Below are positions 1-64,000 of a DNA stretch of 64,000 bases, in pieces (position 1 is the first letter of the stretch; each line of letters starts with the position of its first letter). A model generated the notes under the pieces. The model was given only the letters and a program-made list of their open reading frames with translations, did not search any database and was not told where the DNA came from. This DNA comes from an uncultured Desulfobacteraceae bacterium (lineage in GTDB: Bacteria > Desulfobacterota > Desulfobacteria > Desulfobacterales > UBA11574): contig CAZQAF010000005.1 in assembly GCA_964591175.1 (NCBI GenBank), positions 18,256 through 82,255 of the forward strand, given 5' to 3'. Position numbers and translations under genes: made by a program.

Positions 1-1
1 T

Positions 2-2428
<2,427 letters not shown>

Positions 2429-2616
2429 TGCCAAATCGTATATATTTTTCGGATGTGCCCTTTACAAATTTATGCATCAGTGATTATAATACCGAAAAAG
2501 GATTGTTGATAAGGTGTTAGCGACGTATGCAATTCGATATCCATCAAAATATGGACACAACGTAAGGGGGGGCGCCTTTAGGGAAGCATTCAAGCACATG
2601 CTTCAAAGGTCTTGCC

Positions 2617-2946
2617 ATGGATAACGATTCAATGAACGGGTACGGCCCTGAATTAGAGGAAGATGTTATTTCTGAAACCAAAGATGATATTGATGAACCT
2701 CCCATGTACAAGGTGCTCCTTCACAACGACGATTATACTACCATGGAATTCGTTGTCGAAATTCTAATGTTTGTGTTTAAAAAATCGTCTGAGGAAGCAG
2801 TGAAGATCATGCTGAACGTTCACCATAAGGGTGTTGGAGTATGCGGCGTATATCCTTATGAAGTATCGGAAACCAAAGTGAAAACCGTCGATGCCCTGGC
2901 CAGGGAAAACGATTTTCCACTTAAGTGTACAATGGAGAAAGAATAG
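2617..2946 (+). CDS. clpS: ATP-dependent Clp protease adaptor ClpS
   Basis: 109-aa ORF. The core PPMYKVLLHNDDYTTMEFVVEIL...HHKGVGVCGVYPYEVSETK is typical of ClpS. It ends 3 nt before clpA. Confidence 0.93.
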   Translation: MDNDSMNGYGPELEEDVISETKDDIDEPPMYKVLLHNDDYTTMEFVVEILMFVFKKSSEEAVKIMLNVHHKGVGVCGVYPYEVSETKVKTVDALARENDFPLKCTMEKE

Positions 2947-2949
2947 AAC

Positions 2950-5214
2950 ATGATCAGTAAAGAACTAAGTGAAACCCTGGGCTTTGCAGTCAGGGAAGCC
3001 AAAAGAAGACGACATGAGTATGTCTGCGTAGAGCATTTGCTTTTTGCTATTTTATACGACGGCGAAGGCATTGAAATTATAGAAAATTGTGGTGGTAATG
3101 TTGAAACGCTTAAAAATGAGCTGGAGATGTTTTTTAATGAACGGATGGAAAGTGTCCCCGAAGACAACGAATATGTTCTCCAGCAGACAGTCGGTTTTCA
3201 ACGGGTCATCCAGCGGGCGATTAATCATGTCCGTTCAGCAGAAAAACAGCAGGTTGAAGTGAGTGACATACTTGCCTCGATTTTTCAGGAGAAGGATTCC
3301 CACGCAGAATATTTTTTAAGCTCTGAAGGAATTACGCGCCTCGATGTTTTAGGCTACATTTCGCACAATGTTGCAAAACCTATCCATAAGGAAGGGATTG
3401 ACCCATTTATAACAACAGAAAAAAGAGATAAAAAGCAATCCTCTGATCCTTTGGAAGCATTTACCATCGATCTCGTGAAATACGCGGCTCAGGGCAAGCT
3501 GGATCCTTTGATTGGCAGGGACTTGGAGATGGAACGAACCGTTCAGGTTTTATGCCGACGTCGAAAAAACAATCCGATTTTCGTCGGAGATCCCGGCGTC
3601 GGGAAAACCGCAATGGCCGAGGGTCTTGCCATTCGGATCAGCGAAGGGTCTATCCCGGAATTGCTGAAAAATGTTCGTATCTATTCTCTTGATTTGGGCG
3701 GCTTGCTCGCGGGGACGAAATTTCGGGGTGACTTTGAACAGCGTTTAAAAGGGGTTTTGTCTTCTTTAAAAAAGAAAAAAGACGCCATTTTATTTATCGA
3801 TGAGATTCACACAACGGTTGGGGCCGGAGCAACCAGCAGAGGTTCCATGGATGCTTCGAATATTTTGAAACCCGCCCTGGCGACCGGTGAGCTGCGATGT
3901 ATCGGATCGACAACCTATGAAGATTATAAGAATTTCTTTGAAAAGGACCGGGCGTTGTCTCGCCGGTTCGAGAAAATAGAAATCCTGGAACCGCCGGTCA
4001 AAGAGACCATTCAAATTTTAAAAGGATTGCGATCCCGTTATGAGGAGCATCACGGCATCGTGTATACGGATCAGGCGTTAAAGGCCGCCGCCGAACTTTC
4101 CGCAAAATATATCAACGACCGTTATCTTCCCGACAAAGCAATAGATGTCATCGATGAGGCGGGGGCATTCGTTCGATTGTCCAATTCTCCCCATAGAAAA
4201 AGGATAAATCCCAAAGATATTGAAAATATTGTGGCCAAGATGGCCCGAATTCCCACCGTCAGTGTGTCAACGCCTGATAAAACGAAATTGGAGACCCTTG
4301 AAGAAAAAATCAAAGCGGTCGTTTTCGGACAGGATAATGCCATAACATCATTGGTCACATCCATTAAGCGATCACGAGCCGGTCTCGGAACACCCGAAAG
4401 ACCCGTTGGATCGTTTTTATTCGCCGGTCCTACCGGTGTCGGCAAGACCGAGGTGAGTCTGCAGGTTGCAAGGGTTCTCGGGGTTCATTTTTTGCGGTTT
4501 GATATGAGTGAGTATATGGAAAAACATGCCGTTGCCCGCCTCATTGGCGCACCGCCGGGGTATATTGGTTTCGATCAGGGAGGACTTCTGACGGACGATA
4601 TTCGGAAGCATCCTTACAGCGTGCTTTTATTTGATGAAATAGAAAAAGCGCATCCGGATATGTTTAACATCCTTCTTCAAGTGCTGGACCATGCGACGCT
4701 GACAGACAACAACGGGAAAAAGGCAGATTTTAGAAATGTCATTATCATGATGACCTCCAACGCGGGTACACGGGAGATGAGCACGCAAACCATCGGTTTT
4801 GGAGATAAGCAACATGATACCAAAGACAAAGGGAAAAAAGCCGTTGAAAATTTCTTTAGTCCGGAATTTAGAAATCGTCTTGACGGTATCATTCATTTCA
4901 ATCCGCTGAATGAAGATATCATGAAAAAAGTGGTGGATAAGTTCATAAAAGAGCTTCGCGGGCAGTTGTCTGCTAAAAAGGTAAGCATCGGCCTTTCTTC
5001 GGAAGCCCGCACGTGGCTGGCCAAAAACGGACATGACCCGCGTTTTGGCGCCAGGCCATTGAGTCGATTGATACAAGCTGAAATTAAAGATGTCCTGTCC
5101 GACGAGATTCTGTTCGGACGTCTTGAAAAAGGCGGCAACGTATTGATCGATGTTGAGAATTCAAAGTTGGCGTTTAACTACCATCCTAAAACTTCGTTGA
5201 AGGAAAACGCATAG
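2950..5214 (+). CDS. clpA: ATP-dependent Clp protease ATP-binding subunit ClpA
   Basis: 754 aa with a Clp N-domain and two AAA+ modules (Walker [10 protein letters not shown] and GPTGVGKTE). No long ClpB-type middle domain. Confidence 0.95.
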
Positions 5215-5393
5215 ACCGGCCATCGTCGGGTTGATGATACGGGTATAATCATATTTAAATAGTGCCTGAACGTAACTTTCCATATCGGCACTAAATTGAC
5301 GCTGTCATCTGGAAAGACAACGGCCTTATCAGTAGATCAAAGACGAGCAGGGTTATATGCGTGTTTTCCGCTTAATTATTTGACGATATCAGC

Positions 5394-6080
5394 GTGCCTG
5401 TTTTTCTTTTATCCGATACCGTTGGCTTTCCTCCGCCCTACCTTGCGTCCAAAGAAGGCTTGCTGGCCGTTGGGGGTGATCTCGGCATAAAACGGCTGAT
5501 TCTTGCCTATCGAATGGGAATTTTTCCATGGTTTTCAGATGGTGATCCGATTCTTTGGTGGTCGCCTGACCCTCGCCTTGTGTTGTATCCTTCCGAAATT
5601 AAAATCTCAAAAACCTTAAAAAAAATCATAAAAAAAAATGTATTCAAGGTAACCATGGACATGGCATTTGATGAGGTTATCAACCAGTGCGCACAAGTTC
5701 GCTTGCAAAAGAATCAAGGCACATGGATCGTCAAAGAGATGATCGATGCTTATTGCGAACTTCATAGATCCGGCTATGCACATTCAGTGGAAGTCTGGCA
5801 ACAGGAGGAACTGGCCGGGGGGTTATACGGCGTTTCTCTCGGAAAGTGTTTTTTCGGAGAATCCATGTTCAGCCGAGTCAGCAGCGCATCAAATGTCGCC
5901 CTCGTCAAGCTTGTTAAATATATTAGCAACTTATCGTTTGATCTGATTGATTGTCAGGTCCGCACCGAGCATTTGATCCGCTTCGGTGCCAGAGAAATCC
6001 CAAGAAAGCTTTTTTTAAGTCAACTTGAAAAATCTCTTGATGCGCCGACTCAAAAAGGAAAATGGGAATATATGATCTAA
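5394..6080 (+). CDS. aat: Leucyl/phenylalanyl-tRNA--protein transferase
   Basis: GTG start, 228 aa. FPPPYLASKEGLLAVGGDL and LAYRMGIFPWFSDGDPILWWSPDPR blocks are typical of L/F-transferase. Sits downstream of clpS-clpA (N-end rule trio). Confidence 0.9.
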   Translation: MPVFLLSDTVGFPPPYLASKEGLLAVGGDLGIKRLILAYRMGIFPWFSDGDPILWWSPDPRLVLYPSEIKISKTLKKIIKKNVFKVTMDMAFDEVINQCAQVRLQKNQGTWIVKEMIDAYCELHRSGYAHSVEVWQQEELAGGLYGVSLGKCFFGESMFSRVSSASNVALVKLVKYISNLSFDLIDCQVRTEHLIRFGAREIPRKLFLSQLEKSLDAPTQKGKWEYMI

Positions 6081-6430
6081 ACACCGAACTTTTTTTAAAT
6101 ACGGACAGGTTCAACGTCGTGTGTCATTTTTTTGGCGTTTTCTCTGAAGACGTATCCGCTTATTTTTGACAGGCCTTCCTTCAACATTCAAACCTTTTGA
6201 TGCAGATCCAATACTCAACCTTGTGAGAAATGATTTGAAGTCAGCGGCTGAAATACTTTCTTTAAGGTAAAATGGCGTTTTACGCAATATCATAAAACCC
6301 CGTATATAAAGAGGTTTATACGCAATAAATATTCTGATACCGGTATGTTATATCGTTTTTGCGTCCTATGGATCTTCATGCAATTCAACTGTGTTGTCGC
6401 CATCGCAATCAATTGATTTCATCAAAAATA

Positions 6431-6450
6431 ATTTTCCCCAATTTTCCCCT
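6431..6450. repeat. Tandem 10-bp direct repeat ATTTTCCCCA / ATTTTCCCCT
   Basis: Read directly at 6431-6440 and 6441-6450, immediately upstream of the duplicated sigma-54 promoter unit. Confidence 0.6.
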
Positions 6451-6460
6451 CTTTTTATTC

Positions 6461-6476
6461 TGGCCTGAAATTTGCA
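6461..6476 (+). promoter_or_regulatory. Putative sigma-54 (-24/-12) promoter, copy 1
   Basis: TGGCCTGAAATTTGCA has GG-N10-GC spacing identical to the consensus TGGCAC-N5-TTGCW. It lies about 175 nt upstream of the pilin ATG at 6649. Confidence 0.55.
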
Positions 6477-6483
6477 TTTATTC

Positions 6484-6499
6484 TGGCCTGAAATTTGCT
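6484..6499 (+). promoter_or_regulatory. Putative sigma-54 (-24/-12) promoter, copy 2
   Basis: TGGCCTGAAATTTGCT, part of a perfect 21-nt direct repeat of copy 1 (6455-6475 and 6478-6498). Confidence 0.55.
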
Positions 6500-6648
6500 G
6501 TTGTTCCAAATAATTATATGTTCATCCGGCGCTGCATCCTTTTTCCGGATTTTTTTGTAACAACGGACCGGCAGCTTTTTGGGTTTTCAACTTCTGAAAC
6601 GCTATGATTCGATAAGACTCACAATCAAAAGACAGGAGTACAGATACC

Positions 6649-7323
6649 ATGATCATCCGAATTAAGAACAAATGGCGATATTTGTCGGATAAAAGAGGGT
6701 TTACGCTTATTGAAATGGCCATTGTGCTAATCATCATCGGCATCATCATCGGGGCGGTGGTCAAGGGAAAGGACCTCATCCGAAGCGCAGAGCAAAAGAA
6801 AATTTACACGAAATATCTGAATGCATGGCGTATGGCCTACGCCAACTTCTATGACCGGACCGGAAAACGGCTGGGGGATTTTTATAATACCTTCGGTTCG
6901 TCGGGAGGGCAGGACGGAAAGGCCGACACAGATAGCAACAATGACGGTTCGATCAGCGATATGGAACGCGGATATCTTAAAACCGGAGATCCGGCAGGAA
7001 CCGGCTTCAGAGGGCTGGACACCGTCGGCCTGACTGCGCCTTCAACCAATACCGGTAATTGCTGGGAATATACCTATACCGATAAAGACGGCGGCGGTCA
7101 CAGATTATCTATAGCATTTAAATACGATCCGAATGGCAAGTACAATTACATGTGGATTAGCGAGCTGCCCAATGAGCTGGGGATGGCGCTGGATACCATC
7201 ATCGATAATGAAGCGAACGGCACTTCCGGGGATTTTTTATGTTTCGATCCGGGTGATGCCGTCAATTCAGACTGGAAGGCGCCCTCAACGGAAGTCAGCG
7301 CCCGCTGGAAAATGGATTTTTAA
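6649..7323 (+). CDS. Type IV pilin / pseudopilin-like protein
   Basis: Leader MIIRIKNKWRYLSDKRG is followed by FTLIEMAIVLIIIGIIIGAVV: the prepilin peptidase G/F cleavage and N-methylation motif, with Glu at +5. AGGAG lies about 10 nt upstream of the ATG. The globular part is Gly/Asp/Thr-rich. Confidence 0.87.
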   Translation: MIIRIKNKWRYLSDKRGFTLIEMAIVLIIIGIIIGAVVKGKDLIRSAEQKKIYTKYLNAWRMAYANFYDRTGKRLGDFYNTFGSSGGQDGKADTDSNNDGSISDMERGYLKTGDPAGTGFRGLDTVGLTAPSTNTGNCWEYTYTDKDGGGHRLSIAFKYDPNGKYNYMWISELPNELGMALDTIIDNEANGTSGDFLCFDPGDAVNSDWKAPSTEVSARWKMDF

Positions 7324-7327
7324 AAAG

Positions 7328-7837
7328 ATGTCTACGATAAAAATATTTCGATCCGGTTTGGTGACCGGTCTTCTCGTGGTGCTGTGTTTTTCGGCGGGGT
7401 ATTTTTTCCTTTCCGGTTACCAGCGGTATATTGTCAACCTGGACAAAAAAGCGGCATTGATCCGGCAGGCCGAACTGCTCAATCATCGACAAATCGACAG
7501 AAAGCAGAAATGGCAAGACATTATGAAAGTCAATCGATTTGTGAAAAATGCCGAGTTGTTGGGATTGGTACGAAAAAAATGGGCGGTTTATCATGTGGAT
7601 ATTCAGGATTCGGTCAATTTTACGGAAATGAGGAAATTATTAACCCAATGTACAAATGGAGATTCTCATTATTTCAAACCGATTTCATTTCACCTTAAAT
7701 CAATAAAAGCGATCGACAACAAAAAAAATACATCGGGTATGACGTCTCACCGTCAAAAAGGAGATATTCTCATGGTGCTCAAAGGCGCATTTTTCGTGAA
7801 AAACAATACTGGAATACCGGATGATGAAAAAAAATAA
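7328..7837 (+). CDS. Hypothetical membrane-anchored protein in pilus cluster
   Basis: I chose the ATG at 7328 (MSTIKIFRSGLVTGLLVVLCFSAGYFFL, N-terminal TM helix). The ORF-track extension back to 7133 overlaps the pilin gene out of frame. No recognisable motif. Confidence 0.6.
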   Translation: MSTIKIFRSGLVTGLLVVLCFSAGYFFLSGYQRYIVNLDKKAALIRQAELLNHRQIDRKQKWQDIMKVNRFVKNAELLGLVRKKWAVYHVDIQDSVNFTEMRKLLTQCTNGDSHYFKPISFHLKSIKAIDNKKNTSGMTSHRQKGDILMVLKGAFFVKNNTGIPDDEKK

Positions 7838-9119
7838 AAAACAATACGTCCTCGAGCTGGATGGTCTTTTCTACCATTTAAAAGATAGCCGTTTAAGACA
7901 AATTGCCGATTTAAAAGAAGTCAATGACGCGTATTGTTTTGTCACGGACCTGCAGGAAACGATTTCAAGAACCATGACTGTCGAAGCGCCGGCCAAATAT
8001 GCGGAATTTGTGGTTCGCAAAAAACTCCAGGAATCGGGCGATTTTGATGAGCCGGTGTCCGTGATTACGCATTGGAAAAAGAAAAGAGGCAAAAATACCA
8101 CCGATATATTTTTCACAGCGCTTCCAACACGCCAATACCACGTCTATCTTGAAAAAATTCGGACAAGCGAAGACGGCATTCTGATGATTCCTTTATATAC
8201 GCTGCTATATAATGTCTTAAAACAAATGCATTCGGAAGATCCCATTGCCGTCATATTTCAGCACGGGCGATTTGCCGACGTGATTGTCGGCAACAAAAGC
8301 CATATCTATTACTCGAATCGATGTGTTGCATTCGACAAGAGCGAAGCGCAAATCTCTGTGCTCTGGGATACCGTTCGGACAGATATTCAAACCGCACAGA
8401 CCGAAAACGGAATGAAGGTAAAAACGGCCATTCAACTCAGCTGGATCGATAGCGGAGAAAATCCGGAATGGACTGAAAACGAGGAATATGAATGGTGTCA
8501 TTTGGAAGAAGAACCCATATCGTTTGATGATGATACGTATTTGGTCTCATTTTCAAATGCGATAAGAAGACGATCGGGGAACGGCGCAATTACACCAAAA
8601 ATAGAGAAGCTTTATTATCACACGCAAAAATGGGCGGCACCGCTCAACATTTTTTTGCTTGTTTTCCTGTTGGCAATAACAGGCGGATATTTCTTATGCC
8701 GGAATAGAGCGGATCTTGTTGAAAAACAATTGAAACGAATGAACCGCCAGATCACAGGGCTAAGTGCCGATATTTCCATGAACGCGATCCCTGCTGAAAC
8801 ATACCGGGATACCTTCGAATTTATCAAAGATCTATCCTATTGCAAAAACTCACCTTCGTATCTGGATGTAATGAACGATGTTACGAAGGGACTTTCTTCG
8901 GATATGGAAACAGAAATCCTTAAGATCGATTATTCGGCCGATGCGATGACATTGGAGATATTCGGCCGGATTCAAGCGGATTTCGATTCGGCGCATAACG
9001 GATATCAGGAATTCATTTCATTCATGAAATCCAAAGGATATTCTGTCACGGAAAACAGGTTTGACACGAATATCCGTGAATCAAAATATCTTGCCAAATT
9101 TACAAAGAGGATTGGATGA
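7821..9119 (+). CDS. Bitopic pilus-assembly protein candidate (MshI / PilM-PilN-like architecture)
   Basis: 432 aa: a long cytoplasmic N-domain, one TM helix (APLNIFLLVFLLAITGGYFLC) and a periplasmic C-domain. Overlaps both neighbours (17 and 4 nt). Function assigned from architecture and position only. Confidence 0.55.
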   Translation: MMKKNKKQYVLELDGLFYHLKDSRLRQIADLKEVNDAYCFVTDLQETISRTMTVEAPAKYAEFVVRKKLQESGDFDEPVSVITHWKKKRGKNTTDIFFTALPTRQYHVYLEKIRTSEDGILMIPLYTLLYNVLKQMHSEDPIAVIFQHGRFADVIVGNKSHIYYSNRCVAFDKSEAQISVLWDTVRTDIQTAQTENGMKVKTAIQLSWIDSGENPEWTENEEYEWCHLEEEPISFDDDTYLVSFSNAIRRRSGNGAITPKIEKLYYHTQKWAAPLNIFLLVFLLAITGGYFLCRNRADLVEKQLKRMNRQITGLSADISMNAIPAETYRDTFEFIKDLSYCKNSPSYLDVMNDVTKGLSSDMETEILKIDYSADAMTLEIFGRIQADFDSAHNGYQEFISFMKSKGYSVTENRFDTNIRESKYLAKFTKRIG

Positions 9120-9643
9120 AAAGAAAATATAACGGACTTGTCGCGATCGTTATTATTGGCGCGGTTTTGCTTCCAACGGCGATTTATGCGGTTTATTCAT
9201 CCCAAGTTATCGGCAAAACAGATACCGCTCGGTTAAAGGTTTTCCCCTCTGATTTTACTGTTCCCGACGCTGCCGGTATGAGAAGAATATCCACCTTTGA
9301 AAAAGAGATGGTTGATATCTCCAACCCTAAAATCACGAAATCAATGCTGGATCGAGACGTTCGTTTCTGGCGTTATTCGGATCAAAATTATCATCGCGAT
9401 ATAACGAACAATCAGAGGCAAGAGGAGATAGATGCCAAAACAGCGCATGAATTAACCTTTGTTTTCGCATCGAGCGAGAAAAGATTTTGTATCATAGACG
9501 GCTCATTTTATGCTCAGGGCGCTGAACTTCCCGGCGGCGGAAAGATCGTGAAAATAGAACCGGACCGTGTTCGGGTGAAAAAAGGAAAATCAGCCCAATG
9601 GATACCGCTCTCGAAAACGACAAAGTGGGGCGAAATACAGTAA
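9116..9643 (+). CDS. Small N-terminally anchored pilus protein (PilP / MshK-like candidate)
   Basis: 175 aa with an N-terminal TM helix (LVAIVIIGAVLLPTAIYAVY). The C-terminal block FCIIDGSFYAQGAELPGGGKIVKIEPDRVRVKKG resembles secretin-interacting PilP/GspC-type domains. Context only. Confidence 0.5.
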   Translation: MKRKYNGLVAIVIIGAVLLPTAIYAVYSSQVIGKTDTARLKVFPSDFTVPDAAGMRRISTFEKEMVDISNPKITKSMLDRDVRFWRYSDQNYHRDITNNQRQEEIDAKTAHELTFVFASSEKRFCIIDGSFYAQGAELPGGGKIVKIEPDRVRVKKGKSAQWIPLSKTTKWGEIQ

Positions 9644-9713
9644 AGAACTTACAATCGAGCATTGTCGTTCAATCGGGGTTAAAGTCTACAGACGTGTAAC
9701 TGTCGGAGGGTTT

Positions 9714-11213
9714 ATGAGGCAATTTAATGTCATCTGGATAATAATTTTGTTGTTCTTCATGGCGGGCTGCGCAACCAGAGCCCCTGCACTCAAGCCATTG
9801 TCGCTTCAGACCACCCAGAAGCATATCGAGTCCGAGTCCGAAAAACTGGATGCGGCACACAAAAAATTTGTTTCCGGTCTGGAAAAGACGACACCTCGGG
9901 TCATAAAAGCGGAACCGGTAATGCCGGTTTACAATCCATTGGAAGACCATATGGTCTCTTTTTCAATGATCAACGAAGATCTCAAGGCGATTATGTATTC
10001 TCTGTCCCAGTCCGTCGGGATGAACCTGATCATTGACCCGGCCGTCAATCTTGAGAAGAAATCGCTCACCCTCAATTTCCAAAACGTTTCTGCGGCTATT
10101 GTTCTGAAAGAGATACTGAATAGCTATGATCTTTGTTACGAGATTCAAGGGAATGTCATCCGTATTATGCCGTATAAAGAACAGATGTTCAGTCTCGATT
10201 TTCTGGATACCAAAACGAATACCAATTTCAATGTCGGAGGTGATGTGCTTGGTGCATCGGAAGAAACCTCCAGCGGATTAAAGGGTAAGTTTGAACTATC
10301 CGGACAGGCGGCCAAACAGGGAAATGACTATGATGTTGTTGAACAAATGATCTCCCGGATCATGTCTAAAAACGGAAAATATACGCTCAACCGGCTTTCC
10401 GGAAGTCTTTATGTTAAAGATACCCCTGGGGTTATCCAATCCATTTCAAAATTGATTAATCATTTCAAGGCGATGTTATCCAGGCAGGTACTCATTGAAG
10501 CGAGAATTATCGAAGTCGGGTTGTCGGATAAGTATAAATACGGCATTGATTGGAGGGTGTTGCGAGATAAGGCTGCCTCATTAACGGCAAAAACCAGTGT
10601 GGCCTGGTCACTGGGTAACGGACTGGTTTTCAGCCATGCCAATAATGAATTTACCATTGATGCGGCCATGGACGCCTTAATGACGTTTGGTAAGGAAAAG
10701 GTGGTGTCAAACCCGAGCATTCGCGTCAAACATGGAAAACCCGCACTCATCAGTGTTGGCACATCCTTTACTTATAAGAAAAAAGTCCAGACCACGCGGG
10801 AAGTGACGACCGGCACTGACAGGCAAATAACGGACGTCGATGTTTCTACCGTGTTTGACGGGCTTATTTTGGGAGTGATTCCCTTTATCGGTGAAAACCA
10901 AAGGATTTCTTTGCTGATCAATCCCATCAACAGTTCGGTTAATCGAGAAAGTTTGGTTCCGAAAAGCGTCGGATCGGGGGACCAGGAAATATCCCTTCCT
11001 CAGGTCAGAATCAAGGAAATGAGTACAACCATTGAGCTTACAAGCGGCGATGTTGTGGTTTTGGGAGGCTTGATCGATGACGTGCAAACCACGGAAGATA
11101 ATGGAGTGCCAATTCTATCAAGCATTCCCATATTGGGGTATCTTTTTAAAAATCAGACAAAAGATATAGAATCAAGGGAACTCGTTATTATTTTGAGTGT
11201 AAAGCTGGTATGA
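9714..11213 (+). CDS. Secretin lipoprotein (MshL / PilQ / GspD family)
   Basis: Lipobox FFMAGC. The C-terminal secretin signature is VVVLGGLIDDVQTTEDNGVPILSSIPILGYLFK...RELVIILS. Confidence 0.88.
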   Translation: MRQFNVIWIIILLFFMAGCATRAPALKPLSLQTTQKHIESESEKLDAAHKKFVSGLEKTTPRVIKAEPVMPVYNPLEDHMVSFSMINEDLKAIMYSLSQSVGMNLIIDPAVNLEKKSLTLNFQNVSAAIVLKEILNSYDLCYEIQGNVIRIMPYKEQMFSLDFLDTKTNTNFNVGGDVLGASEETSSGLKGKFELSGQAAKQGNDYDVVEQMISRIMSKNGKYTLNRLSGSLYVKDTPGVIQSISKLINHFKAMLSRQVLIEARIIEVGLSDKYKYGIDWRVLRDKAASLTAKTSVAWSLGNGLVFSHANNEFTIDAAMDALMTFGKEKVVSNPSIRVKHGKPALISVGTSFTYKKKVQTTREVTTGTDRQITDVDVSTVFDGLILGVIPFIGENQRISLLINPINSSVNRESLVPKSVGSGDQEISLPQVRIKEMSTTIELTSGDVVVLGGLIDDVQTTEDNGVPILSSIPILGYLFKNQTKDIESRELVIILSVKLV

Positions 11214-12169
11214 GCGTCATTTTCAGGACATTGAAAAAACTTAACACCGAATCAACGGGTGCAGGAAAAAGTATCGGCACACGGGTCCATAGAAAAAAAA
11301 TCTTTGGGTTCGATGCAGTACGCCACCCGTCTTCTGCTGTTCTTTTGCTGCTCGTCGTGTTCACAGTCTTAGGTGCAGGATCCCTTTTTGGTTATTTCAA
11401 GCTCCAGGACAAAAACAGTAAAAAGGCCGAAGCGGTTTTGATTTCAAGCGCCGATATCCGCCAATCAACGAATATGCCCCTTAACACAAAGATTGAAAAT
11501 AAAGGGAAAAAACGTTCGAATGAATCAAAAGCTTCAGCGTTAAATTCCATTGAATACCGCCCGCCGGATGCAAATCACAATCGCGCCCCAATGATTGATT
11601 CAGACCCAACGACAAATAACAAAGCGCGGTTGGCATTTATAAGAAAAAAAACCGATCCATCTCATATCGTATCGAAAATTAAAGCCAGACAACCGGATAG
11701 ATCCTCGACATCCCAAGAATCGACGACCCCTGATGTAAAGCAGGTTTTTCTTTCGAATGCAAAAAAGAACGCAAAAATTGCCCGTTTGATTTCGGATATT
11801 CATGGTGAGATGGGGCGCGGCAATAAAGATCGAATTGTAAAACTTTTTAATGAACTGGCAATGATAAAGGGACAAGACAACAATTATGTTCTCAAATTAA
11901 AAGCGGTTTGGCATATACGCAATCAAGAGTATGAGGACGCAGCAAATTTGTTGAGAACCGTGCTTTCGAGAAACGGGCTCGATCTGGAAGCAGGTCTCAA
12001 TATGGCAATTGTTGAGATCAATACCGGAAAGGAACAAAGCGCCTACCGGCGGCTGGAAAACCTTCAAAAAAGTTATCCGGACAGTATACGGCTGGCTGAG
12101 ATCCTTCAAGGTTTGAGACGATTATTTAACGGAGAGCAAATCCGACATTTCAGCACACACGATGGGTGA
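11210..12169 (+). CDS. TPR-like pilus biogenesis protein (MshN-like candidate)
   Basis: 319 aa with one TM helix (AVLLLLVVFTVLGAGSLFGYF), a low-complexity middle region and a helical-repeat C-terminus (AVWHIRNQEYEDAANLLRTVL...). 4-nt overlaps with both neighbours. Confidence 0.5.
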   Translation: MSVIFRTLKKLNTESTGAGKSIGTRVHRKKIFGFDAVRHPSSAVLLLLVVFTVLGAGSLFGYFKLQDKNSKKAEAVLISSADIRQSTNMPLNTKIENKGKKRSNESKASALNSIEYRPPDANHNRAPMIDSDPTTNNKARLAFIRKKTDPSHIVSKIKARQPDRSSTSQESTTPDVKQVFLSNAKKNAKIARLISDIHGEMGRGNKDRIVKLFNELAMIKGQDNNYVLKLKAVWHIRNQEYEDAANLLRTVLSRNGLDLEAGLNMAIVEINTGKEQSAYRRLENLQKSYPDSIRLAEILQGLRRLFNGEQIRHFSTHDG

Positions 12170-13743
12170 CGGCAAAGATGATGAAAACGGTTTTAGCTAA
12201 AGAAGAACAAGGCTGCCTCGATTTTTTCGGATTATATCATAATCCTTTTCCAGTGGCGCCGGAGGAAGAAAACTTTTATTTTTCCGGCCATATCGAACAG
12301 ATTCTATCTGAAATCATCTTTGGAATTAATGCTCGAAAAGGCTTCATGGTTCTGACCGGCGAGGTGGGACTCGGAAAAACCACCATCAGTCGAAGAATCA
12401 TGAACATTATCGAAAAACAGGGTATTGAGACATCGCTGGTCTTTTATACCGGTTTTCAAGATGTCGAACTGATTCGAGAAATAAACCGGGATTTCGGGCT
12501 GACGGCGGAGAGTTTGCTTTTCAGCGACCAGATGCATCTTTTGTACAATTTTTTGGTGGATCGAAATCGATGTAAAAAAAACTGCACCATCATCATTGAT
12601 GACGCACAGAATCTTGATCATAAGAGCCTCGAACTTCTTCGGATGATTTCAAATCTTGAAACAGGCGGGAAAAAACTGGTTCAGATTTTATTGGTAGGTC
12701 AGCCTGAGTTGATGGCATTGCTGGATTCAGAAGAACTCAGACAGCTAAAGAGCAGAATATTCATTCAAGCAGAGGTGAAATCCCTGACACCGGAAGAGCT
12801 CAAAGACTACCTTTCTTTCAAACTAAACCTGGCCGGAAACAGAGGACAAATAAGAATTCAAAAAACAGCTTTGACTAGATTATATAGGCTCAGCAAAGGA
12901 AATTTTAGACAGGTCAACCTGCTGATGGACCGATGTTTGTATGTCGCTTTCCTCCACGATACCAAGGAGATTACAGGAAAGATTGTCACGGAAGCATACA
13001 TGGATCTTCACCCTAAAAAATTGACACTTTTTAAAAAGCCGCTTATTTTGACGGCTTCGATGATATTGGTCTTATCGCTATTCGGTGGAATTGTTTATTC
13101 GGGTTTCAATCGGTATGTTCCCGGAATATCTTCAATCGCCGGAATCGACGCCACCTTAAAATGTGATAAGAGTCGATTCAGGTCTGAAGTCCCCAACGTT
13201 GCATGGCAGACAACGGACCGCACCGACGATAAAACCGATAACCATTCGATACGAACTATCGATATCCCCGAATCGGTGGGTAATTTTTTAAAAGAATATA
13301 AACTTGTCCAATATAAGATCCCTTTTTTTAAAGCCTTGAAGACCGATCGGTTTCAAGAGATAACGGAACTTATATACAGAAAGACAGGATACATGCTGAT
13401 CATGCTGGATCGTGTTTCAAATCAGCTTGAAAATAAATATGGAACACTAAAATATGTTTCAGGTTCGGCGAACCATCCGAAATTATATCTATTCTGGCGT
13501 CCTCCGATAATCGTTAAAAAGTTTTACTATTATTATAATGGAGAAGAAATACTTAGCCTTCAAAAGATGATGGCTAAAATCGGTCTGTATACCGCCCGAA
13601 TGGATGGGAAGGTTGGTAAGAATCTTATGCTGGCTGTGGTTGGTTTTCAAAAACAAATGGGACTTCCCGTGACCGGATATCCGGATGCAAAAACCATTTT
13701 CCTTTTATGCAGAAAAATGGAAGGCCTAAACAATGGTGCATGA
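12166..13743 (+). CDS. ExeA / MshM-like AAA+ ATPase with C-terminal peptidoglycan-binding domain
   Basis: Walker A GEVGLGKTT and Walker B IIIDDAQNL. One TM segment (LILTASMILVLSLFGGIVY). The C-terminal motif is PG_binding-like: GKVGKNLMLAVVGFQKQMGLPVTGYPDAKT. Confidence 0.8.
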   Translation: MTAKMMKTVLAKEEQGCLDFFGLYHNPFPVAPEEENFYFSGHIEQILSEIIFGINARKGFMVLTGEVGLGKTTISRRIMNIIEKQGIETSLVFYTGFQDVELIREINRDFGLTAESLLFSDQMHLLYNFLVDRNRCKKNCTIIIDDAQNLDHKSLELLRMISNLETGGKKLVQILLVGQPELMALLDSEELRQLKSRIFIQAEVKSLTPEELKDYLSFKLNLAGNRGQIRIQKTALTRLYRLSKGNFRQVNLLMDRCLYVAFLHDTKEITGKIVTEAYMDLHPKKLTLFKKPLILTASMILVLSLFGGIVYSGFNRYVPGISSIAGIDATLKCDKSRFRSEVPNVAWQTTDRTDDKTDNHSIRTIDIPESVGNFLKEYKLVQYKIPFFKALKTDRFQEITELIYRKTGYMLIMLDRVSNQLENKYGTLKYVSGSANHPKLYLFWRPPIIVKKFYYYYNGEEILSLQKMMAKIGLYTARMDGKVGKNLMLAVVGFQKQMGLPVTGYPDAKTIFLLCRKMEGLNNGA

Positions 13744-15394
13744 TAAAAAAATAAAACCCCTGGGTGTTGTATTAAAAGAAAAGGGACTTGTCACGGACGA
13801 GTACATCGGTTATGCGCTGCAGGAACAGAAGATCACCCGTGAAAAAATCGGAGAAATATTAGAACGACTCGGATTTGTTACGGAGAATGATATTGTTATG
13901 GCACTGTCCGAACAAGGCGGCGTTCCCTATATTGATGTGGATACTATCCTTCCCGAAGAAAATGTTCTTAAACTTTTCAATAAAAAATTATGCCTTAACA
14001 ATTCATTTCTTCCCTTTCGGAAAACAGAAAATTTACTGGAGATCGCAGCACATAATCTGATCGACGAGAAACTCGGACAAACCATCTCAAGACAGACGGG
14101 ACTGCTGCCGAAATTTTACATTTCCGAGCGCAAGAAAATCATTCGAGCCATCAATAAATTCTACTATTTTCTTGAAAATCCCGTTGAGAAACTCATTGAA
14201 AAAGAAGTTTATCTTCTTTCTCAAAGTGAAGAGATGGCAAGAGGGTTCGATAACTTGATCAAGCATATCCTGCATCTATCCGTCAAAATGCGGGCTACGG
14301 ATATCCATATCAAACCGATGAAACTGTCAACCAGCATTTCATTTAGAATTGACGGCGTCATAACATCGGTCTTATCCCTTCCGGTTGAGTTGAACCGAAT
14401 TGTGTCCAGCCTCAAAATGAAAGCGGATATGGATATTGCAGAACAGCGGTTACCTCAGGACGGACGGTTTTCCGCCACCATATTGAACAACAACTACGAC
14501 TTCAGGGTGTCCACCATTGTTTCACCCCTGGGCGAGAGCATGGTTCTTCGTGTTCTTCCCATGGAGAGTTCGGTGGCGGGTCTGGAACAGCTTGGTTTTT
14601 TTACGGAACATATCCAGACTCTGGAAAAAATGTTCAACGAACCTTTCGGCATCATCCTCATTACCGGGCCCACCGGATCCGGAAAATCGACGACCCTTTT
14701 TTCCGGAATCAGAAGACTTAACTTGCTTCAAAAAAATACCATCACCGTTGAGGAACCCATTGAATTCGACATCCCCTTGCTGCGGCAAACCCAGGTGAAC
14801 GAAAAAGCCGGATATACGTTTGCCAACGCCATACGATACTTCTTGCGGCATGATCCGGACGTCATTTTAGTGGGCGAAGTAAGAGATTCAGAGACTGCTG
14901 CCACAGCGGTAACCGCCGCGACCACCGGTCATCTGGTTCTTTCTACCATGCACACAAACAGCGCGATCGGTACCATCCCAAGACTCATGGATCTCGGTAT
15001 TCGACCATTTTTGATTGCCGACGCTCTTGTCGGAGTGGTCAGTCAACGACTTGTACGCAAAATCTGCAACGGCTGCAAAACGTCCTATGAGCCGTCCGAA
15101 CAAGAAAAAATTTACTTGAAAGATAGCAATATTGAAACGCTTTTCAAAGGTCAAGGATGCGAACTTTGCAGCGGTACAGGATACTTCGAAAGAACGCTGA
15201 TTTATGAACTTCTCTCCATCGACCAAAACCTGTCTCAATTGATTGAAAAAGGGGCCGATTTAAGCATGATTTTAAGTACGGCGAAAGCATCGGGCTTTGA
15301 AGATATTTTCGAAATATCGAGAAATAAAGTTAAACAGGGTATCACTACAACGGAAGAAGCCGTGCGCGCCCTGGGTTACATCAGACAACTGTAG
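13733..15394 (+). CDS. Type IV pilus / T2SS assembly ATPase (GspE/PilB/MshE family)
   Basis: Walker A GPTGSGKST, Walker B DPDVILVGEVRD and a tetracysteine CNGC...CELCSGTGY. The N-terminus has two tandem MshEN-like 24-residue motifs. Confidence 0.93.
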   Translation: MVHDKKIKPLGVVLKEKGLVTDEYIGYALQEQKITREKIGEILERLGFVTENDIVMALSEQGGVPYIDVDTILPEENVLKLFNKKLCLNNSFLPFRKTENLLEIAAHNLIDEKLGQTISRQTGLLPKFYISERKKIIRAINKFYYFLENPVEKLIEKEVYLLSQSEEMARGFDNLIKHILHLSVKMRATDIHIKPMKLSTSISFRIDGVITSVLSLPVELNRIVSSLKMKADMDIAEQRLPQDGRFSATILNNNYDFRVSTIVSPLGESMVLRVLPMESSVAGLEQLGFFTEHIQTLEKMFNEPFGIILITGPTGSGKSTTLFSGIRRLNLLQKNTITVEEPIEFDIPLLRQTQVNEKAGYTFANAIRYFLRHDPDVILVGEVRDSETAATAVTAATTGHLVLSTMHTNSAIGTIPRLMDLGIRPFLIADALVGVVSQRLVRKICNGCKTSYEPSEQEKIYLKDSNIETLFKGQGCELCSGTGYFERTLIYELLSIDQNLSQLIEKGADLSMILSTAKASGFEDIFEISRNKVKQGITTTEEAVRALGYIRQL

Positions 15395-15403
15395 AATAGC
15401 GCA

Positions 15404-16642
15404 ATGATGAATTACTTCAGGTATAAACTCATAAACCCCAACGGAAAGCCTTCTTCGGGTCTTATCAAGCTCCCTTATCAGGATGAGATATCAACGGCCG
15501 CCTATCTGGAAAGAAACGGGAGCATGGCTATTTATGTTTCAAAGCTTGGAAAATTTGAGTCTTTATTTCCGAAGTTGAATTCGTTTAGGCTGTCTAAACG
15601 AATGAAACGAACGGATCAAGCCAATTTACTGAACAATCTCTCCCTTCTTCTACGTTCCGGGATGCCATTGAACACCGCCCTCGAAGAAGTTGCACAAACC
15701 ATCTCCCATCCCGGATTGGCCGGCAATATCCAGGATATCGTCGGTGCTGTTCGAGGAGGCATGTCTTTTTCGGAGGCTGCCGGAAAATTCAGCGACATCT
15801 TTACTGAAACGGTTATCTGTCTCATTCGAATCGGTGAAGAAACAGGAAGACTCGATGAGATGCTAAAAGATGCCTCCGAACACGTAAGTCGGATGCATAC
15901 CATTATCAGCGACACTCAAAGAGCCCTCTTATACCCGATATTTGTATTATTTTCAATAGGCATCGGCCTTGTTTTTTGGCTTTACTATGTGGTGCCCAAA
16001 ATTCTTGAGCTTTTCAAGGAAATGAATGTCGCGCTTCCGACAATTACGGTTTATCTTCTAAAAATATCCGATTTTATTCAAACCCACTTTGTTTACTTGA
16101 TCGTGGGAATTGTTTCAATACCTATTTTCTTGATGACCGCTCGAAAGGGAAGCCGAAAGTTTAGAAAAGTCATCGATCGGGTGATGCTTAAACTCCCCGT
16201 ATCAAAAGCGATTATCTCAGCTTCTAATCTTGCCCATATCACCGAATATTTTTCTTTATTGATCAGATCCGGGATAAACATATTGCAAGCCGTCAAAATA
16301 TTAAAAGACAGCATACGAAATGAAATTTATCGAGATAAACTCGAAGTGGTGGGAAAAGAAATAAAACAAGGCAGCAGTATTTCGGAAGCCTTTGCCGGTG
16401 CCACAATTTTTCCGGCCTTTATCACACGGATGATCGGCATCGGTGAAGTGAGCGGAACCCTTGAAGAACAGTTGGGAAATATTGCCCGAGAATATACCAA
16501 AAGACTGTCCAATTTGGTTGAAATGATCGGGAAAATGATCGAGCCGATTATTCTTGTGGTGGCAGGCGCCATTTTTGCCGTTATTTTCTTGGCGCTGTTG
16601 CTTCCTGTTTACGATATGGTCGGTCATGTCGGCGGCATGTAG
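15404..16642 (+). CDS. Type IV pilus / T2SS inner-membrane platform protein (GspF/PilC/MshG family)
   Basis: 412 aa with two GspF-type cytoplasmic repeats separated by TM segments. Directly follows the ATPase. Confidence 0.9.
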   Translation: MMNYFRYKLINPNGKPSSGLIKLPYQDEISTAAYLERNGSMAIYVSKLGKFESLFPKLNSFRLSKRMKRTDQANLLNNLSLLLRSGMPLNTALEEVAQTISHPGLAGNIQDIVGAVRGGMSFSEAAGKFSDIFTETVICLIRIGEETGRLDEMLKDASEHVSRMHTIISDTQRALLYPIFVLFSIGIGLVFWLYYVVPKILELFKEMNVALPTITVYLLKISDFIQTHFVYLIVGIVSIPIFLMTARKGSRKFRKVIDRVMLKLPVSKAIISASNLAHITEYFSLLIRSGINILQAVKILKDSIRNEIYRDKLEVVGKEIKQGSSISEAFAGATIFPAFITRMIGIGEVSGTLEEQLGNIAREYTKRLSNLVEMIGKMIEPIILVVAGAIFAVIFLALLLPVYDMVGHVGGM

Positions 16643-16681
16643 CAAATCGGATCACCATAGAGCGGAACTTGCAGCGAAGAT

Positions 16682-19408
16682 ATGATTCATTTATCAAAGA
16701 ATAAAAAAAATAGCCTTTCGCCGGGATTTACCTTGATAGAAATGGCGGTAGTCCTGGTCATTGTGGGAATTATCATCTCGATCGTGGCAACGGTCTTGCC
16801 TTCCCTTATCAAGTCTTCAAAAGTCAAAAAGGCCCGGGCCATATTGGAAGAAGTGGACTATGCAATCCAGGGGTATGTTGCCGCCAACGGCCGCCTGCCG
16901 TTTGCGGATAATGGCACCACCGGCGAGGAGGATTCCGCAACGCCGACATATTTTGGAAATCTTCCCTATGTCACACTGGGCCTTTCTTCGGGCGATGATG
17001 CATGGGGAAACCGTCTGAAATACGGTGTAAACAAGGATTTAACCACCACGAATGTCGACACTTTGGGTGAGGCATTGAAAACAGCATGTTCGGATAACCC
17101 GGTAAATCCGGATAAACTCCATGTAAACATTAACGGCGTGCAGACGCACATGGCCTATGTCATCGTGAGCGGTGGTCTGAAAGATGAAAACGGCGCCGGC
17201 GGACTATTCGACGGGTTAAATCAGGTGGATGATGCGGGTTATGATGATCCGAACAGAATCATCGAATCCGGCGCTTACGATGATTTGATGATCGCCAAAG
17301 CATGTACGGTAATGGCCGGAGCTCAAGGGTTCGGTTTAGGAAACGGCAGTGGGAATAGCGGAAATTCCAACAGTACATCTGAAGTTTGTGACAATGGTGT
17401 CGACGATGACGGCGACGGTCACATAGATTGTGATGATCAGGACTGTTATAATGTTTCACCGTGCGGGCCGGGGGGCAGCAAGGTTTCGATCACGACCGCC
17501 TCCATCCCGGCCGGATACGTCAATGGGAGCTATTCGGCAGCCTTTAATGCCACCGGCGGGACAACGCCTTATGAATGGACCCTGACCGATAACGGTAATT
17601 TTTCCAACCTGTTTCTTCACACTTATCTCGGTCAGCTCTCCGGAACACTCGGCCAATGTCCCGGTACCTATACCATCGGCGTCCAGGTCAATGATTCCGA
17701 TACGGAAAACGATCCCGATCCCAATCCCAGCAATTTCACGATTCAGGTGAAAAACAATTTATCGATTTCACGAACCAGCGGTTCCGGAGTGGATATTTCC
17801 TGGAACAGTGTCACTCAGCAGGAAACCTTTCAAGCCAGCGGCGGACATATTGGAGACATTCAATGGTCCCTGGATGCCGGCGGCGCAACAGGCTTCTCAG
17901 TATCTTCCACCGGGAGTGACACGTGTAGCATCAAGAAGAACGGCATCTCTTCGGTGGGTTCCTACACCTTTACCCTTACAGCCACCGATGCATCCTGTCC
18001 AAGCAATACCGCAAAGATTATCCTGAGCGTTTCAATATTATCCAATGCCGGCGGTGCGCCTTTTACCGTCAATATGTCCGCGGAATGGCACATGGATGAA
18101 TGCAGTTGGGACGGTACAAGCGGAGAGGTTAAAGACTCCGGTGACAATGGACTTGATGGAACCGCTAAAAATGGTGCAAATACCATTGGTTCAGGAAAGA
18201 TTTGCAGAGCCGGATATTTTGACGGAAGCAATGACTATTTGGACATGGGGGACATTCTAAACGATGTTTTCGGAACAGGCAGCGATTCGTTTTCCGTGGC
18301 TGCGTGGATAAACCCTTTATCCCTGAGCGACTCCCAGACCAATCATGGTACCCAAAACTGTTTCTCGGCCAAGGCTTCAGATTCATATAACGACAATTTC
18401 GAAATCGGTGTTAACACTGACGGTACCATCCATGTTTATATCGATACTTTGGGAAAAGATAAGGATGCTGACCTTGGTACGGCCGGCAGTATCACCGTCG
18501 GGATTTGGAATTTTGTCGTTATGTCTTACAATAATGGTTCCGTTACCGTAACCGTCAACGATAAAAAATATCAAGATACCAGTACCTGGAGTGGGGGAGG
18601 GGGGCTGGATAACGCCGCCGGCAGTCCTTTTACCATCGGCAGTTCTCAGCATACCGACAACTATTTTAAAGGCAAGATCGATGAGGTAATGGTTTTCTCC
18701 AAAGCGTTGACCGATGAGGAGATCACTAGTCTATACTCAACGACTCATGCATGCACGGGATCATGCTATACGGAACCTTTGGCGGTGTATTATATGGATG
18801 AGGCTTCATGGAATGTCGGAACGGTCGGTGAAGTAAAAGATTCGTCCGGAAACGGTTATATCGGCACCCCTTACGGAAGTGCCGCAATCAATACCACCGA
18901 CAGCCATATCGGCTATTCCGGAGAATTTACCGGCAGCAATGGTTATATCGATATTTCCGGCCTTCCGGTTTCGACCTCATCCGGTGATCAAACCACCGTG
19001 ACCTTTTGGATGAAATGGCTTGGCGGAAACGGCGAGATGCCCATTGGATGGACTTCATACGATCTTTGGCTCAGCGGCGATCATTTCGGATTTAATACCG
19101 CGCAGGGAGATATCTACGGAATTGACGGAGCATCTGCAAAACTTGCCGACGACTGGCACCATATTGCCGCAGTGTTTACCAATAACGGTACATTACAAAA
19201 CAGCCTCTTCATCGACGGCGTAGAACAGTCTCTGAGCACGGTTCAAGGGTCGAGCCATGGGGACAGGACGGTGGGCTCGAATTTCAGGTTCAGTGGATGG
19301 CTGAACAATTCGAGTTACAGATTCAACGGCCTGATCGATGAGCTAAGAATATACAACAGGGGATTGTCTGACAGTGAAGTCTCAGACGATAAAGCGCTGA
19401 CCCACTAG
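16682..19408 (+). CDS. Giant modular pilin-like protein with Ig-like and two LamG/ConA-like lectin modules
   Basis: Leader MIHLSKNKKNSLSPG then FTLIEMAVVLVIVGIIISIV (prepilin motif). A Cys/Asp-rich motif CDNGVDDDGDGHIDCDDQDCYNVSPCG follows. Ig-like segments carry GGTTPYEWTL and ASGGHIGDIQWSL. Two LamG-like modules start at WHMDECSWDGTSGEVKDSGDNG and YYMDEASWNVGTVGEVKDSSGNG. They end in FKGKIDEVMVFSKALTDEE and FNGLIDELRIYNRGLSDSE. Confidence 0.85.
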   Translation: MIHLSKNKKNSLSPGFTLIEMAVVLVIVGIIISIVATVLPSLIKSSKVKKARAILEEVDYAIQGYVAANGRLPFADNGTTGEEDSATPTYFGNLPYVTLGLSSGDDAWGNRLKYGVNKDLTTTNVDTLGEALKTACSDNPVNPDKLHVNINGVQTHMAYVIVSGGLKDENGAGGLFDGLNQVDDAGYDDPNRIIESGAYDDLMIAKACTVMAGAQGFGLGNGSGNSGNSNSTSEVCDNGVDDDGDGHIDCDDQDCYNVSPCGPGGSKVSITTASIPAGYVNGSYSAAFNATGGTTPYEWTLTDNGNFSNLFLHTYLGQLSGTLGQCPGTYTIGVQVNDSDTENDPDPNPSNFTIQVKNNLSISRTSGSGVDISWNSVTQQETFQASGGHIGDIQWSLDAGGATGFSVSSTGSDTCSIKKNGISSVGSYTFTLTATDASCPSNTAKIILSVSILSNAGGAPFTVNMSAEWHMDECSWDGTSGEVKDSGDNGLDGTAKNGANTIGSGKICRAGYFDGSNDYLDMGDILNDVFGTGSDSFSVAAWINPLSLSDSQTNHGTQNCFSAKASDSYNDNFEIGVNTDGTIHVYIDTLGKDKDADLGTAGSITVGIWNFVVMSYNNGSVTVTVNDKKYQDTSTWSGGGGLDNAAGSPFTIGSSQHTDNYFKGKIDEVMVFSKALTDEEITSLYSTTHACTGSCYTEPLAVYYMDEASWNVGTVGEVKDSSGNGYIGTPYGSAAINTTDSHIGYSGEFTGSNGYIDISGLPVSTSSGDQTTVTFWMKWLGGNGEMPIGWTSYDLWLSGDHFGFNTAQGDIYGIDGASAKLADDWHHIAAVFTNNGTLQNSLFIDGVEQSLSTVQGSSHGDRTVGSNFRFSGWLNNSSYRFNGLIDELRIYNRGLSDSEVSDDKALTH

Positions 19409-19625
19409 CAGTAGTTTTGAATTGTTTGTATTTTGAGTATTGAAATTTGGGATTTAGGTACCGTGTGCAGAGGCGGATCGACACCATATGAGGTAGTTAG
19501 TATTGATGTTGCTGACATCAGGATCTTTTGGTGCCCTTTTTCTTGACACGTCATAAAATTTCTCATAGCGTGGTGGCATACGATTGATTGCCGGTGGCGC
19601 TGTGAGCATTGAGGAGCGCTGCGAA

Positions 19626-19919
19626 ATGAAAATACATTTAAAATTTGATGAATCAGACCCGAAGGATACGCGCTTTACAGTGGTTGTCAACGACACGCCC
19701 TGTGGCCAATTGGCCATGATGACCGAAGATGCCGTTAGAATGACGGACATTTTCAAATCAGGCTGCTCACAGCATGAGTGCGTTTTTGAATATTCCGGCG
19801 AACTTTACCAGTCCGAAAGCTGGGTCATCTGGCGAAAAAGAAGCGGAAAAGAGCGAAGAAGCGGACGGGACCGGAGAACAGGCCAGGACCGCAGAATCGG
19901 CGATGACAGAAGAAAATGA
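19626..19919 (+). CDS. Small protein with C-terminal Arg-rich DRR repeats
   Basis: ATG at 19626 is preceded by GAGGAG. 97 aa ending [28 protein letters not shown]. The frame is ambiguous with an acidic alternative frame, but the motif recurs in ORF 23719-23949. Confidence 0.45.
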
Positions 19920-19929
19920 TGGAGGGGAT

Positions 19930-20412
19930 ATGGATATCAAAACGGTCAAGATCGAGAAACCGGAAGCGTTAAACTTGATTTTAGGGCATTCTCACTTCAT
20001 TAAGACGGTGGAAGATATCTATGAGACGATGGTCAATACCGTACCCGGAGCGAAATTCGGTCTGGCATTTTGCGAATCTTCCGGGCCATGTCTGGTGAGA
20101 TACTCGGGCACGGATGACGACCTGGTCGAATTGGCAACAAAAAATGCCTATGCGCTTTCGGCCGGACACAGCTTTATACTTTTGATGAAGGACATGTTTC
20201 CTATCAATGTCCTAAATGCCGTTAAAAATGTCCCCGAAGTTTGCAGAATCTTTTGCGCGACGGCAAATCCTGTGGAAGTTCTTGTTGCAGAAACAGAACA
20301 GGGACGGGGCATCATCGGTGTCATTGACGGTTTTAAATCAAAAGGCATTGAATCCGAAGCGGATATCGCAGAACGTAAACAGTTTCTGCGTACGATCGGA
20401 TATAAACTATGA
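19930..20412 (+). CDS. Adenosine-specific kinase family-like protein (PF04008-type)
   Basis: ATG at 19930 sits behind GGAGGGG. Blocks [34 protein letters not shown] and [24 protein letters not shown] match my memory of this family of roughly 160 aa. The ORF-track N-terminal extension is probably not translated. Confidence 0.65.
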
Positions 20413-21081
20413 GATATACATCACGTTCGCTTCTAATCGTTCATTTTTAAGCCGGATCAGGACATAACCGCCCATACACATCATTCCCGGGTTCAACACT
20501 TTTGTTTTGCCGATAAAATCCTCGGAGTCTGCCTCGTGGATATGCCCGGTCAGGCATATGTCCGGTTGAACGCGCCGGATAAATTCCAGCACGGATTTGT
20601 TTCCGACATTTTCACCGGACGGGAGTACGGCGGCCTTTGAGCCAAACGGGGGATCGTGTGCAACTAAAATCAGTTTTGGAATGTGCTTTATTTGTTCGTA
20701 TCCCTTATCGAGCCATTGTCCCAGCATGGCATCCGGAACCTCTGAAGGTGTTCTGAAAGGCGTCGGCGTTGAATATCCCACGCCCATAATACCGATATTA
20801 TCGGCCAACTGTTTGCCCCTTGCATGGATATTCCAACCCTTCTCCTCAAGATAATCTGTGATTTCAGCCCGATCCATATTCCCGATCTGCGCATAAATAT
20901 TCGGATTAACGGCAGAAATTCTTTGTAGTATCTGATCGGCTTTTTGCGTTCCGCCTCTGTTTGTAATGTCTCCGCTGATGATAACGCCGTCGGCATCGGC
21001 CAAATCAGGTATTTCATTCAAGAGGGATATGTCTTCGTGGATATCACCGAATCCAATCCAGAACTTTTCTTTTTCATTCAT
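20407..21081 (-). CDS. Metallophosphoesterase (calcineurin-like)
   Basis: Motif series [29 protein letters not shown]. Confidence 0.85.
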
Positions 21082-21332
21082 CCTTGGACTCCTTATTCAG
21101 GTTTAAGATACCTGGTACAACCCCGAATTTGTGGGATCTTGGCTTGAATAATAAAATAGAAAATAGAAAAGAGGAATTAGAAAAGAGGCCTATATGCCTT
21201 CGACGGCGCCAAAGGCAACCAAGGATAACGGAGACTATGAATAAATATAAACAAAAATAAAACATTTACTTTGATTCGTGTTCGTTTGTGGTTATCTATT
21301 TTCTATTTCCGAATTCCTATTTTCTTGGGTTT

Positions 21333-22082
21333 TTATATCCTGTTGATCATGGACGCCATATAGCCCGCTCCAAATCCATTGTCGATATTGACGACTGCGA
21401 CATTTGAGCTGCAACTGTTCAACATGGCGAAAAGCGCGGTCAAACCGCCGAGGCTGACACCATACCCAACACTGGTGGGAACTGCGATAACCGGCCGGCT
21501 GACCATCCCTGCAACCACGCTGGGTAGAGCGCCTTCCATTCCGGCAACGACAACAAGGACGGATGCTTCCTGAATCAGATTTTTATGGTCAAACAATCGG
21601 TGAATGCCCGAAACACCGACATCAAAAACAGATTCCACCTTGTTTCCCATAACCTTTGCCGTAAGATATGCTTCTTTGGCAACCGGGATGTCCGACGTGC
21701 CGGCCGAGACGACAAGAATAGTGCCTTTCCCCTGTTGGGGGCTGTCATGTTTTTTGCAGACAATCATCTTTGCATCTTCATGATATACAGCCTCCGGAAA
21801 CCGTGAAATTACCCGGGCCGCATGATGCGAATGGATGCGGGTGACCAGTACGATTTTTTCCTGAATCAGCATTTTTTCCATGATGCCGATAATCTGGTCT
21901 GCAGTCTTTTCCAGTCCGAAAATGACTTCAGGAAATCCCTTGCGAAGCGAGCGATGATGATCTATATGTGCGTAATCTAAATCTTCAAATGAAAGATGTT
22001 TAAGCTTTTGCGAAGCGTCCTCGACCGATAGATTCCCCGCGGCAACGCGGTCAAGGAGCTGTTTTAGAGATGCCAGATCCAT
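21333..22082 (-). CDS. larB: NCAIR-mutase-like nickel-pincer cofactor biosynthesis protein LarB
   Basis: 249 aa with a PurE-like core ILVVSAGTSDIPVAKEA ... VVVAGMEGALPSVVAGMVSRPVIAVPTSVGYG, and the LarB-type N-terminal extension. Confidence 0.82.
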   Translation of the reverse strand: MDLASLKQLLDRVAAGNLSVEDASQKLKHLSFEDLDYAHIDHHRSLRKGFPEVIFGLEKTADQIIGIMEKMLIQEKIVLVTRIHSHHAARVISRFPEAVYHEDAKMIVCKKHDSPQQGKGTILVVSAGTSDIPVAKEAYLTAKVMGNKVESVFDVGVSGIHRLFDHKNLIQEASVLVVVAGMEGALPSVVAGMVSRPVIAVPTSVGYGVSLGGLTALFAMLNSCSSNVAVVNIDNGFGAGYMASMINRI

Positions 22083-22206
22083 GATATAATTCCTTTAAAC
22101 AGCATTGATCCGTTGAAATAAAATGGTGGAAAAACCGTTCTGCAATTAGGATATAAGTAACCCAAACCCAGTGAAAGGGTCAACAAAATCTTGATATGGA
22201 GAAAAT

Positions 22207-22935
22207 ATGAAAATTGCCGTCATAATCCCTGCAAGGTACGATTCTACACGATTCCCGGGCAAGCCGCTCAGACTTTTTAATGGAAAACCCATGATACAAC
22301 AGGTCTATGAACGCGTGAGTCTATCCAAAGTCGTAACAGACGTTACCGTTGCCACGGACGATCAGAGAATTTTTAATGTTGTACGTGGTTTTGGCGGCAA
22401 TGCGGTCATGACCGGCAAAGAAAACCGTTCAGGTACCGATCGGGTGGCGGAAGCGGCGGAAACGATGGGGCTCGATCTCGATGATATTGTCATAAACATA
22501 CAGGGGGATCAGCCTAAAGTTCATCCTCGGCATTTACAGGATGTGGTCAATCCATTTAAAACCGAACCCGGCACGAAGATGAGTACGTTGGCATTTAAAA
22601 TTGTCAAGGCGGGTGAAATAACCGATCCCAAGGATTGTAAAGTGACATTTGATCGTAGAGGGTATGCGCTGTATTTTTCCAGATCCCCGATTCCATGCGC
22701 CCGAGATGCCGACACAATTTTTGATACCTACAAACATCTTGGAATTTATGCATATACCAAACGATTTCTAAAAATATTCAGAAACCTTCCTGAAGGAAGA
22801 CTCGAAGCCATTGAAAAACTTGAACAGTTGCGTGCCATCGAATATGGATATCAAATAAAGGTGGTTATTACGGAGCATGATTCTCCGGAGGTTGATCTTC
22901 CGGATGACATATCAAGGATTGAAAAGCAAGATTGA
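22207..22935 (+). CDS. kdsB: 3-deoxy-manno-octulosonate cytidylyltransferase (CMP-KDO synthetase)
   Basis: MKIAVIIPARYDSTRFPGKPL N-terminus and the IQGDQP motif. Confidence 0.93.
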   Translation: MKIAVIIPARYDSTRFPGKPLRLFNGKPMIQQVYERVSLSKVVTDVTVATDDQRIFNVVRGFGGNAVMTGKENRSGTDRVAEAAETMGLDLDDIVINIQGDQPKVHPRHLQDVVNPFKTEPGTKMSTLAFKIVKAGEITDPKDCKVTFDRRGYALYFSRSPIPCARDADTIFDTYKHLGIYAYTKRFLKIFRNLPEGRLEAIEKLEQLRAIEYGYQIKVVITEHDSPEVDLPDDISRIEKQD

Positions 22936-23023
22936 ACAAAATCCTTCTTTCATATAAATCATAGCCATATTCAGGGAATGCGCTCTCCCTGAAAACATAC
23001 AAAATCAGGGCATGGAAATTGAG

Positions 23024-23203
23024 TTATGGCTTTTTCATCTTATCTGCCTTATCCGTCTTGATTAAGAGGCACTCTTGATGAGAGGCGACGCGCACCTTTA
23101 TGGATGGAAGCTGTTTGGATTTAAATCCCATGGCTTTGCAGCCGTGGGGGAATTTTTTATCCCAGGTTACATAATAATATTTGCACTTGTGGCAGTCTAT
23201 CAT
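23024..23203 (-). CDS. Unannotated 59-aa Cys-rich small protein
   Basis: My own translation of the minus strand: MIDCHKCKYYYVTWDKKFPHGCKAMGFKSKQLPSIKVRVASHQECLLIKTDKADKMKKP, with a TAA stop. One residue below the apparent 60-aa ORF-track cutoff. N-terminal CxxC plus two more Cys. Weak Shine-Dalgarno. Confidence 0.45.
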   Translation of the reverse strand: MIDCHKCKYYYVTWDKKFPHGCKAMGFKSKQLPSIKVRVASHQECLLIKTDKADKMKKP

Positions 23204-23336
23204 TTCATCTTGTTGTATTTAAAGGTTGATTTGAAATCGAGTATACATTAGAAATAGGGGGAAATCAAACAATAGTGCCAAGGACGTGTCGAACGGGTAA
23301 TGATTTTTAATGATAATATAACATGGGGGGGATTGG

Positions 23337-23726
23337 GTGAAAGATAGACGAAAATTTTTACGGTTTCCTGTGAGGCTCAGCGCTTGCTATTCAGAAGAAA
23401 ATAAAGAGGATTTGACCCGGCGATGTTCCATTGTCGATATCAGCAGGGAAGGGATGGGCCTCGTTGTGCATTTAGGAGAAAAACTGCCTGCAGGCTGCCT
23501 GCTCCATTTTATAGTGGATGTTCCAGCAAAAAAAAAATCGGTTTCTTTTGACGGGGTTCTGGGTTGGATTGAATTGCTCAAAAAGGATCCGGATTATAAT
23601 TTTAAAGGCGGCATCAGGTTGACCGGCATTGATCCAGAAGACAAATGGGTACTGCTGGATTATGCTTATGAGAGCTGGAAAGAGATACAGGAAGAAAGCA
23701 GCGGCAAAGAGACGTCATCTAAATAG
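23337..23726 (+). CDS. PilZ domain protein (c-di-GMP receptor candidate)
   Basis: GTG start. RRKFLRFPVR (RxxxR) and DISREGMGL (DxSxxG) motifs. Confidence 0.8.
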   Translation: MKDRRKFLRFPVRLSACYSEENKEDLTRRCSIVDISREGMGLVVHLGEKLPAGCLLHFIVDVPAKKKSVSFDGVLGWIELLKKDPDYNFKGGIRLTGIDPEDKWVLLDYAYESWKEIQEESSGKETSSK

Positions 23727-23949
23727 TATAGGTATTTTTCTCAAGGTCTTCGTTTCTTCTTTCCGGTAGAATGCGCCGATCATTTTTCGTGGAAAGCGTT
23801 ACAATAACGCCGTCCCTGATGCCTTGGCGTCGATCCTGCTTGTTTTTGCGTCTTTCCTTGAAAAATGCTTTTTTCCCGTCTTTCTTAAAAGGTTTTCTCC
23901 GGGATCTTTCTTCTTTGGTAGGTTGTATACTCCCAATGACGATATCCAT
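23719..23949 (-). CDS. Small basic protein with DRR/ERR repeats
   Basis: ATG at 23949 is preceded by GAGGAGA. 76 aa containing KERRKNKQDRRQGIRDGVIVTLSTKNDRRILPERRNE. Downstream of cheX on the same strand. Confidence 0.55.
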   Translation of the reverse strand: MDIVIGSIQPTKEERSRRKPFKKDGKKAFFKERRKNKQDRRQGIRDGVIVTLSTKNDRRILPERRNEDLEKNTYTI

Positions 23950-24050
23950 AACTCATTCTCCTCGCATTTTTCCTCCTTTCTTGAGTTTTCGGCATATTTA
24001 GCTCGATACTTTAGCTTTCTATCGGAAAATTTTGATATTTTTTTTAAAAA

Positions 24051-24536
24051 TCATTTTGCTTTATTGTTTTTGTTTTCAAGGCAGACAACAATCGTAAAGG
24101 TTCCGGCGTCGGTATCAAATGGAATGGCGATTTTGGGGCCTTTGGTCGTGGATTCGATTTTATGGTTTTTGCCGGTGATGACCGTGGGGATGGCGCCATG
24201 GAAAAGTCTGCCCATTTCTTCCAGCTCTTTTCTCGCCTGCCCGGAAATCATATTGGTGATTTCTCCCACGGCATCAGAAACTTCTTCGTTTAATTCCTTC
24301 ATTTCTTCCCCGAACATATTAGAAACCACCTTTAATATACAGCGTTCATCAAAAGTAACCGAAACCGCTCCATTTGTTTCGCCGGTGAATCCGATAACGC
24401 CGGAAACATCGCCCCGGGCGACATTGTCTTTTTTGAGATAAGGCTTTCCTGCTTTGCATTTAACGAATGCCATTGTTTGAAGAACATTCATGGTTGCATT
24501 GATAAAAGGATTGATCAGTTTGACATCCATCGCCAT
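24051..24536 (-). CDS. cheX: CheX-like chemotaxis phosphatase
   Basis: 161 aa. The N-terminus MDVKLINPFINATMNVLQTM, plus the ...GEITNMISGQA... block, is typical of the CheX/CheC-like family. Confidence 0.8.
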   Translation of the reverse strand: MAMDVKLINPFINATMNVLQTMAFVKCKAGKPYLKKDNVARGDVSGVIGFTGETNGAVSVTFDERCILKVVSNMFGEEMKELNEEVSDAVGEITNMISGQARKELEEMGRLFHGAIPTVITGKNHKIESTTKGPKIAIPFDTDAGTFTIVVCLENKNNKAK

Positions 24537-24560
24537 CCTCCTTTTTTCACAAGTTCTAGA

Positions 24561-25460
24561 TTAGTTCAGACGTTTTTGGGAGAGATCCTGTTCAATAATC
24601 GTTCCGGGCTTCGGTATACCGCTGTTTGGGGATGATTGGGCTTTGGGCGACGATTTCGTGCTTGTCTGAGTTGATGACGCGCCAGATTCAGGTTTGGCCT
24701 TGCTTTGTTTTTTAGCCGGTGTTTTTTTTATCTTTTCCAGCTTCTTTACCATATTTTCAAGGGATGTTATTCTGTCTTCAAGGTTGTTTGACATTTGACG
24801 GAGCGCCAATTGATAGACTTTTTGTTGATCCTTCAGCGCTGTTCTGTCGGCCTTGGAAGATTTCAAAGAAGAGATATCCGAATTTATTTTTTGCAGATCA
24901 TTTTGGGAACTGTCAATGAATTGTGAAATATGCGTCAATTTTTCAGTTAAAGATTGCTCCAACTTTTTTACGTCCGAAGAAATTTTATTCATGTCCTTGG
25001 GTATCGAATCCAATTTCTTTTCGATGGTGCTTATGGCGCTTTCGGTGTGTTTATTGTCCGATATCCTGGCGGATCTGATGTATTTTATAGCTGTTGTCGC
25101 CGCTTTTGTTTCGGCTTGCAACGACGCGATCGTCTTTTGGAGATCCGCGATCTTTTTACCTGTACTCTCTTCGAGATTTGCCTCTTTAATGGAAAGGGAA
25201 GAAAATCTGGATTCAAGTTCTTTGGAAAGAGATTGGACGCCCATATTGCCCATGGTGTTCATGCTGGAAAGATTTCTTTTTAAATCAAAATAAGCCGCAA
25301 GGATGATGATAACGAACAGACAGGGGATAATAATCGAGATGCGTGTCATTCTTTTGTTTAGTTTTTCGACTTTTGTATCGTCGATTTCTTCTTGAACCTG
25401 AAAATCCTGACTTTCATCATCCATTTGCATCTCAAATTTTTTGGATTCTTTTTCAGTCAT
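24561..25460 (-). CDS. Coiled-coil membrane protein, function unknown
   Basis: 299 aa: acidic N-terminus, one TM helix (ISIIIPCLFVIIILAAYF), long heptad-like Ser/Lys/Glu-rich coiled coil and a Ser/Pro/Lys-rich tail. Confidence 0.65.
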   Translation of the reverse strand: MTEKESKKFEMQMDDESQDFQVQEEIDDTKVEKLNKRMTRISIIIPCLFVIIILAAYFDLKRNLSSMNTMGNMGVQSLSKELESRFSSLSIKEANLEESTGKKIADLQKTIASLQAETKAATTAIKYIRSARISDNKHTESAISTIEKKLDSIPKDMNKISSDVKKLEQSLTEKLTHISQFIDSSQNDLQKINSDISSLKSSKADRTALKDQQKVYQLALRQMSNNLEDRITSLENMVKKLEKIKKTPAKKQSKAKPESGASSTQTSTKSSPKAQSSPNSGIPKPGTIIEQDLSQKRLN

Positions 25461-25466
25461 TTTTAA

Positions 25467-26996
25467 TTATTCCCATTCAATGGTGCTGGGTGGTTTCGAG
25501 CTGATATCGTACACGACTCTGTTAACGCCCTTTACTTCGTTAATGATGCGGTTTGAAATTTTTCCAAGCAATTTGTGTGGCAGTTTCGCCCAGTCGGCTG
25601 TCATTGCGTCTTTGCTGGTCACCGCCCGAATGGCGACAATGTTTTCGTACGTTCGTTTGTCTCCCATGACGCCGACGCTTTTTATGGGCAGCAGCACCGC
25701 AAAGGACTGCCATAATTTTCTATAATACCCGCTGTTTTTGATTTCTTCAAGCAAAATATCGTCCGCATTTCTTAATATTAAAAGCCGTTGGGTATTGATT
25801 TCTCCTATGATTCTAATAGCAAGACCCGGTCCTGGAAAAGGCTGCCGCCATATTAAGTCCGGATCTAGATGTAATGCTTTTCCCAGGAGGCGAACCTCAT
25901 CTTTAAATAAATATTTTAAAGGTTCAATCAGTTTCAATTTCATCTTTTTAGGCAGACCGCCGACATTGTGATGGGATTTAATAACCGATGTGGGGCCACC
26001 GAAAGCGGATTGTGACTCAATAATATCCGGGTACAAAGTCCCCTGGGCTAGAAATTCGGCGCCTTTTATCTTTCCGGCTTCGGTTTCGAAAACGTTTATG
26101 AAGATTTTCCCGATGATTTTTCTCTTTCTCTCAGGGTCGGTTGTTTTGGTAAGTGCTTTTAAAAATTGGGTCTTGGCATTGACAAACCGGATGTTAATCT
26201 TAAGATGTTGTGCAAAGGTTTTTTTGAGCTTTTTTGCTTCATCTTTTCTGAGAAGCCCGTTATCAACGAATATGCAGGTCAGGTTTTTACCGACGGCGTT
26301 GTGAAGTAACAGCGCTGTGACCGAAGAATCGACGCCGCCGCTTAAACCGAGGATAACTTTTTTGTCGCCCACAATGTTTCTGATCTGAGCCACGGAATCT
26401 TTGGCAAAGGATGTCATGGTCCAGGACCGTTTACAGCCACACACGTCAAAGAGAAAGTGGCGCAACATGGTTTTTCCCTTGGCGGTATGGTGAACTTCAG
26501 GATGAAATTGAAGACCGTAAAGAAGTTTTTTAGCGTGAACCGTTGCCGCAATCTTTGTGTTCTCGGTTGAGGCTGTGATTCTAAAGCCCTTTGGCAGCTT
26601 GGAGATGGAATCGCCATGGCTCATCCATGTTGTCGTTTTTCCATGGATCGTTTTAAATAAACCTGCCGGCTCTTTTACTTCCAGCTCTGCAAAACCATAC
26701 TCACGCTTTTTGGCTTTTTCAACGGTTCCGCCCAGCGCATGGATCATAAATTGCATACCATAACAGATTCCCAGAACGGGAATTCCAAGATGAAAAATGG
26801 CTTCGTCGCACTTGGGACTGTCTTTTTCATAAATGCCGGAAGGCCCGCCCGAAAGGATTATTCCTTCAGGATTCAGATTTTTGATTTGATCGATCTCGAT
26901 ATTCGGCGGATCGATTTGACAAAAAACTTTGAATTCTCTGACACGACGGGCGATGAGTTGGTTAAATTGCGAACCAAAATCAATAATCAGTATCAT
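25467..26996 (-). CDS. guaA: GMP synthase (glutamine-hydrolysing)
   Basis: 509 aa with a GATase domain (ILGICYGMQ), PP-loop GLSGGVDSSV and the C-terminal ...PPSTIEWE. Confidence 0.97.
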   Translation of the reverse strand: MILIIDFGSQFNQLIARRVREFKVFCQIDPPNIEIDQIKNLNPEGIILSGGPSGIYEKDSPKCDEAIFHLGIPVLGICYGMQFMIHALGGTVEKAKKREYGFAELEVKEPAGLFKTIHGKTTTWMSHGDSISKLPKGFRITASTENTKIAATVHAKKLLYGLQFHPEVHHTAKGKTMLRHFLFDVCGCKRSWTMTSFAKDSVAQIRNIVGDKKVILGLSGGVDSSVTALLLHNAVGKNLTCIFVDNGLLRKDEAKKLKKTFAQHLKINIRFVNAKTQFLKALTKTTDPERKRKIIGKIFINVFETEAGKIKGAEFLAQGTLYPDIIESQSAFGGPTSVIKSHHNVGGLPKKMKLKLIEPLKYLFKDEVRLLGKALHLDPDLIWRQPFPGPGLAIRIIGEINTQRLLILRNADDILLEEIKNSGYYRKLWQSFAVLLPIKSVGVMGDKRTYENIVAIRAVTSKDAMTADWAKLPHKLLGKISNRIINEVKGVNRVVYDISSKPPSTIEWE

Positions 26997-27139
26997 AGGG
27001 CGCCTCTATTTGTTCTATTGCGTTGCTAAATCATATTAAATATGCTAAATGCGGCCTAAATGTCAACGTATATGTTAAATGCTGATGGATTGAGCGGTTG
27101 CCTTATAGGCGTATCTCCCGGGAAAATGATAATTGATCT

Positions 27140-27937
27140 ATGGCCAAAATAATTATCCAGATTTATGAAGTTCAGACGCCTTCCGAGGCTGAGGAATTAA
27201 TGGATCTCGGCGTCGATCACATCGGTAGCGTGATTGTTTCAAAGGCTTCGTTGAAAATTCCGGCAATCAAAGAGACCATACGCCTGATTCAGGAGAAAGG
27301 CGGCAGAAGCACCTTGATACCGCTGTTTGATGATCTCGATGCTATCTCTTTCATGCTCGATTATTACGAACCTGACATCGTGCATTTTTGCGAAGTTATA
27401 ACCCTCGGAAACGGTCTGCGCGATTCCTGTAAAAGACTTGTTCTGATGCAAAAAAGCATAAAAAATAGATTTCCGGGGATAAAAATCATGCGTTCCATCC
27501 CGATTTCTCAATTCAAGAATCCGGCGTGGGGAGAAACCTTTGAATTGGCACGCTTGTTCGAACCGGTCAGCGATTATTTTTTAACGGACACCCTGCTTGC
27601 AAATCCATCGGGCTCTGTTTATGACCTTCAGCCGGTCAAAGGTTTTGTCGGTATTACCGGCCAGGTATGTGATTGGGACACGGCGGCAAAGCTGGTTCAG
27701 TTCAGTTCTGTTCCCGTGATATTGGGCGGTGGCATTCGCCCCGGCAACGTATTTAACGGCATTTTACATGTCATGCCGGCAGGCGTCGATAGCTGCACCG
27801 GAACCAATGCCGTGGACGCCAAGGGACGTCCGATTCGGTTCAAAAAAGACCTTTTGAAGGTAAAACATCTGATTGAAGAGGTGAGAAGGGCGGAAAAAAT
27901 GTTGGACACGAAAATATTGGACACGGATGAACACTGA
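27140..27937 (+). CDS. Phosphoribosylanthranilate isomerase-like (TrpF family) protein, divergent
   Basis: GITGQVCDWDTAAKL and VILGGGIRPGNV...PAGVDSCTGTN resemble the TrpF phosphate-binding motifs. No other trp genes are nearby. The last ~11 codons run into a REP-like palindrome. Confidence 0.55.
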   Translation: MAKIIIQIYEVQTPSEAEELMDLGVDHIGSVIVSKASLKIPAIKETIRLIQEKGGRSTLIPLFDDLDAISFMLDYYEPDIVHFCEVITLGNGLRDSCKRLVLMQKSIKNRFPGIKIMRSIPISQFKNPAWGETFELARLFEPVSDYFLTDTLLANPSGSVYDLQPVKGFVGITGQVCDWDTAAKLVQFSSVPVILGGGIRPGNVFNGILHVMPAGVDSCTGTNAVDAKGRPIRFKKDLLKVKHLIEEVRRAEKMLDTKILDTDEH

Positions 27938-27972
27938 TTGTTAAGATATCAATTATCAGTGTGCATCGGTGA
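27921..27972. repeat. REP-like imperfect palindrome at a gene 3' end
   Basis: ACACGGATGAACACTGAT (27921-27938) pairs with ATCAGTGTGCATCGGTGA (27955-27972): an 8-bp perfect inner stem, then 4-bp and 3-bp segments after single mismatches. The loop is 16 nt. The TGA stop of the upstream ORF lies in the stem. Confidence 0.45.
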
Positions 27973-28011
27973 AAATCTGTGTCCCACAATTGAATAAGGA
28001 GTTAAATATTT

Positions 28012-28575
28012 ATGTATACCAGCAGCGATTTGAGAAAAGGTCTTAAAATCGAGATCGAAGGAGACCCCTACGTGGTGGTTCAGTATGAGTTTTTCAAGCC
28101 CGGTAAAGGAAAGTCGTATTACAAGTGCAAATTGAAGAATTTACTGACCGGCGCTCAGTTCGATCGAACCTTCAGGGCCAGCGACAAGTTTGAAGAACCC
28201 CCCCTGGAAGATCATGAAATGGAATATTTGTATTCGGACATGGACCAGTATTGTTTCATGAACACATCGACCTATGACCAGATCTTTCTCACAAAAGATC
28301 AGGTAGGAGATGCCATTCATTTTTTGATAGAGAATACGAAGTGTAATGTTCTTTTTTTTAAAGGAAATCCAATCGAAATTTCCCTGCCGATTTTTGTGAA
28401 TCTAAGAATTGAGAAGGCGGAACCCTGGGCTAAAGGAGACACTGCTTCGGGCAGCACAAAGCCGGCAACGCTGGAGACTGGATATGTAATTCAGATTCCC
28501 CCATTTATTGATGAAGGTGAAATGGTACGAATCGATACCCGAACCGGCGAATATGTGGAACGGGTAAAAGAATAA
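28012..28575 (+). CDS. efp: Translation elongation factor P
   Basis: 187 aa. LRKGLKIEIEGDPYVVVQYEFFKPGKGKSYYKCKLKNLLTG is a canonical EF-P N-terminus. Confidence 0.95.
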   Translation: MYTSSDLRKGLKIEIEGDPYVVVQYEFFKPGKGKSYYKCKLKNLLTGAQFDRTFRASDKFEEPPLEDHEMEYLYSDMDQYCFMNTSTYDQIFLTKDQVGDAIHFLIENTKCNVLFFKGNPIEISLPIFVNLRIEKAEPWAKGDTASGSTKPATLETGYVIQIPPFIDEGEMVRIDTRTGEYVERVKE

Positions 28576-28602
28576 AACAATCAAATAGGGTTGGGTCGAG
28601 TT

Positions 28603-29823
28603 TTATAGTTGTTTCTTGATACTGTATTTCTTTATCCGGTTTCCGTCCATCTCTTCCACGGTGACAATAAAGTTTCCCAGGGTGATTTGTTCTTTTTCAA
28701 CGGGAATCCTGCCGATGGTATTTAAGACATAACCGGAAAAAGTGTCGTAATCTTTTGACTCTGGGATCTCCATCCCTATGATATCATTGATCTCGTCGAT
28801 ATCCGATTTTCCGAGAACGATCCAATCTTTGACTTTATGTTTGACAATGTGCGGCTCTTCCTTGTCTGTTTCGTCGCTGATTTCCCCCACAAGTTCTTCC
28901 AAGGCATCCTCGAGCGTGATGAGTCCGGATACGCCGCCATGTTCATCTACAACAATGGCCAGATGGTGTTTTCTTTTTTTGAACTGATGAAGCAGCTTAT
29001 CCAGTTTTTTATTTTCCGGAACAAAATAAGGAGCTGTCATAGTTGTGCGGACGTCAATATCGTTGTCGGAAGTAATGATATGTAAGAAAAGATCTTTTAT
29101 GTTCAAAATGCCGATGATATGGTCAACATCGCCTTCAATAACCGGAATTCTTGTAAAACCCGATTCAATGATCTTTTCAAAGTTCGGTTTTTCATCGGCA
29201 TCGATGACGAACATGTCTCCTCTCGGCGTCATGATCTCTGAAGCATTGGTGTCATCGAACTCGAAAATATTGTGGATCAGTTCTTTTTCTTCTTCTTTAA
29301 TTTCACCTTCTTCTTCAACAACTTCGACAAAAGTCATCAGTTCTTCCTCGGTGACCGTGGGCGTTTTTTTGATTTTTCCGGTGAGCTTGGGAATAAAATT
29401 TAAGAAAATAAGAATCGGATAACAAATAACCGAGAACCAATAGATGGGATATATGGTCATTCTCGCAATGAGAACATTATTTCGTGTGGCGATGGATTTC
29501 GGCAGCACTTCTCCGAAAACAAGAATTAAAAAAGTCATGACGCCGGTTGCAACGCCAACCGCATAATTTGTAAAATAATGAATGGCAAGGGATGTCGCAA
29601 GAGCCGCCGCCCCCACATTGACGACATTATTCCCGATCAGGACTGTGGAAAGGAGTCGATGCGGATCATCTTTCATCTGTCTGATCAGGATGAAAGCCTT
29701 GTTATTGTTTTTAGCCAAATGTCTGGCTTTTGTTCGACTGATGGAGAAAAGGGCCGTTTCCGCTGATGAGAAAAAACCGGACAGAAAAAGCAACACTATC
29801 AATACAATAATTTGGTTTATCAT
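28603..29823 (-). CDS. CNNM/CorB-type transporter (DUF21 + CBS pair + CorC_HlyC domain)
   Basis: N-terminal DUF21 with FFSSAETALFSISRTK, a central CBS pair and a C-terminal transporter-associated domain. Confidence 0.88.
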   Translation of the reverse strand: MINQIIVLIVLLFLSGFFSSAETALFSISRTKARHLAKNNNKAFILIRQMKDDPHRLLSTVLIGNNVVNVGAAALATSLAIHYFTNYAVGVATGVMTFLILVFGEVLPKSIATRNNVLIARMTIYPIYWFSVICYPILIFLNFIPKLTGKIKKTPTVTEEELMTFVEVVEEEGEIKEEEKELIHNIFEFDDTNASEIMTPRGDMFVIDADEKPNFEKIIESGFTRIPVIEGDVDHIIGILNIKDLFLHIITSDNDIDVRTTMTAPYFVPENKKLDKLLHQFKKRKHHLAIVVDEHGGVSGLITLEDALEELVGEISDETDKEEPHIVKHKVKDWIVLGKSDIDEINDIIGMEIPESKDYDTFSGYVLNTIGRIPVEKEQITLGNFIVTVEEMDGNRIKKYSIKKQL

Positions 29824-30029
29824 GATGCCTATGGATCTTTTAAAAACTTCAGAAACAAGAGACTAAATCCTTTTGTTAAAGTGCAAATTTCAAAAACATC
29901 CATTGTGAACGGGTCTTTATTTCTCTTGCAAACCAGATGGCGTCATGCCATATGGAATGAAACTATAATATATGCAGATTTTTCATTTTTCAAGTCAATA
30001 AAGCAAGATGAACGCGATTTATAGCAAAT

Positions 30030-33000
30030 ATGTCCCAAAAAACTGACATCAAGGAATATATTGATGCCCTGGTATCTTCCAAACGTTTGGGATCGCAGGT
30101 GGTGTACCATAAAATTTTGCCGGATCAACCCGCCTGCCTGTCACAGACGAAACTTCCGTGGCCCGAACCGATTCGGCGCATCATCTCATCCCAAGGGATA
30201 CGCGATCTCTACCGGCATCAGTCGGAGGCCGCTGATTTAATCCGTTCCGGGCACCATGTGGTGATTGCCACCCCCACCGCGAGTGGTAAAACACTGATTT
30301 ACAATCTTCCGGTTTTGGAAAACATACTTAAAAATTCCGAGTCAAAGGCCCTTTATATCTTCCCGCTAAAGGCTCTTGCCCAGGATCAACTGCGCACATT
30401 CGAAGCGCTGAGCCGATACAGCAATGAGATAGCGCCTAAAATTGCCATTTATGACGGAGATACATCGGCCTGGCATCGGAAACGAATCAGAGAAAGCCCG
30501 CCCAATGTTTTGTTGACCAATCCTGAAATGATCCACCTTTCCCTTTTGCCGCATCATCAAAAATGGGCTGATTTTTTTAAAAAACTGGAAATGGTCGTGG
30601 TGGATGAGGTTCATACCTACCGGGGAATCATGGGATCGCACATGGCCCAGGTTTTCAGACGGCTTCAAAGAATTTGCGCCTATTACGGGGCGTTTCCGAC
30701 CTTTGTGTTTTGCTCGGCGACCGTGTCCAATCCTGCCCAACTGACCCGACAGCTCACCGGGCTGAATGTCGACACCATCACAAAAAGCGGTGCGCCTTTG
30801 GGCAGAAAGCACGTTGTCTTTATCAATCCTGTTCAAGGTCCGGCCCAGACTGCTATACTGCTATTAAAAGCCGCGCTTCACCGGGGGCTGCGCACCATCG
30901 TGTACACTCAGTCGAGAAAACTCACCGAATTGATCGCTATATGGGCCGGGAGTCAATCCGGACCGTTTACAAACCGCATCAGCGCTTATCGGGCGGGGTT
31001 TCTTCCTGAAGAGCGAAGAGAAATCGAAGCAAAACTTGCCAAAGGCGAACTGCTGGCGGTGATATCCACCAGTGCCCTGGAGCTCGGCATCGATATCGGC
31101 GATCTGGATCTGTGCCTGCTGGTGGGATATCCGGGAACCGTGGTGGCAACCTGGCAACGGGGCGGCAGGGTAGGGCGAAGCGGACAGGATTCCACACTGG
31201 TGCTCATTGCCGGGGAAGATGCCTTGGACCAGTATTATATGCGGCATCCGGAAAGTTTTCTGAAACGGGAACCCGAAGCCGCCGTGGTCAACCCCTATAA
31301 TACCGAGATCCTTTCCAGGCATATCATTTGCGCCGCAGCCGAGCTACCGTTAAGGAAGAATGAACCGTTTGCGTCCGATGCGCATGTTCAAGAAGCGATC
31401 CACATGCTCACTGAAAACAACGCGCTTTTAACCAGCGGGGATGGAACGGAATTCTATTCCAGCCGAACAGCGCCCCATCGTCATGTGGATCTAAGGGGAA
31501 CAGGAAGCCGTTATCATATCGTGGGCAGCGGCGCCGGAAAAAACAAAGGAGAGATCGACGAATTCAGGGCATTTAAAGAGACGCATCCCGGTGCGATTTA
31601 TCTTCACAAAGGCGACACTTTTCTGGTGGATGTTTTGGATCTGGATACCAAAACCGTAAAAGTCTCAAAAGCCAAGGTCGATTATTATACCCGGGTCAGG
31701 TCTGAAAAAAATACGGAAATACTTGAAATATATGATTCAAAAAAAATATATGAAACAGAATTTTATGCCGGACGACTTAAAGTTACGGATCAAGTGGTGG
31801 GCTATGAAAAATGGCGGATACACACCAAAAGAAGATTAAGTGTTGTACCTTTGGATCTGCCGCCGTTGATCTTTGAAACCCAAGGCTTGTGGTTTAAAAT
31901 TCCGCTTCACATCCAGCGACAGGCTGAAGCGCAATATCTCCATTTTATGGGCGGGATTCATGCTGTTGAACATGCGGCCATCGGTATCTTTCCGCTGCTG
32001 GTGATGGCCGATCGAAACGACCTCGGCGGCATCTCAACCCCGATTCATTCCCAGGTGGGCAGTGCTGCGATATTTATTTACGACGGGGTCCCGGGTGGTG
32101 CCGGATTGAGCAGACAGGCCTATAAAAGGGCAAAAGATCTGATTGAAAATACCCTTGACGTGATCCGTGCCTGTCCGTGTGAATCAGGATGCCCTTCCTG
32201 CGTTCATTCCCCGAAGTGCGGTTCCGGAAATCGTCCCATTGATAAGGCGGCGGCGATTTTTATCTTAAATAAGATTATATTGGCGCAGGGTTCGAAGACA
32301 CCGAAAAAAGAACGTTTTCAGATATCTTCCCCGGCAAAAAGCGATCCGGTGCTTGGAAAAAACATTTCGTTACCGGCCAACTCATCAGTAGCGGCAAGGG
32401 GAAAAAATCCCGTGGGCCATCAGCGGCTTTTTCGAAAAAGATTGTATGCAAGGCGCAAAGGGCTAAAACGCAGCTTTATGACATCACCGGAAATCAACCC
32501 TCCGTCCGGAGAATCGGACCTTAGATTCTGTATTTTCGATATCGAAACACAACGGTCCGCCCAGGAAGTCGGCGGCTGGCATCGGGCGGATCTGATGGGT
32601 ATCAGCTGCGTTGTGCTGTATGACTCAACACAAGATCTATATTTCGAGTTTTTGGACAATCAGGTGAACGAACTTGTCGAGCATTTGAAAAAATGCGATC
32701 TGGTGGTCGGGTTTAATGTCAAGCGATTCGACTTTAGGGTGCTGGGCGGGTATTCGGATTTTAACTTCAAGAGCCTGCCCACCCTGGATATCCTTGAAGA
32801 AATTCACAACCGGCTCGGATATCGCCTTTCTCTGGATCATCTGGCCAGGGTGACCCTGGGCAAGGAAAAGACGGCAAACGGACTCCAGGCCCTTCAATGG
32901 TGGAAGCAGGGACGCATCCGTGAAATCATCGATTACTGTAAAAAAGATGTTGAGATTACAAAGGATCTTTTTTTATACGGCCAACGAAACGGCTACCTGC

Positions 33001-33050
33001 TTTTTATGAACAAGGCCAAAAAGACGGTGCGTATCCCTGTGAAATGGTAG
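30030..33050 (+). CDS. MrfA/YprA-type DEAD/DEAH helicase with DUF1998 Zn module, fused to a C-terminal RNase H-fold (MrfB-like) exonuclease
   Basis: Walker A TPTASGKTL and DEVH box VVVDEVHTY. Cys cluster CPCESGCPSCVHSPKCG (32172-32219). After a basic linker come FCIFDIETQ, GFNVKRFDFRVL and DYCKKDVEIT (DEDD-type Exo I-III) from about 32520. Confidence 0.85.
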   Translation: MSQKTDIKEYIDALVSSKRLGSQVVYHKILPDQPACLSQTKLPWPEPIRRIISSQGIRDLYRHQSEAADLIRSGHHVVIATPTASGKTLIYNLPVLENILKNSESKALYIFPLKALAQDQLRTFEALSRYSNEIAPKIAIYDGDTSAWHRKRIRESPPNVLLTNPEMIHLSLLPHHQKWADFFKKLEMVVVDEVHTYRGIMGSHMAQVFRRLQRICAYYGAFPTFVFCSATVSNPAQLTRQLTGLNVDTITKSGAPLGRKHVVFINPVQGPAQTAILLLKAALHRGLRTIVYTQSRKLTELIAIWAGSQSGPFTNRISAYRAGFLPEERREIEAKLAKGELLAVISTSALELGIDIGDLDLCLLVGYPGTVVATWQRGGRVGRSGQDSTLVLIAGEDALDQYYMRHPESFLKREPEAAVVNPYNTEILSRHIICAAAELPLRKNEPFASDAHVQEAIHMLTENNALLTSGDGTEFYSSRTAPHRHVDLRGTGSRYHIVGSGAGKNKGEIDEFRAFKETHPGAIYLHKGDTFLVDVLDLDTKTVKVSKAKVDYYTRVRSEKNTEILEIYDSKKIYETEFYAGRLKVTDQVVGYEKWRIHTKRRLSVVPLDLPPLIFETQGLWFKIPLHIQRQAEAQYLHFMGGIHAVEHAAIGIFPLLVMADRNDLGGISTPIHSQVGSAAIFIYDGVPGGAGLSRQAYKRAKDLIENTLDVIRACPCESGCPSCVHSPKCGSGNRPIDKAAAIFILNKIILAQGSKTPKKERFQISSPAKSDPVLGKNISLPANSSVAARGKNPVGHQRLFRKRLYARRKGLKRSFMTSPEINPPSGESDLRFCIFDIETQRSAQEVGGWHRADLMGISCVVLYDSTQDLYFEFLDNQVNELVEHLKKCDLVVGFNVKRFDFRVLGGYSDFNFKSLPTLDILEEIHNRLGYRLSLDHLARVTLGKEKTANGLQALQWWKQGRIREIIDYCKKDVEITKDLFLYGQRNGYLLFMNKAKKTVRIPVKW

Positions 33051-33080
33051 AAGTGGTTTCAAAACCTCCCCTCGGCCTCA

Positions 33081-33125
33081 ATCCGCCAAAGGCGGACAAG
33101 TCTCTGTGTTGGACTGAGACGTCCA
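33081..33125. terminator. Hairpin cluster between convergent genes (possible bidirectional terminator)
   Basis: TCCGCC-AAA-GGCGGA (33081-33095), followed by overlapping stems GTCTC...GAGAC and TTGGAC...GTCCAA (33099-33125). No clear U-tract. Confidence 0.3.
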
Positions 33126-33156
33126 ATCTTCGAAATATTCCCGACAAAATATCTTG

Positions 33157-34278
33157 TCAATGATGTGTATCCTGTCCTAAGGTCTTTTGCTCTGGATAAA
33201 TAATGAGCCGGTCTCCCGGATGGATGGGTTTGTCCAGATCAATTCGATTCCAGATAATCAGGGCTGCCAGGGGCACATTGAATTTTTCGGCAATGATTGA
33301 CAGATTATCCCCCTCTTTAATGATGTAGATCCGGTCGGTTTTCTTTGCTTCATAGGCCTTGATCAGCTTTTTGTAGCGTGCGTTGAATCCCTTTTCTGCT
33401 CCTTTGGGTATCAGAATCGTATGGTTCCCTTCAATGAGATAGTGACCACGAATTTCAGGGTTGAGGTCCTTGATCACTTTAAAATCTGTTTCAGAGGCTT
33501 TTGCGACAAGGGCGAGCGGGATTTCCTGGAAGCAGTCTATTTGAATCTTATCGAATGTAAGGGGTGGATAATAGTCCGAGTCTGTGAGATGAAAGCCGAA
33601 CCCATCGGGATTCGACAAAATCAGTTTGACCGATAGGATTCGGAAAATAAATCGCTGGGTTTCTATCGGCAGATAAAGCCGGTAATAATCCCGGGTATGT
33701 TGGACCATGATTTCAGCTTCCAGTCCTTCCTCTCCCATATTGTAAGCGGCAGCCGCCAGGGTCCAGGATCCCATGGATTGATGAAGGGCCTTTAAGTGCG
33801 CTATTGCCGCCTGGGTGGAGGCAAATATATTTCGCCGTTCATCGATGGTATCGTTAATGATCAGGTCGTACCTTCGCCCGATATCCGGCAGAATCTGCCA
33901 GTATCCAATGGCCCCGTCCTTGGAGCCGGCATAGGAGAGGAGGGCGCTTTCGGCAACGGCCATGTATTTGAGATCTTCGGGCATGTTGTTTTTTTTGAGC
34001 ATTTTTTCGATAATCGGCAAATATCGACGGGAGCGCTTCAGCCAGAGAATCACCTGGGGGCGATTTCCAAGGGACAGCAAAAGTTCTTTTTCCATACGTT
34101 CCATAACATCCCGGTTTTCCATGGGAACCCGCTCATTACAGAACGAAAGGGCTTTCATGTTTTTAACGGCGTTTAACAGCGAAGGGAGCTCCAGTGGATT
34201 GGCCGGCGCACCCGAAGCTTCGCATGTTAACGCCAAAATCATTATCGGAATCAGAAAAATCGTTTTTTTTATATGCAT
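33157..34278 (-). CDS. Lytic transglycosylase (SLT domain) with C-terminal LysM
   Basis: Signal peptide, SLT catalytic block MAVAESALLSYAGSKDGAIGYWQ and LysM YIIKEGDNLSIIAEKFNVPLAALIIWN. Confidence 0.85.
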   Translation of the reverse strand: MHIKKTIFLIPIMILALTCEASGAPANPLELPSLLNAVKNMKALSFCNERVPMENRDVMERMEKELLLSLGNRPQVILWLKRSRRYLPIIEKMLKKNNMPEDLKYMAVAESALLSYAGSKDGAIGYWQILPDIGRRYDLIINDTIDERRNIFASTQAAIAHLKALHQSMGSWTLAAAAYNMGEEGLEAEIMVQHTRDYYRLYLPIETQRFIFRILSVKLILSNPDGFGFHLTDSDYYPPLTFDKIQIDCFQEIPLALVAKASETDFKVIKDLNPEIRGHYLIEGNHTILIPKGAEKGFNARYKKLIKAYEAKKTDRIYIIKEGDNLSIIAEKFNVPLAALIIWNRIDLDKPIHPGDRLIIYPEQKTLGQDTHH

Positions 34279-34537
34279 TTTACATCTTTCTCATACAAGA
34301 GCCTTTAACGAAAGGTATAATAAAAAATAGGATTTTGCAGGTTCAGCCGCAGTGATTTCATGAAATCGTTACAATATTATAATAGCAAAACACTTTAGCA
34401 TTCCAATGTCAAATCACGATTGAGATTTGGATCGATGAAAAGTCAGAAGACGTTGTACCACAAGAGAGCTTTAACGATGTATGACCTTAACCGTCCGGAA
34501 GCTATCGATGTCCGTGGATGGGAAAATGCCCGCCGTC

Positions 34538-35131
34538 TTATCTGCGGTGCCAACCATGATGATCGGCATATGGACGATACCCGTAATGATGGGGATGATA
34601 ATAACCATCGTGGTATGAACGCCCGAAATAAAAGGAAAAGTAGGGGACAATCGGCCATCCCCACCATCCGTAGTAATAAGCAGGAGGCGGCGGGGGAGCG
34701 TAATACCGGACGACCGGCGGCGGAGAGCTGCAGATTTCTTCAACGGTTTCGTCTATCATCTTTCCGTTCTTCCAAACCCGCTTACGCACGTTCCGGCATG
34801 TGGCGCCAACAGATCCCTCAGGAATGGCTTCAACGGCCTGACCGCTTTTGTCATAATAGAGAATCGTTTTGTTATAAAGGGCGGCGTCTCTGGCTGCCTG
34901 ATAATCTTGATCCATAGCATTGCCGACCAGAATGCCGATAATGGTCCCAGCGGCTAGCCCGGCAATGGTGCTATGCGTATTGCCTCCAATGGCCTGACCG
35001 ACCAGAGCCCCCATGCCGGCACCGGTTACGGCTCCTGCCTGGGTATTGTATCGATCCGGCGGATAGGGGGCGCATGAGACAAATATAAAAGATAAAATCA
35101 GTGTTAATATAAAGATATGATTTTTCATCAT
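34538..35131 (-). CDS. Glycine-zipper outer-membrane lipoprotein with Tyr/Pro/His/Trp-rich tail
   Basis: Lipobox IFVSC. Glycine zipper GAVTGAGMGALVGQAIGG...AGLAAGTIIGILVGNAMD. The overlapping plus-strand ORF 34420-34917 is Arg-rich with no motif and was discarded. Confidence 0.7.
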   Translation of the reverse strand: MMKNHIFILTLILSFIFVSCAPYPPDRYNTQAGAVTGAGMGALVGQAIGGNTHSTIAGLAAGTIIGILVGNAMDQDYQAARDAALYNKTILYYDKSGQAVEAIPEGSVGATCRNVRKRVWKNGKMIDETVEEICSSPPPVVRYYAPPPPPAYYYGWWGWPIVPYFSFYFGRSYHDGYYHPHHYGYRPYADHHGWHRR

Positions 35132-35341
35132 AAAATCCTTTTTCCGATTTTACATGGTTATCATTTCCGCTGGTTCGGAAAAGCTTTATTCCTTATTTAT
35201 TCTTTTATTTAGACGCTTAAAGGCAAAAATAGTTTACTGTAGATATTATATCATATTTTATTTAAATGATATTCATGGTATTGAGAAAATAATCTTCACG
35301 CTCAGGCATTTTATTCTTTTAGTAATGAAAAGGAGAATATT

Positions 35342-35686
35342 TTGAAAAAGAATGCACTTAAATATTTCATTAATGTCACGCTGTTTATCGACCTCACATC
35401 AATAGCGGTTTTGGGTCTTCTCTTAGGATTTGTGATTCCAAAAGGACAAGGCGGTTCCTTTCAAAATTATTTTCTCGGGCTTCACCGTCATGAGTGGGCG
35501 GATATCCACCTGTCCCTGTCGCTGCTATTTTTAATCCTGCTCGTTTTTCATGTATGGTTGAACTGGACATGGGTCATTCAATCCACCAAACGTTACCTGG
35601 GAGATCATTGGAAGAATTTTTTCTGGGCCATTTCATTTGCCTGGTTCATCATATTGGTTGTTGGATGGATTGTGGTAAAATTATGA
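35342..35686 (+). CDS. Small polytopic membrane protein (DUF4405-like)
   Basis: TTG start behind AAAAGGAGA. 114 aa with three predicted TM helices and the HRHEWADIHL...FHVWLNWTW pattern. Confidence 0.6.
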   Translation: MKKNALKYFINVTLFIDLTSIAVLGLLLGFVIPKGQGGSFQNYFLGLHRHEWADIHLSLSLLFLILLVFHVWLNWTWVIQSTKRYLGDHWKNFFWAISFAWFIILVVGWIVVKL

Positions 35687-35964
35687 TGATTGTCGACCTA
35701 GAGCGCTTAGAGTAGGTTCTTTTTGTAGCTTCTGACGGATATACCGCACACCGGCACCGGCCCCACCTTGAACCGCAAATACCAATTGTATAGGTTTATC
35801 TGGAACAAGGTTTCAAATTTTTGATATTCTTGACATATTGCTTTAAATCTGTTTGAAGGCGTTTCAATAGATCCGATTTATTTCTCAATGATACTGCATT
35901 TTGTTTCAAAAGACGAGATAGACGGATTTCAAAAAGAAGTAAAACGTTTGTTGAAATATTTAAA

Positions 35965-36825
35965 ATGATTGAAGTATTATACGAAAACCTCACACAAGAG
36001 CAAGCCGACGCTTATGGTTTGGTGCTGGACGCCTATGATCTGCCGTATTCTCTAAAAAGATCCGGCAGTGACTGGGAAATTTGGGCCGATGAAGAGATCC
36101 GTGACAGGGCACTGGATCTTATCGCGCAATATATTGAAGAGAATCCAAAAGTTTCGATGCTGGATGTGCCGGAAACAGAAATACATCAGAAAACATTTAC
36201 CGGCATATGGGCATGCCTGATTTTACTGGCATGCCAAATCCGTGTAGATATGTCCGGACATGTGGATCGGATTTTCAGAGAATATGGCGCATCTTCCCGT
36301 GATATTCTCAACGGAGAACTTTACAGGACCGTTACTTCTTTGATGCTGCACTCGGGTTACCCGCATCTGGTGGGAAATATGGCCGGCATTGCCATATTCG
36401 GCACTGCGGTGTGCAATATTACCGGTTCGGGTGCCGGCTGGTTGATGATCCTGTTGACCGGGATTTTGGGAAACCTGGCGAATGCTGTTCTGTTTCGATA
36501 CGGCTATATTTCTATCGGCGCATCAACCGCTGTATTTGGCGCTGTCGGTATTCTGGCCGCATACCAGCTTTACAGGAAGATAAAAATTCCCGGACAAAAG
36601 ATGAAAGCCTGGCTCCCCATTGCCGGCGGCCTCGCCTTGCTCGCGTTTTTGGGTTCCGGCGAACACTCGGATCTTACGGCACATCTGTTCGGCTTTATAG
36701 CGGGAATTTGTATCGGACTTCTCTATACGATGTTTCTGCGGGGCATTCTGGAAAAAAGACATCAGATTTACTGCATGGTCGCTACAATTATTACGCTGGT
36801 TTTATCGTGGGCCAAAGTAATTTGA
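35965..36825 (+). CDS. Rhomboid family intramembrane serine protease
   Basis: LMLHSGYPHLVGNM (HxxxxHxxxN) and GASTAVFG (the GxSxxxxG catalytic Ser) motifs. Cytoplasmic N-domain plus 6 TM. Confidence 0.85.
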   Translation: MIEVLYENLTQEQADAYGLVLDAYDLPYSLKRSGSDWEIWADEEIRDRALDLIAQYIEENPKVSMLDVPETEIHQKTFTGIWACLILLACQIRVDMSGHVDRIFREYGASSRDILNGELYRTVTSLMLHSGYPHLVGNMAGIAIFGTAVCNITGSGAGWLMILLTGILGNLANAVLFRYGYISIGASTAVFGAVGILAAYQLYRKIKIPGQKMKAWLPIAGGLALLAFLGSGEHSDLTAHLFGFIAGICIGLLYTMFLRGILEKRHQIYCMVATIITLVLSWAKVI

Positions 36826-39237
36826 TTAAGGTATGATTTCAATCTGCCGGGCCCTTTCTTTGAGCAGGAAGTGATAAATCAGATCACAATATCGATCCAG
36901 CTCCAGCATCCCTTTGCCTGAAACGGCATACCTCCAAAATCCGTATAATTTGGTCAGGTTGATGAGCTGCTGGCTGTAGGATTCCCAATTGAAACGATCC
37001 CGAACGCGTTGAATCCCGTTTTCGGATATGGTATTCCACAAATTTTCATCCGTCTCACACTGTTCCATAAATTGTTCAAGGCTTTTTGATATCAGTTCGG
37101 GTTTGCTCGTATTTAGCAGAAATCCATTGATCCCGTAATCAATAATCTCAAGGGCTCCGCCGAATTTGGGTGCAAAAGTGGGCAGCCCGGATGCCATCGA
37201 TTCGATGACCGTCAAACCAAAGGCTTCAAACAGCGCCGGCTGGACAAAAACGCCTTTATGATCGGCAATGATTCTATAGACTTCTCCGGTATCCAACTTG
37301 TTGATACTGGGAAGCCAGCGGACTTTGCCGTGCAGGTTAAATCGCTTTATAAGATCGTATGCTTTGGTAATTTCGCTTCTTTCTTCAATATCGCTGGATT
37401 CTTTAACATGAATCGTTCCCGCGGCAAAAATGAGATTATACGATTGCATGAGTTTTTTGCTCATGCCGAATGCATGAATGAGACCGGTGATATTTTTAAT
37501 TTTATCCAGCCGGGCCATGGTGAAGATAGGGGGCTTGTCCGGATCGTCCAGCTTTCCGAAAATATCTTCGGATTCTTCATAAAAAAGCCGTTTTTCCCAT
37601 TGCTGCCATTTGTGTTCGATACGTTTTTCTTTTTGGTAGTAGGGAAAATACAGCTCTTCATCGACTCCCGGTGGTATGACATTGAATTTTGGTGCAAACA
37701 GATTGATGCCGCTGACGATTTGGCACAGATCCGGCATGGTGAAAAATTGATAGGATTCATACTGTCCCATTGTGTTTTCCGTGCCGATGATCTCCTGTAA
37801 TGTGCTGGCGATAATAAAATCCGATTTGTTCATTGAGAAAATGTCGGCGGTATATTGTATTGAAAAGTGGTAATCCTGCTCTTTTTCCTGCCACTGGATA
37901 TCGGAATATGCGTATTTTGTTTTTTCCAGGGCATGTGCAATGGTGCATTGGATGACATCGAACTTATCCGACAATAATGAAGCCACCAGATTTCCGTCGG
38001 AATAGTTTCCGATAACCAGATCAGGGCGTCCCTGAAATTCAGCGAGAAGCTCTTTCGATGCATCTTCTGAAAATGTTTCAAGATATGGCCAGATCTTAAA
38101 ACGGGAGATCCAGTGTTTAACCACATTATACTGGTTATCCCGAAACGGTACCCGTAATATCCAGCCGGTATCGGAATGAAAAATTTTTTCTTTACGTTGA
38201 TTGCACGTTGTATCCTCGGCTTCAGGGATCAAACGGGTCAGGACAATAATTTGGGGCTCGATGTCCAATCCGGTCAATTGAATTTCGGTTTTCAAATGCC
38301 GTTCCAGAGCCCGCACCTGGTCGAGGATATAGATCACCTGGCCCCCGGTATCGGGTTTGCCCAGCGCATTGGTTTGCCCAAACCATCCGTGGGGTGAAAT
38401 AATGGCAACTTTTGAAATCAACGGTGCAGGAACACGCGATATGAATCGTTCCAAAAGCTTGTCGGTGGGTTCGTTAATGAGATCGAGAAGCGTCTCTACG
38501 GTCTCGGTAATCCGGCCCACGGTATTGCCCCAGCCGACCTCGAATCCGGATTTTTTCATTCTTGCTTCAACACTGGCAAACGGTGTTTCAGGTTTCTTTT
38601 TTCTAAGCCATTCCAAGAGATGTTCCAGTTCTATGCAGAATCTTTCGAAGTCATTGGTGAATGTTCCGTTTATCAACAGTTGCCGGCCGTTATATTGATG
38701 AAGCTTTATGAATTCGAACAGTTTAGTATTCCATTCATCCGGCCGGCTAAAAATGTTACTGCTCAAGTATCGATTCAAAAAACGGATGCCGTTTCCAATA
38801 GAGCGAGTGTCGCGGAGGGAAGGTGCGAAATCATAAAACGGCATGAAATCAATATGAAGATGGTAGCCGTCATCTTTCTTTTGCCGTGCATAGTAATCTT
38901 TTAAATCCAAATACCTTGATAGTGAGATTTCTTCCATGTATTCTCCATCCCTTCGAACCATATAAAAACGGTACCTTGCAATGGCCCAGCGATGCATGAG
39001 CACAAGATGTTCATTGGTAATAAACATCTCTTGCGCTTTTTTGAAAAATTGAAACAACGAAGAGTTTTCCCGAAATTTCTTTGTCTTCCGATTTTTATCA
39101 CAATACTCGCGGAACAAATGAATAATGCCGTTTCTCAAACTGATCGTCTGGTGCTGATTCGACATAAAAGAAATGAATTCTTTGAAATCTTTGTGCTCGT
39201 TTTTTCTGATAAGTGATCCCATTAAATTTTTCATCAT
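36826..39237 (-). CDS. Sucrose synthase
   Basis: 803 aa. GKPDTGGQVIYILDQVRALE and GT-B C-terminal blocks (FVQPALFEAFGLTVIESMASGLPTFA), with the long SuSy-specific N-terminal domain. Confidence 0.9.
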   Translation of the reverse strand: MMKNLMGSLIRKNEHKDFKEFISFMSNQHQTISLRNGIIHLFREYCDKNRKTKKFRENSSLFQFFKKAQEMFITNEHLVLMHRWAIARYRFYMVRRDGEYMEEISLSRYLDLKDYYARQKKDDGYHLHIDFMPFYDFAPSLRDTRSIGNGIRFLNRYLSSNIFSRPDEWNTKLFEFIKLHQYNGRQLLINGTFTNDFERFCIELEHLLEWLRKKKPETPFASVEARMKKSGFEVGWGNTVGRITETVETLLDLINEPTDKLLERFISRVPAPLISKVAIISPHGWFGQTNALGKPDTGGQVIYILDQVRALERHLKTEIQLTGLDIEPQIIVLTRLIPEAEDTTCNQRKEKIFHSDTGWILRVPFRDNQYNVVKHWISRFKIWPYLETFSEDASKELLAEFQGRPDLVIGNYSDGNLVASLLSDKFDVIQCTIAHALEKTKYAYSDIQWQEKEQDYHFSIQYTADIFSMNKSDFIIASTLQEIIGTENTMGQYESYQFFTMPDLCQIVSGINLFAPKFNVIPPGVDEELYFPYYQKEKRIEHKWQQWEKRLFYEESEDIFGKLDDPDKPPIFTMARLDKIKNITGLIHAFGMSKKLMQSYNLIFAAGTIHVKESSDIEERSEITKAYDLIKRFNLHGKVRWLPSINKLDTGEVYRIIADHKGVFVQPALFEAFGLTVIESMASGLPTFAPKFGGALEIIDYGINGFLLNTSKPELISKSLEQFMEQCETDENLWNTISENGIQRVRDRFNWESYSQQLINLTKLYGFWRYAVSGKGMLELDRYCDLIYHFLLKERARQIEIIP

Positions 39238-39248
39238 CAGTTTGCCTA

Positions 39249-41432
39249 CTATTGTGCTTTTTCTAAAAATTTATATTTTTCAATCGCCTCTAAAATGCCG
39301 CCGGCATATTTTGCCTTTGTAAAATAGATATTTCGTTGGCCTTTAAGCTTTTCCAGTTCAGGACTGTAGTTGCCGACAACGACGGCAAGCGGATCTCCCC
39401 GAAGCATTTCTTCGTCATTGCCGGAATCTCCGCACACCAGAAAGTTACTCAAGGGGATTTCCCATTTGTAACTGAGGTAGCGCAATGCTTTTCCTTTTGA
39501 CGCACGATAGGGAAGGATGTCAAGGTATTTATTGTGCGAATAGATGAGCGTGTAGCGGCATCTATTGTGAAGCAGCCACTCGTGAATTTTTGCAATCCTG
39601 TCTTTTCCCGGTCGCATGTTGTAGCTGACTTTGAATTCACGCTGGGTCGATTCTTCCTGATAGGTTAAAAAAGGAAGTTCCTCAAGCGTTTTGACAATCT
39701 TTTCTCTGTCCCATTTGGCGGATATATGGGTCGACCAACCCTTGGCATAATGAATATTTTTCCCATAGTAAATTTCCGCTCCCACAGATGAAATAATGAT
39801 ATCCGGAGGATGAACGCCGTTTTTTTCAAGATATGCTCTGACCGAATCGACGGTTCGTCCGGAGGCGACACCGAAACCAATGGTCTTTCGATGCTTTTTG
39901 AGTACATCCAGAAATTCATCGAGATGGTCGTTCTGTTCGCCAATGAGTGTGTTGTCGATATCTGAAATAATAAAATGGTTGAGTTCGGCCAAACGTTTGC
40001 CGATGGCATCCGAAGGTTCTGCGACCTTCATCTTTTCCGTATCAAGGCTTTCAATGGTTTTCGTAATTTCGTTGACATAGGTCTTTGCATGGGTTTTCCA
40101 TGTGTAATACTTTCTGATGTTCAATATCCCGGCTTTGGAATACTGTTTCCACTTATCGCTGTCTGCAATGATTTGTTTGATGGCGCCTGCCAATTCCTTG
40201 ACATCTGTCGTATCGACCAGCAGACCACATTTACAGTTGTTGATAATGTCCTTTGGACCGCCGTCATTGGGCGCGATAACGGGCAGACCGCATGCGGCGG
40301 ATTCTATCAAGGTAATCCCAAATGGTTCGGCAAGTGCGGAGTTGACAAATACGCCCCGTTTTTCAGCCGCAATCCTGTATAGCTCCGGTACTTCATACTC
40401 AAAGTCGTGCTTTTTGGGAATCGCGATTTTACCATAGAGATCGTATTTGTCCATTAACAAAAGAATTTCTGTAAGAACATTTCGCTCGTTGTCTTCCATT
40501 TTCGAGATGTCTTTGCGAATCCCTGCAAAAACAGCCAGATTGGCCATGGATTGAAGCGCTAAATCTTCTCCGTAGGCCGTGATCAGGCCGGAAATATTTT
40601 TCCGTGCGTCCGGCCGGCAAAGTGACAGGATCAACGGACGATCCGGCTTCATCAAAAATCGGTTGAGTTCTTCAAGTATCGAGGCATGCGCATACATTCT
40701 GGCCTCACCTTTTTCCGTATCCGATAAAATGTCATGATAGAAGGGATAGAATGTATCGACATCCAATCCGGGCGGAATGACGGTGAATCTGGGTATGTCG
40801 CTGTCTTCGTACTGGGCGTATTGCTCTTCGACCTCATGGTGGGTGCTTGAGACAATCAGATCTGCATGTTTTAAGATCTTTTCCTCCATATTGATGCGGT
40901 GGTCAATTTTGAATTTTTTGTCGATGTCGTTTTTTTTCATCCCGTTATTCAACAGGTTTTTCAATTTGGAGCGGCCAAGGGAGTGCCCGGTGTAGATTAA
41001 CGTGATGCCGAAAATGTCCGCCAACTGCATGGCCACATAGCCTGCATCGGGATAATGCCCATGCACAATATCGGGTATCATTTTCTGCTGCTGGTTGTAT
41101 TTAATGGTTTTATCGACAAATTCATCCAGGTGCGGCCATAGAAGTTCTTTTCGCATGTATTTTCTTCCACCACACTGAATTCTTACAATTTTAAATTTGT
41201 CGTTTACCGGTTCGATGGGTTTGGCGTAATCTTTGGATACGGCTTTATCAGAGATCAATCGCGTAAGCAATTCGACCTGTCTCACTGCATCGTGCTGGCT
41301 GAGGGCGGTTGCCAGTTCAATGACATATTTTATTTGACCTCCGGTATCTGCGTCACGGCCCAGTTCCATATTTTCAGATCGCAGCAAACCATGAACGCTG
41401 AACATTTGGATGTGAAGACCTTTGGAAGCCAT
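39249..41432 (-). CDS. Sucrose-phosphate synthase with C-terminal SPP-like HAD domain
   Basis: Start re-set to the ATG at 41432 (MASKG) behind GGAGGA. HGLLRSENMELGRDADTGGQIKYVIELA. The HAD motif I ISDIDNTLIG is intact (DIDNT at 39948-39962). Confidence 0.9.
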   Translation of the reverse strand: MASKGLHIQMFSVHGLLRSENMELGRDADTGGQIKYVIELATALSQHDAVRQVELLTRLISDKAVSKDYAKPIEPVNDKFKIVRIQCGGRKYMRKELLWPHLDEFVDKTIKYNQQQKMIPDIVHGHYPDAGYVAMQLADIFGITLIYTGHSLGRSKLKNLLNNGMKKNDIDKKFKIDHRINMEEKILKHADLIVSSTHHEVEEQYAQYEDSDIPRFTVIPPGLDVDTFYPFYHDILSDTEKGEARMYAHASILEELNRFLMKPDRPLILSLCRPDARKNISGLITAYGEDLALQSMANLAVFAGIRKDISKMEDNERNVLTEILLLMDKYDLYGKIAIPKKHDFEYEVPELYRIAAEKRGVFVNSALAEPFGITLIESAACGLPVIAPNDGGPKDIINNCKCGLLVDTTDVKELAGAIKQIIADSDKWKQYSKAGILNIRKYYTWKTHAKTYVNEITKTIESLDTEKMKVAEPSDAIGKRLAELNHFIISDIDNTLIGEQNDHLDEFLDVLKKHRKTIGFGVASGRTVDSVRAYLEKNGVHPPDIIISSVGAEIYYGKNIHYAKGWSTHISAKWDREKIVKTLEELPFLTYQEESTQREFKVSYNMRPGKDRIAKIHEWLLHNRCRYTLIYSHNKYLDILPYRASKGKALRYLSYKWEIPLSNFLVCGDSGNDEEMLRGDPLAVVVGNYSPELEKLKGQRNIYFTKAKYAGGILEAIEKYKFLEKAQ

Positions 41433-41433
41433 G

Positions 41434-42333
41434 TTATCCTCCATTTTCAATCATTTCTTTTATCGGTTCATAAAAGTCACGGGAATCGGGAACGGCGCCT
41501 CTGATTTTACACATACGCGATGCAAACATGGATGCCATGGACAACATTCTATCAGGTTCCCATCCTTTAATTATACCGATAAGGAGCATTGCAGAATAGG
41601 CATCTCCTGCACCGACGGTATCGACCATCGAAGAAACACGGTGTGTTTTTGACCGGAAGCGGCCGTCTGGCGTGTATAACTCGCTCCCTTTATCGCCGTC
41701 GGTTACTGCCAGAAATTTTAGTTGGTATTGATCCATCAAGAAAGGAATAAACGCATCATTATCTTTTGAAAATCGAAGGATTCTCTTACATTCATCCAGT
41801 TCCTGTGTATTCAATTTCAGGATATCGGCGTGTTCGAGGGAGGCGATGATCACCTGGCGTGAATAACAGTCCGGCCGTAAATTGATATCATAAAAGCAAT
41901 GGGCGCCAGGATGTCTGTTTTTCATGAATTTTTGAATATTCTCGAATCCCTGTTTGCTTCGTTGTACCAGCGTTCCGAAATAAATAAAATCAGCCTTATC
42001 CATAAGAGATGAATGCTCTTTTGGAAGATAATGGATATAATCGTAAGCCACATCGGTGTTGATGTGAAAGGTCGGAATGCCGGATGCGTTGAGTTGAACG
42101 GTAACCGTTCCGGTATCATGAGTGTTATCAATCTGGATGTCCTCGATGTTAAAACGATACTGCTCTAAAATGTTTAAAATTTTCTTTCCAAGGGCATCAT
42201 TTCCAATACGTGAAATACAGCGCACAGGGAATCCGAGATTCTTGAGATGACAGGCAAAATTAAAAGGCGCGCCACCGAGCCTCTTCTCGTTTTCAAACAC
42301 ATCGAATAGGATTTCACCGATAACAAGTATCAC
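41434..42333 (-). CDS. Fructokinase (PfkB family sugar kinase)
   Basis: GTG start. The MILVIGEILFDVF N-terminus and DTVGAGDAYSAMLLIG signature. Confidence 0.85.
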   Translation of the reverse strand: MILVIGEILFDVFENEKRLGGAPFNFACHLKNLGFPVRCISRIGNDALGKKILNILEQYRFNIEDIQIDNTHDTGTVTVQLNASGIPTFHINTDVAYDYIHYLPKEHSSLMDKADFIYFGTLVQRSKQGFENIQKFMKNRHPGAHCFYDINLRPDCYSRQVIIASLEHADILKLNTQELDECKRILRFSKDNDAFIPFLMDQYQLKFLAVTDGDKGSELYTPDGRFRSKTHRVSSMVDTVGAGDAYSAMLLIGIIKGWEPDRMLSMASMFASRMCKIRGAVPDSRDFYEPIKEMIENGG

Positions 42334-42393
42334 GTTGCAACCTCTTTGGTATCACCCTCATCAAGGGGGTCGGTAACTGAGAGCGCGTATAAA

Positions 42394-42963
42394 TTAAAAA
42401 TTCTTTTTTATTTTTCGAATGTCTTCAATGAAGCTGTTGATCTCGTGAAGCAAAACCTTCTGTTCGGATATGATCATACTCATATATTTATTTAACTCGG
42501 GAAAAGATGAAACGTCAATGTCCATTGATTTTTTTTGAATGCCGCTGAGATATTTCTCTAATTTTAGAAGATCCTCTTGATCGATGGATTGAAACGAACC
42601 CAAACTGATAAATTTGTTTCTCAAATCAACGACGATGTCGTCTTCTATTCCTTTTGGGACAGATGCCATCAGCAAAAGCTTAATGGCCAGTTTGGCATCT
42701 ATTTTCGAGCATGGAAGCGCCCTAATATCTTTAAGCTTCATCGGGTTGTTTTTGAGAACCGCGTTGTATTGGCTCACTAGATCATGGGCCCAGTTTGACA
42801 TTGCCATCTGGGCTTTTTTGTTCATGGTCAGTATCGCGGTGATGCCTGTTTTCCGTAACGTATTGAGAAGCGTATCCAGCTCTGATGATGAATTCCCGGT
42901 TCCCGTCGAGCGTTTATCCGTTTTTTTAACGTCATTTGTCGGTTCCATCAAATTTTCCTTCAT
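42394..42963 (-). CDS. Hypothetical protein heading the sucrose gene string
   Basis: 189-aa ORF, helical by eye, no recognisable motif. Same strand, 60 nt upstream of the fructokinase gene. Confidence 0.5.
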   Translation of the reverse strand: MKENLMEPTNDVKKTDKRSTGTGNSSSELDTLLNTLRKTGITAILTMNKKAQMAMSNWAHDLVSQYNAVLKNNPMKLKDIRALPCSKIDAKLAIKLLLMASVPKGIEDDIVVDLRNKFISLGSFQSIDQEDLLKLEKYLSGIQKKSMDIDVSSFPELNKYMSMIISEQKVLLHEINSFIEDIRKIKKNF

Positions 42964-43077
42964 TATTTTTTACATTAATATAAGGATTCATCTAAAAAAA
43001 ACAATTTTGATGGGATAAACGGTTAAAAATATCCGCGGGCCCGGTAAGAGATAAACGGCCCTGCATTGGATTCCGGT

Positions 43078-44997
43078 TTACCAAAGATTTGTATCTGGGA
43101 AATTCAGATGCTCGATAAAATGATCGGTAAATTCCGGATGGGTAGACAACTCAATATACGAGATTGACCGGGACAGATCAATGCTTTTCCGCCAGTAAGA
43201 TTTCGACAAAAGAACCATGGAAGCACCGGTGCTGGCGGCATTGCCCAAAGACTTGATTTTATCGGGGTCGACAGTGGGAATCATTCCGATGCGCATGGCG
43301 CTGTAGGGATTGATATAATTCCCGAGAGCGCCGGCTAAATATACACCATCGATATCTTTTATGCCGATTTGCATTTCTTTCATCAAAATCTCAATACCGG
43401 CAGCCACGGCACCTTTGGCAAGTTGCAGCTCTCTCACGTCTCTTTGGGTCAAACAAATATTTCGTCCGTTAAAGCTTTCCTCAGGCGAAGCCACCAGAAA
43501 ATTGCAAATGCCGTCTTTTTGAGTCACTTGCTTGCCAAGGGTGTTTTGAGTATCGGCCGGCGGATGACCGATCAATCCTTCATGATCGATGATCCCGCAG
43601 TGTAAAAGTACGGCGGTTAGATCGACCAGTCCGCTGCCGCATAAGCCTTTGGGTTTGATGTTGCCGATGGTTCGATATAATAAAGTCGCCTCTTCGGTAC
43701 GAACCCCTTCGATGGCGCCGGTTCTGGCGGTCATCCCGCTGGAAATACGCGCCCCCTCAAGGGCCGGTCCGGCGGCTGCCGAACAGGTAACAAGCCGGGT
43801 TCGATTCCCTAAAAACATTTCACCGTTCGTACCCAAATCCAATCCAAGAATCATTTGTTCTTCTTGTTCGGCAGCACCGGAAGCCATAATCATGCTGATA
43901 AGATCGCCCCCGATATATCCGGATTTCACCGGAATCACATATAGCAAGGCTTCAGGATTTAATTTGAGCCCAATGTCATCGGTTTTGATTACCAAACCGT
44001 CGGTGAATACCGGTGCAAAAGGGGCACCTGCAATGCTGCCGGGATCAATTTTTAAAAGGATATGCTGCATGGTGGTGTTGCCGGCAGCGACAACGATAAA
44101 GATATCCCGCTCTCTAAGTCCTACCACTTCCAGCAACCGTTCGGTAATACCGGTCAGGTCTTGTATCAGCAACTGATTGATCTTAGCGAGACCGCCTCGA
44201 TTGGATTTGATGTATTGTAAACGGCTGATGACGTCCGATCCGTATTTAACCTGGCTGTTTAAACGGGAAACCGCCGCCACTTCAACGCCGCTGTTCAGAT
44301 CGATCAATTTCCCGACCAGGGTGGTTGTTCCCAGATCAAATACCAGTCCGTACGCCTGCTCCAACTCATCCTTCCGTTGCCAGGCCATCAAGGTGTTATC
44401 GTGAAGCACCGCGGTACCGTGTTCACCGGTAGCCTCCAGTACCTTTGGAAGATTTCGCAGGCAGTGCAGGGAAGTGGTCATATTTTGATATTCCGCTCCC
44501 AGTATTAACTTAATCCGATCCAGATGTGAAATCCCAAGATCGCGATCTTCCGGCGGCAGCATAACCAGCCGTTTTTGGATCAGCGGATCGAAATAAATCA
44601 GCGGCCTTTCACCGGTTTTCAGAATCTGGTAATATTCCTGGTCAGGATCGATTGCTCCGATTTGGATTAAAACATCCGAATACAAAGGGGTACGGCAGGC
44701 GAGGCGAACGCCCTGCTTTATTTCCTGCTTGCTGAGCAGTTCCACCGCTGCTTTGGAAGGTGTTCCCAACGAGGACAGCACCTGAACCTTGCATTTTCCG
44801 CATTTTCCCATGCCGCCGCAATCGCTTTCGAGGTTGATGTCGTTTTTTTGAAGGGCTTCGTAAATTGTTTGGCCATAGGATGCTGTCAGCCAGAGATCAT
44901 CCGGGAGCACATTGAGTCTGACATATCGGCGTTTGTGTTTCTTGGGCGGTAAGGTGCCGATGCTGCGTTTATTCTTTTTGGGGGTCTTTTTTTTCAT
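43078..44997 (-). CDS. Corrinoid reductive activase (RACo/RamA-like; 2Fe-2S ferredoxin + ASKHA ATPase, DUF4445)
   Basis: Plant-type 2Fe-2S motif DCGGMGKCGKCKV...ACRT. ASKHA phosphate motifs VFDLGTTTLVGKL and GLDLGTNGEM. Start uncertain: ATG 44997 (MKKKTPKK) chosen, and the ORF track extends to 45072. Confidence 0.82.
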   Translation of the reverse strand: MKKKTPKKNKRSIGTLPPKKHKRRYVRLNVLPDDLWLTASYGQTIYEALQKNDINLESDCGGMGKCGKCKVQVLSSLGTPSKAAVELLSKQEIKQGVRLACRTPLYSDVLIQIGAIDPDQEYYQILKTGERPLIYFDPLIQKRLVMLPPEDRDLGISHLDRIKLILGAEYQNMTTSLHCLRNLPKVLEATGEHGTAVLHDNTLMAWQRKDELEQAYGLVFDLGTTTLVGKLIDLNSGVEVAAVSRLNSQVKYGSDVISRLQYIKSNRGGLAKINQLLIQDLTGITERLLEVVGLRERDIFIVVAAGNTTMQHILLKIDPGSIAGAPFAPVFTDGLVIKTDDIGLKLNPEALLYVIPVKSGYIGGDLISMIMASGAAEQEEQMILGLDLGTNGEMFLGNRTRLVTCSAAAGPALEGARISSGMTARTGAIEGVRTEEATLLYRTIGNIKPKGLCGSGLVDLTAVLLHCGIIDHEGLIGHPPADTQNTLGKQVTQKDGICNFLVASPEESFNGRNICLTQRDVRELQLAKGAVAAGIEILMKEMQIGIKDIDGVYLAGALGNYINPYSAMRIGMIPTVDPDKIKSLGNAASTGASMVLLSKSYWRKSIDLSRSISYIELSTHPEFTDHFIEHLNFPDTNLW

Positions 44998-45199
44998 GCA
45001 ATGAGTTCCGTTATTCGAGCGCATGGTTTCGCGCCCTCGGTTAAGGTCACGGGCATTTTGAGACCTTTGCAAAACGCCCCTTTTTGCCCAATTTCTACGT
45101 CAGGCTCAAATTTTAATCCTCAAAATACTCAATGTATTCCTGCGGTTAAAATTATCGCCTTCCTTGAACTTGAACAAAAATGAGCATTTTTCAAAGGTC

Positions 45200-45802
45200 T
45201 CATTTTATCAACGTATGAAGCAGTTTTGAAAAATGAGAATAATCGGCATCCTGAATATCCAAGGCCAGGTTTAAAAAATCTGCTATTTTATTCGCCTGTT
45301 CCGTTAATTCCGGATCATTGGGTTGACGAACATAGAGCAGACGCCGGTAGTGCTCAAAGTAGATCTTTCTCAAAACATTGTCGGCCAATTCCAGCGGTTC
45401 GGAACAGTAAGCATCAAAATTGAGCAATAATTCCTGTTCGACGAAAAACGTCCCCGTGATTTCCGTAAGGATAGATTCAAACAACAGATTCCCCAGCAAC
45501 ATTTCATAACAATTTTGGCCGGAAATCTTGGCGATGCCGTGTTGCCGGCAAAACGCGTCAATGCCGGTAAAACAATCACCGTAAACGATCAGGGGACGTT
45601 CTCCGCACCCGAGGGCTTCTTCAACGGCGTGTTGCAGCGCAATCTTCAGCATTTCGGGTTTCAAATGCAGGTTCGCGGGTAAATACGTGATCAAAACGTC
45701 CGGATATCTGGAATTCAGCCCAAGGTATTCGAATACGGGTTTAAACACCCCGCAAGCAATCAATCTTTTCGCATCAGCAATAATCGTTTGCAAGTGCTTC
45801 AT
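45200..45802 (-). CDS. DUF1638-like protein
   Basis: 200 aa. The ...LIVYGDCFTGIDAFC... block matches my recollection of DUF1638 proteins, which accompany MttB/corrinoid genes. Its ATG overlaps the stop of the upstream MttB gene (ATGA, 45799-45802). Confidence 0.65.
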   Translation of the reverse strand: MKHLQTIIADAKRLIACGVFKPVFEYLGLNSRYPDVLITYLPANLHLKPEMLKIALQHAVEEALGCGERPLIVYGDCFTGIDAFCRQHGIAKISGQNCYEMLLGNLLFESILTEITGTFFVEQELLLNFDAYCSEPLELADNVLRKIYFEHYRRLLYVRQPNDPELTEQANKIADFLNLALDIQDADYSHFSKLLHTLIK

Positions 45803-47235
45803 AGGCTGATAATCCCGGGGAATTTTTTCTTAATTTCAACGAGCAAATTTTGATCCAAAAGGCCTTCCTGCCCGTCTTGGAGAATCGTTTTTACACGGTC
45901 GTTGGCACGGCTCAGCATACTGGGTCGTTTCTGCTGCTCCCAGATATCAAAGTTGGAGCGGATCCCCAGGTTGGGGTAAAAAAATTCATCCATCATGTGC
46001 GTGACGGTGTGGTCTTCCAAAACAAAATTACCGCCGGGTCCGACTTTTTTAATGACATCAAAGGCGAGTGTATCCGGATCAATCTGGATGCCTCTAACCA
46101 TCCGCTGTACCATTCCGATGATTTCATCGTCAATCACATACTGTTCATAAGATATGGAATTGCCCGAATCGAGCATGCCGGCTGCCAAATGAATCAAGTC
46201 GGCGCCGTTTAGGGCGACCATTAAATTTGAAAAGGTTTTTTCACATCCCGCCTGGATGTCCGGTCTTTTGGCTTCGGTAACACCGCCCGATGCGTAAACA
46301 GGCAGATTAAAATGCTTTGCGATCTGGACGATCGAAGCATTCAGCAAGGCGGTTTCCGTTGATCCAAGCGTATACTCCATGTTGCGCAGATCTATGGTGG
46401 AGGGGACAGCGCCGTATAACACCTTTGCCCCCGGTGCGAAAGCCTGGGCCAAGGCAACGCCTGCCAGCGCTTCGGCATGGGTTTGGGCGAGGGTTCCCGC
46501 CAGCGTGGCAGGTGCTGTGGCACCTGAAATAGGGGCCGGTGCGCAGGTAGCCGGTATACCATGAAGGCAGCAGAACTTTAAAATACGCAGGGCTTCCGTG
46601 TCCATGGTCAGCGGACTGACGGAATTGGTGATAACGGAAACAAATGGTTTTGCTTTGAAATATTCTTCTCCTCCGGCCAAAAAACTTGCCAGGCTGAACA
46701 TCTGCTTGACGCCATCGAGGGTATCACATCCTCCCATGACGTGTTTAAAGGTATGGTTGAAAGCGTAGTAAAAGTCGTTCAAATGGTAGTTCTGAACATC
46801 CAAATCGTGAGCCTGGCATGAAATGATATACAGATCAATATGATCCAGCCGATCTACCAGGGCTGCCGTGTGGGCGACATCTCTGAGCATGGTCAGACGG
46901 TAGCCGCCGGTTGACATATCCAATATGCGAAACACCCGGCCGCCGTTTGAAAAATATACATTGCCGCTTCCAAGGTGGACGTCGTTGTTGCCGTTCCGGG
47001 AATACAGGGTAAAGTGTCGGGGGGCCAGGGCCAGGTATCGGTCCAGCCATTTTTTTTCAAAATAAACCCTGGATTTGCTCCGGTTTACACGGGCTCCGGC
47101 AGCCTCCAGGATGTCCCACATCTCCGGGTCGGAAATGCAAACGCCGATATGTTTGAGTATTCGTCGAGCGGTCTGGTCGATCGCTTTAATCTGTTTGGGT
47201 GACAGAAAACCGCCTGCTGAAGCGTTTGGTTGCAT
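45799..47235 (-). CDS. MttB-superfamily methyltransferase, non-pyrrolysine (paralogue 1)
   Basis: Start re-set to the ATG at 47235 behind GGAAGGAG. Uninterrupted 478 aa. Family blocks ...SPLTMDTEAL..., GGVTEAKRPDIQAG, LAFDVIKKVGPGGNF. Confidence 0.88.
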   Translation of the reverse strand: MQPNASAGGFLSPKQIKAIDQTARRILKHIGVCISDPEMWDILEAAGARVNRSKSRVYFEKKWLDRYLALAPRHFTLYSRNGNNDVHLGSGNVYFSNGGRVFRILDMSTGGYRLTMLRDVAHTAALVDRLDHIDLYIISCQAHDLDVQNYHLNDFYYAFNHTFKHVMGGCDTLDGVKQMFSLASFLAGGEEYFKAKPFVSVITNSVSPLTMDTEALRILKFCCLHGIPATCAPAPISGATAPATLAGTLAQTHAEALAGVALAQAFAPGAKVLYGAVPSTIDLRNMEYTLGSTETALLNASIVQIAKHFNLPVYASGGVTEAKRPDIQAGCEKTFSNLMVALNGADLIHLAAGMLDSGNSISYEQYVIDDEIIGMVQRMVRGIQIDPDTLAFDVIKKVGPGGNFVLEDHTVTHMMDEFFYPNLGIRSNFDIWEQQKRPSMLSRANDRVKTILQDGQEGLLDQNLLVEIKKKFPGIISL

Positions 47236-47307
47236 GGCAACTCCTTCCAAAGGTATTTCAGCGCCAATCGGAATAAAATTCTATTCTGCGAGAGAAGAGA
47301 ATCAAGA

Positions 47308-48747
47308 TCAACCGGAGGTTACAATGCCGTTTATTCTGCTTAACAGATCCTCGGATTTGGACGCAACCGTGTGTTCTGATAAAATGCGTTGGGTTTTTGC
47401 ATTGCAGCGTTGATACAGATCATTGGCACCGTCATTTATCCAGGCGTCATATCGAGATCGATCCAACAGGTTCGGAAGAAAGAGAGAGTGCATAAAATTC
47501 TCAAAGGTATGGTCATCCATCAAAAAAATAGAACCGGGCCCGCCGCAGGCAACCCGTTCGATGGCATCAATGGCCAATGTATTGTCATTGACGGGTATGC
47601 CGCCGGTGAAAAATCGGCTCATGGCGATCAGCTCATCGGCCATGGTGACCATTTCCAGAGAAGATGTGTACCCGTATTCCAAAAAACCGACATCGTGAAT
47701 CAGGTTCGCTCTGGAAAGCAGGGCGGTAATAATCGAAAACATGGCCTCGGCGCCTGCCTGGGCATCCATTGTCTTGGCGTCCGAGGCGCCTGCAAAGGCC
47801 CAAATCGGCAGTCCGTAAATTTCGTCGCGCATATCGGCAAGGGCCGCCTGGGTAAGACTCCATTCGGGACTACCGTAACAAACGATGCTCGACTTCATGT
47901 CCATGGCGCTGACATTCGGTCCGAATAAAAACGGGGATCCTTTTCCCGCCATTTGATGCACCACCAGTCCCACAAGATTTTCGGCAATTCCCAGCGCCAA
48001 CGCCCCGGCCAGCGTGACCGGTGCACCACCGCCGGCGTTTGAGCCCGAAGGAAAACAGATCGGGATTTGTTTCTGGGCGCAAAAAATTAATTTTTCCATC
48101 ACATTTTCAGGAAAGCGCAGCGGGCTGATGGCTTCGGAATAGTTTAAGATAAACGGTTTTCTTTGAAAGTTGTCTTCACCACCGGCCACCGCACAGGCAA
48201 TCTCATAGATTTTAGCAATATCTTTGCCGCTGTCGGCGATGAAAACAATGGGTTTGCCGGTCTGTTTAACCATTTCGGCAAAAACATGCACATATATCGA
48301 TTCCACGGGCACATCTTCCGGATTGGCCATGGACATGGCAAAGTCGATATTTTTCAGTCCGTCCACCAGTTTGGCGAAATTGGTGACATCAGCCAATACG
48401 GTTCGTCGGCGCTGACCGGTTTTCAGGTCAAGTGTAAACGTGGCATCGGATCCGGTACCATAAAAAGCCTGTTCGTCTCTCAGCGACATGGCTTTTTCCC
48501 CGGTCTGGTCAAACAGGGTGATCTGTCGGGGAGCGGAGCGAATAGCGTCTTCGGCCATAAAAGCGGGCATCCGGATCCTTCCGTCGCTGGCGACCCGACA
48601 ACCGGCATCGGAAAGCATTTCCATGGCGCCGGCATGTTCCATTTTAAATCCGGTTTTTTCAAGAATTTCCAGGGCAGCCGTATGGATGGCCATGGCCTGT
48701 TCGCGGTTCAAGACCTTCAGTCGAGGTTGAAACGTGGGAATTTCCAT
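47308..48747 (-). CDS. MttB-superfamily methyltransferase, non-pyrrolysine (paralogue 2)
   Basis: Start re-set to the ATG at 48747 behind AAGGAGGA, which removes the overlap with the corrinoid gene. Uninterrupted 479 aa. Blocks AGASDAKTMDAQAG and LAIDAIERVACGGPGSIF. Confidence 0.88.
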   Translation of the reverse strand: MEIPTFQPRLKVLNREQAMAIHTAALEILEKTGFKMEHAGAMEMLSDAGCRVASDGRIRMPAFMAEDAIRSAPRQITLFDQTGEKAMSLRDEQAFYGTGSDATFTLDLKTGQRRRTVLADVTNFAKLVDGLKNIDFAMSMANPEDVPVESIYVHVFAEMVKQTGKPIVFIADSGKDIAKIYEIACAVAGGEDNFQRKPFILNYSEAISPLRFPENVMEKLIFCAQKQIPICFPSGSNAGGGAPVTLAGALALGIAENLVGLVVHQMAGKGSPFLFGPNVSAMDMKSSIVCYGSPEWSLTQAALADMRDEIYGLPIWAFAGASDAKTMDAQAGAEAMFSIITALLSRANLIHDVGFLEYGYTSSLEMVTMADELIAMSRFFTGGIPVNDNTLAIDAIERVACGGPGSIFLMDDHTFENFMHSLFLPNLLDRSRYDAWINDGANDLYQRCNAKTQRILSEHTVASKSEDLLSRINGIVTSG

Positions 48748-48787
48748 GGAATCCTCCTTGGTCTTTGGATTTGGATTATTTGGGTGT

Positions 48788-49426
48788 TCAGCTCGTGCCG
48801 ACCAGTTTTTTGGCCTCAATTACGGCTGAACCCGCATCAGGGGCATACACATCGGCCTTGATATCCTCGGCAAACTTTGAGGTTACCGGTGCGCCGCCGA
48901 TCATGACTCTGACCGTGTTTCTGATTTTGGCGCGCTGCAACGCCTCAATGGTTTCTTTCATGCTCGGCATGGTGGTAGACAGCAATGCCGACATCGCCAC
49001 GATATCCGGTTCTATCTCCTGCGCCTTTTTCACAAACTGGTCTGCCGAAACATCCACGCCCAAATCAGTGATGGCAAATCCGGCCCCTTCCAGCATCATG
49101 GCAACCAGATTTTTACCGATATCATGAAGGTCGCGGTGAACCGTCCCGATTAAAACTTTACCTTTGGGGACAAGATCACCTTCCAGAAAAAAAGGTTTCA
49201 GCAGTTTCATGCATTCCTGCATGGCCTTGGCCGAACGCAGCATCTGGGGAACAAACAATGCACCCTTTGCGAATTTTTCGCCGACCTCGTCCATTGCAGC
49301 GATCAGGCCGTCATTTAGAATACTTTTAACCTTGAGACCGTCATCAATGGCCTTTTGGGTTTGAGCAACGGCACCTTCAACATTCCCTTTATTTATATCC
49401 TGTTTCAAATTGTCTATAATGGTCAT
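48788..49426 (-). CDS. Corrinoid (B12-binding) methyl-carrier protein 1
   Basis: 212 aa. B12-binding motif GTVHRDLHDIGKNLV (DxHxxG), plus MSALLSTTM and IGGAP. Confidence 0.9.
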   Translation of the reverse strand: MTIIDNLKQDINKGNVEGAVAQTQKAIDDGLKVKSILNDGLIAAMDEVGEKFAKGALFVPQMLRSAKAMQECMKLLKPFFLEGDLVPKGKVLIGTVHRDLHDIGKNLVAMMLEGAGFAITDLGVDVSADQFVKKAQEIEPDIVAMSALLSTTMPSMKETIEALQRAKIRNTVRVMIGGAPVTSKFAEDIKADVYAPDAGSAVIEAKKLVGTS

Positions 49427-49472
49427 GATTGTCTCCCTTGCACTATGAGTTGGGGATTGACGCCCAGGGAAG

Positions 49473-50270
49473 TTACAGATTCAGGCAACCTCTTTGAAAG
49501 GCGTCGATATAGTTTTCACAGTATTCATCACGTCCCAGAAGCATTTCCGTCGAGAGCAGGGTTGCCATCAGCGATGGTTCGGTCGGGTCTAGAATTGCGG
49601 CGGAGAGTCCCTGAAACATGCATAAGGACAAAAAAGTGCTGTTGATCAAACGGCGTGCCGGAAGACCAAAAGAAACATTGGACAGGCCGCAAATGGTGTT
49701 GACGCCGGGAAAATCCATCATGAACGTTCTTATGACATCGAAGACGACATGCCCCGCATGCGGATCAACGGAAACAGGCTGAACCAGCGGATCAACAAAG
49801 ATGTTTTCCAGTACAACCCCCTCGGATGTTAATTTTTCGATCAGTTCAGCACCGGCCTTGACTCTGTCTTCAACAGTAACGGGCATGGCTGTTTGAGCCA
49901 TACACAGCGCCACGATCCGGCAAGGCTGGGACGTTACAACGGGCAGGAGGGCATCGAAACGATCTTTTTCCAATGAAATCGAATTGATCATCGGCACCCC
50001 CCGGTGGTGCTTGATCGCTTCGGCCAGCGCTTTAGGATTGGGACTGTCCAGGCACAGGGGAAGATCAATGGCATTTTGAACCGTCTCCACCAGCCAGCAA
50101 AGACATTCGGTTTCTTGATCGACAAAGGTCCCGGCATTGACGTCAATATAATGAGCGCCGGCATCGGCCTGGCTTTTTGCGATTTGGCCGATGAATACGG
50201 CATCTTTATTTTCAACCGCTTCAGCAATCCGTCTTCGACTGGTGTTAATCTTTTCGCCGACGATAAGCAT
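49473..50270 (-). CDS. Methylcorrinoid:tetrahydrofolate methyltransferase (pterin-binding, MtgA/MtrH-like) 1
   Basis: Start re-set to the ATG at 50270 (MLIVGEKINTSRRRI). YIDVNAG and a GLSNVSFGLP pterin-binding barrel. Confidence 0.85.
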   Translation of the reverse strand: MLIVGEKINTSRRRIAEAVENKDAVFIGQIAKSQADAGAHYIDVNAGTFVDQETECLCWLVETVQNAIDLPLCLDSPNPKALAEAIKHHRGVPMINSISLEKDRFDALLPVVTSQPCRIVALCMAQTAMPVTVEDRVKAGAELIEKLTSEGVVLENIFVDPLVQPVSVDPHAGHVVFDVIRTFMMDFPGVNTICGLSNVSFGLPARRLINSTFLSLCMFQGLSAAILDPTEPSLMATLLSTEMLLGRDEYCENYIDAFQRGCLNL

Positions 50271-50318
50271 ACCAGACCCCTTTTTCGTCAAAGCAATATT
50301 GAATTAAATGATTTCAGA

Positions 50319-50804
50319 CTACCATACCAACGTCTTATAAATCCATCCTTTGTCTCCGTCTGCATGCTGCACATGTATCCACTTGCCTTTTCGGCTTAGA
50401 ATTTTAAACGCAACGCCTTTTTCAGCCTTAAATACAATTGGGTAGTTGGTGCCGGGACCCGAGCGGATATTGCAATCTTCTTTAATGGTAATCACCGCCG
50501 GTATTTTACGAACCAGAGAACTGTATATCCATCCCTCATCTCCTTCAAAATCGACAAAGCGAATCCAGGAACCGACTTTTTTAATCACTTTTATGGGATA
50601 ATATTTGTTGACTTTCCAAATGATATCATAGTTGCTTCCGGGTCCTGAACGGATATTCGCATCAGAGACTGAAACGGTAAGGCGCTCCGATGCAAATGCG
50701 ACATTCGATAAGTTAATGAAAAGGAATACCGCAATGACCGATACATAGGAAAGAGGGCGAAATATTTTCAAAAGATATCGTCTGTCCTGAGTTTTCATAA
50801 TCAT
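50319..50804 (-). CDS. Secreted protein with two bacterial SH3 domains
   Basis: Start at ATG 50804 or 50798 (MIMKTQ.. / MKTQ..). Signal-like segment YVSVIAVFLFINLSNVAFA. Two repeats NIRSGPG(S/T)NY...G(S/K)WI...GD(E/K)GWIY. Confidence 0.72.
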   Translation of the reverse strand: MIMKTQDRRYLLKIFRPLSYVSVIAVFLFINLSNVAFASERLTVSVSDANIRSGPGSNYDIIWKVNKYYPIKVIKKVGSWIRFVDFEGDEGWIYSSLVRKIPAVITIKEDCNIRSGPGTNYPIVFKAEKGVAFKILSRKGKWIHVQHADGDKGWIYKTLVW

Positions 50805-50829
50805 TTCTCCGAAAACTGTTTTGAATGGT

Positions 50830-51165
50830 TCACCGTGTAACAGAAAACAAATTGTTTTCCCAAAAGCCAATGAGAGCCAAGTCTGTCGGATGCGTACCGA
50901 AATAAGAACCTTCAGGAGAAATATCTTCGAGAATATCAAAGATCTCTTGAAAGAGGATTTCTTTTTTGCGCTTATAAGTCTTATCGGTATTCTCCAGCTT
51001 TTCAATTTGATGTATTTTTTGTTCCACTTCGATTAGCTTTTCGGAAGTCTCTTGATCGAGGGCGATTGAGTGCAAAAAAGCAAGGCAGTCTTCGATCAGA
51101 TCGACAACGTTAAGGGTTGTGTTTTGACTGATCGTATAGATTCTGTATTCACTTCCCAGTTTCAT
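50830..51165 (-). CDS. Hypothetical 111-aa acidic protein
   Basis: ATG behind AGAGGA. No recognisable motif. Sits within the co-directional gene string. Confidence 0.5.
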   Translation of the reverse strand: MKLGSEYRIYTISQNTTLNVVDLIEDCLAFLHSIALDQETSEKLIEVEQKIHQIEKLENTDKTYKRKKEILFQEIFDILEDISPEGSYFGTHPTDLALIGFWENNLFSVTR

Positions 51166-51176
51166 TTTATCCTCTA

Positions 51177-51416
51177 TTAAAAGTAATATAGCGTCTCTTT
51201 GCTTCTTATCATAGGATAATCCGCCTGTGCCGTTTTTAACGCTTCATCGCTGAGAGTCTGTTCAAAATATGAAGGGAGAATATCGGCGGAGCCGGAACCT
51301 TGAGAGAATTCCTGTTTTACGCGCCATGGGATCGCATCCGGCAGATACTGTTCATACTTAAGACCTGAATCTTGTATGAAAAATAATGATAATATAATAA
51401 AAAGCAAAAAATTCAA
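51177..51416 (-). CDS. Hypothetical 79-aa protein with N-terminal hydrophobic segment
   Basis: TTG start 6 nt after the metK stop. NFLLFIILSLFFI looks like a signal or anchor. Weak support. Confidence 0.35.
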   Translation of the reverse strand: MNFLLFIILSLFFIQDSGLKYEQYLPDAIPWRVKQEFSQGSGSADILPSYFEQTLSDEALKTAQADYPMIRSKETLYYF

Positions 51417-51422
51417 GTCGAA

Positions 51423-52592
51423 TTACCCCCCTGTCTTCTCATTCAATGATGCGGCCATATCGGTTTTTTCCCAGGTAAACTCTGGTTCGTTGCGACCGAA
51501 ATGCCCGTATGCTGAAGTTTTGCGATATATCGGCCGCAACAGATCGAGATAGTCGATGATGGCGGCCGGACGCAAATCAAAGGTCTCCAAGATACCTTTT
51601 CTCACTTTGTTTTCCGGAACCACACCGGTTCCCATAAGATCGACCATTACAGATACAGGTTCGGCAACGCCGATGGCATAGGCGATTTGCACTTCGCATT
51701 TTTTGGCAAAGCCGGCCGCCACGATATTTTTGGCCACATGTCTTGCCATATACGACGCGCTCCGATCAACCTTTGAAGGATCCTTTCCGGAAAAACACCC
51801 GCCGCCGTGGCTGCCTTGCCCGCCATAGGTGTCGACAATAATTTTCCGTCCGGTAACGCCGCAATCTCCCATAGGTCCGCCGATCACGAACCGGCCAGTC
51901 GGATTGATTAAATATCGGGTATCGCCATCCACCATTTCCTGGGGGATCACCTTTTTAATTACTTCCTCGATGATCGTTTCTTGCAGGTCTTCATACGAAA
52001 CATCCGGTTTGTGCTGTGCGGAGATGACAATGGTATCGACCCGTTTCGGCGTTCCGTTCTCATATTCGATGGTGACCTGAGATTTACCGTCGGGTCTCAG
52101 AAAATCGAGCGTCCCGTTCTTGCGAACCATTGCCAGGCGGCGGGTCAATTTGTGGGCGAATGTAATAGACATCGGCATAAGCTCTGGCGTTTCATCACAG
52201 GCAAAGCCAAACATCAAGCCTTGATCTCCCGCTCCTTGTTCCTTGAAAAGTCCTTGGCCGATATTGACTCCCTGAGCGATATCGGTAGATTGTTGGTCAA
52301 TGCTTGTAATAACCGAGCAGGTCTGCCAGTCAAACCCCATCCGGGATGAATTATAACCGATATCTCGTATGGTTTCACGGACCTTTTCCGGGATATCGAC
52401 ATAGCAGTCGGTCGTAATTTCGCCGGCGACCATGGCCAAACCGGTTGTTACCAAGGTTTCGCAGGCGACCCTGCTGCTTTTATCTTTTGCAATCATTGCA
52501 TCCAGAATTGAATCTGATATGGCATCGGCGACCTTGTCGGGATGTCCTTCCGTAACGGATTCGGATGTAAAAAAGTATTGTTTGTTTCCCAT
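51423..52592 (-). CDS. metK: S-adenosylmethionine synthetase
   Basis: 389 aa. [31 protein letters not shown] and [16 protein letters not shown] motifs. Confidence 0.97.
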
Positions 52593-52647
52593 TGAGTTCT
52601 CCTAAAATTGAATTTTTTGATCGAAAAGCAGGGTTTTCGGTCAAACA

Positions 52648-54147
52648 CTAAATCGGTCGCTGCGACCAGCGGCCGGTATTTGAAAAAATAATATCCGGAT
52701 TTTCAAATACTTCCATCAAAAGACGGTGATAATGACATTCTTCGGCTGATCTGAGGTGGGTTTCGGGAAACCTCGAGCAATAATTTTGCATCTCTGCTTC
52801 TCCCATGATACCCGTCAGGACGCATTCAAGCATATCTACCGTACCGCTGCCTTCATCAAACTGCTCTTTTTCCCTCCATGTGATCTCAGGGGGTAAAAGG
52901 TCTTCAAACGCTTTTCTCAAAATCCATTTTTCTATGGGCGGCGATCCCATGATTTTCATTTCCGGCGGGATTATCTGCCCCAATCGAATCATCGCAAGAT
53001 CCAGAAACGGCACGCGTCCTTCGATGGCATGGGCCATGGTCATTCGATCGACCCGTTGAAGGTTTATATTATGTAACGACGTGACTGACCGGCGTAATTC
53101 CTGGTGCAAAAACTCCTGGTTTTCTATGGATTTATAATAGCCGTACCCTCCGAAGAGCTCATCGGCGCCTTCACCGGTGAGTATCACCTTGACATAATCA
53201 GCAGCCAGGCGGGAAGTAAAATAACAGGGAATGGCGCTTCGCACCAAATCCTGATCAAAGGATTCGAGATAATATATGATTTCCGGCAGTTTTTTTCTGA
53301 CTTCCTGTTCGGTGAGGATATATTCGTGATGAATGGTGTCGAGATGGTTGGAGACCAAGCGGGCAGCCGCGAGATCTCTGCTGCCTTCGACACCGACCGA
53401 AAACGTGTGAAGCCGATCGATATGTTTTCTGGCTATCGCGGCAATGATACTGCTGTCCAAACCACCGGACAAAAACGCCCCCAGAGGGACGTCGCTCATC
53501 AGACGTTTGACCACAGCCTCTTCAAGGGTTTTTCTGATTTTTTCAATATAATCTTTCACCGGGGCTTTCCGGCTTAAAATCTCCGGAACCGAGTAAAAGG
53601 TCGTAAATCCGCGAGCAGAATGGAAAAAAGTTCCCGGCGGAAATTCACGTACGCTGTCACAGCCTGCGGGAAAGGCTTTGAGTTCGGAAGCGAAAATCAG
53701 GGCGTCATTTATTTCGCCAAGATAAAGGGGTTTAATACCGATGGGATCTCGAGCCGCGTAAAAGTCGGCGGCATCGGCGATGGCAAATGCGTACATGCCG
53801 TCCAAATGTTCGACCATGGATGTACCGTGGTCTTCGTAAAGGTGAACGATGGCCTCTGTATCGCTGGTGGTATAGAACTGATGGCGTTTGGAAAGCTCGG
53901 AACGTAAATGCGGAAAATTATAGATTTCTCCATTGGCGATCACGGCAATATTTTTCGATTCATTGTAAATGGGCTGATTGCCGCCCTCCGGGTCCATGAT
54001 GCTCAACCGCCGATGTCCCAAAACTCCCGGACCTTCTGACGAAACAAACTTGCCTTCTGCATCCGGTCCCCTGTGGCGCACCAGCATCATCATCTGTTTG
54101 ACAAGGGCCACATCAGCGTCACCCCATATCCCTGTAATTCCGCACAT
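52648..54147 (-). CDS. Asparagine synthetase B-family glutamine-dependent amidotransferase
   Basis: N-terminal nucleophile MCGITGIWG (Ntn GATase) and PP-loop FLSGGLDSSIIAA. 499 aa. Confidence 0.88.
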   Translation of the reverse strand: MCGITGIWGDADVALVKQMMMLVRHRGPDAEGKFVSSEGPGVLGHRRLSIMDPEGGNQPIYNESKNIAVIANGEIYNFPHLRSELSKRHQFYTTSDTEAIVHLYEDHGTSMVEHLDGMYAFAIADAADFYAARDPIGIKPLYLGEINDALIFASELKAFPAGCDSVREFPPGTFFHSARGFTTFYSVPEILSRKAPVKDYIEKIRKTLEEAVVKRLMSDVPLGAFLSGGLDSSIIAAIARKHIDRLHTFSVGVEGSRDLAAARLVSNHLDTIHHEYILTEQEVRKKLPEIIYYLESFDQDLVRSAIPCYFTSRLAADYVKVILTGEGADELFGGYGYYKSIENQEFLHQELRRSVTSLHNINLQRVDRMTMAHAIEGRVPFLDLAMIRLGQIIPPEMKIMGSPPIEKWILRKAFEDLLPPEITWREKEQFDEGSGTVDMLECVLTGIMGEAEMQNYCSRFPETHLRSAEECHYHRLLMEVFENPDIIFSNTGRWSQRPI

Positions 54148-54168
54148 GTGTTTCGTCCTTTTACTGCT

Positions 54169-55431
54169 CTATTTTCGTATTTCGAACATACCGACAAAGC
54201 CGTGTCCCATACCATCTCCGCGCTGGAGTTCCATTTCCAGCTTCCTCAACGAAAAACCAAGCACCGACTCGATAACATTGGCGCGAACATCCCCCCAGTT
54301 CAACCAGCCCACGCCTTCTATGACCTTGTACATGGTTTCCATGGCTTCTTTTAAAGGTTTCGGGTAATAGGGAAGAATCTCGGGAACGTTTGAAAACCTG
54401 CCTGTTTCACAATCGTAGTTTCCGAGCAGACTCATGGTATATTCGATGAGTGCGTTGCACGACATGAAAAACATTTCATAGAAGTTGTTGATGTGATCAA
54501 AACCAGGGCGGGGCACGTAGTCAACCAAGAGGCTCTCCAGATCCGTCCGAAGATAGTTTTCGAAGAGCGCATTGACCGGACCGCGCAATTTGGGAGCGTA
54601 TTTGTTGTAGTCGCCGGTATCCAAGTGCCGTCCGATGAAAATCGAACGATCGAAAAAGGTCAACGGCTTAATTTCAACGCCGGCTTCCTTGGATGCCTGT
54701 TCGATGATGTTCATCACTTCGTCCCGGCATACCAGTTTCAGCGCAAAAGAAGCAATATCGGCCGTGGCCCTTTCTTCTTCCGGGTAAATGTAAGAGATTC
54801 GGTAGTCCATAAAGTATTCCCGACTCGCCGGATGATGCCACAAATCCTGCCATTCAACGGAGTATCGACCCAGCCAGTCGCCCATGAAAAGGGCGTGATC
54901 GGGCGCATGCCGGCAGATATCTGCAACGATCTTGATGCACTGTTCATCGGTAAAGTGGGAAAGGGTCCCAAATGACGTAAAATAAAAATCAAAAGGCGCC
55001 TCATCCTTCATGATTTCAGCGGGAAGCCCGTCCGACATGTCTCCCTGAATAAAACGCGATTTCGGATTGGCGCCGTAGTCGCTTTCGGCCTGACGAAGAA
55101 GGTCTTCGTTGATGTCCAATCCGACATATTCCTTGAGCATGTCATCGGTGAGGGCAACGGTGATATATTCATAAATTCCGGGATCTTTTGTGGTAACTCC
55201 CATAATGAGATCAAAGCCGTCTCCGCTGCCGCATCCCAGGTCTATAATACGGATTCGTTCCAGATTCCTTTTTTTTCGTTCAACCAGTTCATTCAACGCA
55301 GGACGCATGAAGATACTGGTAATCTGATCTTCCCAGAACCGTCTGACATTGTCATATTTTCCCAGCAAACCGGATGCTCTGTCGTATTTCCCGGTATGAG
55401 CGGCCTGGGAGTATGCTTTTATTTCCGCCAT
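54169..55431 (-). CDS. Class I SAM-dependent methyltransferase with large uncharacterised C-terminal region
   Basis: Motif I RIIDLGCGSGDG, post-I VGLDINEDL, motif II FDFYFTSFGTLSHF. About 220 further residues carry no motif I recognise. AAGGA RBS. Confidence 0.8.
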   Translation of the reverse strand: MAEIKAYSQAAHTGKYDRASGLLGKYDNVRRFWEDQITSIFMRPALNELVERKKRNLERIRIIDLGCGSGDGFDLIMGVTTKDPGIYEYITVALTDDMLKEYVGLDINEDLLRQAESDYGANPKSRFIQGDMSDGLPAEIMKDEAPFDFYFTSFGTLSHFTDEQCIKIVADICRHAPDHALFMGDWLGRYSVEWQDLWHHPASREYFMDYRISYIYPEEERATADIASFALKLVCRDEVMNIIEQASKEAGVEIKPLTFFDRSIFIGRHLDTGDYNKYAPKLRGPVNALFENYLRTDLESLLVDYVPRPGFDHINNFYEMFFMSCNALIEYTMSLLGNYDCETGRFSNVPEILPYYPKPLKEAMETMYKVIEGVGWLNWGDVRANVIESVLGFSLRKLEMELQRGDGMGHGFVGMFEIRK

Positions 55432-55502
55432 GAGTTTATCCTTTTCTTTTTTGCACAGATAACCGCAAATGGACGCAAATGAACAAAAATATTATTATTT
55501 CA

Positions 55503-55525
55503 ATTCGTGTTAGTTTGTGTTCATC
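55503..55525. repeat. Dispersed intergenic motif ATTCGTGTT(A/C)GTTTGTG..., copy 2
   Basis: ATTCGTGTTAGTTTGTGTTCATC matches ATTCGTGTTCGTTTGTGGTTATC at 21274-21296 in 20 of 23 positions (hand alignment). Both lie just downstream of a minus-strand stop codon. Confidence 0.5.
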
Positions 55526-55545
55526 CGGGGTTTTTATTTTTAAAA

Positions 55546-56229
55546 TCAGGCACTCAGCGTTTTTAATGCATCGATGGCCTCGAAGGCATCTTTGCAATGG
55601 GCATCGGCACCGATCTGTTCGGCAAAGGATTTGGATGTGGGAGCGCCTCCGATGAAGACGGTCACCTGATGATCGAGCCCTTCTGTTTTAAGGGTATTGA
55701 TCACCTCCTTCATTTCCCACATGGTGGTTGTCAACAGGGCCGAGAGCCCCAGGAAAGATGCCTGGTTTTCTTTAACAGCCTGTACAATTGCGCTGGTCGG
55801 CACATCCGCTCCCAGGTCGATAACCTCGTATCCGGCACCTTTGATCATGATCGATACGATGTTCTTCCCGATATCGTGAAGGTCGCCGGCCACCGTTGCA
55901 ATAATGAACTTTCCTTTACTTTTTACGCCGGCTTTTAAAAGGTGAGGGCTCATGATGTCCATGGCAACCCCGACACATTCGGCCGAGGCCAGCATGTCCG
56001 GGATGAGGTATTCATCGCGCTCAAATTTTTTGCCCACAATCTCCATTGCGCGGGTTAATCCGTCGATGACGATGTCTTTGGGGTCTATGCCGGCACCAAG
56101 GGCTTCTTTGACCAGCTCGGTGACTGCAGGCTGTCCTTCGTAACCTTCGTCAAACCCTTCATCTTCAGCCTCGACACGACCTTGCACAATATTAAATGCA
56201 ATTTTCTCAATAAGCGTTTGATTGTCCAT
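55546..56229 (-). CDS. Corrinoid (B12-binding) methyl-carrier protein 2
   Basis: 227 aa. ATVAGDLHDIGKNIV (DxHxxG), LSALLTTTM and IGGAP. Confidence 0.9.
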   Translation of the reverse strand: MDNQTLIEKIAFNIVQGRVEAEDEGFDEGYEGQPAVTELVKEALGAGIDPKDIVIDGLTRAMEIVGKKFERDEYLIPDMLASAECVGVAMDIMSPHLLKAGVKSKGKFIIATVAGDLHDIGKNIVSIMIKGAGYEVIDLGADVPTSAIVQAVKENQASFLGLSALLTTTMWEMKEVINTLKTEGLDHQVTVFIGGAPTSKSFAEQIGADAHCKDAFEAIDALKTLSA

Positions 56230-56273
56230 AATTTATATTCTCCTCCTTAACACGGTTTCAAAGTAATCTTTCT

Positions 56274-57812
56274 TCATCCGGTCTGTTTCAAGCTCGGCAA
56301 AATTCCCGGGACTTCCTTGAAAATTTGTTCCACTATTTCGGGTTTCATGTGCACGGCCGGCGCTTGTTCGAGTCGGTCCATGTAATCGAGAGCGTTTTCC
56401 AGGACTTTGTCTTCCAATCCTTTGGCCTCAAAACGATAAGGATCGGAAACATCTCCGGCGTGCATGGCCTTTCGCACATGGCGCGCATATAGCCGGTAGG
56501 GCGAGGACATGACTTTTTTCACCGTCTTGAGTGTATCTTCTATGGTGTCGGGATCGATTTTAGGCTGACGCAGGCAGTGTTTGATCTTGCCGATCTGTTC
56601 GTTGTCCAGAACCGCTTGGACCGGGCAGAAACTGTTGGTGCGATCCAAAAGGCCAAAGGCATAGTGGATATACTGCGCCCCGCTCATGGCCATGTAAAAA
56701 TGCGTAAACAGTTTTTCGAATGTGGCCTGCATCCCCGGTGCTTTGGCATCCCCCACGCCGGCGGTGGAATAACACGGGATATTGTAAAAACGGGCCAATT
56801 GCACACAATCGATATTATACTGATTGAACTCCGGACATCCGTATAAATCGTGCAGATCATCCATGCGGGCCCGCACGGGTACGCTCCCATAGAGTACCGG
56901 AAATCCCGGTTCGATGAGCTGGGTGAGGGTGATACCGGCTAAAATTTCAGCATTGATCTGAGCCACCATTCCGGCTTCTTGTATGGGAGCCGACGATCCC
57001 CCCTGGGGAGACGAAGAGATCACCAGGGGAAGGCCGGTTTCGACGATGCGAAAAACCTTCTCGGCGGTATCATCCACGATTTGTAAAGGGCTTTTGAATA
57101 TACAGGCGATGAATGAAAACAGCGGATTTTTCCGGAGCGCCTCCGGGCTGCCGGTAATGATCTCACCCATTCGCACGACATCTTTTAAAGCATCTACCGT
57201 GGTCAATCCCGCTTGCACGTGTTTGGTCATATTGTTCAGGCTGGCAAAAAACTTGTTCACATCATGATTGGCGGGGCTGATTTCAGGATCCTGTATGTTC
57301 AACGGGCGGATGAAAAAGTCCAGGTGTTCTAATCTTTCGCACAGCCTGGCGGCCCGGCTGAGCAAAGATGTATTCCCCCGCAGCTCTTCAAATCGGGGAA
57401 CCTTGCATTTGACGCCGTTGTCGTCAACGCTCACAAATTCCTGCATATGCGTTTCTATCCAGATATTGGCCTCGGAACCGGAGCCAAAATAAACGCGGGG
57501 CACTTCCGCGTCGAGCAGCAATCGATTTTCAGGAACCCTGGCGCCCAGAACAAATCGTGAAGGGGCGTGAGACACTGCTTCTTTGATGAGTCCTGCGGGG
57601 AAGCTGACCCGCCAACATGTGCTATGTTTGTCTTTTTCTTCCCAAACTTTGGCCCCATGTGTTTTAAAAAGCCCGGCAGCTCTTTCGTTGTAACACCAGA
57701 CGCCGGGATCTTCCAAAATGTTCAGGGAAGCTCGATCCAGCCATTTTACCTGTTCGCTGTCGAGCCGCTTATAAGGTTTGACCAGAACGCCTTCTCGAAA
57801 ACTGTCTATCAC
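56274..57812 (-). CDS. MttB-superfamily methyltransferase, non-pyrrolysine (paralogue 3)
   Basis: Uninterrupted 512 aa. Blocks AGVGDAKAPGMQAT and the N-terminal ...EQVKWLDRASLNILEDPGV. Confidence 0.88.
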   Translation of the reverse strand: MIDSFREGVLVKPYKRLDSEQVKWLDRASLNILEDPGVWCYNERAAGLFKTHGAKVWEEKDKHSTCWRVSFPAGLIKEAVSHAPSRFVLGARVPENRLLLDAEVPRVYFGSGSEANIWIETHMQEFVSVDDNGVKCKVPRFEELRGNTSLLSRAARLCERLEHLDFFIRPLNIQDPEISPANHDVNKFFASLNNMTKHVQAGLTTVDALKDVVRMGEIITGSPEALRKNPLFSFIACIFKSPLQIVDDTAEKVFRIVETGLPLVISSSPQGGSSAPIQEAGMVAQINAEILAGITLTQLIEPGFPVLYGSVPVRARMDDLHDLYGCPEFNQYNIDCVQLARFYNIPCYSTAGVGDAKAPGMQATFEKLFTHFYMAMSGAQYIHYAFGLLDRTNSFCPVQAVLDNEQIGKIKHCLRQPKIDPDTIEDTLKTVKKVMSSPYRLYARHVRKAMHAGDVSDPYRFEAKGLEDKVLENALDYMDRLEQAPAVHMKPEIVEQIFKEVPGILPSLKQTG

Positions 57813-57846
57813 GTTTTTCTCCTTTCAAAGATATGCTGCTGTTATT

Positions 57847-58644
57847 TTATTTTTGCCGAAACGTCCGGGTATAGCGCCGGCAGTGACGATCTTTTCCTGC
57901 CAGGACCTCGGCGGTTCTCACAGCCCCTATAATCTGTTGATCCAGCGGATCCATGATGGCTGCATCCAAACCTGCAAAAATCGCCATATGCAAAAATGCC
58001 GAATTGAGCCCGGCCCTGTTCGGAAGCCCGTAAGAAACATTGGAAAGCCCCATGACCGTCCGTGCACCGGAAAAGTTTTCCTTGATTTGTGTCAGCGTGT
58101 CCAAGGTGACGCGCCCCTGCCGGATGTCTGTACTGACCGGCAGCACCAGGGGGTCGAAAAAAAGGTTGTCCAGCGAGAATCCGTGTTTTTGACAGGCTTT
58201 GGCGATCTTTTCGCAGGCTGACAGACGGTCTTTGACGGTTTTGGGTATTCCTTGCTCGTCCATGGCCAGGGCAATTAATGCCGTGTTATGGTGAACGGCA
58301 AGGGGGATGATCTTTTTTAGATTGTCTTCTTCTGCTTTGACGGAATTGATCATGGCGGATCTATCGCCGTTCATATCCAATGCCGTTTCCAGTACAGCCC
58401 GGTCGGCGCTGTCAAAACAAAGGGGAGCGTCCACCGATCTTTGAATGGTTTCAACAGCCCATTTCATGGCTGAAATTTCATCTTCCCTGGATCCCACGCC
58501 TATAGCAACGTTGACATCGATATAGTCAGCCCCGGCATTGGCTTGCTTTTGGGCCAGTGCCGTCAGATTTCGGGCGTCTCTGTTTTGAATCATGGTGTTA
58601 ACCAAAGGGATGGTGGCATTGATTTTTTCACCGACGATAATCAT
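57847..58644 (-). CDS. Methylcorrinoid:tetrahydrofolate methyltransferase (pterin-binding) 2
   Basis: Start re-set to the ATG at 58644 (MIIVGEKINATIP) behind AAGGAAA. YIDVNVA and GLSNVSYGLP. Confidence 0.85.
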   Translation of the reverse strand: MIIVGEKINATIPLVNTMIQNRDARNLTALAQKQANAGADYIDVNVAIGVGSREDEISAMKWAVETIQRSVDAPLCFDSADRAVLETALDMNGDRSAMINSVKAEEDNLKKIIPLAVHHNTALIALAMDEQGIPKTVKDRLSACEKIAKACQKHGFSLDNLFFDPLVLPVSTDIRQGRVTLDTLTQIKENFSGARTVMGLSNVSYGLPNRAGLNSAFLHMAIFAGLDAAIMDPLDQQIIGAVRTAEVLAGKDRHCRRYTRTFRQK

Positions 58645-58666
58645 GGATTTCCTTTTTCTACGCTTA

Positions 58667-60130
58667 TTACTCAAAAATGAATGATTGGACTCCCGGGATC
58701 TCTTGTTTAATGCGTTCCCTGACATCTTCAGGAACAATCGATTGGGGCGGTTTTGTCAAAATGTCCCGCACTTTTTCGGCGGCTCGCTGACGAATATCTT
58801 TTGCGCCGTCCTCCTGCCAGCGATCACGGTTTTCCCTGTCGCTGAGCAGTGGTTTATAAAGTTCCGAACGCATATGACGTCGGGTATGGCGGGAGGAGAT
58901 AAAATGCCCGCCGGGTCCTGCTTTTTTTATCAGATCAAATGCCAGGGTCTCGTCGTTCACCTTGATGCCGTCTACCGCCCGCATGATCATGCCGATAATT
59001 TCGTTGTCTATGACCAGCTTGTCATAGGACGCCGTCATGCAGAATTCCAAAAATCCTGCAGCATCATGGATGAAGTTACCGCCGGCCAGGGCAACCATCA
59101 GATTGGTAATGGCCGATTCATATCCTGCCTGGGCATCGTTGACTTTGGCGTCGGACATGCCCGCGGTGACATAGATCGGCAATTTATAAAATCGGGCCAT
59201 CTGGGATGCGGCGGCGTTCATCAATCCCATTTCAACCGCGCCCGAAAGATATTTCATATTTCGCAGATCGGTAATGGACGAAATACAGCCATAAAGGGTC
59301 GGGGTTCCGGGGCTGGTCATTTGAGCCAGCATAACGCCCGCCAAAGAATCCACATTCTGTATCACCAGATTCCCTGCCAGCGTCATGGGACTGGTGGCCC
59401 CGCACAGCGGTTCCGAGGGCACCACTACCGGAATTCGATGTCTGGCCGCTTCCATGGTGAGCCCGGCATAGGTCTCGTCCAGTGTCAGGGGACTGATAAC
59501 GCAGGTGACCATGGAAATAAACGGTCGCTCCCTGAGCTTATCTGGAGATCCGGCAATGAGTTCCGCCATTTTAATCACGTTTCGCACCCCTTCAGGGGTG
59601 TAAACGCCACCGATCACGTGTTTTCGGGTATGATTCAGGGCTGCGCCAAAACGATTGACATCCACATCTTTTTTGGAGAGATCATTGGGATACACGTTGA
59701 GCATGTAAAAGTGGATGTTGTCCAGTACATCCACCAGACGAGCCATATCGACGATGTCTTCGAGTATTGAACTTCGCGCATCTTGGCTTCCTGACTCCTG
59801 TACGTTCAAAGCCGTGCCGCCGGTTCCGAAATATACTTTATTTCCGCCGATTTCACAGTCCAGATCTCCGTTTTCTTCACGACCGCAGAGAAATACCGTA
59901 GAAGGCGCCTTCTGTATCCACTTTGTCACCATTTCCGGCGGGATTTTGACCACCCGGTCGGATTTATCGACGCTTGCGCCGTTTTTTTCAAAAAGTGCCA
60001 GCGCTTCCGGAAATTTTACCCTCACGCCCACTTCGGCGAATACCTTGAGACTGGTTTCATGAATCTTAACCATGTCCTTTTCTGAGATGACTTTATATTG
60101 TCCTCCGGGTAAACCTTTTCTTGTTTTCAT
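58667..60130 (-). CDS. MttB-superfamily methyltransferase, non-pyrrolysine (paralogue 4)
   Basis: Uninterrupted 487 aa. Blocks AGMSDAKVNDAQAG and LAFDLIKKAGPGGHF. By eye, most similar to paralogue 1. Confidence 0.88.
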   Translation of the reverse strand: MKTRKGLPGGQYKVISEKDMVKIHETSLKVFAEVGVRVKFPEALALFEKNGASVDKSDRVVKIPPEMVTKWIQKAPSTVFLCGREENGDLDCEIGGNKVYFGTGGTALNVQESGSQDARSSILEDIVDMARLVDVLDNIHFYMLNVYPNDLSKKDVDVNRFGAALNHTRKHVIGGVYTPEGVRNVIKMAELIAGSPDKLRERPFISMVTCVISPLTLDETYAGLTMEAARHRIPVVVPSEPLCGATSPMTLAGNLVIQNVDSLAGVMLAQMTSPGTPTLYGCISSITDLRNMKYLSGAVEMGLMNAAASQMARFYKLPIYVTAGMSDAKVNDAQAGYESAITNLMVALAGGNFIHDAAGFLEFCMTASYDKLVIDNEIIGMIMRAVDGIKVNDETLAFDLIKKAGPGGHFISSRHTRRHMRSELYKPLLSDRENRDRWQEDGAKDIRQRAAEKVRDILTKPPQSIVPEDVRERIKQEIPGVQSFIFE

Positions 60131-60176
60131 TTTTTCTCACTTTTTATAATTAATGCTGGGAACGATGTTTAAAATT

Positions 60177-60848
60177 CTATGTTCTTCGTGCAGAACAATT
60201 CCGGCGGTTGCATTCAGAACATGGATTATATGATTGTTCCCTTGGGTTAGAATCAGCCGGTGTTATTCCGAAAACACCGGAGATGGATTTACGGGGCTTC
60301 ATAAAGCAGGAATTTGTGAGTTCGACCTCCAACTCGTTTGAATCGAAGAGACCGAACAATTTTTTTTGATCGGTAATCGGCCAGTCGCAATATCCAGGGC
60401 TAAAACAAAGCGTTATTTGTTTGTTTTGGTCTTTATATACATCCTTCATATGCTGATGAAACATTCCCACCATGTTGTCTGCGGCCGCAGATGCCATGGC
60501 ATCGAGGATATATGCTTGCGCCAAGTGCTTTTCTTCCATAAGCTGATTGATCTTGTCTTCAATGCTGTCTCCCAATGTGGCGATATAACATGTAATTTCA
60601 TCACAATGCTTTAACGTTCTTGAAAGTTTGTTGCTTTTAAATTCCTGACCTTCTTCAAGGAGAACTTCCCCTTTTTCCACCGAATCGATCCCCATGTTTC
60701 GGTGGCACAGATTCGGTTCGATAAGTTTTTCAAACATGGGTTTCATTCGTTTTATTTTCGAGCGGGTTGACCGGGGAATAGTATCAAATTCGTCACCGCC
60801 CAAAAGTTTGGCCAGGGTATCCTTTTCTATAATTGGTTTAATTTCCAT
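60177..60848 (-). CDS. Methionine synthase (MetH) activation-domain-like protein
   Basis: 223 aa. FSPGYCDWPITDQKKLF ... MKPRKSISGVFGI resembles the SAM-binding reactivation domain of MetH. Cys-rich C-terminus CSECNRRNC. Confidence 0.7.
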   Translation of the reverse strand: MEIKPIIEKDTLAKLLGGDEFDTIPRSTRSKIKRMKPMFEKLIEPNLCHRNMGIDSVEKGEVLLEEGQEFKSNKLSRTLKHCDEITCYIATLGDSIEDKINQLMEEKHLAQAYILDAMASAAADNMVGMFHQHMKDVYKDQNKQITLCFSPGYCDWPITDQKKLFGLFDSNELEVELTNSCFMKPRKSISGVFGITPADSNPREQSYNPCSECNRRNCSARRT

Positions 60849-60908
60849 TTTAAAGGTATCAATATCTCAGCTATAAATGCTTTAGTAAGGATTATTTTGA
60901 TTGAAACA

Positions 60909-60935
60909 ATTATAACAATAAAAATCTTTTGTAAA
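60909..60935 (-). promoter_or_regulatory. Putative sigma-70 promoter for the methyltransferase gene string
   Basis: On the minus strand: TTTACA (60930-60935), a 15-nt spacer, then a perfect TATAAT (60909-60914), about 60 nt upstream of the ATG at 60848. The spacer is shorter than optimal. Confidence 0.3.
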
Positions 60936-61007
60936 GTCTTTTTTTCAGTAATCTCCGGGTAGGGCGGTTTGCGGAAGAGGGCAGTGACTAAAAAAAAATC
61001 TGAAGCG

Positions 61008-61499
61008 CTATTTGACTTCCAACTCCTGGACATCCAACATGTCGGTCAACATGTTCAGGGCATTTACAATCTGCGTCTTTTTGGCGTTTTTCGTTTGTTT
61101 CAGACCGTCAATGATCTTTTGCTGGATGGGAGGCGGGGCATGTTCGGCCAATTTCTTTCCGGTATGGGTAAGTTGGATGGTAATCATGCGTCGATCCGGA
61201 GAATTTCGCATTCGTTCTGCAAGGCCTTTTTTTTCCAAACGATCCACAACGCCGGTGACGGTGCTGGATTTGACCATCATATGCTGAGCAATTTTAGATG
61301 GCGGCAACGGGCCATACTCATAGAGCGTCAGGATGCAGTTAAGTTGTGCTGCGCTGATCTGGTATTTTTTGTTCAATTCTTTGCTATAGAGCTCGCTCGC
61401 TTGAATAAGCCTGCGGATAGAAAAGATGATTTGTTTGGTCTGGTCGGACGGAAATATTTTTTCCTTAGTATTCAGATGGTCGGCAGCGTCGGTTGACAT
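61008..61499 (-). CDS. MarR family transcriptional regulator
   Basis: 163 aa. Winged-helix block LTLYEYGPLPPSKIAQHMMVKSSTVTGVVDRLEKKGLAERMRNSPDRRMITIQLT. Confidence 0.88.
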   Translation of the reverse strand: MSTDAADHLNTKEKIFPSDQTKQIIFSIRRLIQASELYSKELNKKYQISAAQLNCILTLYEYGPLPPSKIAQHMMVKSSTVTGVVDRLEKKGLAERMRNSPDRRMITIQLTHTGKKLAEHAPPPIQQKIIDGLKQTKNAKKTQIVNALNMLTDMLDVQELEVK

Positions 61500-61552
61500 T
61501 TTATTTTGTTCCTGTTAAAAAATTTTTACCTCAAACATTTATTACTGCAGAT

Positions 61553-61573
61553 AAATCAATAAATCAATATAAT
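61553..61573 (+). promoter_or_regulatory. Tandem AAATCAAT repeat overlapping a TATAAT box (candidate operator/promoter of the ABC operon)
   Basis: AAATCAAT at 61553-61560 and 61561-61568, and TATAAT at 61568-61573. Located in the divergent marR / ABC intergenic region. No good -35. Confidence 0.35.
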
Positions 61574-61641
61574 TTGTATTCTCTAAACGATTATTTTATT
61601 TTCATATCAGATGGTTTTTTCAACCGAGCTTTAAAAAGATC

Positions 61642-62385
61642 ATGATCAAACTAACCCGTGTTTTTAAAACATTTGACGGCGGCCAATCATATGCGGTCAA
61701 AGATCTTTCTCTGAATGTCGACAGGGGAGAGACGCTCGTACTTTTGGGCTCATCGGGTTGCGGTAAAACCACCACACTAAAAATGGTCAATCGTCTGATA
61801 GAACCGACCAAAGGAATCATTGAAGTTTCCGGAAAGAATGTCTTGGATTACAATGCCGTAAGTTTGCGTCGTCAAATCGGTTATGTATTTCAGGGGATCG
61901 GCCTGTTTCCCCATATGACGATTGAACAAAATGTTGAAATCGTACCGCGGCTCCTCGGGTGGTCGACTCGTTCACGACAAGAACGCATTGAGGAACTATT
62001 GGATCTTGTCGGGCTGCCGGCCGGGAGTTTTGCCGAAAGGTTCCCCGATGAACTGTCCGGCGGCCAGCAGCAAAGGGTCGGTGTTGCCCGTGCCCTGGCG
62101 GCAAACCCTGCTTATTTGCTCATGGATGAGCCGTTCGGCGCTTTGGACGCCCTTACGCGTGAAGCGCTTCAACAGGAATTGTTGAGCTTGAAAAATCAGC
62201 TTAAAAAAACCATTGTTTTTGTCACCCATGACCTTCATGAAGCAATGCTCCTTGGAGACCGTATTGCCATTCTGCACGATGGTGGGCTGGAACAGATTGG
62301 GACGAAAGAGGATATCTTGAATACGCCGGCAACCCAATTCGTAAAAGATTTGTTTTCGATAAGGCGGTCGGGGACCTGGAAGTAA
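61642..62385 (+). CDS. ABC transporter ATP-binding protein, osmoprotectant (OpuB/OpuC) type, without CBS domains
   Basis: Walker A GSSGCGKTT, signature LSGGQQQRVGVARAL and Walker B LLMDEPFGALD. At 247 aa there is no room for the C-terminal CBS pair. Confidence 0.9.
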   Translation: MIKLTRVFKTFDGGQSYAVKDLSLNVDRGETLVLLGSSGCGKTTTLKMVNRLIEPTKGIIEVSGKNVLDYNAVSLRRQIGYVFQGIGLFPHMTIEQNVEIVPRLLGWSTRSRQERIEELLDLVGLPAGSFAERFPDELSGGQQQRVGVARALAANPAYLLMDEPFGALDALTREALQQELLSLKNQLKKTIVFVTHDLHEAMLLGDRIAILHDGGLEQIGTKEDILNTPATQFVKDLFSIRRSGTWK

Positions 62386-62398
62386 AGAGGTGCATTGA

Positions 62399-63991
62399 AT
62401 GAGCATTGACGCTTTGATTGCGTACGTCCTCCAACGATTGCCCGAACTCTGGCTTCGAACCGGGGAACATCTTATGTTGACGGGATGCTCTACGCTGGCC
62501 GCCATGTTTATCGGGATTCCCGTGGGGATCTTTATCTATCGGACCAAATGGCTGCGCGGACCGGTAATGGGCGTCATTGGCATCCTTCAAACAATTCCGA
62601 GTCTGGCCATGCTGGTCTTTTTGCTGGCACTGCTCAAAGAAATCGGTGTCATACCTGCCCTAATCGCCCTCACGCTCTATGCATTGCTCCCGATCGCCAG
62701 GAACACGCTTACGGGACTTGAAGAAGTTTCCGCTGAAGTAATGGAAGCCGCGGAGGGGATCGGCATGCAGGAATACCAGCAGCTCATGATGGTCAGAATC
62801 CCTTTGGCTGCGCCGGTGATTGCGGCAGGCATTCGCACTGCGGCAGTGGTCGGCGTGGGGATTGCCACCCTTTCAGCGTTCATCGGCGCCGGCGGACTGG
62901 GCCAGTTCATTAATCGCGGCCTGGCCCTGGCCAACACAAAGCTCATTCTTCTCGGTGCAATTCCCGCCGCACTTCTCGCCTTGATGGTTGACTTTTCCAT
63001 CGGTGCCTTTGAATGGGCGCTCCGTTCGGAACGAAAAAAGGATAAAAAAAGATCGGCAAAGTCATTCATGCGGCGGCCGGCCTTAATGCTGCCGGTTGCT
63101 TTAGTCTTAGTCGGAATCGTTACCAACTTTACGAAACCCGGATGGATTTCCGGCCCCCAAGCATCACTGGAAAACGGGCATGAAATTGTCAGGATCGGAT
63201 CCAAGAATTTTACGGAACAGCTCATCTTAGGGGAAATGATGGCCCGGTTGATTGAGGCAAAGACGGATTTAATGGTTCAACGCCGGTTTAACCTCGGCGG
63301 CACCATGATCTGTCACGGGGCGTTGGTCAACGGAGAGATCGATCTTTATGCCGAATATACGGGGACCGCGTTGACCGCGATTCTAAAGCATGCGGTGATG
63401 ACCGATCCCGAAAAAGCCCTGCGGTATGTAACCAAAACATACCATCAGCGGTTTGATTTGCAATGGCTCAAACCCTTTGGGTTCAACAATACTTACGCCA
63501 TTACCGTCCGAAAAGCCGATGCTTTGCAAAACAGATGGAGCAAAATATCCGACCTCGAAAAATCCGCGGATGTGCTTATTGCGGGTTTCACTGCTGAATT
63601 TTCGGAAAGGCCTGATGGTTACCCAGGGCTCCGCCGAATCTATCACCTGCATTTTGGCGATGTTCTGGATTTTGATCCGTCTTTGATGTATGAAGCCATT
63701 CGTAACAAAAAAGTGGATGTGATCTGTGCGTTTGCCACCGACGGCCGTATTGCAGCATATCATTTAAAACCGCTCAAAGACGACCGTAAATTTTTCCCGC
63801 CCTACTATGCGGCTCCGGTGATCAGAGAAGAAATACTGAAGGTTCATCCGGAACTCGGCGATGTTTTATCGCTTTTGGGAGGACGCATCGATGATGCTGA
63901 GATGCAGCATTTGAATTTTGAGGTAGACGGGAAAAAAAGAAGCATCGCCGAGGTGGTGGAAGAATTTTTAAAAGCGAAGAAACTACTTTAA
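62399..63991 (+). CDS. Fused ABC permease / substrate-binding protein for quaternary amines (OpuBB-OpuBC type)
   Basis: N-terminal polytopic permease half, then a TM linker (LMLPVALVLVGIV). The C-terminal OpuAC-type binding domain begins IGSKNFTEQLILGEMMARLIE. Confidence 0.88.
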   Translation: MSIDALIAYVLQRLPELWLRTGEHLMLTGCSTLAAMFIGIPVGIFIYRTKWLRGPVMGVIGILQTIPSLAMLVFLLALLKEIGVIPALIALTLYALLPIARNTLTGLEEVSAEVMEAAEGIGMQEYQQLMMVRIPLAAPVIAAGIRTAAVVGVGIATLSAFIGAGGLGQFINRGLALANTKLILLGAIPAALLALMVDFSIGAFEWALRSERKKDKKRSAKSFMRRPALMLPVALVLVGIVTNFTKPGWISGPQASLENGHEIVRIGSKNFTEQLILGEMMARLIEAKTDLMVQRRFNLGGTMICHGALVNGEIDLYAEYTGTALTAILKHAVMTDPEKALRYVTKTYHQRFDLQWLKPFGFNNTYAITVRKADALQNRWSKISDLEKSADVLIAGFTAEFSERPDGYPGLRRIYHLHFGDVLDFDPSLMYEAIRNKKVDVICAFATDGRIAAYHLKPLKDDRKFFPPYYAAPVIREEILKVHPELGDVLSLLGGRIDDAEMQHLNFEVDGKKRSIAEVVEEFLKAKKLL

Positions 63992-64000
63992 AAAAATTAC

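Follow-up and report, generated by a model that had tools for sequence, protein, structure and literature searches.

What do a methyltransferase, an AsnB-family amidotransferase and an S-adenosylmethionine (SAM) synthetase make together within an island of demethylation genes? The window analyzed here, a 64,000-nucleotide stretch from an uncultured Desulfobacteraceae bacterium, carries the three on its minus strand: a 420-aa class I SAM-dependent methyltransferase (MT; 54169-55431), a 499-aa glutamine- and ATP-dependent amidotransferase of the Cys-type AsnB family (52648-54147), and the 389-aa MetK (51423-52592). The open reading frames, their motifs and the gaps between them (21 nt from MT to AsnB, 55 nt from AsnB to MetK) are exactly as given in an initial annotation, which had suggested that the trio makes an amidated and methylated solute that neighboring gene products import and recycle. 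Linked genes, an importer and a demethylase support that arrangement; the product and its osmolyte role we infer. In our reading, the MT, the Cys-type AsnB and an OpuB/OpuC-type importer form a widespread, uncharacterised cassette that probably, though by no means certainly, makes a small betaine-type N-methylated amino-acid amide. Asparagine methylated at N(alpha) ("asparagine betaine"), or a closely similar compound, is our best guess for the product. No published description of the AsnB-MT cassette was found in the literature.

The methyltransferase and its AsnB partner

The MT contains the motifs IIDLGCGSGDG, VGLDINEDL and FDFYFTSFGTLSHF, and its only Pfam matches are generic class I models covering approximately residues 45-205. 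The C-terminal half matched nothing in searches of Pfam and curated family models, in agreement with the earlier description of class I motifs followed by an unrecognised region. An AF2 model (pLDDT 89.8) consists of a Rossmann core, at approximately residues 45-260, followed by about 200 residues for which Foldseek found no counterpart among solved structures; the matches to the model as a whole reached TMt values of 0.5-0.6 and TMq values of at most 0.42. An alignment of 70 diverse homologues contains 45 invariant columns, and identity within Desulfobacterota is 70-96%. Searches of rRNA, tRNA and protein methyltransferase families (Pfam, curated models and Foldseek) yielded no family assignment, and the enzyme thus matches no characterised macromolecule-modifying family. 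The MT family is an uncharacterised, conserved hub, around which other genes are arranged.

Chief among these genes is AsnB. Of 59 informative related loci, 54 have an AsnB-family gene behind the MT; the other five lack any such gene, which counts against an amide product. Outside Desulfobacterota, a Cys-type AsnB adjoins the MT in all six loci examined, namely those of Myxosarcina (Cyanobacteria), Candidatus Scalindua rubra (Planctomycetota) and Labilithrix (Myxococcota) and three metagenomic contigs without phylum assignment. The two are also fused: AsnB and MT are joined at full length in the metagenomic proteins P0153 (934 aa) and P0160 (901 aa), and P0246 represents part of such a fusion. 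This arrangement is far from chance, and the fusions, together with adjacency across many phyla, bear out the earlier suggestion that MT and AsnB act together. A further fusion, of a Usp domain to the MT (P0182), and a MarR neighbor seen near the MT elsewhere hint at stress control.

The AsnB of the window consists of GATase_7 and Asn_synthase domains, carries the MCGI and SGGLDSS motifs, and aligns with E. coli AsnB (1CT9) over residues 18-485 (346 bits). It retains Cys1, R49, N74, E76 and D98 as well as the PP-loop, E348, D351, E352, R387 and K449, the latter group being kept in all MT-linked AsnBs. With glutaminase and adenylation residues intact, it is predicted, as annotated, to be an active glutamine- and ATP-dependent amidotransferase. 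The substrate pocket is altered: all MT-linked AsnBs share the replacements Thr-Thr to X-Leu, K376 to S/I/L/C and D384 to N/A, and the window enzyme has D-L in place of the Thr-Thr of ETYDVTTIR, Ser at K376 and Asn at D384. The last position corresponds to human D400, which belongs to the alpha-amino pocket (PMC6748925). Of the 16 loci with an AsnB that shares 61% or more identity with that of the window, 15 carry the MT and/or a Ser-type partner, whereas none with an AsnB of 44% identity or less carries either. The enzyme thus belongs to a clade ("QDLV" type) dedicated to the MT cassette and is not a generic housekeeping copy, in keeping with its proposed status as a specialised paralogue.

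Canonical asparagine synthetase B (E. coli AsnB, 1CT9; human ASNS, 6GQ3) nevertheless remains close, with near-full-length alignment and like catalytic residues, although the window enzyme is shorter (499 versus 553 aa), has pocket substitutions, and belongs to a clade found almost only beside the MT. The window AsnB exceeds the AsnB equivalog cut-offs, and all Cys-type members score above the NCBI equivalog cut-off for genuine asparagine synthase B; the enzyme may therefore simply make asparagine, a point against the amide-solute reading. The proposed chemistry has a counterpart in the NAGGN osmolyte pathway (AsnO and Ngg), where the carboxylate of an osmolyte is neutralized through amidation by an AsnB paralogue. 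With 276 bits, however, the window AsnB falls well short of the TIGR03104 cut-off (570 bits), and its partner is a methyltransferase rather than an Ngg-type ligase/acetyltransferase.

In most relatives within Desulfobacterota, the usual MT partner is a second, Cys-less AsnB paralogue (Ser/Ala type), in which the adenylation site is preserved, whereas the Cys nucleophile and the glutaminase residues are gone. Pairing of the MT with a paralogue that is, by its residues, glutaminase-dead counts against an amide product. The lack of the nucleophile is shared with beta-lactam synthetase, CarA and lasso-peptide cyclases, although the paralogue is nearer to AsnB, at 360 bits against 100 bits for lasso cyclases. 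Only a remnant of it survives in the window, a pseudogene of 58 codons with two terminal in-frame stops (51180-51356, minus strand), 61% identical by tblastn to residues 432-490 of the paralogue at locus L008; a DNA alignment with locus L018 indicates that about 1.3 kb is missing. This remnant, just downstream of metK, was overlooked in the initial annotation.

Recruitment of methyl-cycle genes

MetK contains all three MetK domains and matches TIGR01034 at 597 bits. A metK gene lies within 6 kb of the MT in 10 of 80 related loci, in several arrangements, against a chance expectation that we estimate at about 0.24 over the 80 genomes. AhcY has been recruited near the MT in seven loci and Hcy-MT/MTHFR in five, in differing gene orders. 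The proposed metK linkage thus recurs, together with other methyl-cycle genes; so few loci include MetK, however, that the trio of MT, AsnB and MetK is not the conserved unit. MetK is a facultative add-on, recruited as in clusters for betaine synthesis.

In halophiles such as Methanohalophilus portucalensis, the glycine betaine methyltransferases GSMT/SDMT are encoded with metK and ahcY (PMC3176816). Like the cassette, these clusters combine a class I SAM-dependent methyltransferase acting on small molecules with recruited genes for MetK, AhcY and homocysteine remethylation and with a betaine-type transporter. The MT has no sequence-family match to GSMT/SDMT, its structural likeness to them being confined to the core (5hij, TMq 0.33); it also carries the additional C-terminal stretch of some 200 aa and has an obligate, sometimes fused, AsnB-family partner.

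The importer and the candidate demethylase module

Divergent from the island, on the plus strand, lie genes for an ABC ATPase (ABC_tran; 61642-62385) and a 530-aa fusion of permease and OpuAC-type substrate-binding protein (BPD_transp_1 and OpuAC; 62399-63991). ABC_tran, permease and OpuAC genes occur in the same cluster in five of the six non-Desulfobacterota MT-AsnB loci, which substantiates the suggested link to a betaine-type importer. The window ATPase is 52-70% identical to those of cassettes in other phyla, and the permease/binding protein is 36-61% identical to the cassette transporters; by these comparisons, the window importer (61642-63991) is an orthologue of the cassette OpuB/OpuC-type importer. 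Its binding domain is nearest to OpuBC, OpuCC and EgtUC structures (175-256 bits), proteins that bind trimethylammonium compounds. Importers of this type have a similar fused permease and OpuAC architecture and are distinguished from the cassette importer by the latter's location within AsnB-MT clusters in other phyla. Two points weigh against the amide-solute reading: the window ATPase lacks the CBS domains present in some osmoregulated OpuA-type ATPases, and catabolic or uptake-and-convert operons, too, typically include an importer.

Upstream of the MT, also on the minus strand, lie the genes for a corrinoid protein (Corr1; 55546-56229; 227 aa, B12-binding and B12-binding_2), a divergent non-Pyl MttB-family methyltransferase (MttB1; 56274-57812; 512 aa) and a pterin-binding, MtrH/MtgA-like methyl-corrinoid:THF methyltransferase (Pterin_bind; 57847-58737), whose place upstream of MttB1 is conserved. 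Corr1, which is MtgC-like yet below cut-off, directly precedes the MT in 70 of 72 loci of Desulfobacterota, Nitrospirota and Lentisphaerota; MttB1 lies upstream in 56 of 58, and reciprocally the MT lies downstream in all 65 MttB1 orthologue loci. The suspected linkage to MttB clusters is thus obligate in anaerobes. The first gene of the cluster is Met_synt_B12-like in 44 of 80 loci, and the island contains both RACo and Met_synt_B12-like genes. Of the MttB proteins in the island, MttB1 diverges most, scoring 183 bits against Pfam MTTB where the others reach 293-368. It resembles the MtgB-MtgC-MtgA system of Desulfitobacterium hafniense in pairing a non-Pyl MttB with a corrinoid protein and a pterin-binding methyltransferase, with RACo-type activation nearby (PMC13080624). 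In contrast to MtgB, MttB1 is invariably followed by the MT and lacks three of the four glycine betaine contacts (R312 to Y348, H348 to Y384, F356 to T392), including both carboxylate-binding residues; it is a candidate demethylase of the cassette product.

The spacer between Corr1 and MT (55432-55545, minus strand) measures 114 nt in the window, versus a median of 36 nt in relatives. It was described as holding a REP-like element, which proves to be a 10-nt tandem repeat (55464-55483) and an 11-nt inverted repeat, present in a single copy in the window and hence not shown to be repetitive. No terminator or promoter signal around the trio, including a sigma-70-like site in this spacer, exceeded shuffled expectation, consistent with the reported lack of an obvious terminator, and a search for riboswitches near the trio found none. 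Because the MT of anaerobes starts so close behind the Corr1 stop, synthesis and demethylation would be co-transcribed, which looks futile unless control acts at the level of activity and counts against the amide-solute reading.

Alternative explanations

Rather than an osmolyte, the MT and AsnB could convert an imported compound into a quaternary, uncharged substrate of MttB1 that feeds methylotrophy, a route we regard as unlikely. The importer within operon-like MT-AsnB clusters, the tight placement of the MT behind MttB1-Corr1, the constant company of MttB1 and MT, and the requirement of non-Pyl MttBs for quaternary amines (PMC13080624) would all suit it. SAM and ATP would, however, be spent on a methyl group that is later harvested, with no net gain; the cassette occurs in Cyanobacteria, Scalindua and Labilithrix without an MttB or other obvious downstream catabolism, and a whole SAM cycle drawn into the neighborhood is characteristic of stoichiometric biosynthesis. 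Distinctly less probable is that the product serves as a dedicated small-molecule carrier of methyl groups joining the SAM and corrinoid/THF pools via MttB1-Corr1, or that MttB1 runs in reverse, with part of the N-methyl groups coming from methyl-THF. Corrinoid systems that couple betaine demethylation to methionine synthesis provide a precedent (PMC12478193), and the invariant, probably co-transcribed MttB1-Corr1-MT triad and the Met_synt_B12-like gene at the cluster head are compatible with it, as is a metagenomic fusion of a corrinoid-protein C-terminus to the MT (P0174), although this lone ORF lacks both its ends and could have arisen through faulty gene calling. Against such a shuttle, the MT operates in several phyla without a corrinoid protein.

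Slightly less credible again is modification of a macromolecule or cofactor, in which the MT would methylate protein, RNA or a corrinoid (for example, in Corr1 reactivation) and AsnB would amidate a cell-wall or cofactor carboxylate. The MT is very highly conserved, has a weak Pfam match to mRNA_G-N7_MeTrfase (E=0.0018), and has Foldseek matches that include Trm9 and cap guanine-N7 methyltransferases, with TM values like those of small-molecule enzymes. Against this, it matches no curated family, AsnB and a betaine-type importer are its obligate companions where no corrinoid proteins are nearby, and corrinoid reactivation is already covered by the Met_synt_B12-like and RACo genes. We give least credence to the view that the genes are mere passengers: an ordinary asparagine synthetase, a housekeeping MetK perhaps aiding corrinoid reactivation, and an MT unrelated to both. 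The initial annotation had offered a similar alternative, in which MetK only supplies SAM for corrinoid reactivation and the other two genes are unrelated. Equivalog scores of AsnB and MetK, the Met_synt_B12-like protein of the island and the 70 of 80 related loci without MetK would fit the passenger view; for MT and AsnB it is contradicted by the AsnB-MT fusions, the adjacency and the dedicated AsnB clade with its common pocket substitutions, and the recruitment of MetK, AhcY and Hcy-MT beside the MT in differing orders and the excess of nearby MetK genes over chance also speak against it. MetK may have an additional role in corrinoid reactivation.

A proposed pathway

Under the favored amide-solute reading, AsnB would adenylate an aspartate-like substrate at its side-chain carboxylate, which ammonia channeled from glutamine would then amidate. 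The MT would methylate the alpha-amino nitrogen one or more times at the expense of SAM, possibly before amidation, as the changes in the AsnB pocket hint. MetK here, and AhcY with Hcy-MT/MTHFR in relatives, would sustain the stoichiometric demand for SAM, and the importer would recapture or scavenge the solute. One aerobic locus (L165) encodes a GbcA-like Rieske oxygenase, a SolA-like N-methyl-L-amino-acid oxidase (above cut-off) and a glutaminase beside MT-AsnB; these would replace the MttB1 module in catabolism, although the set is known from this locus only, which counts against the reading. In anaerobes with the Wood-Ljungdahl pathway, the MttB1-Corr1-MtrH module probably returns the methyl groups to the tetrahydrofolate pool.

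Gene content and conserved neighborhood

Three genes follow one another on the minus strand, encoding a 420-aa class I SAM-dependent methyltransferase (MT; 54169-55431), a 499-aa Cys-type AsnB-family amidotransferase (AsnB; 52648-54147), and a 389-aa MetK (51423-52592). The intergenic gaps of 21 and 55 nt, the 114-nt spacer 5' of MT, the three ORFs, and all of the quoted motifs are as reported in the initial annotation. MetK contains all three MetK domains (Pfam) and scores 597 bits (NCBIfam). For the spacer element, the earlier description as REP-like is not supported: it comprises a 10-nt tandem repeat and an 11-nt inverted repeat, and no second copy was found across the window. A scan for promoter- and terminator-like sites detected no enrichment over shuffled sequence, and an Rfam search found no riboswitch near the trio.

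Linkage was counted in 80 genome loci around MT, with informative loci as denominators. A corrinoid protein resembling Corr1, which is encoded 5' of MT in the window, lies directly upstream of MT in 70/72 loci (median gap of 36 nt), and an orthologue of MttB1, a divergent non-pyrrolysine MttB-family protein encoded 5' of Corr1, lies upstream in 56/58. Downstream of MT, an AsnB-family gene is present in 54 of 59 loci; 38 of these 54 carry only a paralogue without the Cys nucleophile (the Cys-less or Ser-type paralogue), seven carry only a Cys-type enzyme, and nine carry both. The initial annotation had taken the three genes as a unit for synthesis of a methylated, amidated solute, beside demethylases and a betaine-type importer. 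Because MetK occurs anywhere in the locus in only 10/80 cases and the Cys-less paralogue is the commonest partner, the trio cannot be retained as the conserved unit; the part of the interpretation that stands is a putative methylated-amide pathway of MT and AsnB, tied to the betaine importer and the demethylases. The unit is thus MT, an AsnB-family enzyme, and the importer, joined in anaerobes by MttB1 and Corr1, with MetK being facultative.

In the window, MetK is the only SAM-cycle gene by MT. Elsewhere, AhcY lies beside MT in seven loci and a fused homocysteine S-methyltransferase/MTHFR in five, with gene orders that differ among Desulfobacterales, Desulfoferrobacter, Desulfurivibrio, and Desulfobulbaceae. 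Recruitment of SAM-cycle genes is a known pattern in glycine-betaine synthesis clusters and argues for stoichiometric rather than catalytic methylation. This clustering is shared with glycine/sarcosine/dimethylglycine N-methyltransferase (GSMT/SDMT) betaine synthesis, but the sequence family differs: Pfam and NCBIfam searches did not place MT among the GSMT/SDMT enzymes.

Two of the five loci lacking an AsnB-family gene 3' of MT (L055:6793-12177 and L059:7478-11526) instead carry genes for a ProA-like aldehyde dehydrogenase, an unannotated protein of 452-464 aa, and a DUF362/4Fe-4S protein, with an additional sodium:solute symporter in L055. This gene set may represent a variant pathway.

A compact methyltransferase family

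Pfam matches to MT are confined to generic class I models (Methyltransf_25/31/11) at about residues 45-205, and the C-terminal half has no Pfam match. NCBIfam gave no match above E=0.005, and the best phmmer match in the PDB had E=0.007. The Pfam model mRNA_G-N7_MeTrfase reached 17.8 bits against a cut-off of 26.6 bits, and no significant match to a curated rRNA, tRNA, protein, or cap methyltransferase family was found in Pfam, NCBIfam, or the PDB (phmmer). In line with the small-molecule role proposed in the initial annotation, HMM and structure searches for a macromolecule-modifying family thus matched none. A role for MT in corrinoid reactivation was rejected, because in some organisms MT accompanies AsnB and the importer without any corrinoid genes in the vicinity.

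The family is compact. Close homologues number 1,388, all of 419-420 aa with 70-96% identity, in Desulfobacterota, and a search of 1.84 billion cluster representatives returned 298 matches at E<=1e-3, every one full length. A profile of distant members extends the family to Cyanobacteria, Planctomycetota, Myxococcota, Nitrospirota, and Binatia. An AF2 model built from a diverse 70-sequence alignment (pLDDT 89.8, pTM 0.89) superseded one of pLDDT 57, for which the alignment was shallow (42 sequences, identity >=70%) and Foldseek uninformative. Against the PDB, Foldseek matched the newer model only to the Rossmann core of methyltransferases of about 240 aa (TMt 0.5-0.6). Since the query-normalized TM score (TMq) is at most 0.42, the C-terminal ~200 residues have no solved counterpart.

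MT, AsnB, and importer in other phyla

In six of six non-Desulfobacterota contexts examined, a Cys-type AsnB adjoins MT, and in five of them the same cluster encodes an ABC ATPase, a permease, and an OpuAC binding protein. The gene order is AsnB-MT-ABC-518-aa protein in Myxosarcina sp. GI1, AsnB-MT-ABC-permease-OpuAC in Ca. Scalindua rubra, AsnB-MT-ABC-permease/OpuAC in both Labilithrix and locus L166, and MarR-MT-ABC-permease-OpuAC-AsnB in L167; in L165, MT and AsnB are convergently adjacent, accompanied only by an ABC ATPase of the CBS type where the locus ends. The two enzymes are also found fused, in the metagenomic representatives P0153 (934 aa), which has an MCGI N-terminus and an intact PP-loop, and P0160 (901 aa), as well as in P0246, a fragment of such a fusion. 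P0182 joins MT to a Usp domain. These sequence contexts indicate that the pairing of MT with AsnB is genuine and old. A genome scan with P0153 as the query yielded no locus with MT among 80, being dominated by ordinary AsnB genes through the common FNGEIYNH motif; motif comparison with these generic AsnBs was uninformative because they belong to a different, longer subfamily.

In another metagenomic protein, P0174 (350 aa, incomplete at either end), a single ORF runs in frame from the C-terminal part of a B12-binding corrinoid protein into the N-terminal part of an MT homologue. Either Corr1 and MT are truly fused here, or a stop codon has been lost or the gene miscalled.

In the window, the importer is divergently encoded by two genes (61642-62385 and 62399-63991), whose products are 52-70% and 36-61% identical to the cassette importers, respectively; MT identity across the same cassettes is 35-40%, making the importer equally or more similar. 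Its OpuAC-fold binding domain shows homology to proteins of solved structure that bind trimethylammonium compounds and is closest to OpuBC, OpuCC, and EgtUC (175-256 bits, including OpuBC-derived sensors). The motifs EYTGT, GFNNTY, AFATDG, and FPPYYAAP are kept in the alignment, a comparison of sequence rather than a structural superposition. These motifs may correspond to the aromatic cage for the quaternary ammonium group in the OpuCC and OpuBC structures.

A dedicated AsnB clade and a lost paralogue

AsnB comprises GATase_7 and Asn_synthase domains (Pfam) and exceeds the asparagine synthase B equivalog cut-offs of NF006949 (586 bits vs 499) and TIGR01536 (441 vs 267); cassette homologues score 599-615 bits on the asparagine synthase B equivalog model. 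The Cys nucleophile (MCGI) is present, as are R49, N74, E76, and D98 (alignment with 1CT9), together with the PP-loop SGGxDS, E348, D351, E352, and K449 (alignment with E. coli AsnB). Indeed, PP-loop, E348, D351, E352, R387, and K449 are intact in every MT-linked homologue. The canonical aspartate-pocket residues, in contrast, are missing from AsnB: the Thr-Thr pair of ETYDVTTIR, which AsnB mutagenesis assigns to that pocket, is D-L, K376 is Ser, and D384 is Asn. All MT-linked homologues share these changes, with Thr-Thr replaced by X-Leu, K376 by S/I/L/C, and D384 by Asn in Cys-type and by Ala in Ser-type enzymes. In human ASNS, the D384 equivalent, D400, forms an acidic pocket for the substrate alpha-amino group together with E364, D367, and E368 (PMC6748925). 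The neutralized, more hydrophobic pocket predicted for AsnB would be compatible with N-methylation of the substrate.

Among the 16 loci with the closest genomic relatives of AsnB (>=61% identity), 12 contain MT, three have the Ser-type paralogue where the contig ends, and one (L176) is without upstream sequence; none of the loci at <=44% identity contains MT. This distribution indicates that AsnB belongs to a clade dedicated to the MT cassette and argues against a generic housekeeping copy. The only other AsnB-family gene within the 64-kb window is a remnant. AsnB also differs from AsnO, the amidotransferase of NAGGN synthesis, scoring 275.7 bits on TIGR03104, well under the 570-bit cut-off.

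The remnant lies directly downstream of metK (51180-51356, minus strand), encodes 58 residues, EQYLPDAIPWRVKQEFSQGSGSADILPSYFEQTLSDEALKTAQADYPMIRSKETLYYF, and ends in two stop codons; the initial annotation did not mention it. It matches about residues 433-490 of the Cys-less paralogue, an AsnB-family protein that has 512 aa in related genomes. Compared with L018, a close relative whose MT is 92% identical, ~1.3 kb of the paralogue gene has been deleted. Because this paralogue is the commonest gene downstream of MT in relatives, the MT-AsnB-MetK trio represents a lineage-specific state in which the usual partner has been deleted. The Cys-less paralogue begins with MSGF or MAGF, has also lost R49, N74, E76, and D98, retains the PP-loop and adenylation residues, and scores 360 bits, under the AsnB cut-off of 499.

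Connection to demethylation

Among the four MttBs in the demethylation gene cluster (the island), MttB1 diverges furthest, with a Pfam score of 183 bits vs 293-368 for the others. In alignment with MtgB, the glycine betaine:corrinoid methyltransferase, the published glycine-betaine contacts R312, H348, and F356 are replaced by Y348, Y384, and T392, respectively, while the region of the further contact Y97 is not aligned. Both carboxylate-binding residues are therefore gone, and these active-site residues rule out MttB1 as a glycine-betaine enzyme. Reciprocally, wherever the sequence downstream of an MttB1 orthologue is long enough (65 loci), MT follows on the same strand within 2.5 kb, and in the Lentisphaerales locus L181, genes for the importer, AsnB, Ser-type AsnB, MttB, MttB1, and MT form one run.

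In the aerobic context of L165 (3234-7818), MT and AsnB are flanked by a GbcA-like Rieske oxygenase (391 bits, under its cut-off), a SolA-like N-methyl-L-amino-acid oxidase (294 bits vs a cut-off of 257), and a double-length glutaminase. At this one locus, the set is plausibly an oxygen-dependent counterpart that demethylates and deamidates an N-methylated amino-acid amide.

Other features of the island

A second methyl-transfer module on the minus strand (43078-50291 and 60177-60848) encodes an MtrH-like protein, a corrinoid protein, two more MttBs, a DUF1638 protein, and a RACo-type reductive activator. Between it and the paralogue remnant (50319-51165, minus strand) lie a 111-aa ORF without a family match and a gene for a double bacterial-SH3 protein, homologues of which occupy the same position in three related loci (L035, L046, and L073). 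The island is headed by a gene for a short Met_synt_B12-like protein, kept in 44/80 related loci. Within MttB-a (58667-60130), Rfam reports a PYLIS_3 match (59059-59158, minus strand; 64 bits vs a gathering score of 38); the ORF is uninterrupted, with Met aligned where 7XCL has pyrrolysine, and the match probably reflects coding-sequence homology rather than a working PYLIS. From its listed TTG start, an MtrH-like ORF (57847-58737, minus strand) overlaps the end of MttB-a by 71 nt, and translation therefore probably begins at a site further into the ORF; Pterin_bind matches it only from residue 50 onward. Immediately downstream of the island (36826-42333, minus strand), genes for sucrose synthase (803 aa), a sucrose-phosphate synthase/phosphatase fusion (733 aa), and a PfkB kinase form a second compatible-solute (sucrose) module beside the betaine-related genes.

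Proposed pathway and alternatives

In the model best supported by these comparisons, AsnB and MT, fed by MetK, would synthesize an N-methylated amino-acid amide, the candidate product of the cassette; the OpuB/C-type ABC importer would re-import it; and, in anaerobes, MttB1, Corr1, and MtrH would demethylate it. Two observations are difficult to reconcile with this model: the cassette AsnBs still score as genuine AsnB, and the synthetic and demethylating genes are apparently co-transcribed. Rival readings are a funnel that takes up and converts a compound, a methyl shuttle, macromolecule modification, and a set of unrelated passengers. Against the last stand the linkage counts, and against macromolecule modification the family searches with MT.

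Returning to the synthesis model, a more specific reading, possible but on balance doubtful, is that the product is a compatible solute of the betaine type not described before, an N-methylated amide resembling asparagine, used in at least six bacterial phyla, with MttB1 as founder of a new MttB subfamily that demethylates an amide betaine without a free carboxylate. If so, Wood-Ljungdahl anaerobes would gain a private methyl reserve that can be made, stored, and burned. In a more radical version of this reading, the MttB1-Corr1-MT triad would pass methyl groups between SAM and corrinoid as a shuttle. A literature search found no description of the cassette and no account of bacteria using the betaine of asparagine, aspartate, or glutamine as a solute. 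The cassette is an uncharacterized variant of known compatible-solute logic. The hypothesis can be tested directly, since several carriers are in culture (Myxosarcina sp. GI1, Desulfoferrobacter suflitae DRH4, Desulfurivibrio dismutans, and Desulfatitalea alkaliphila).

If correct, the model would define a new, phylogenetically broad pathway for an unrecognized nitrogen-rich methylated solute, and would assign functions to the roughly 1,400 sequences of an orphan methyltransferase family, as well as to a protein clade that is at present automatically annotated as "asparagine synthase B". Marine sulfate reducers have many orphan MttB-family enzymes, and for one of these the model would also supply a concrete substrate candidate, with a bearing on the cycling of methylated nitrogen compounds in anoxic sediments.
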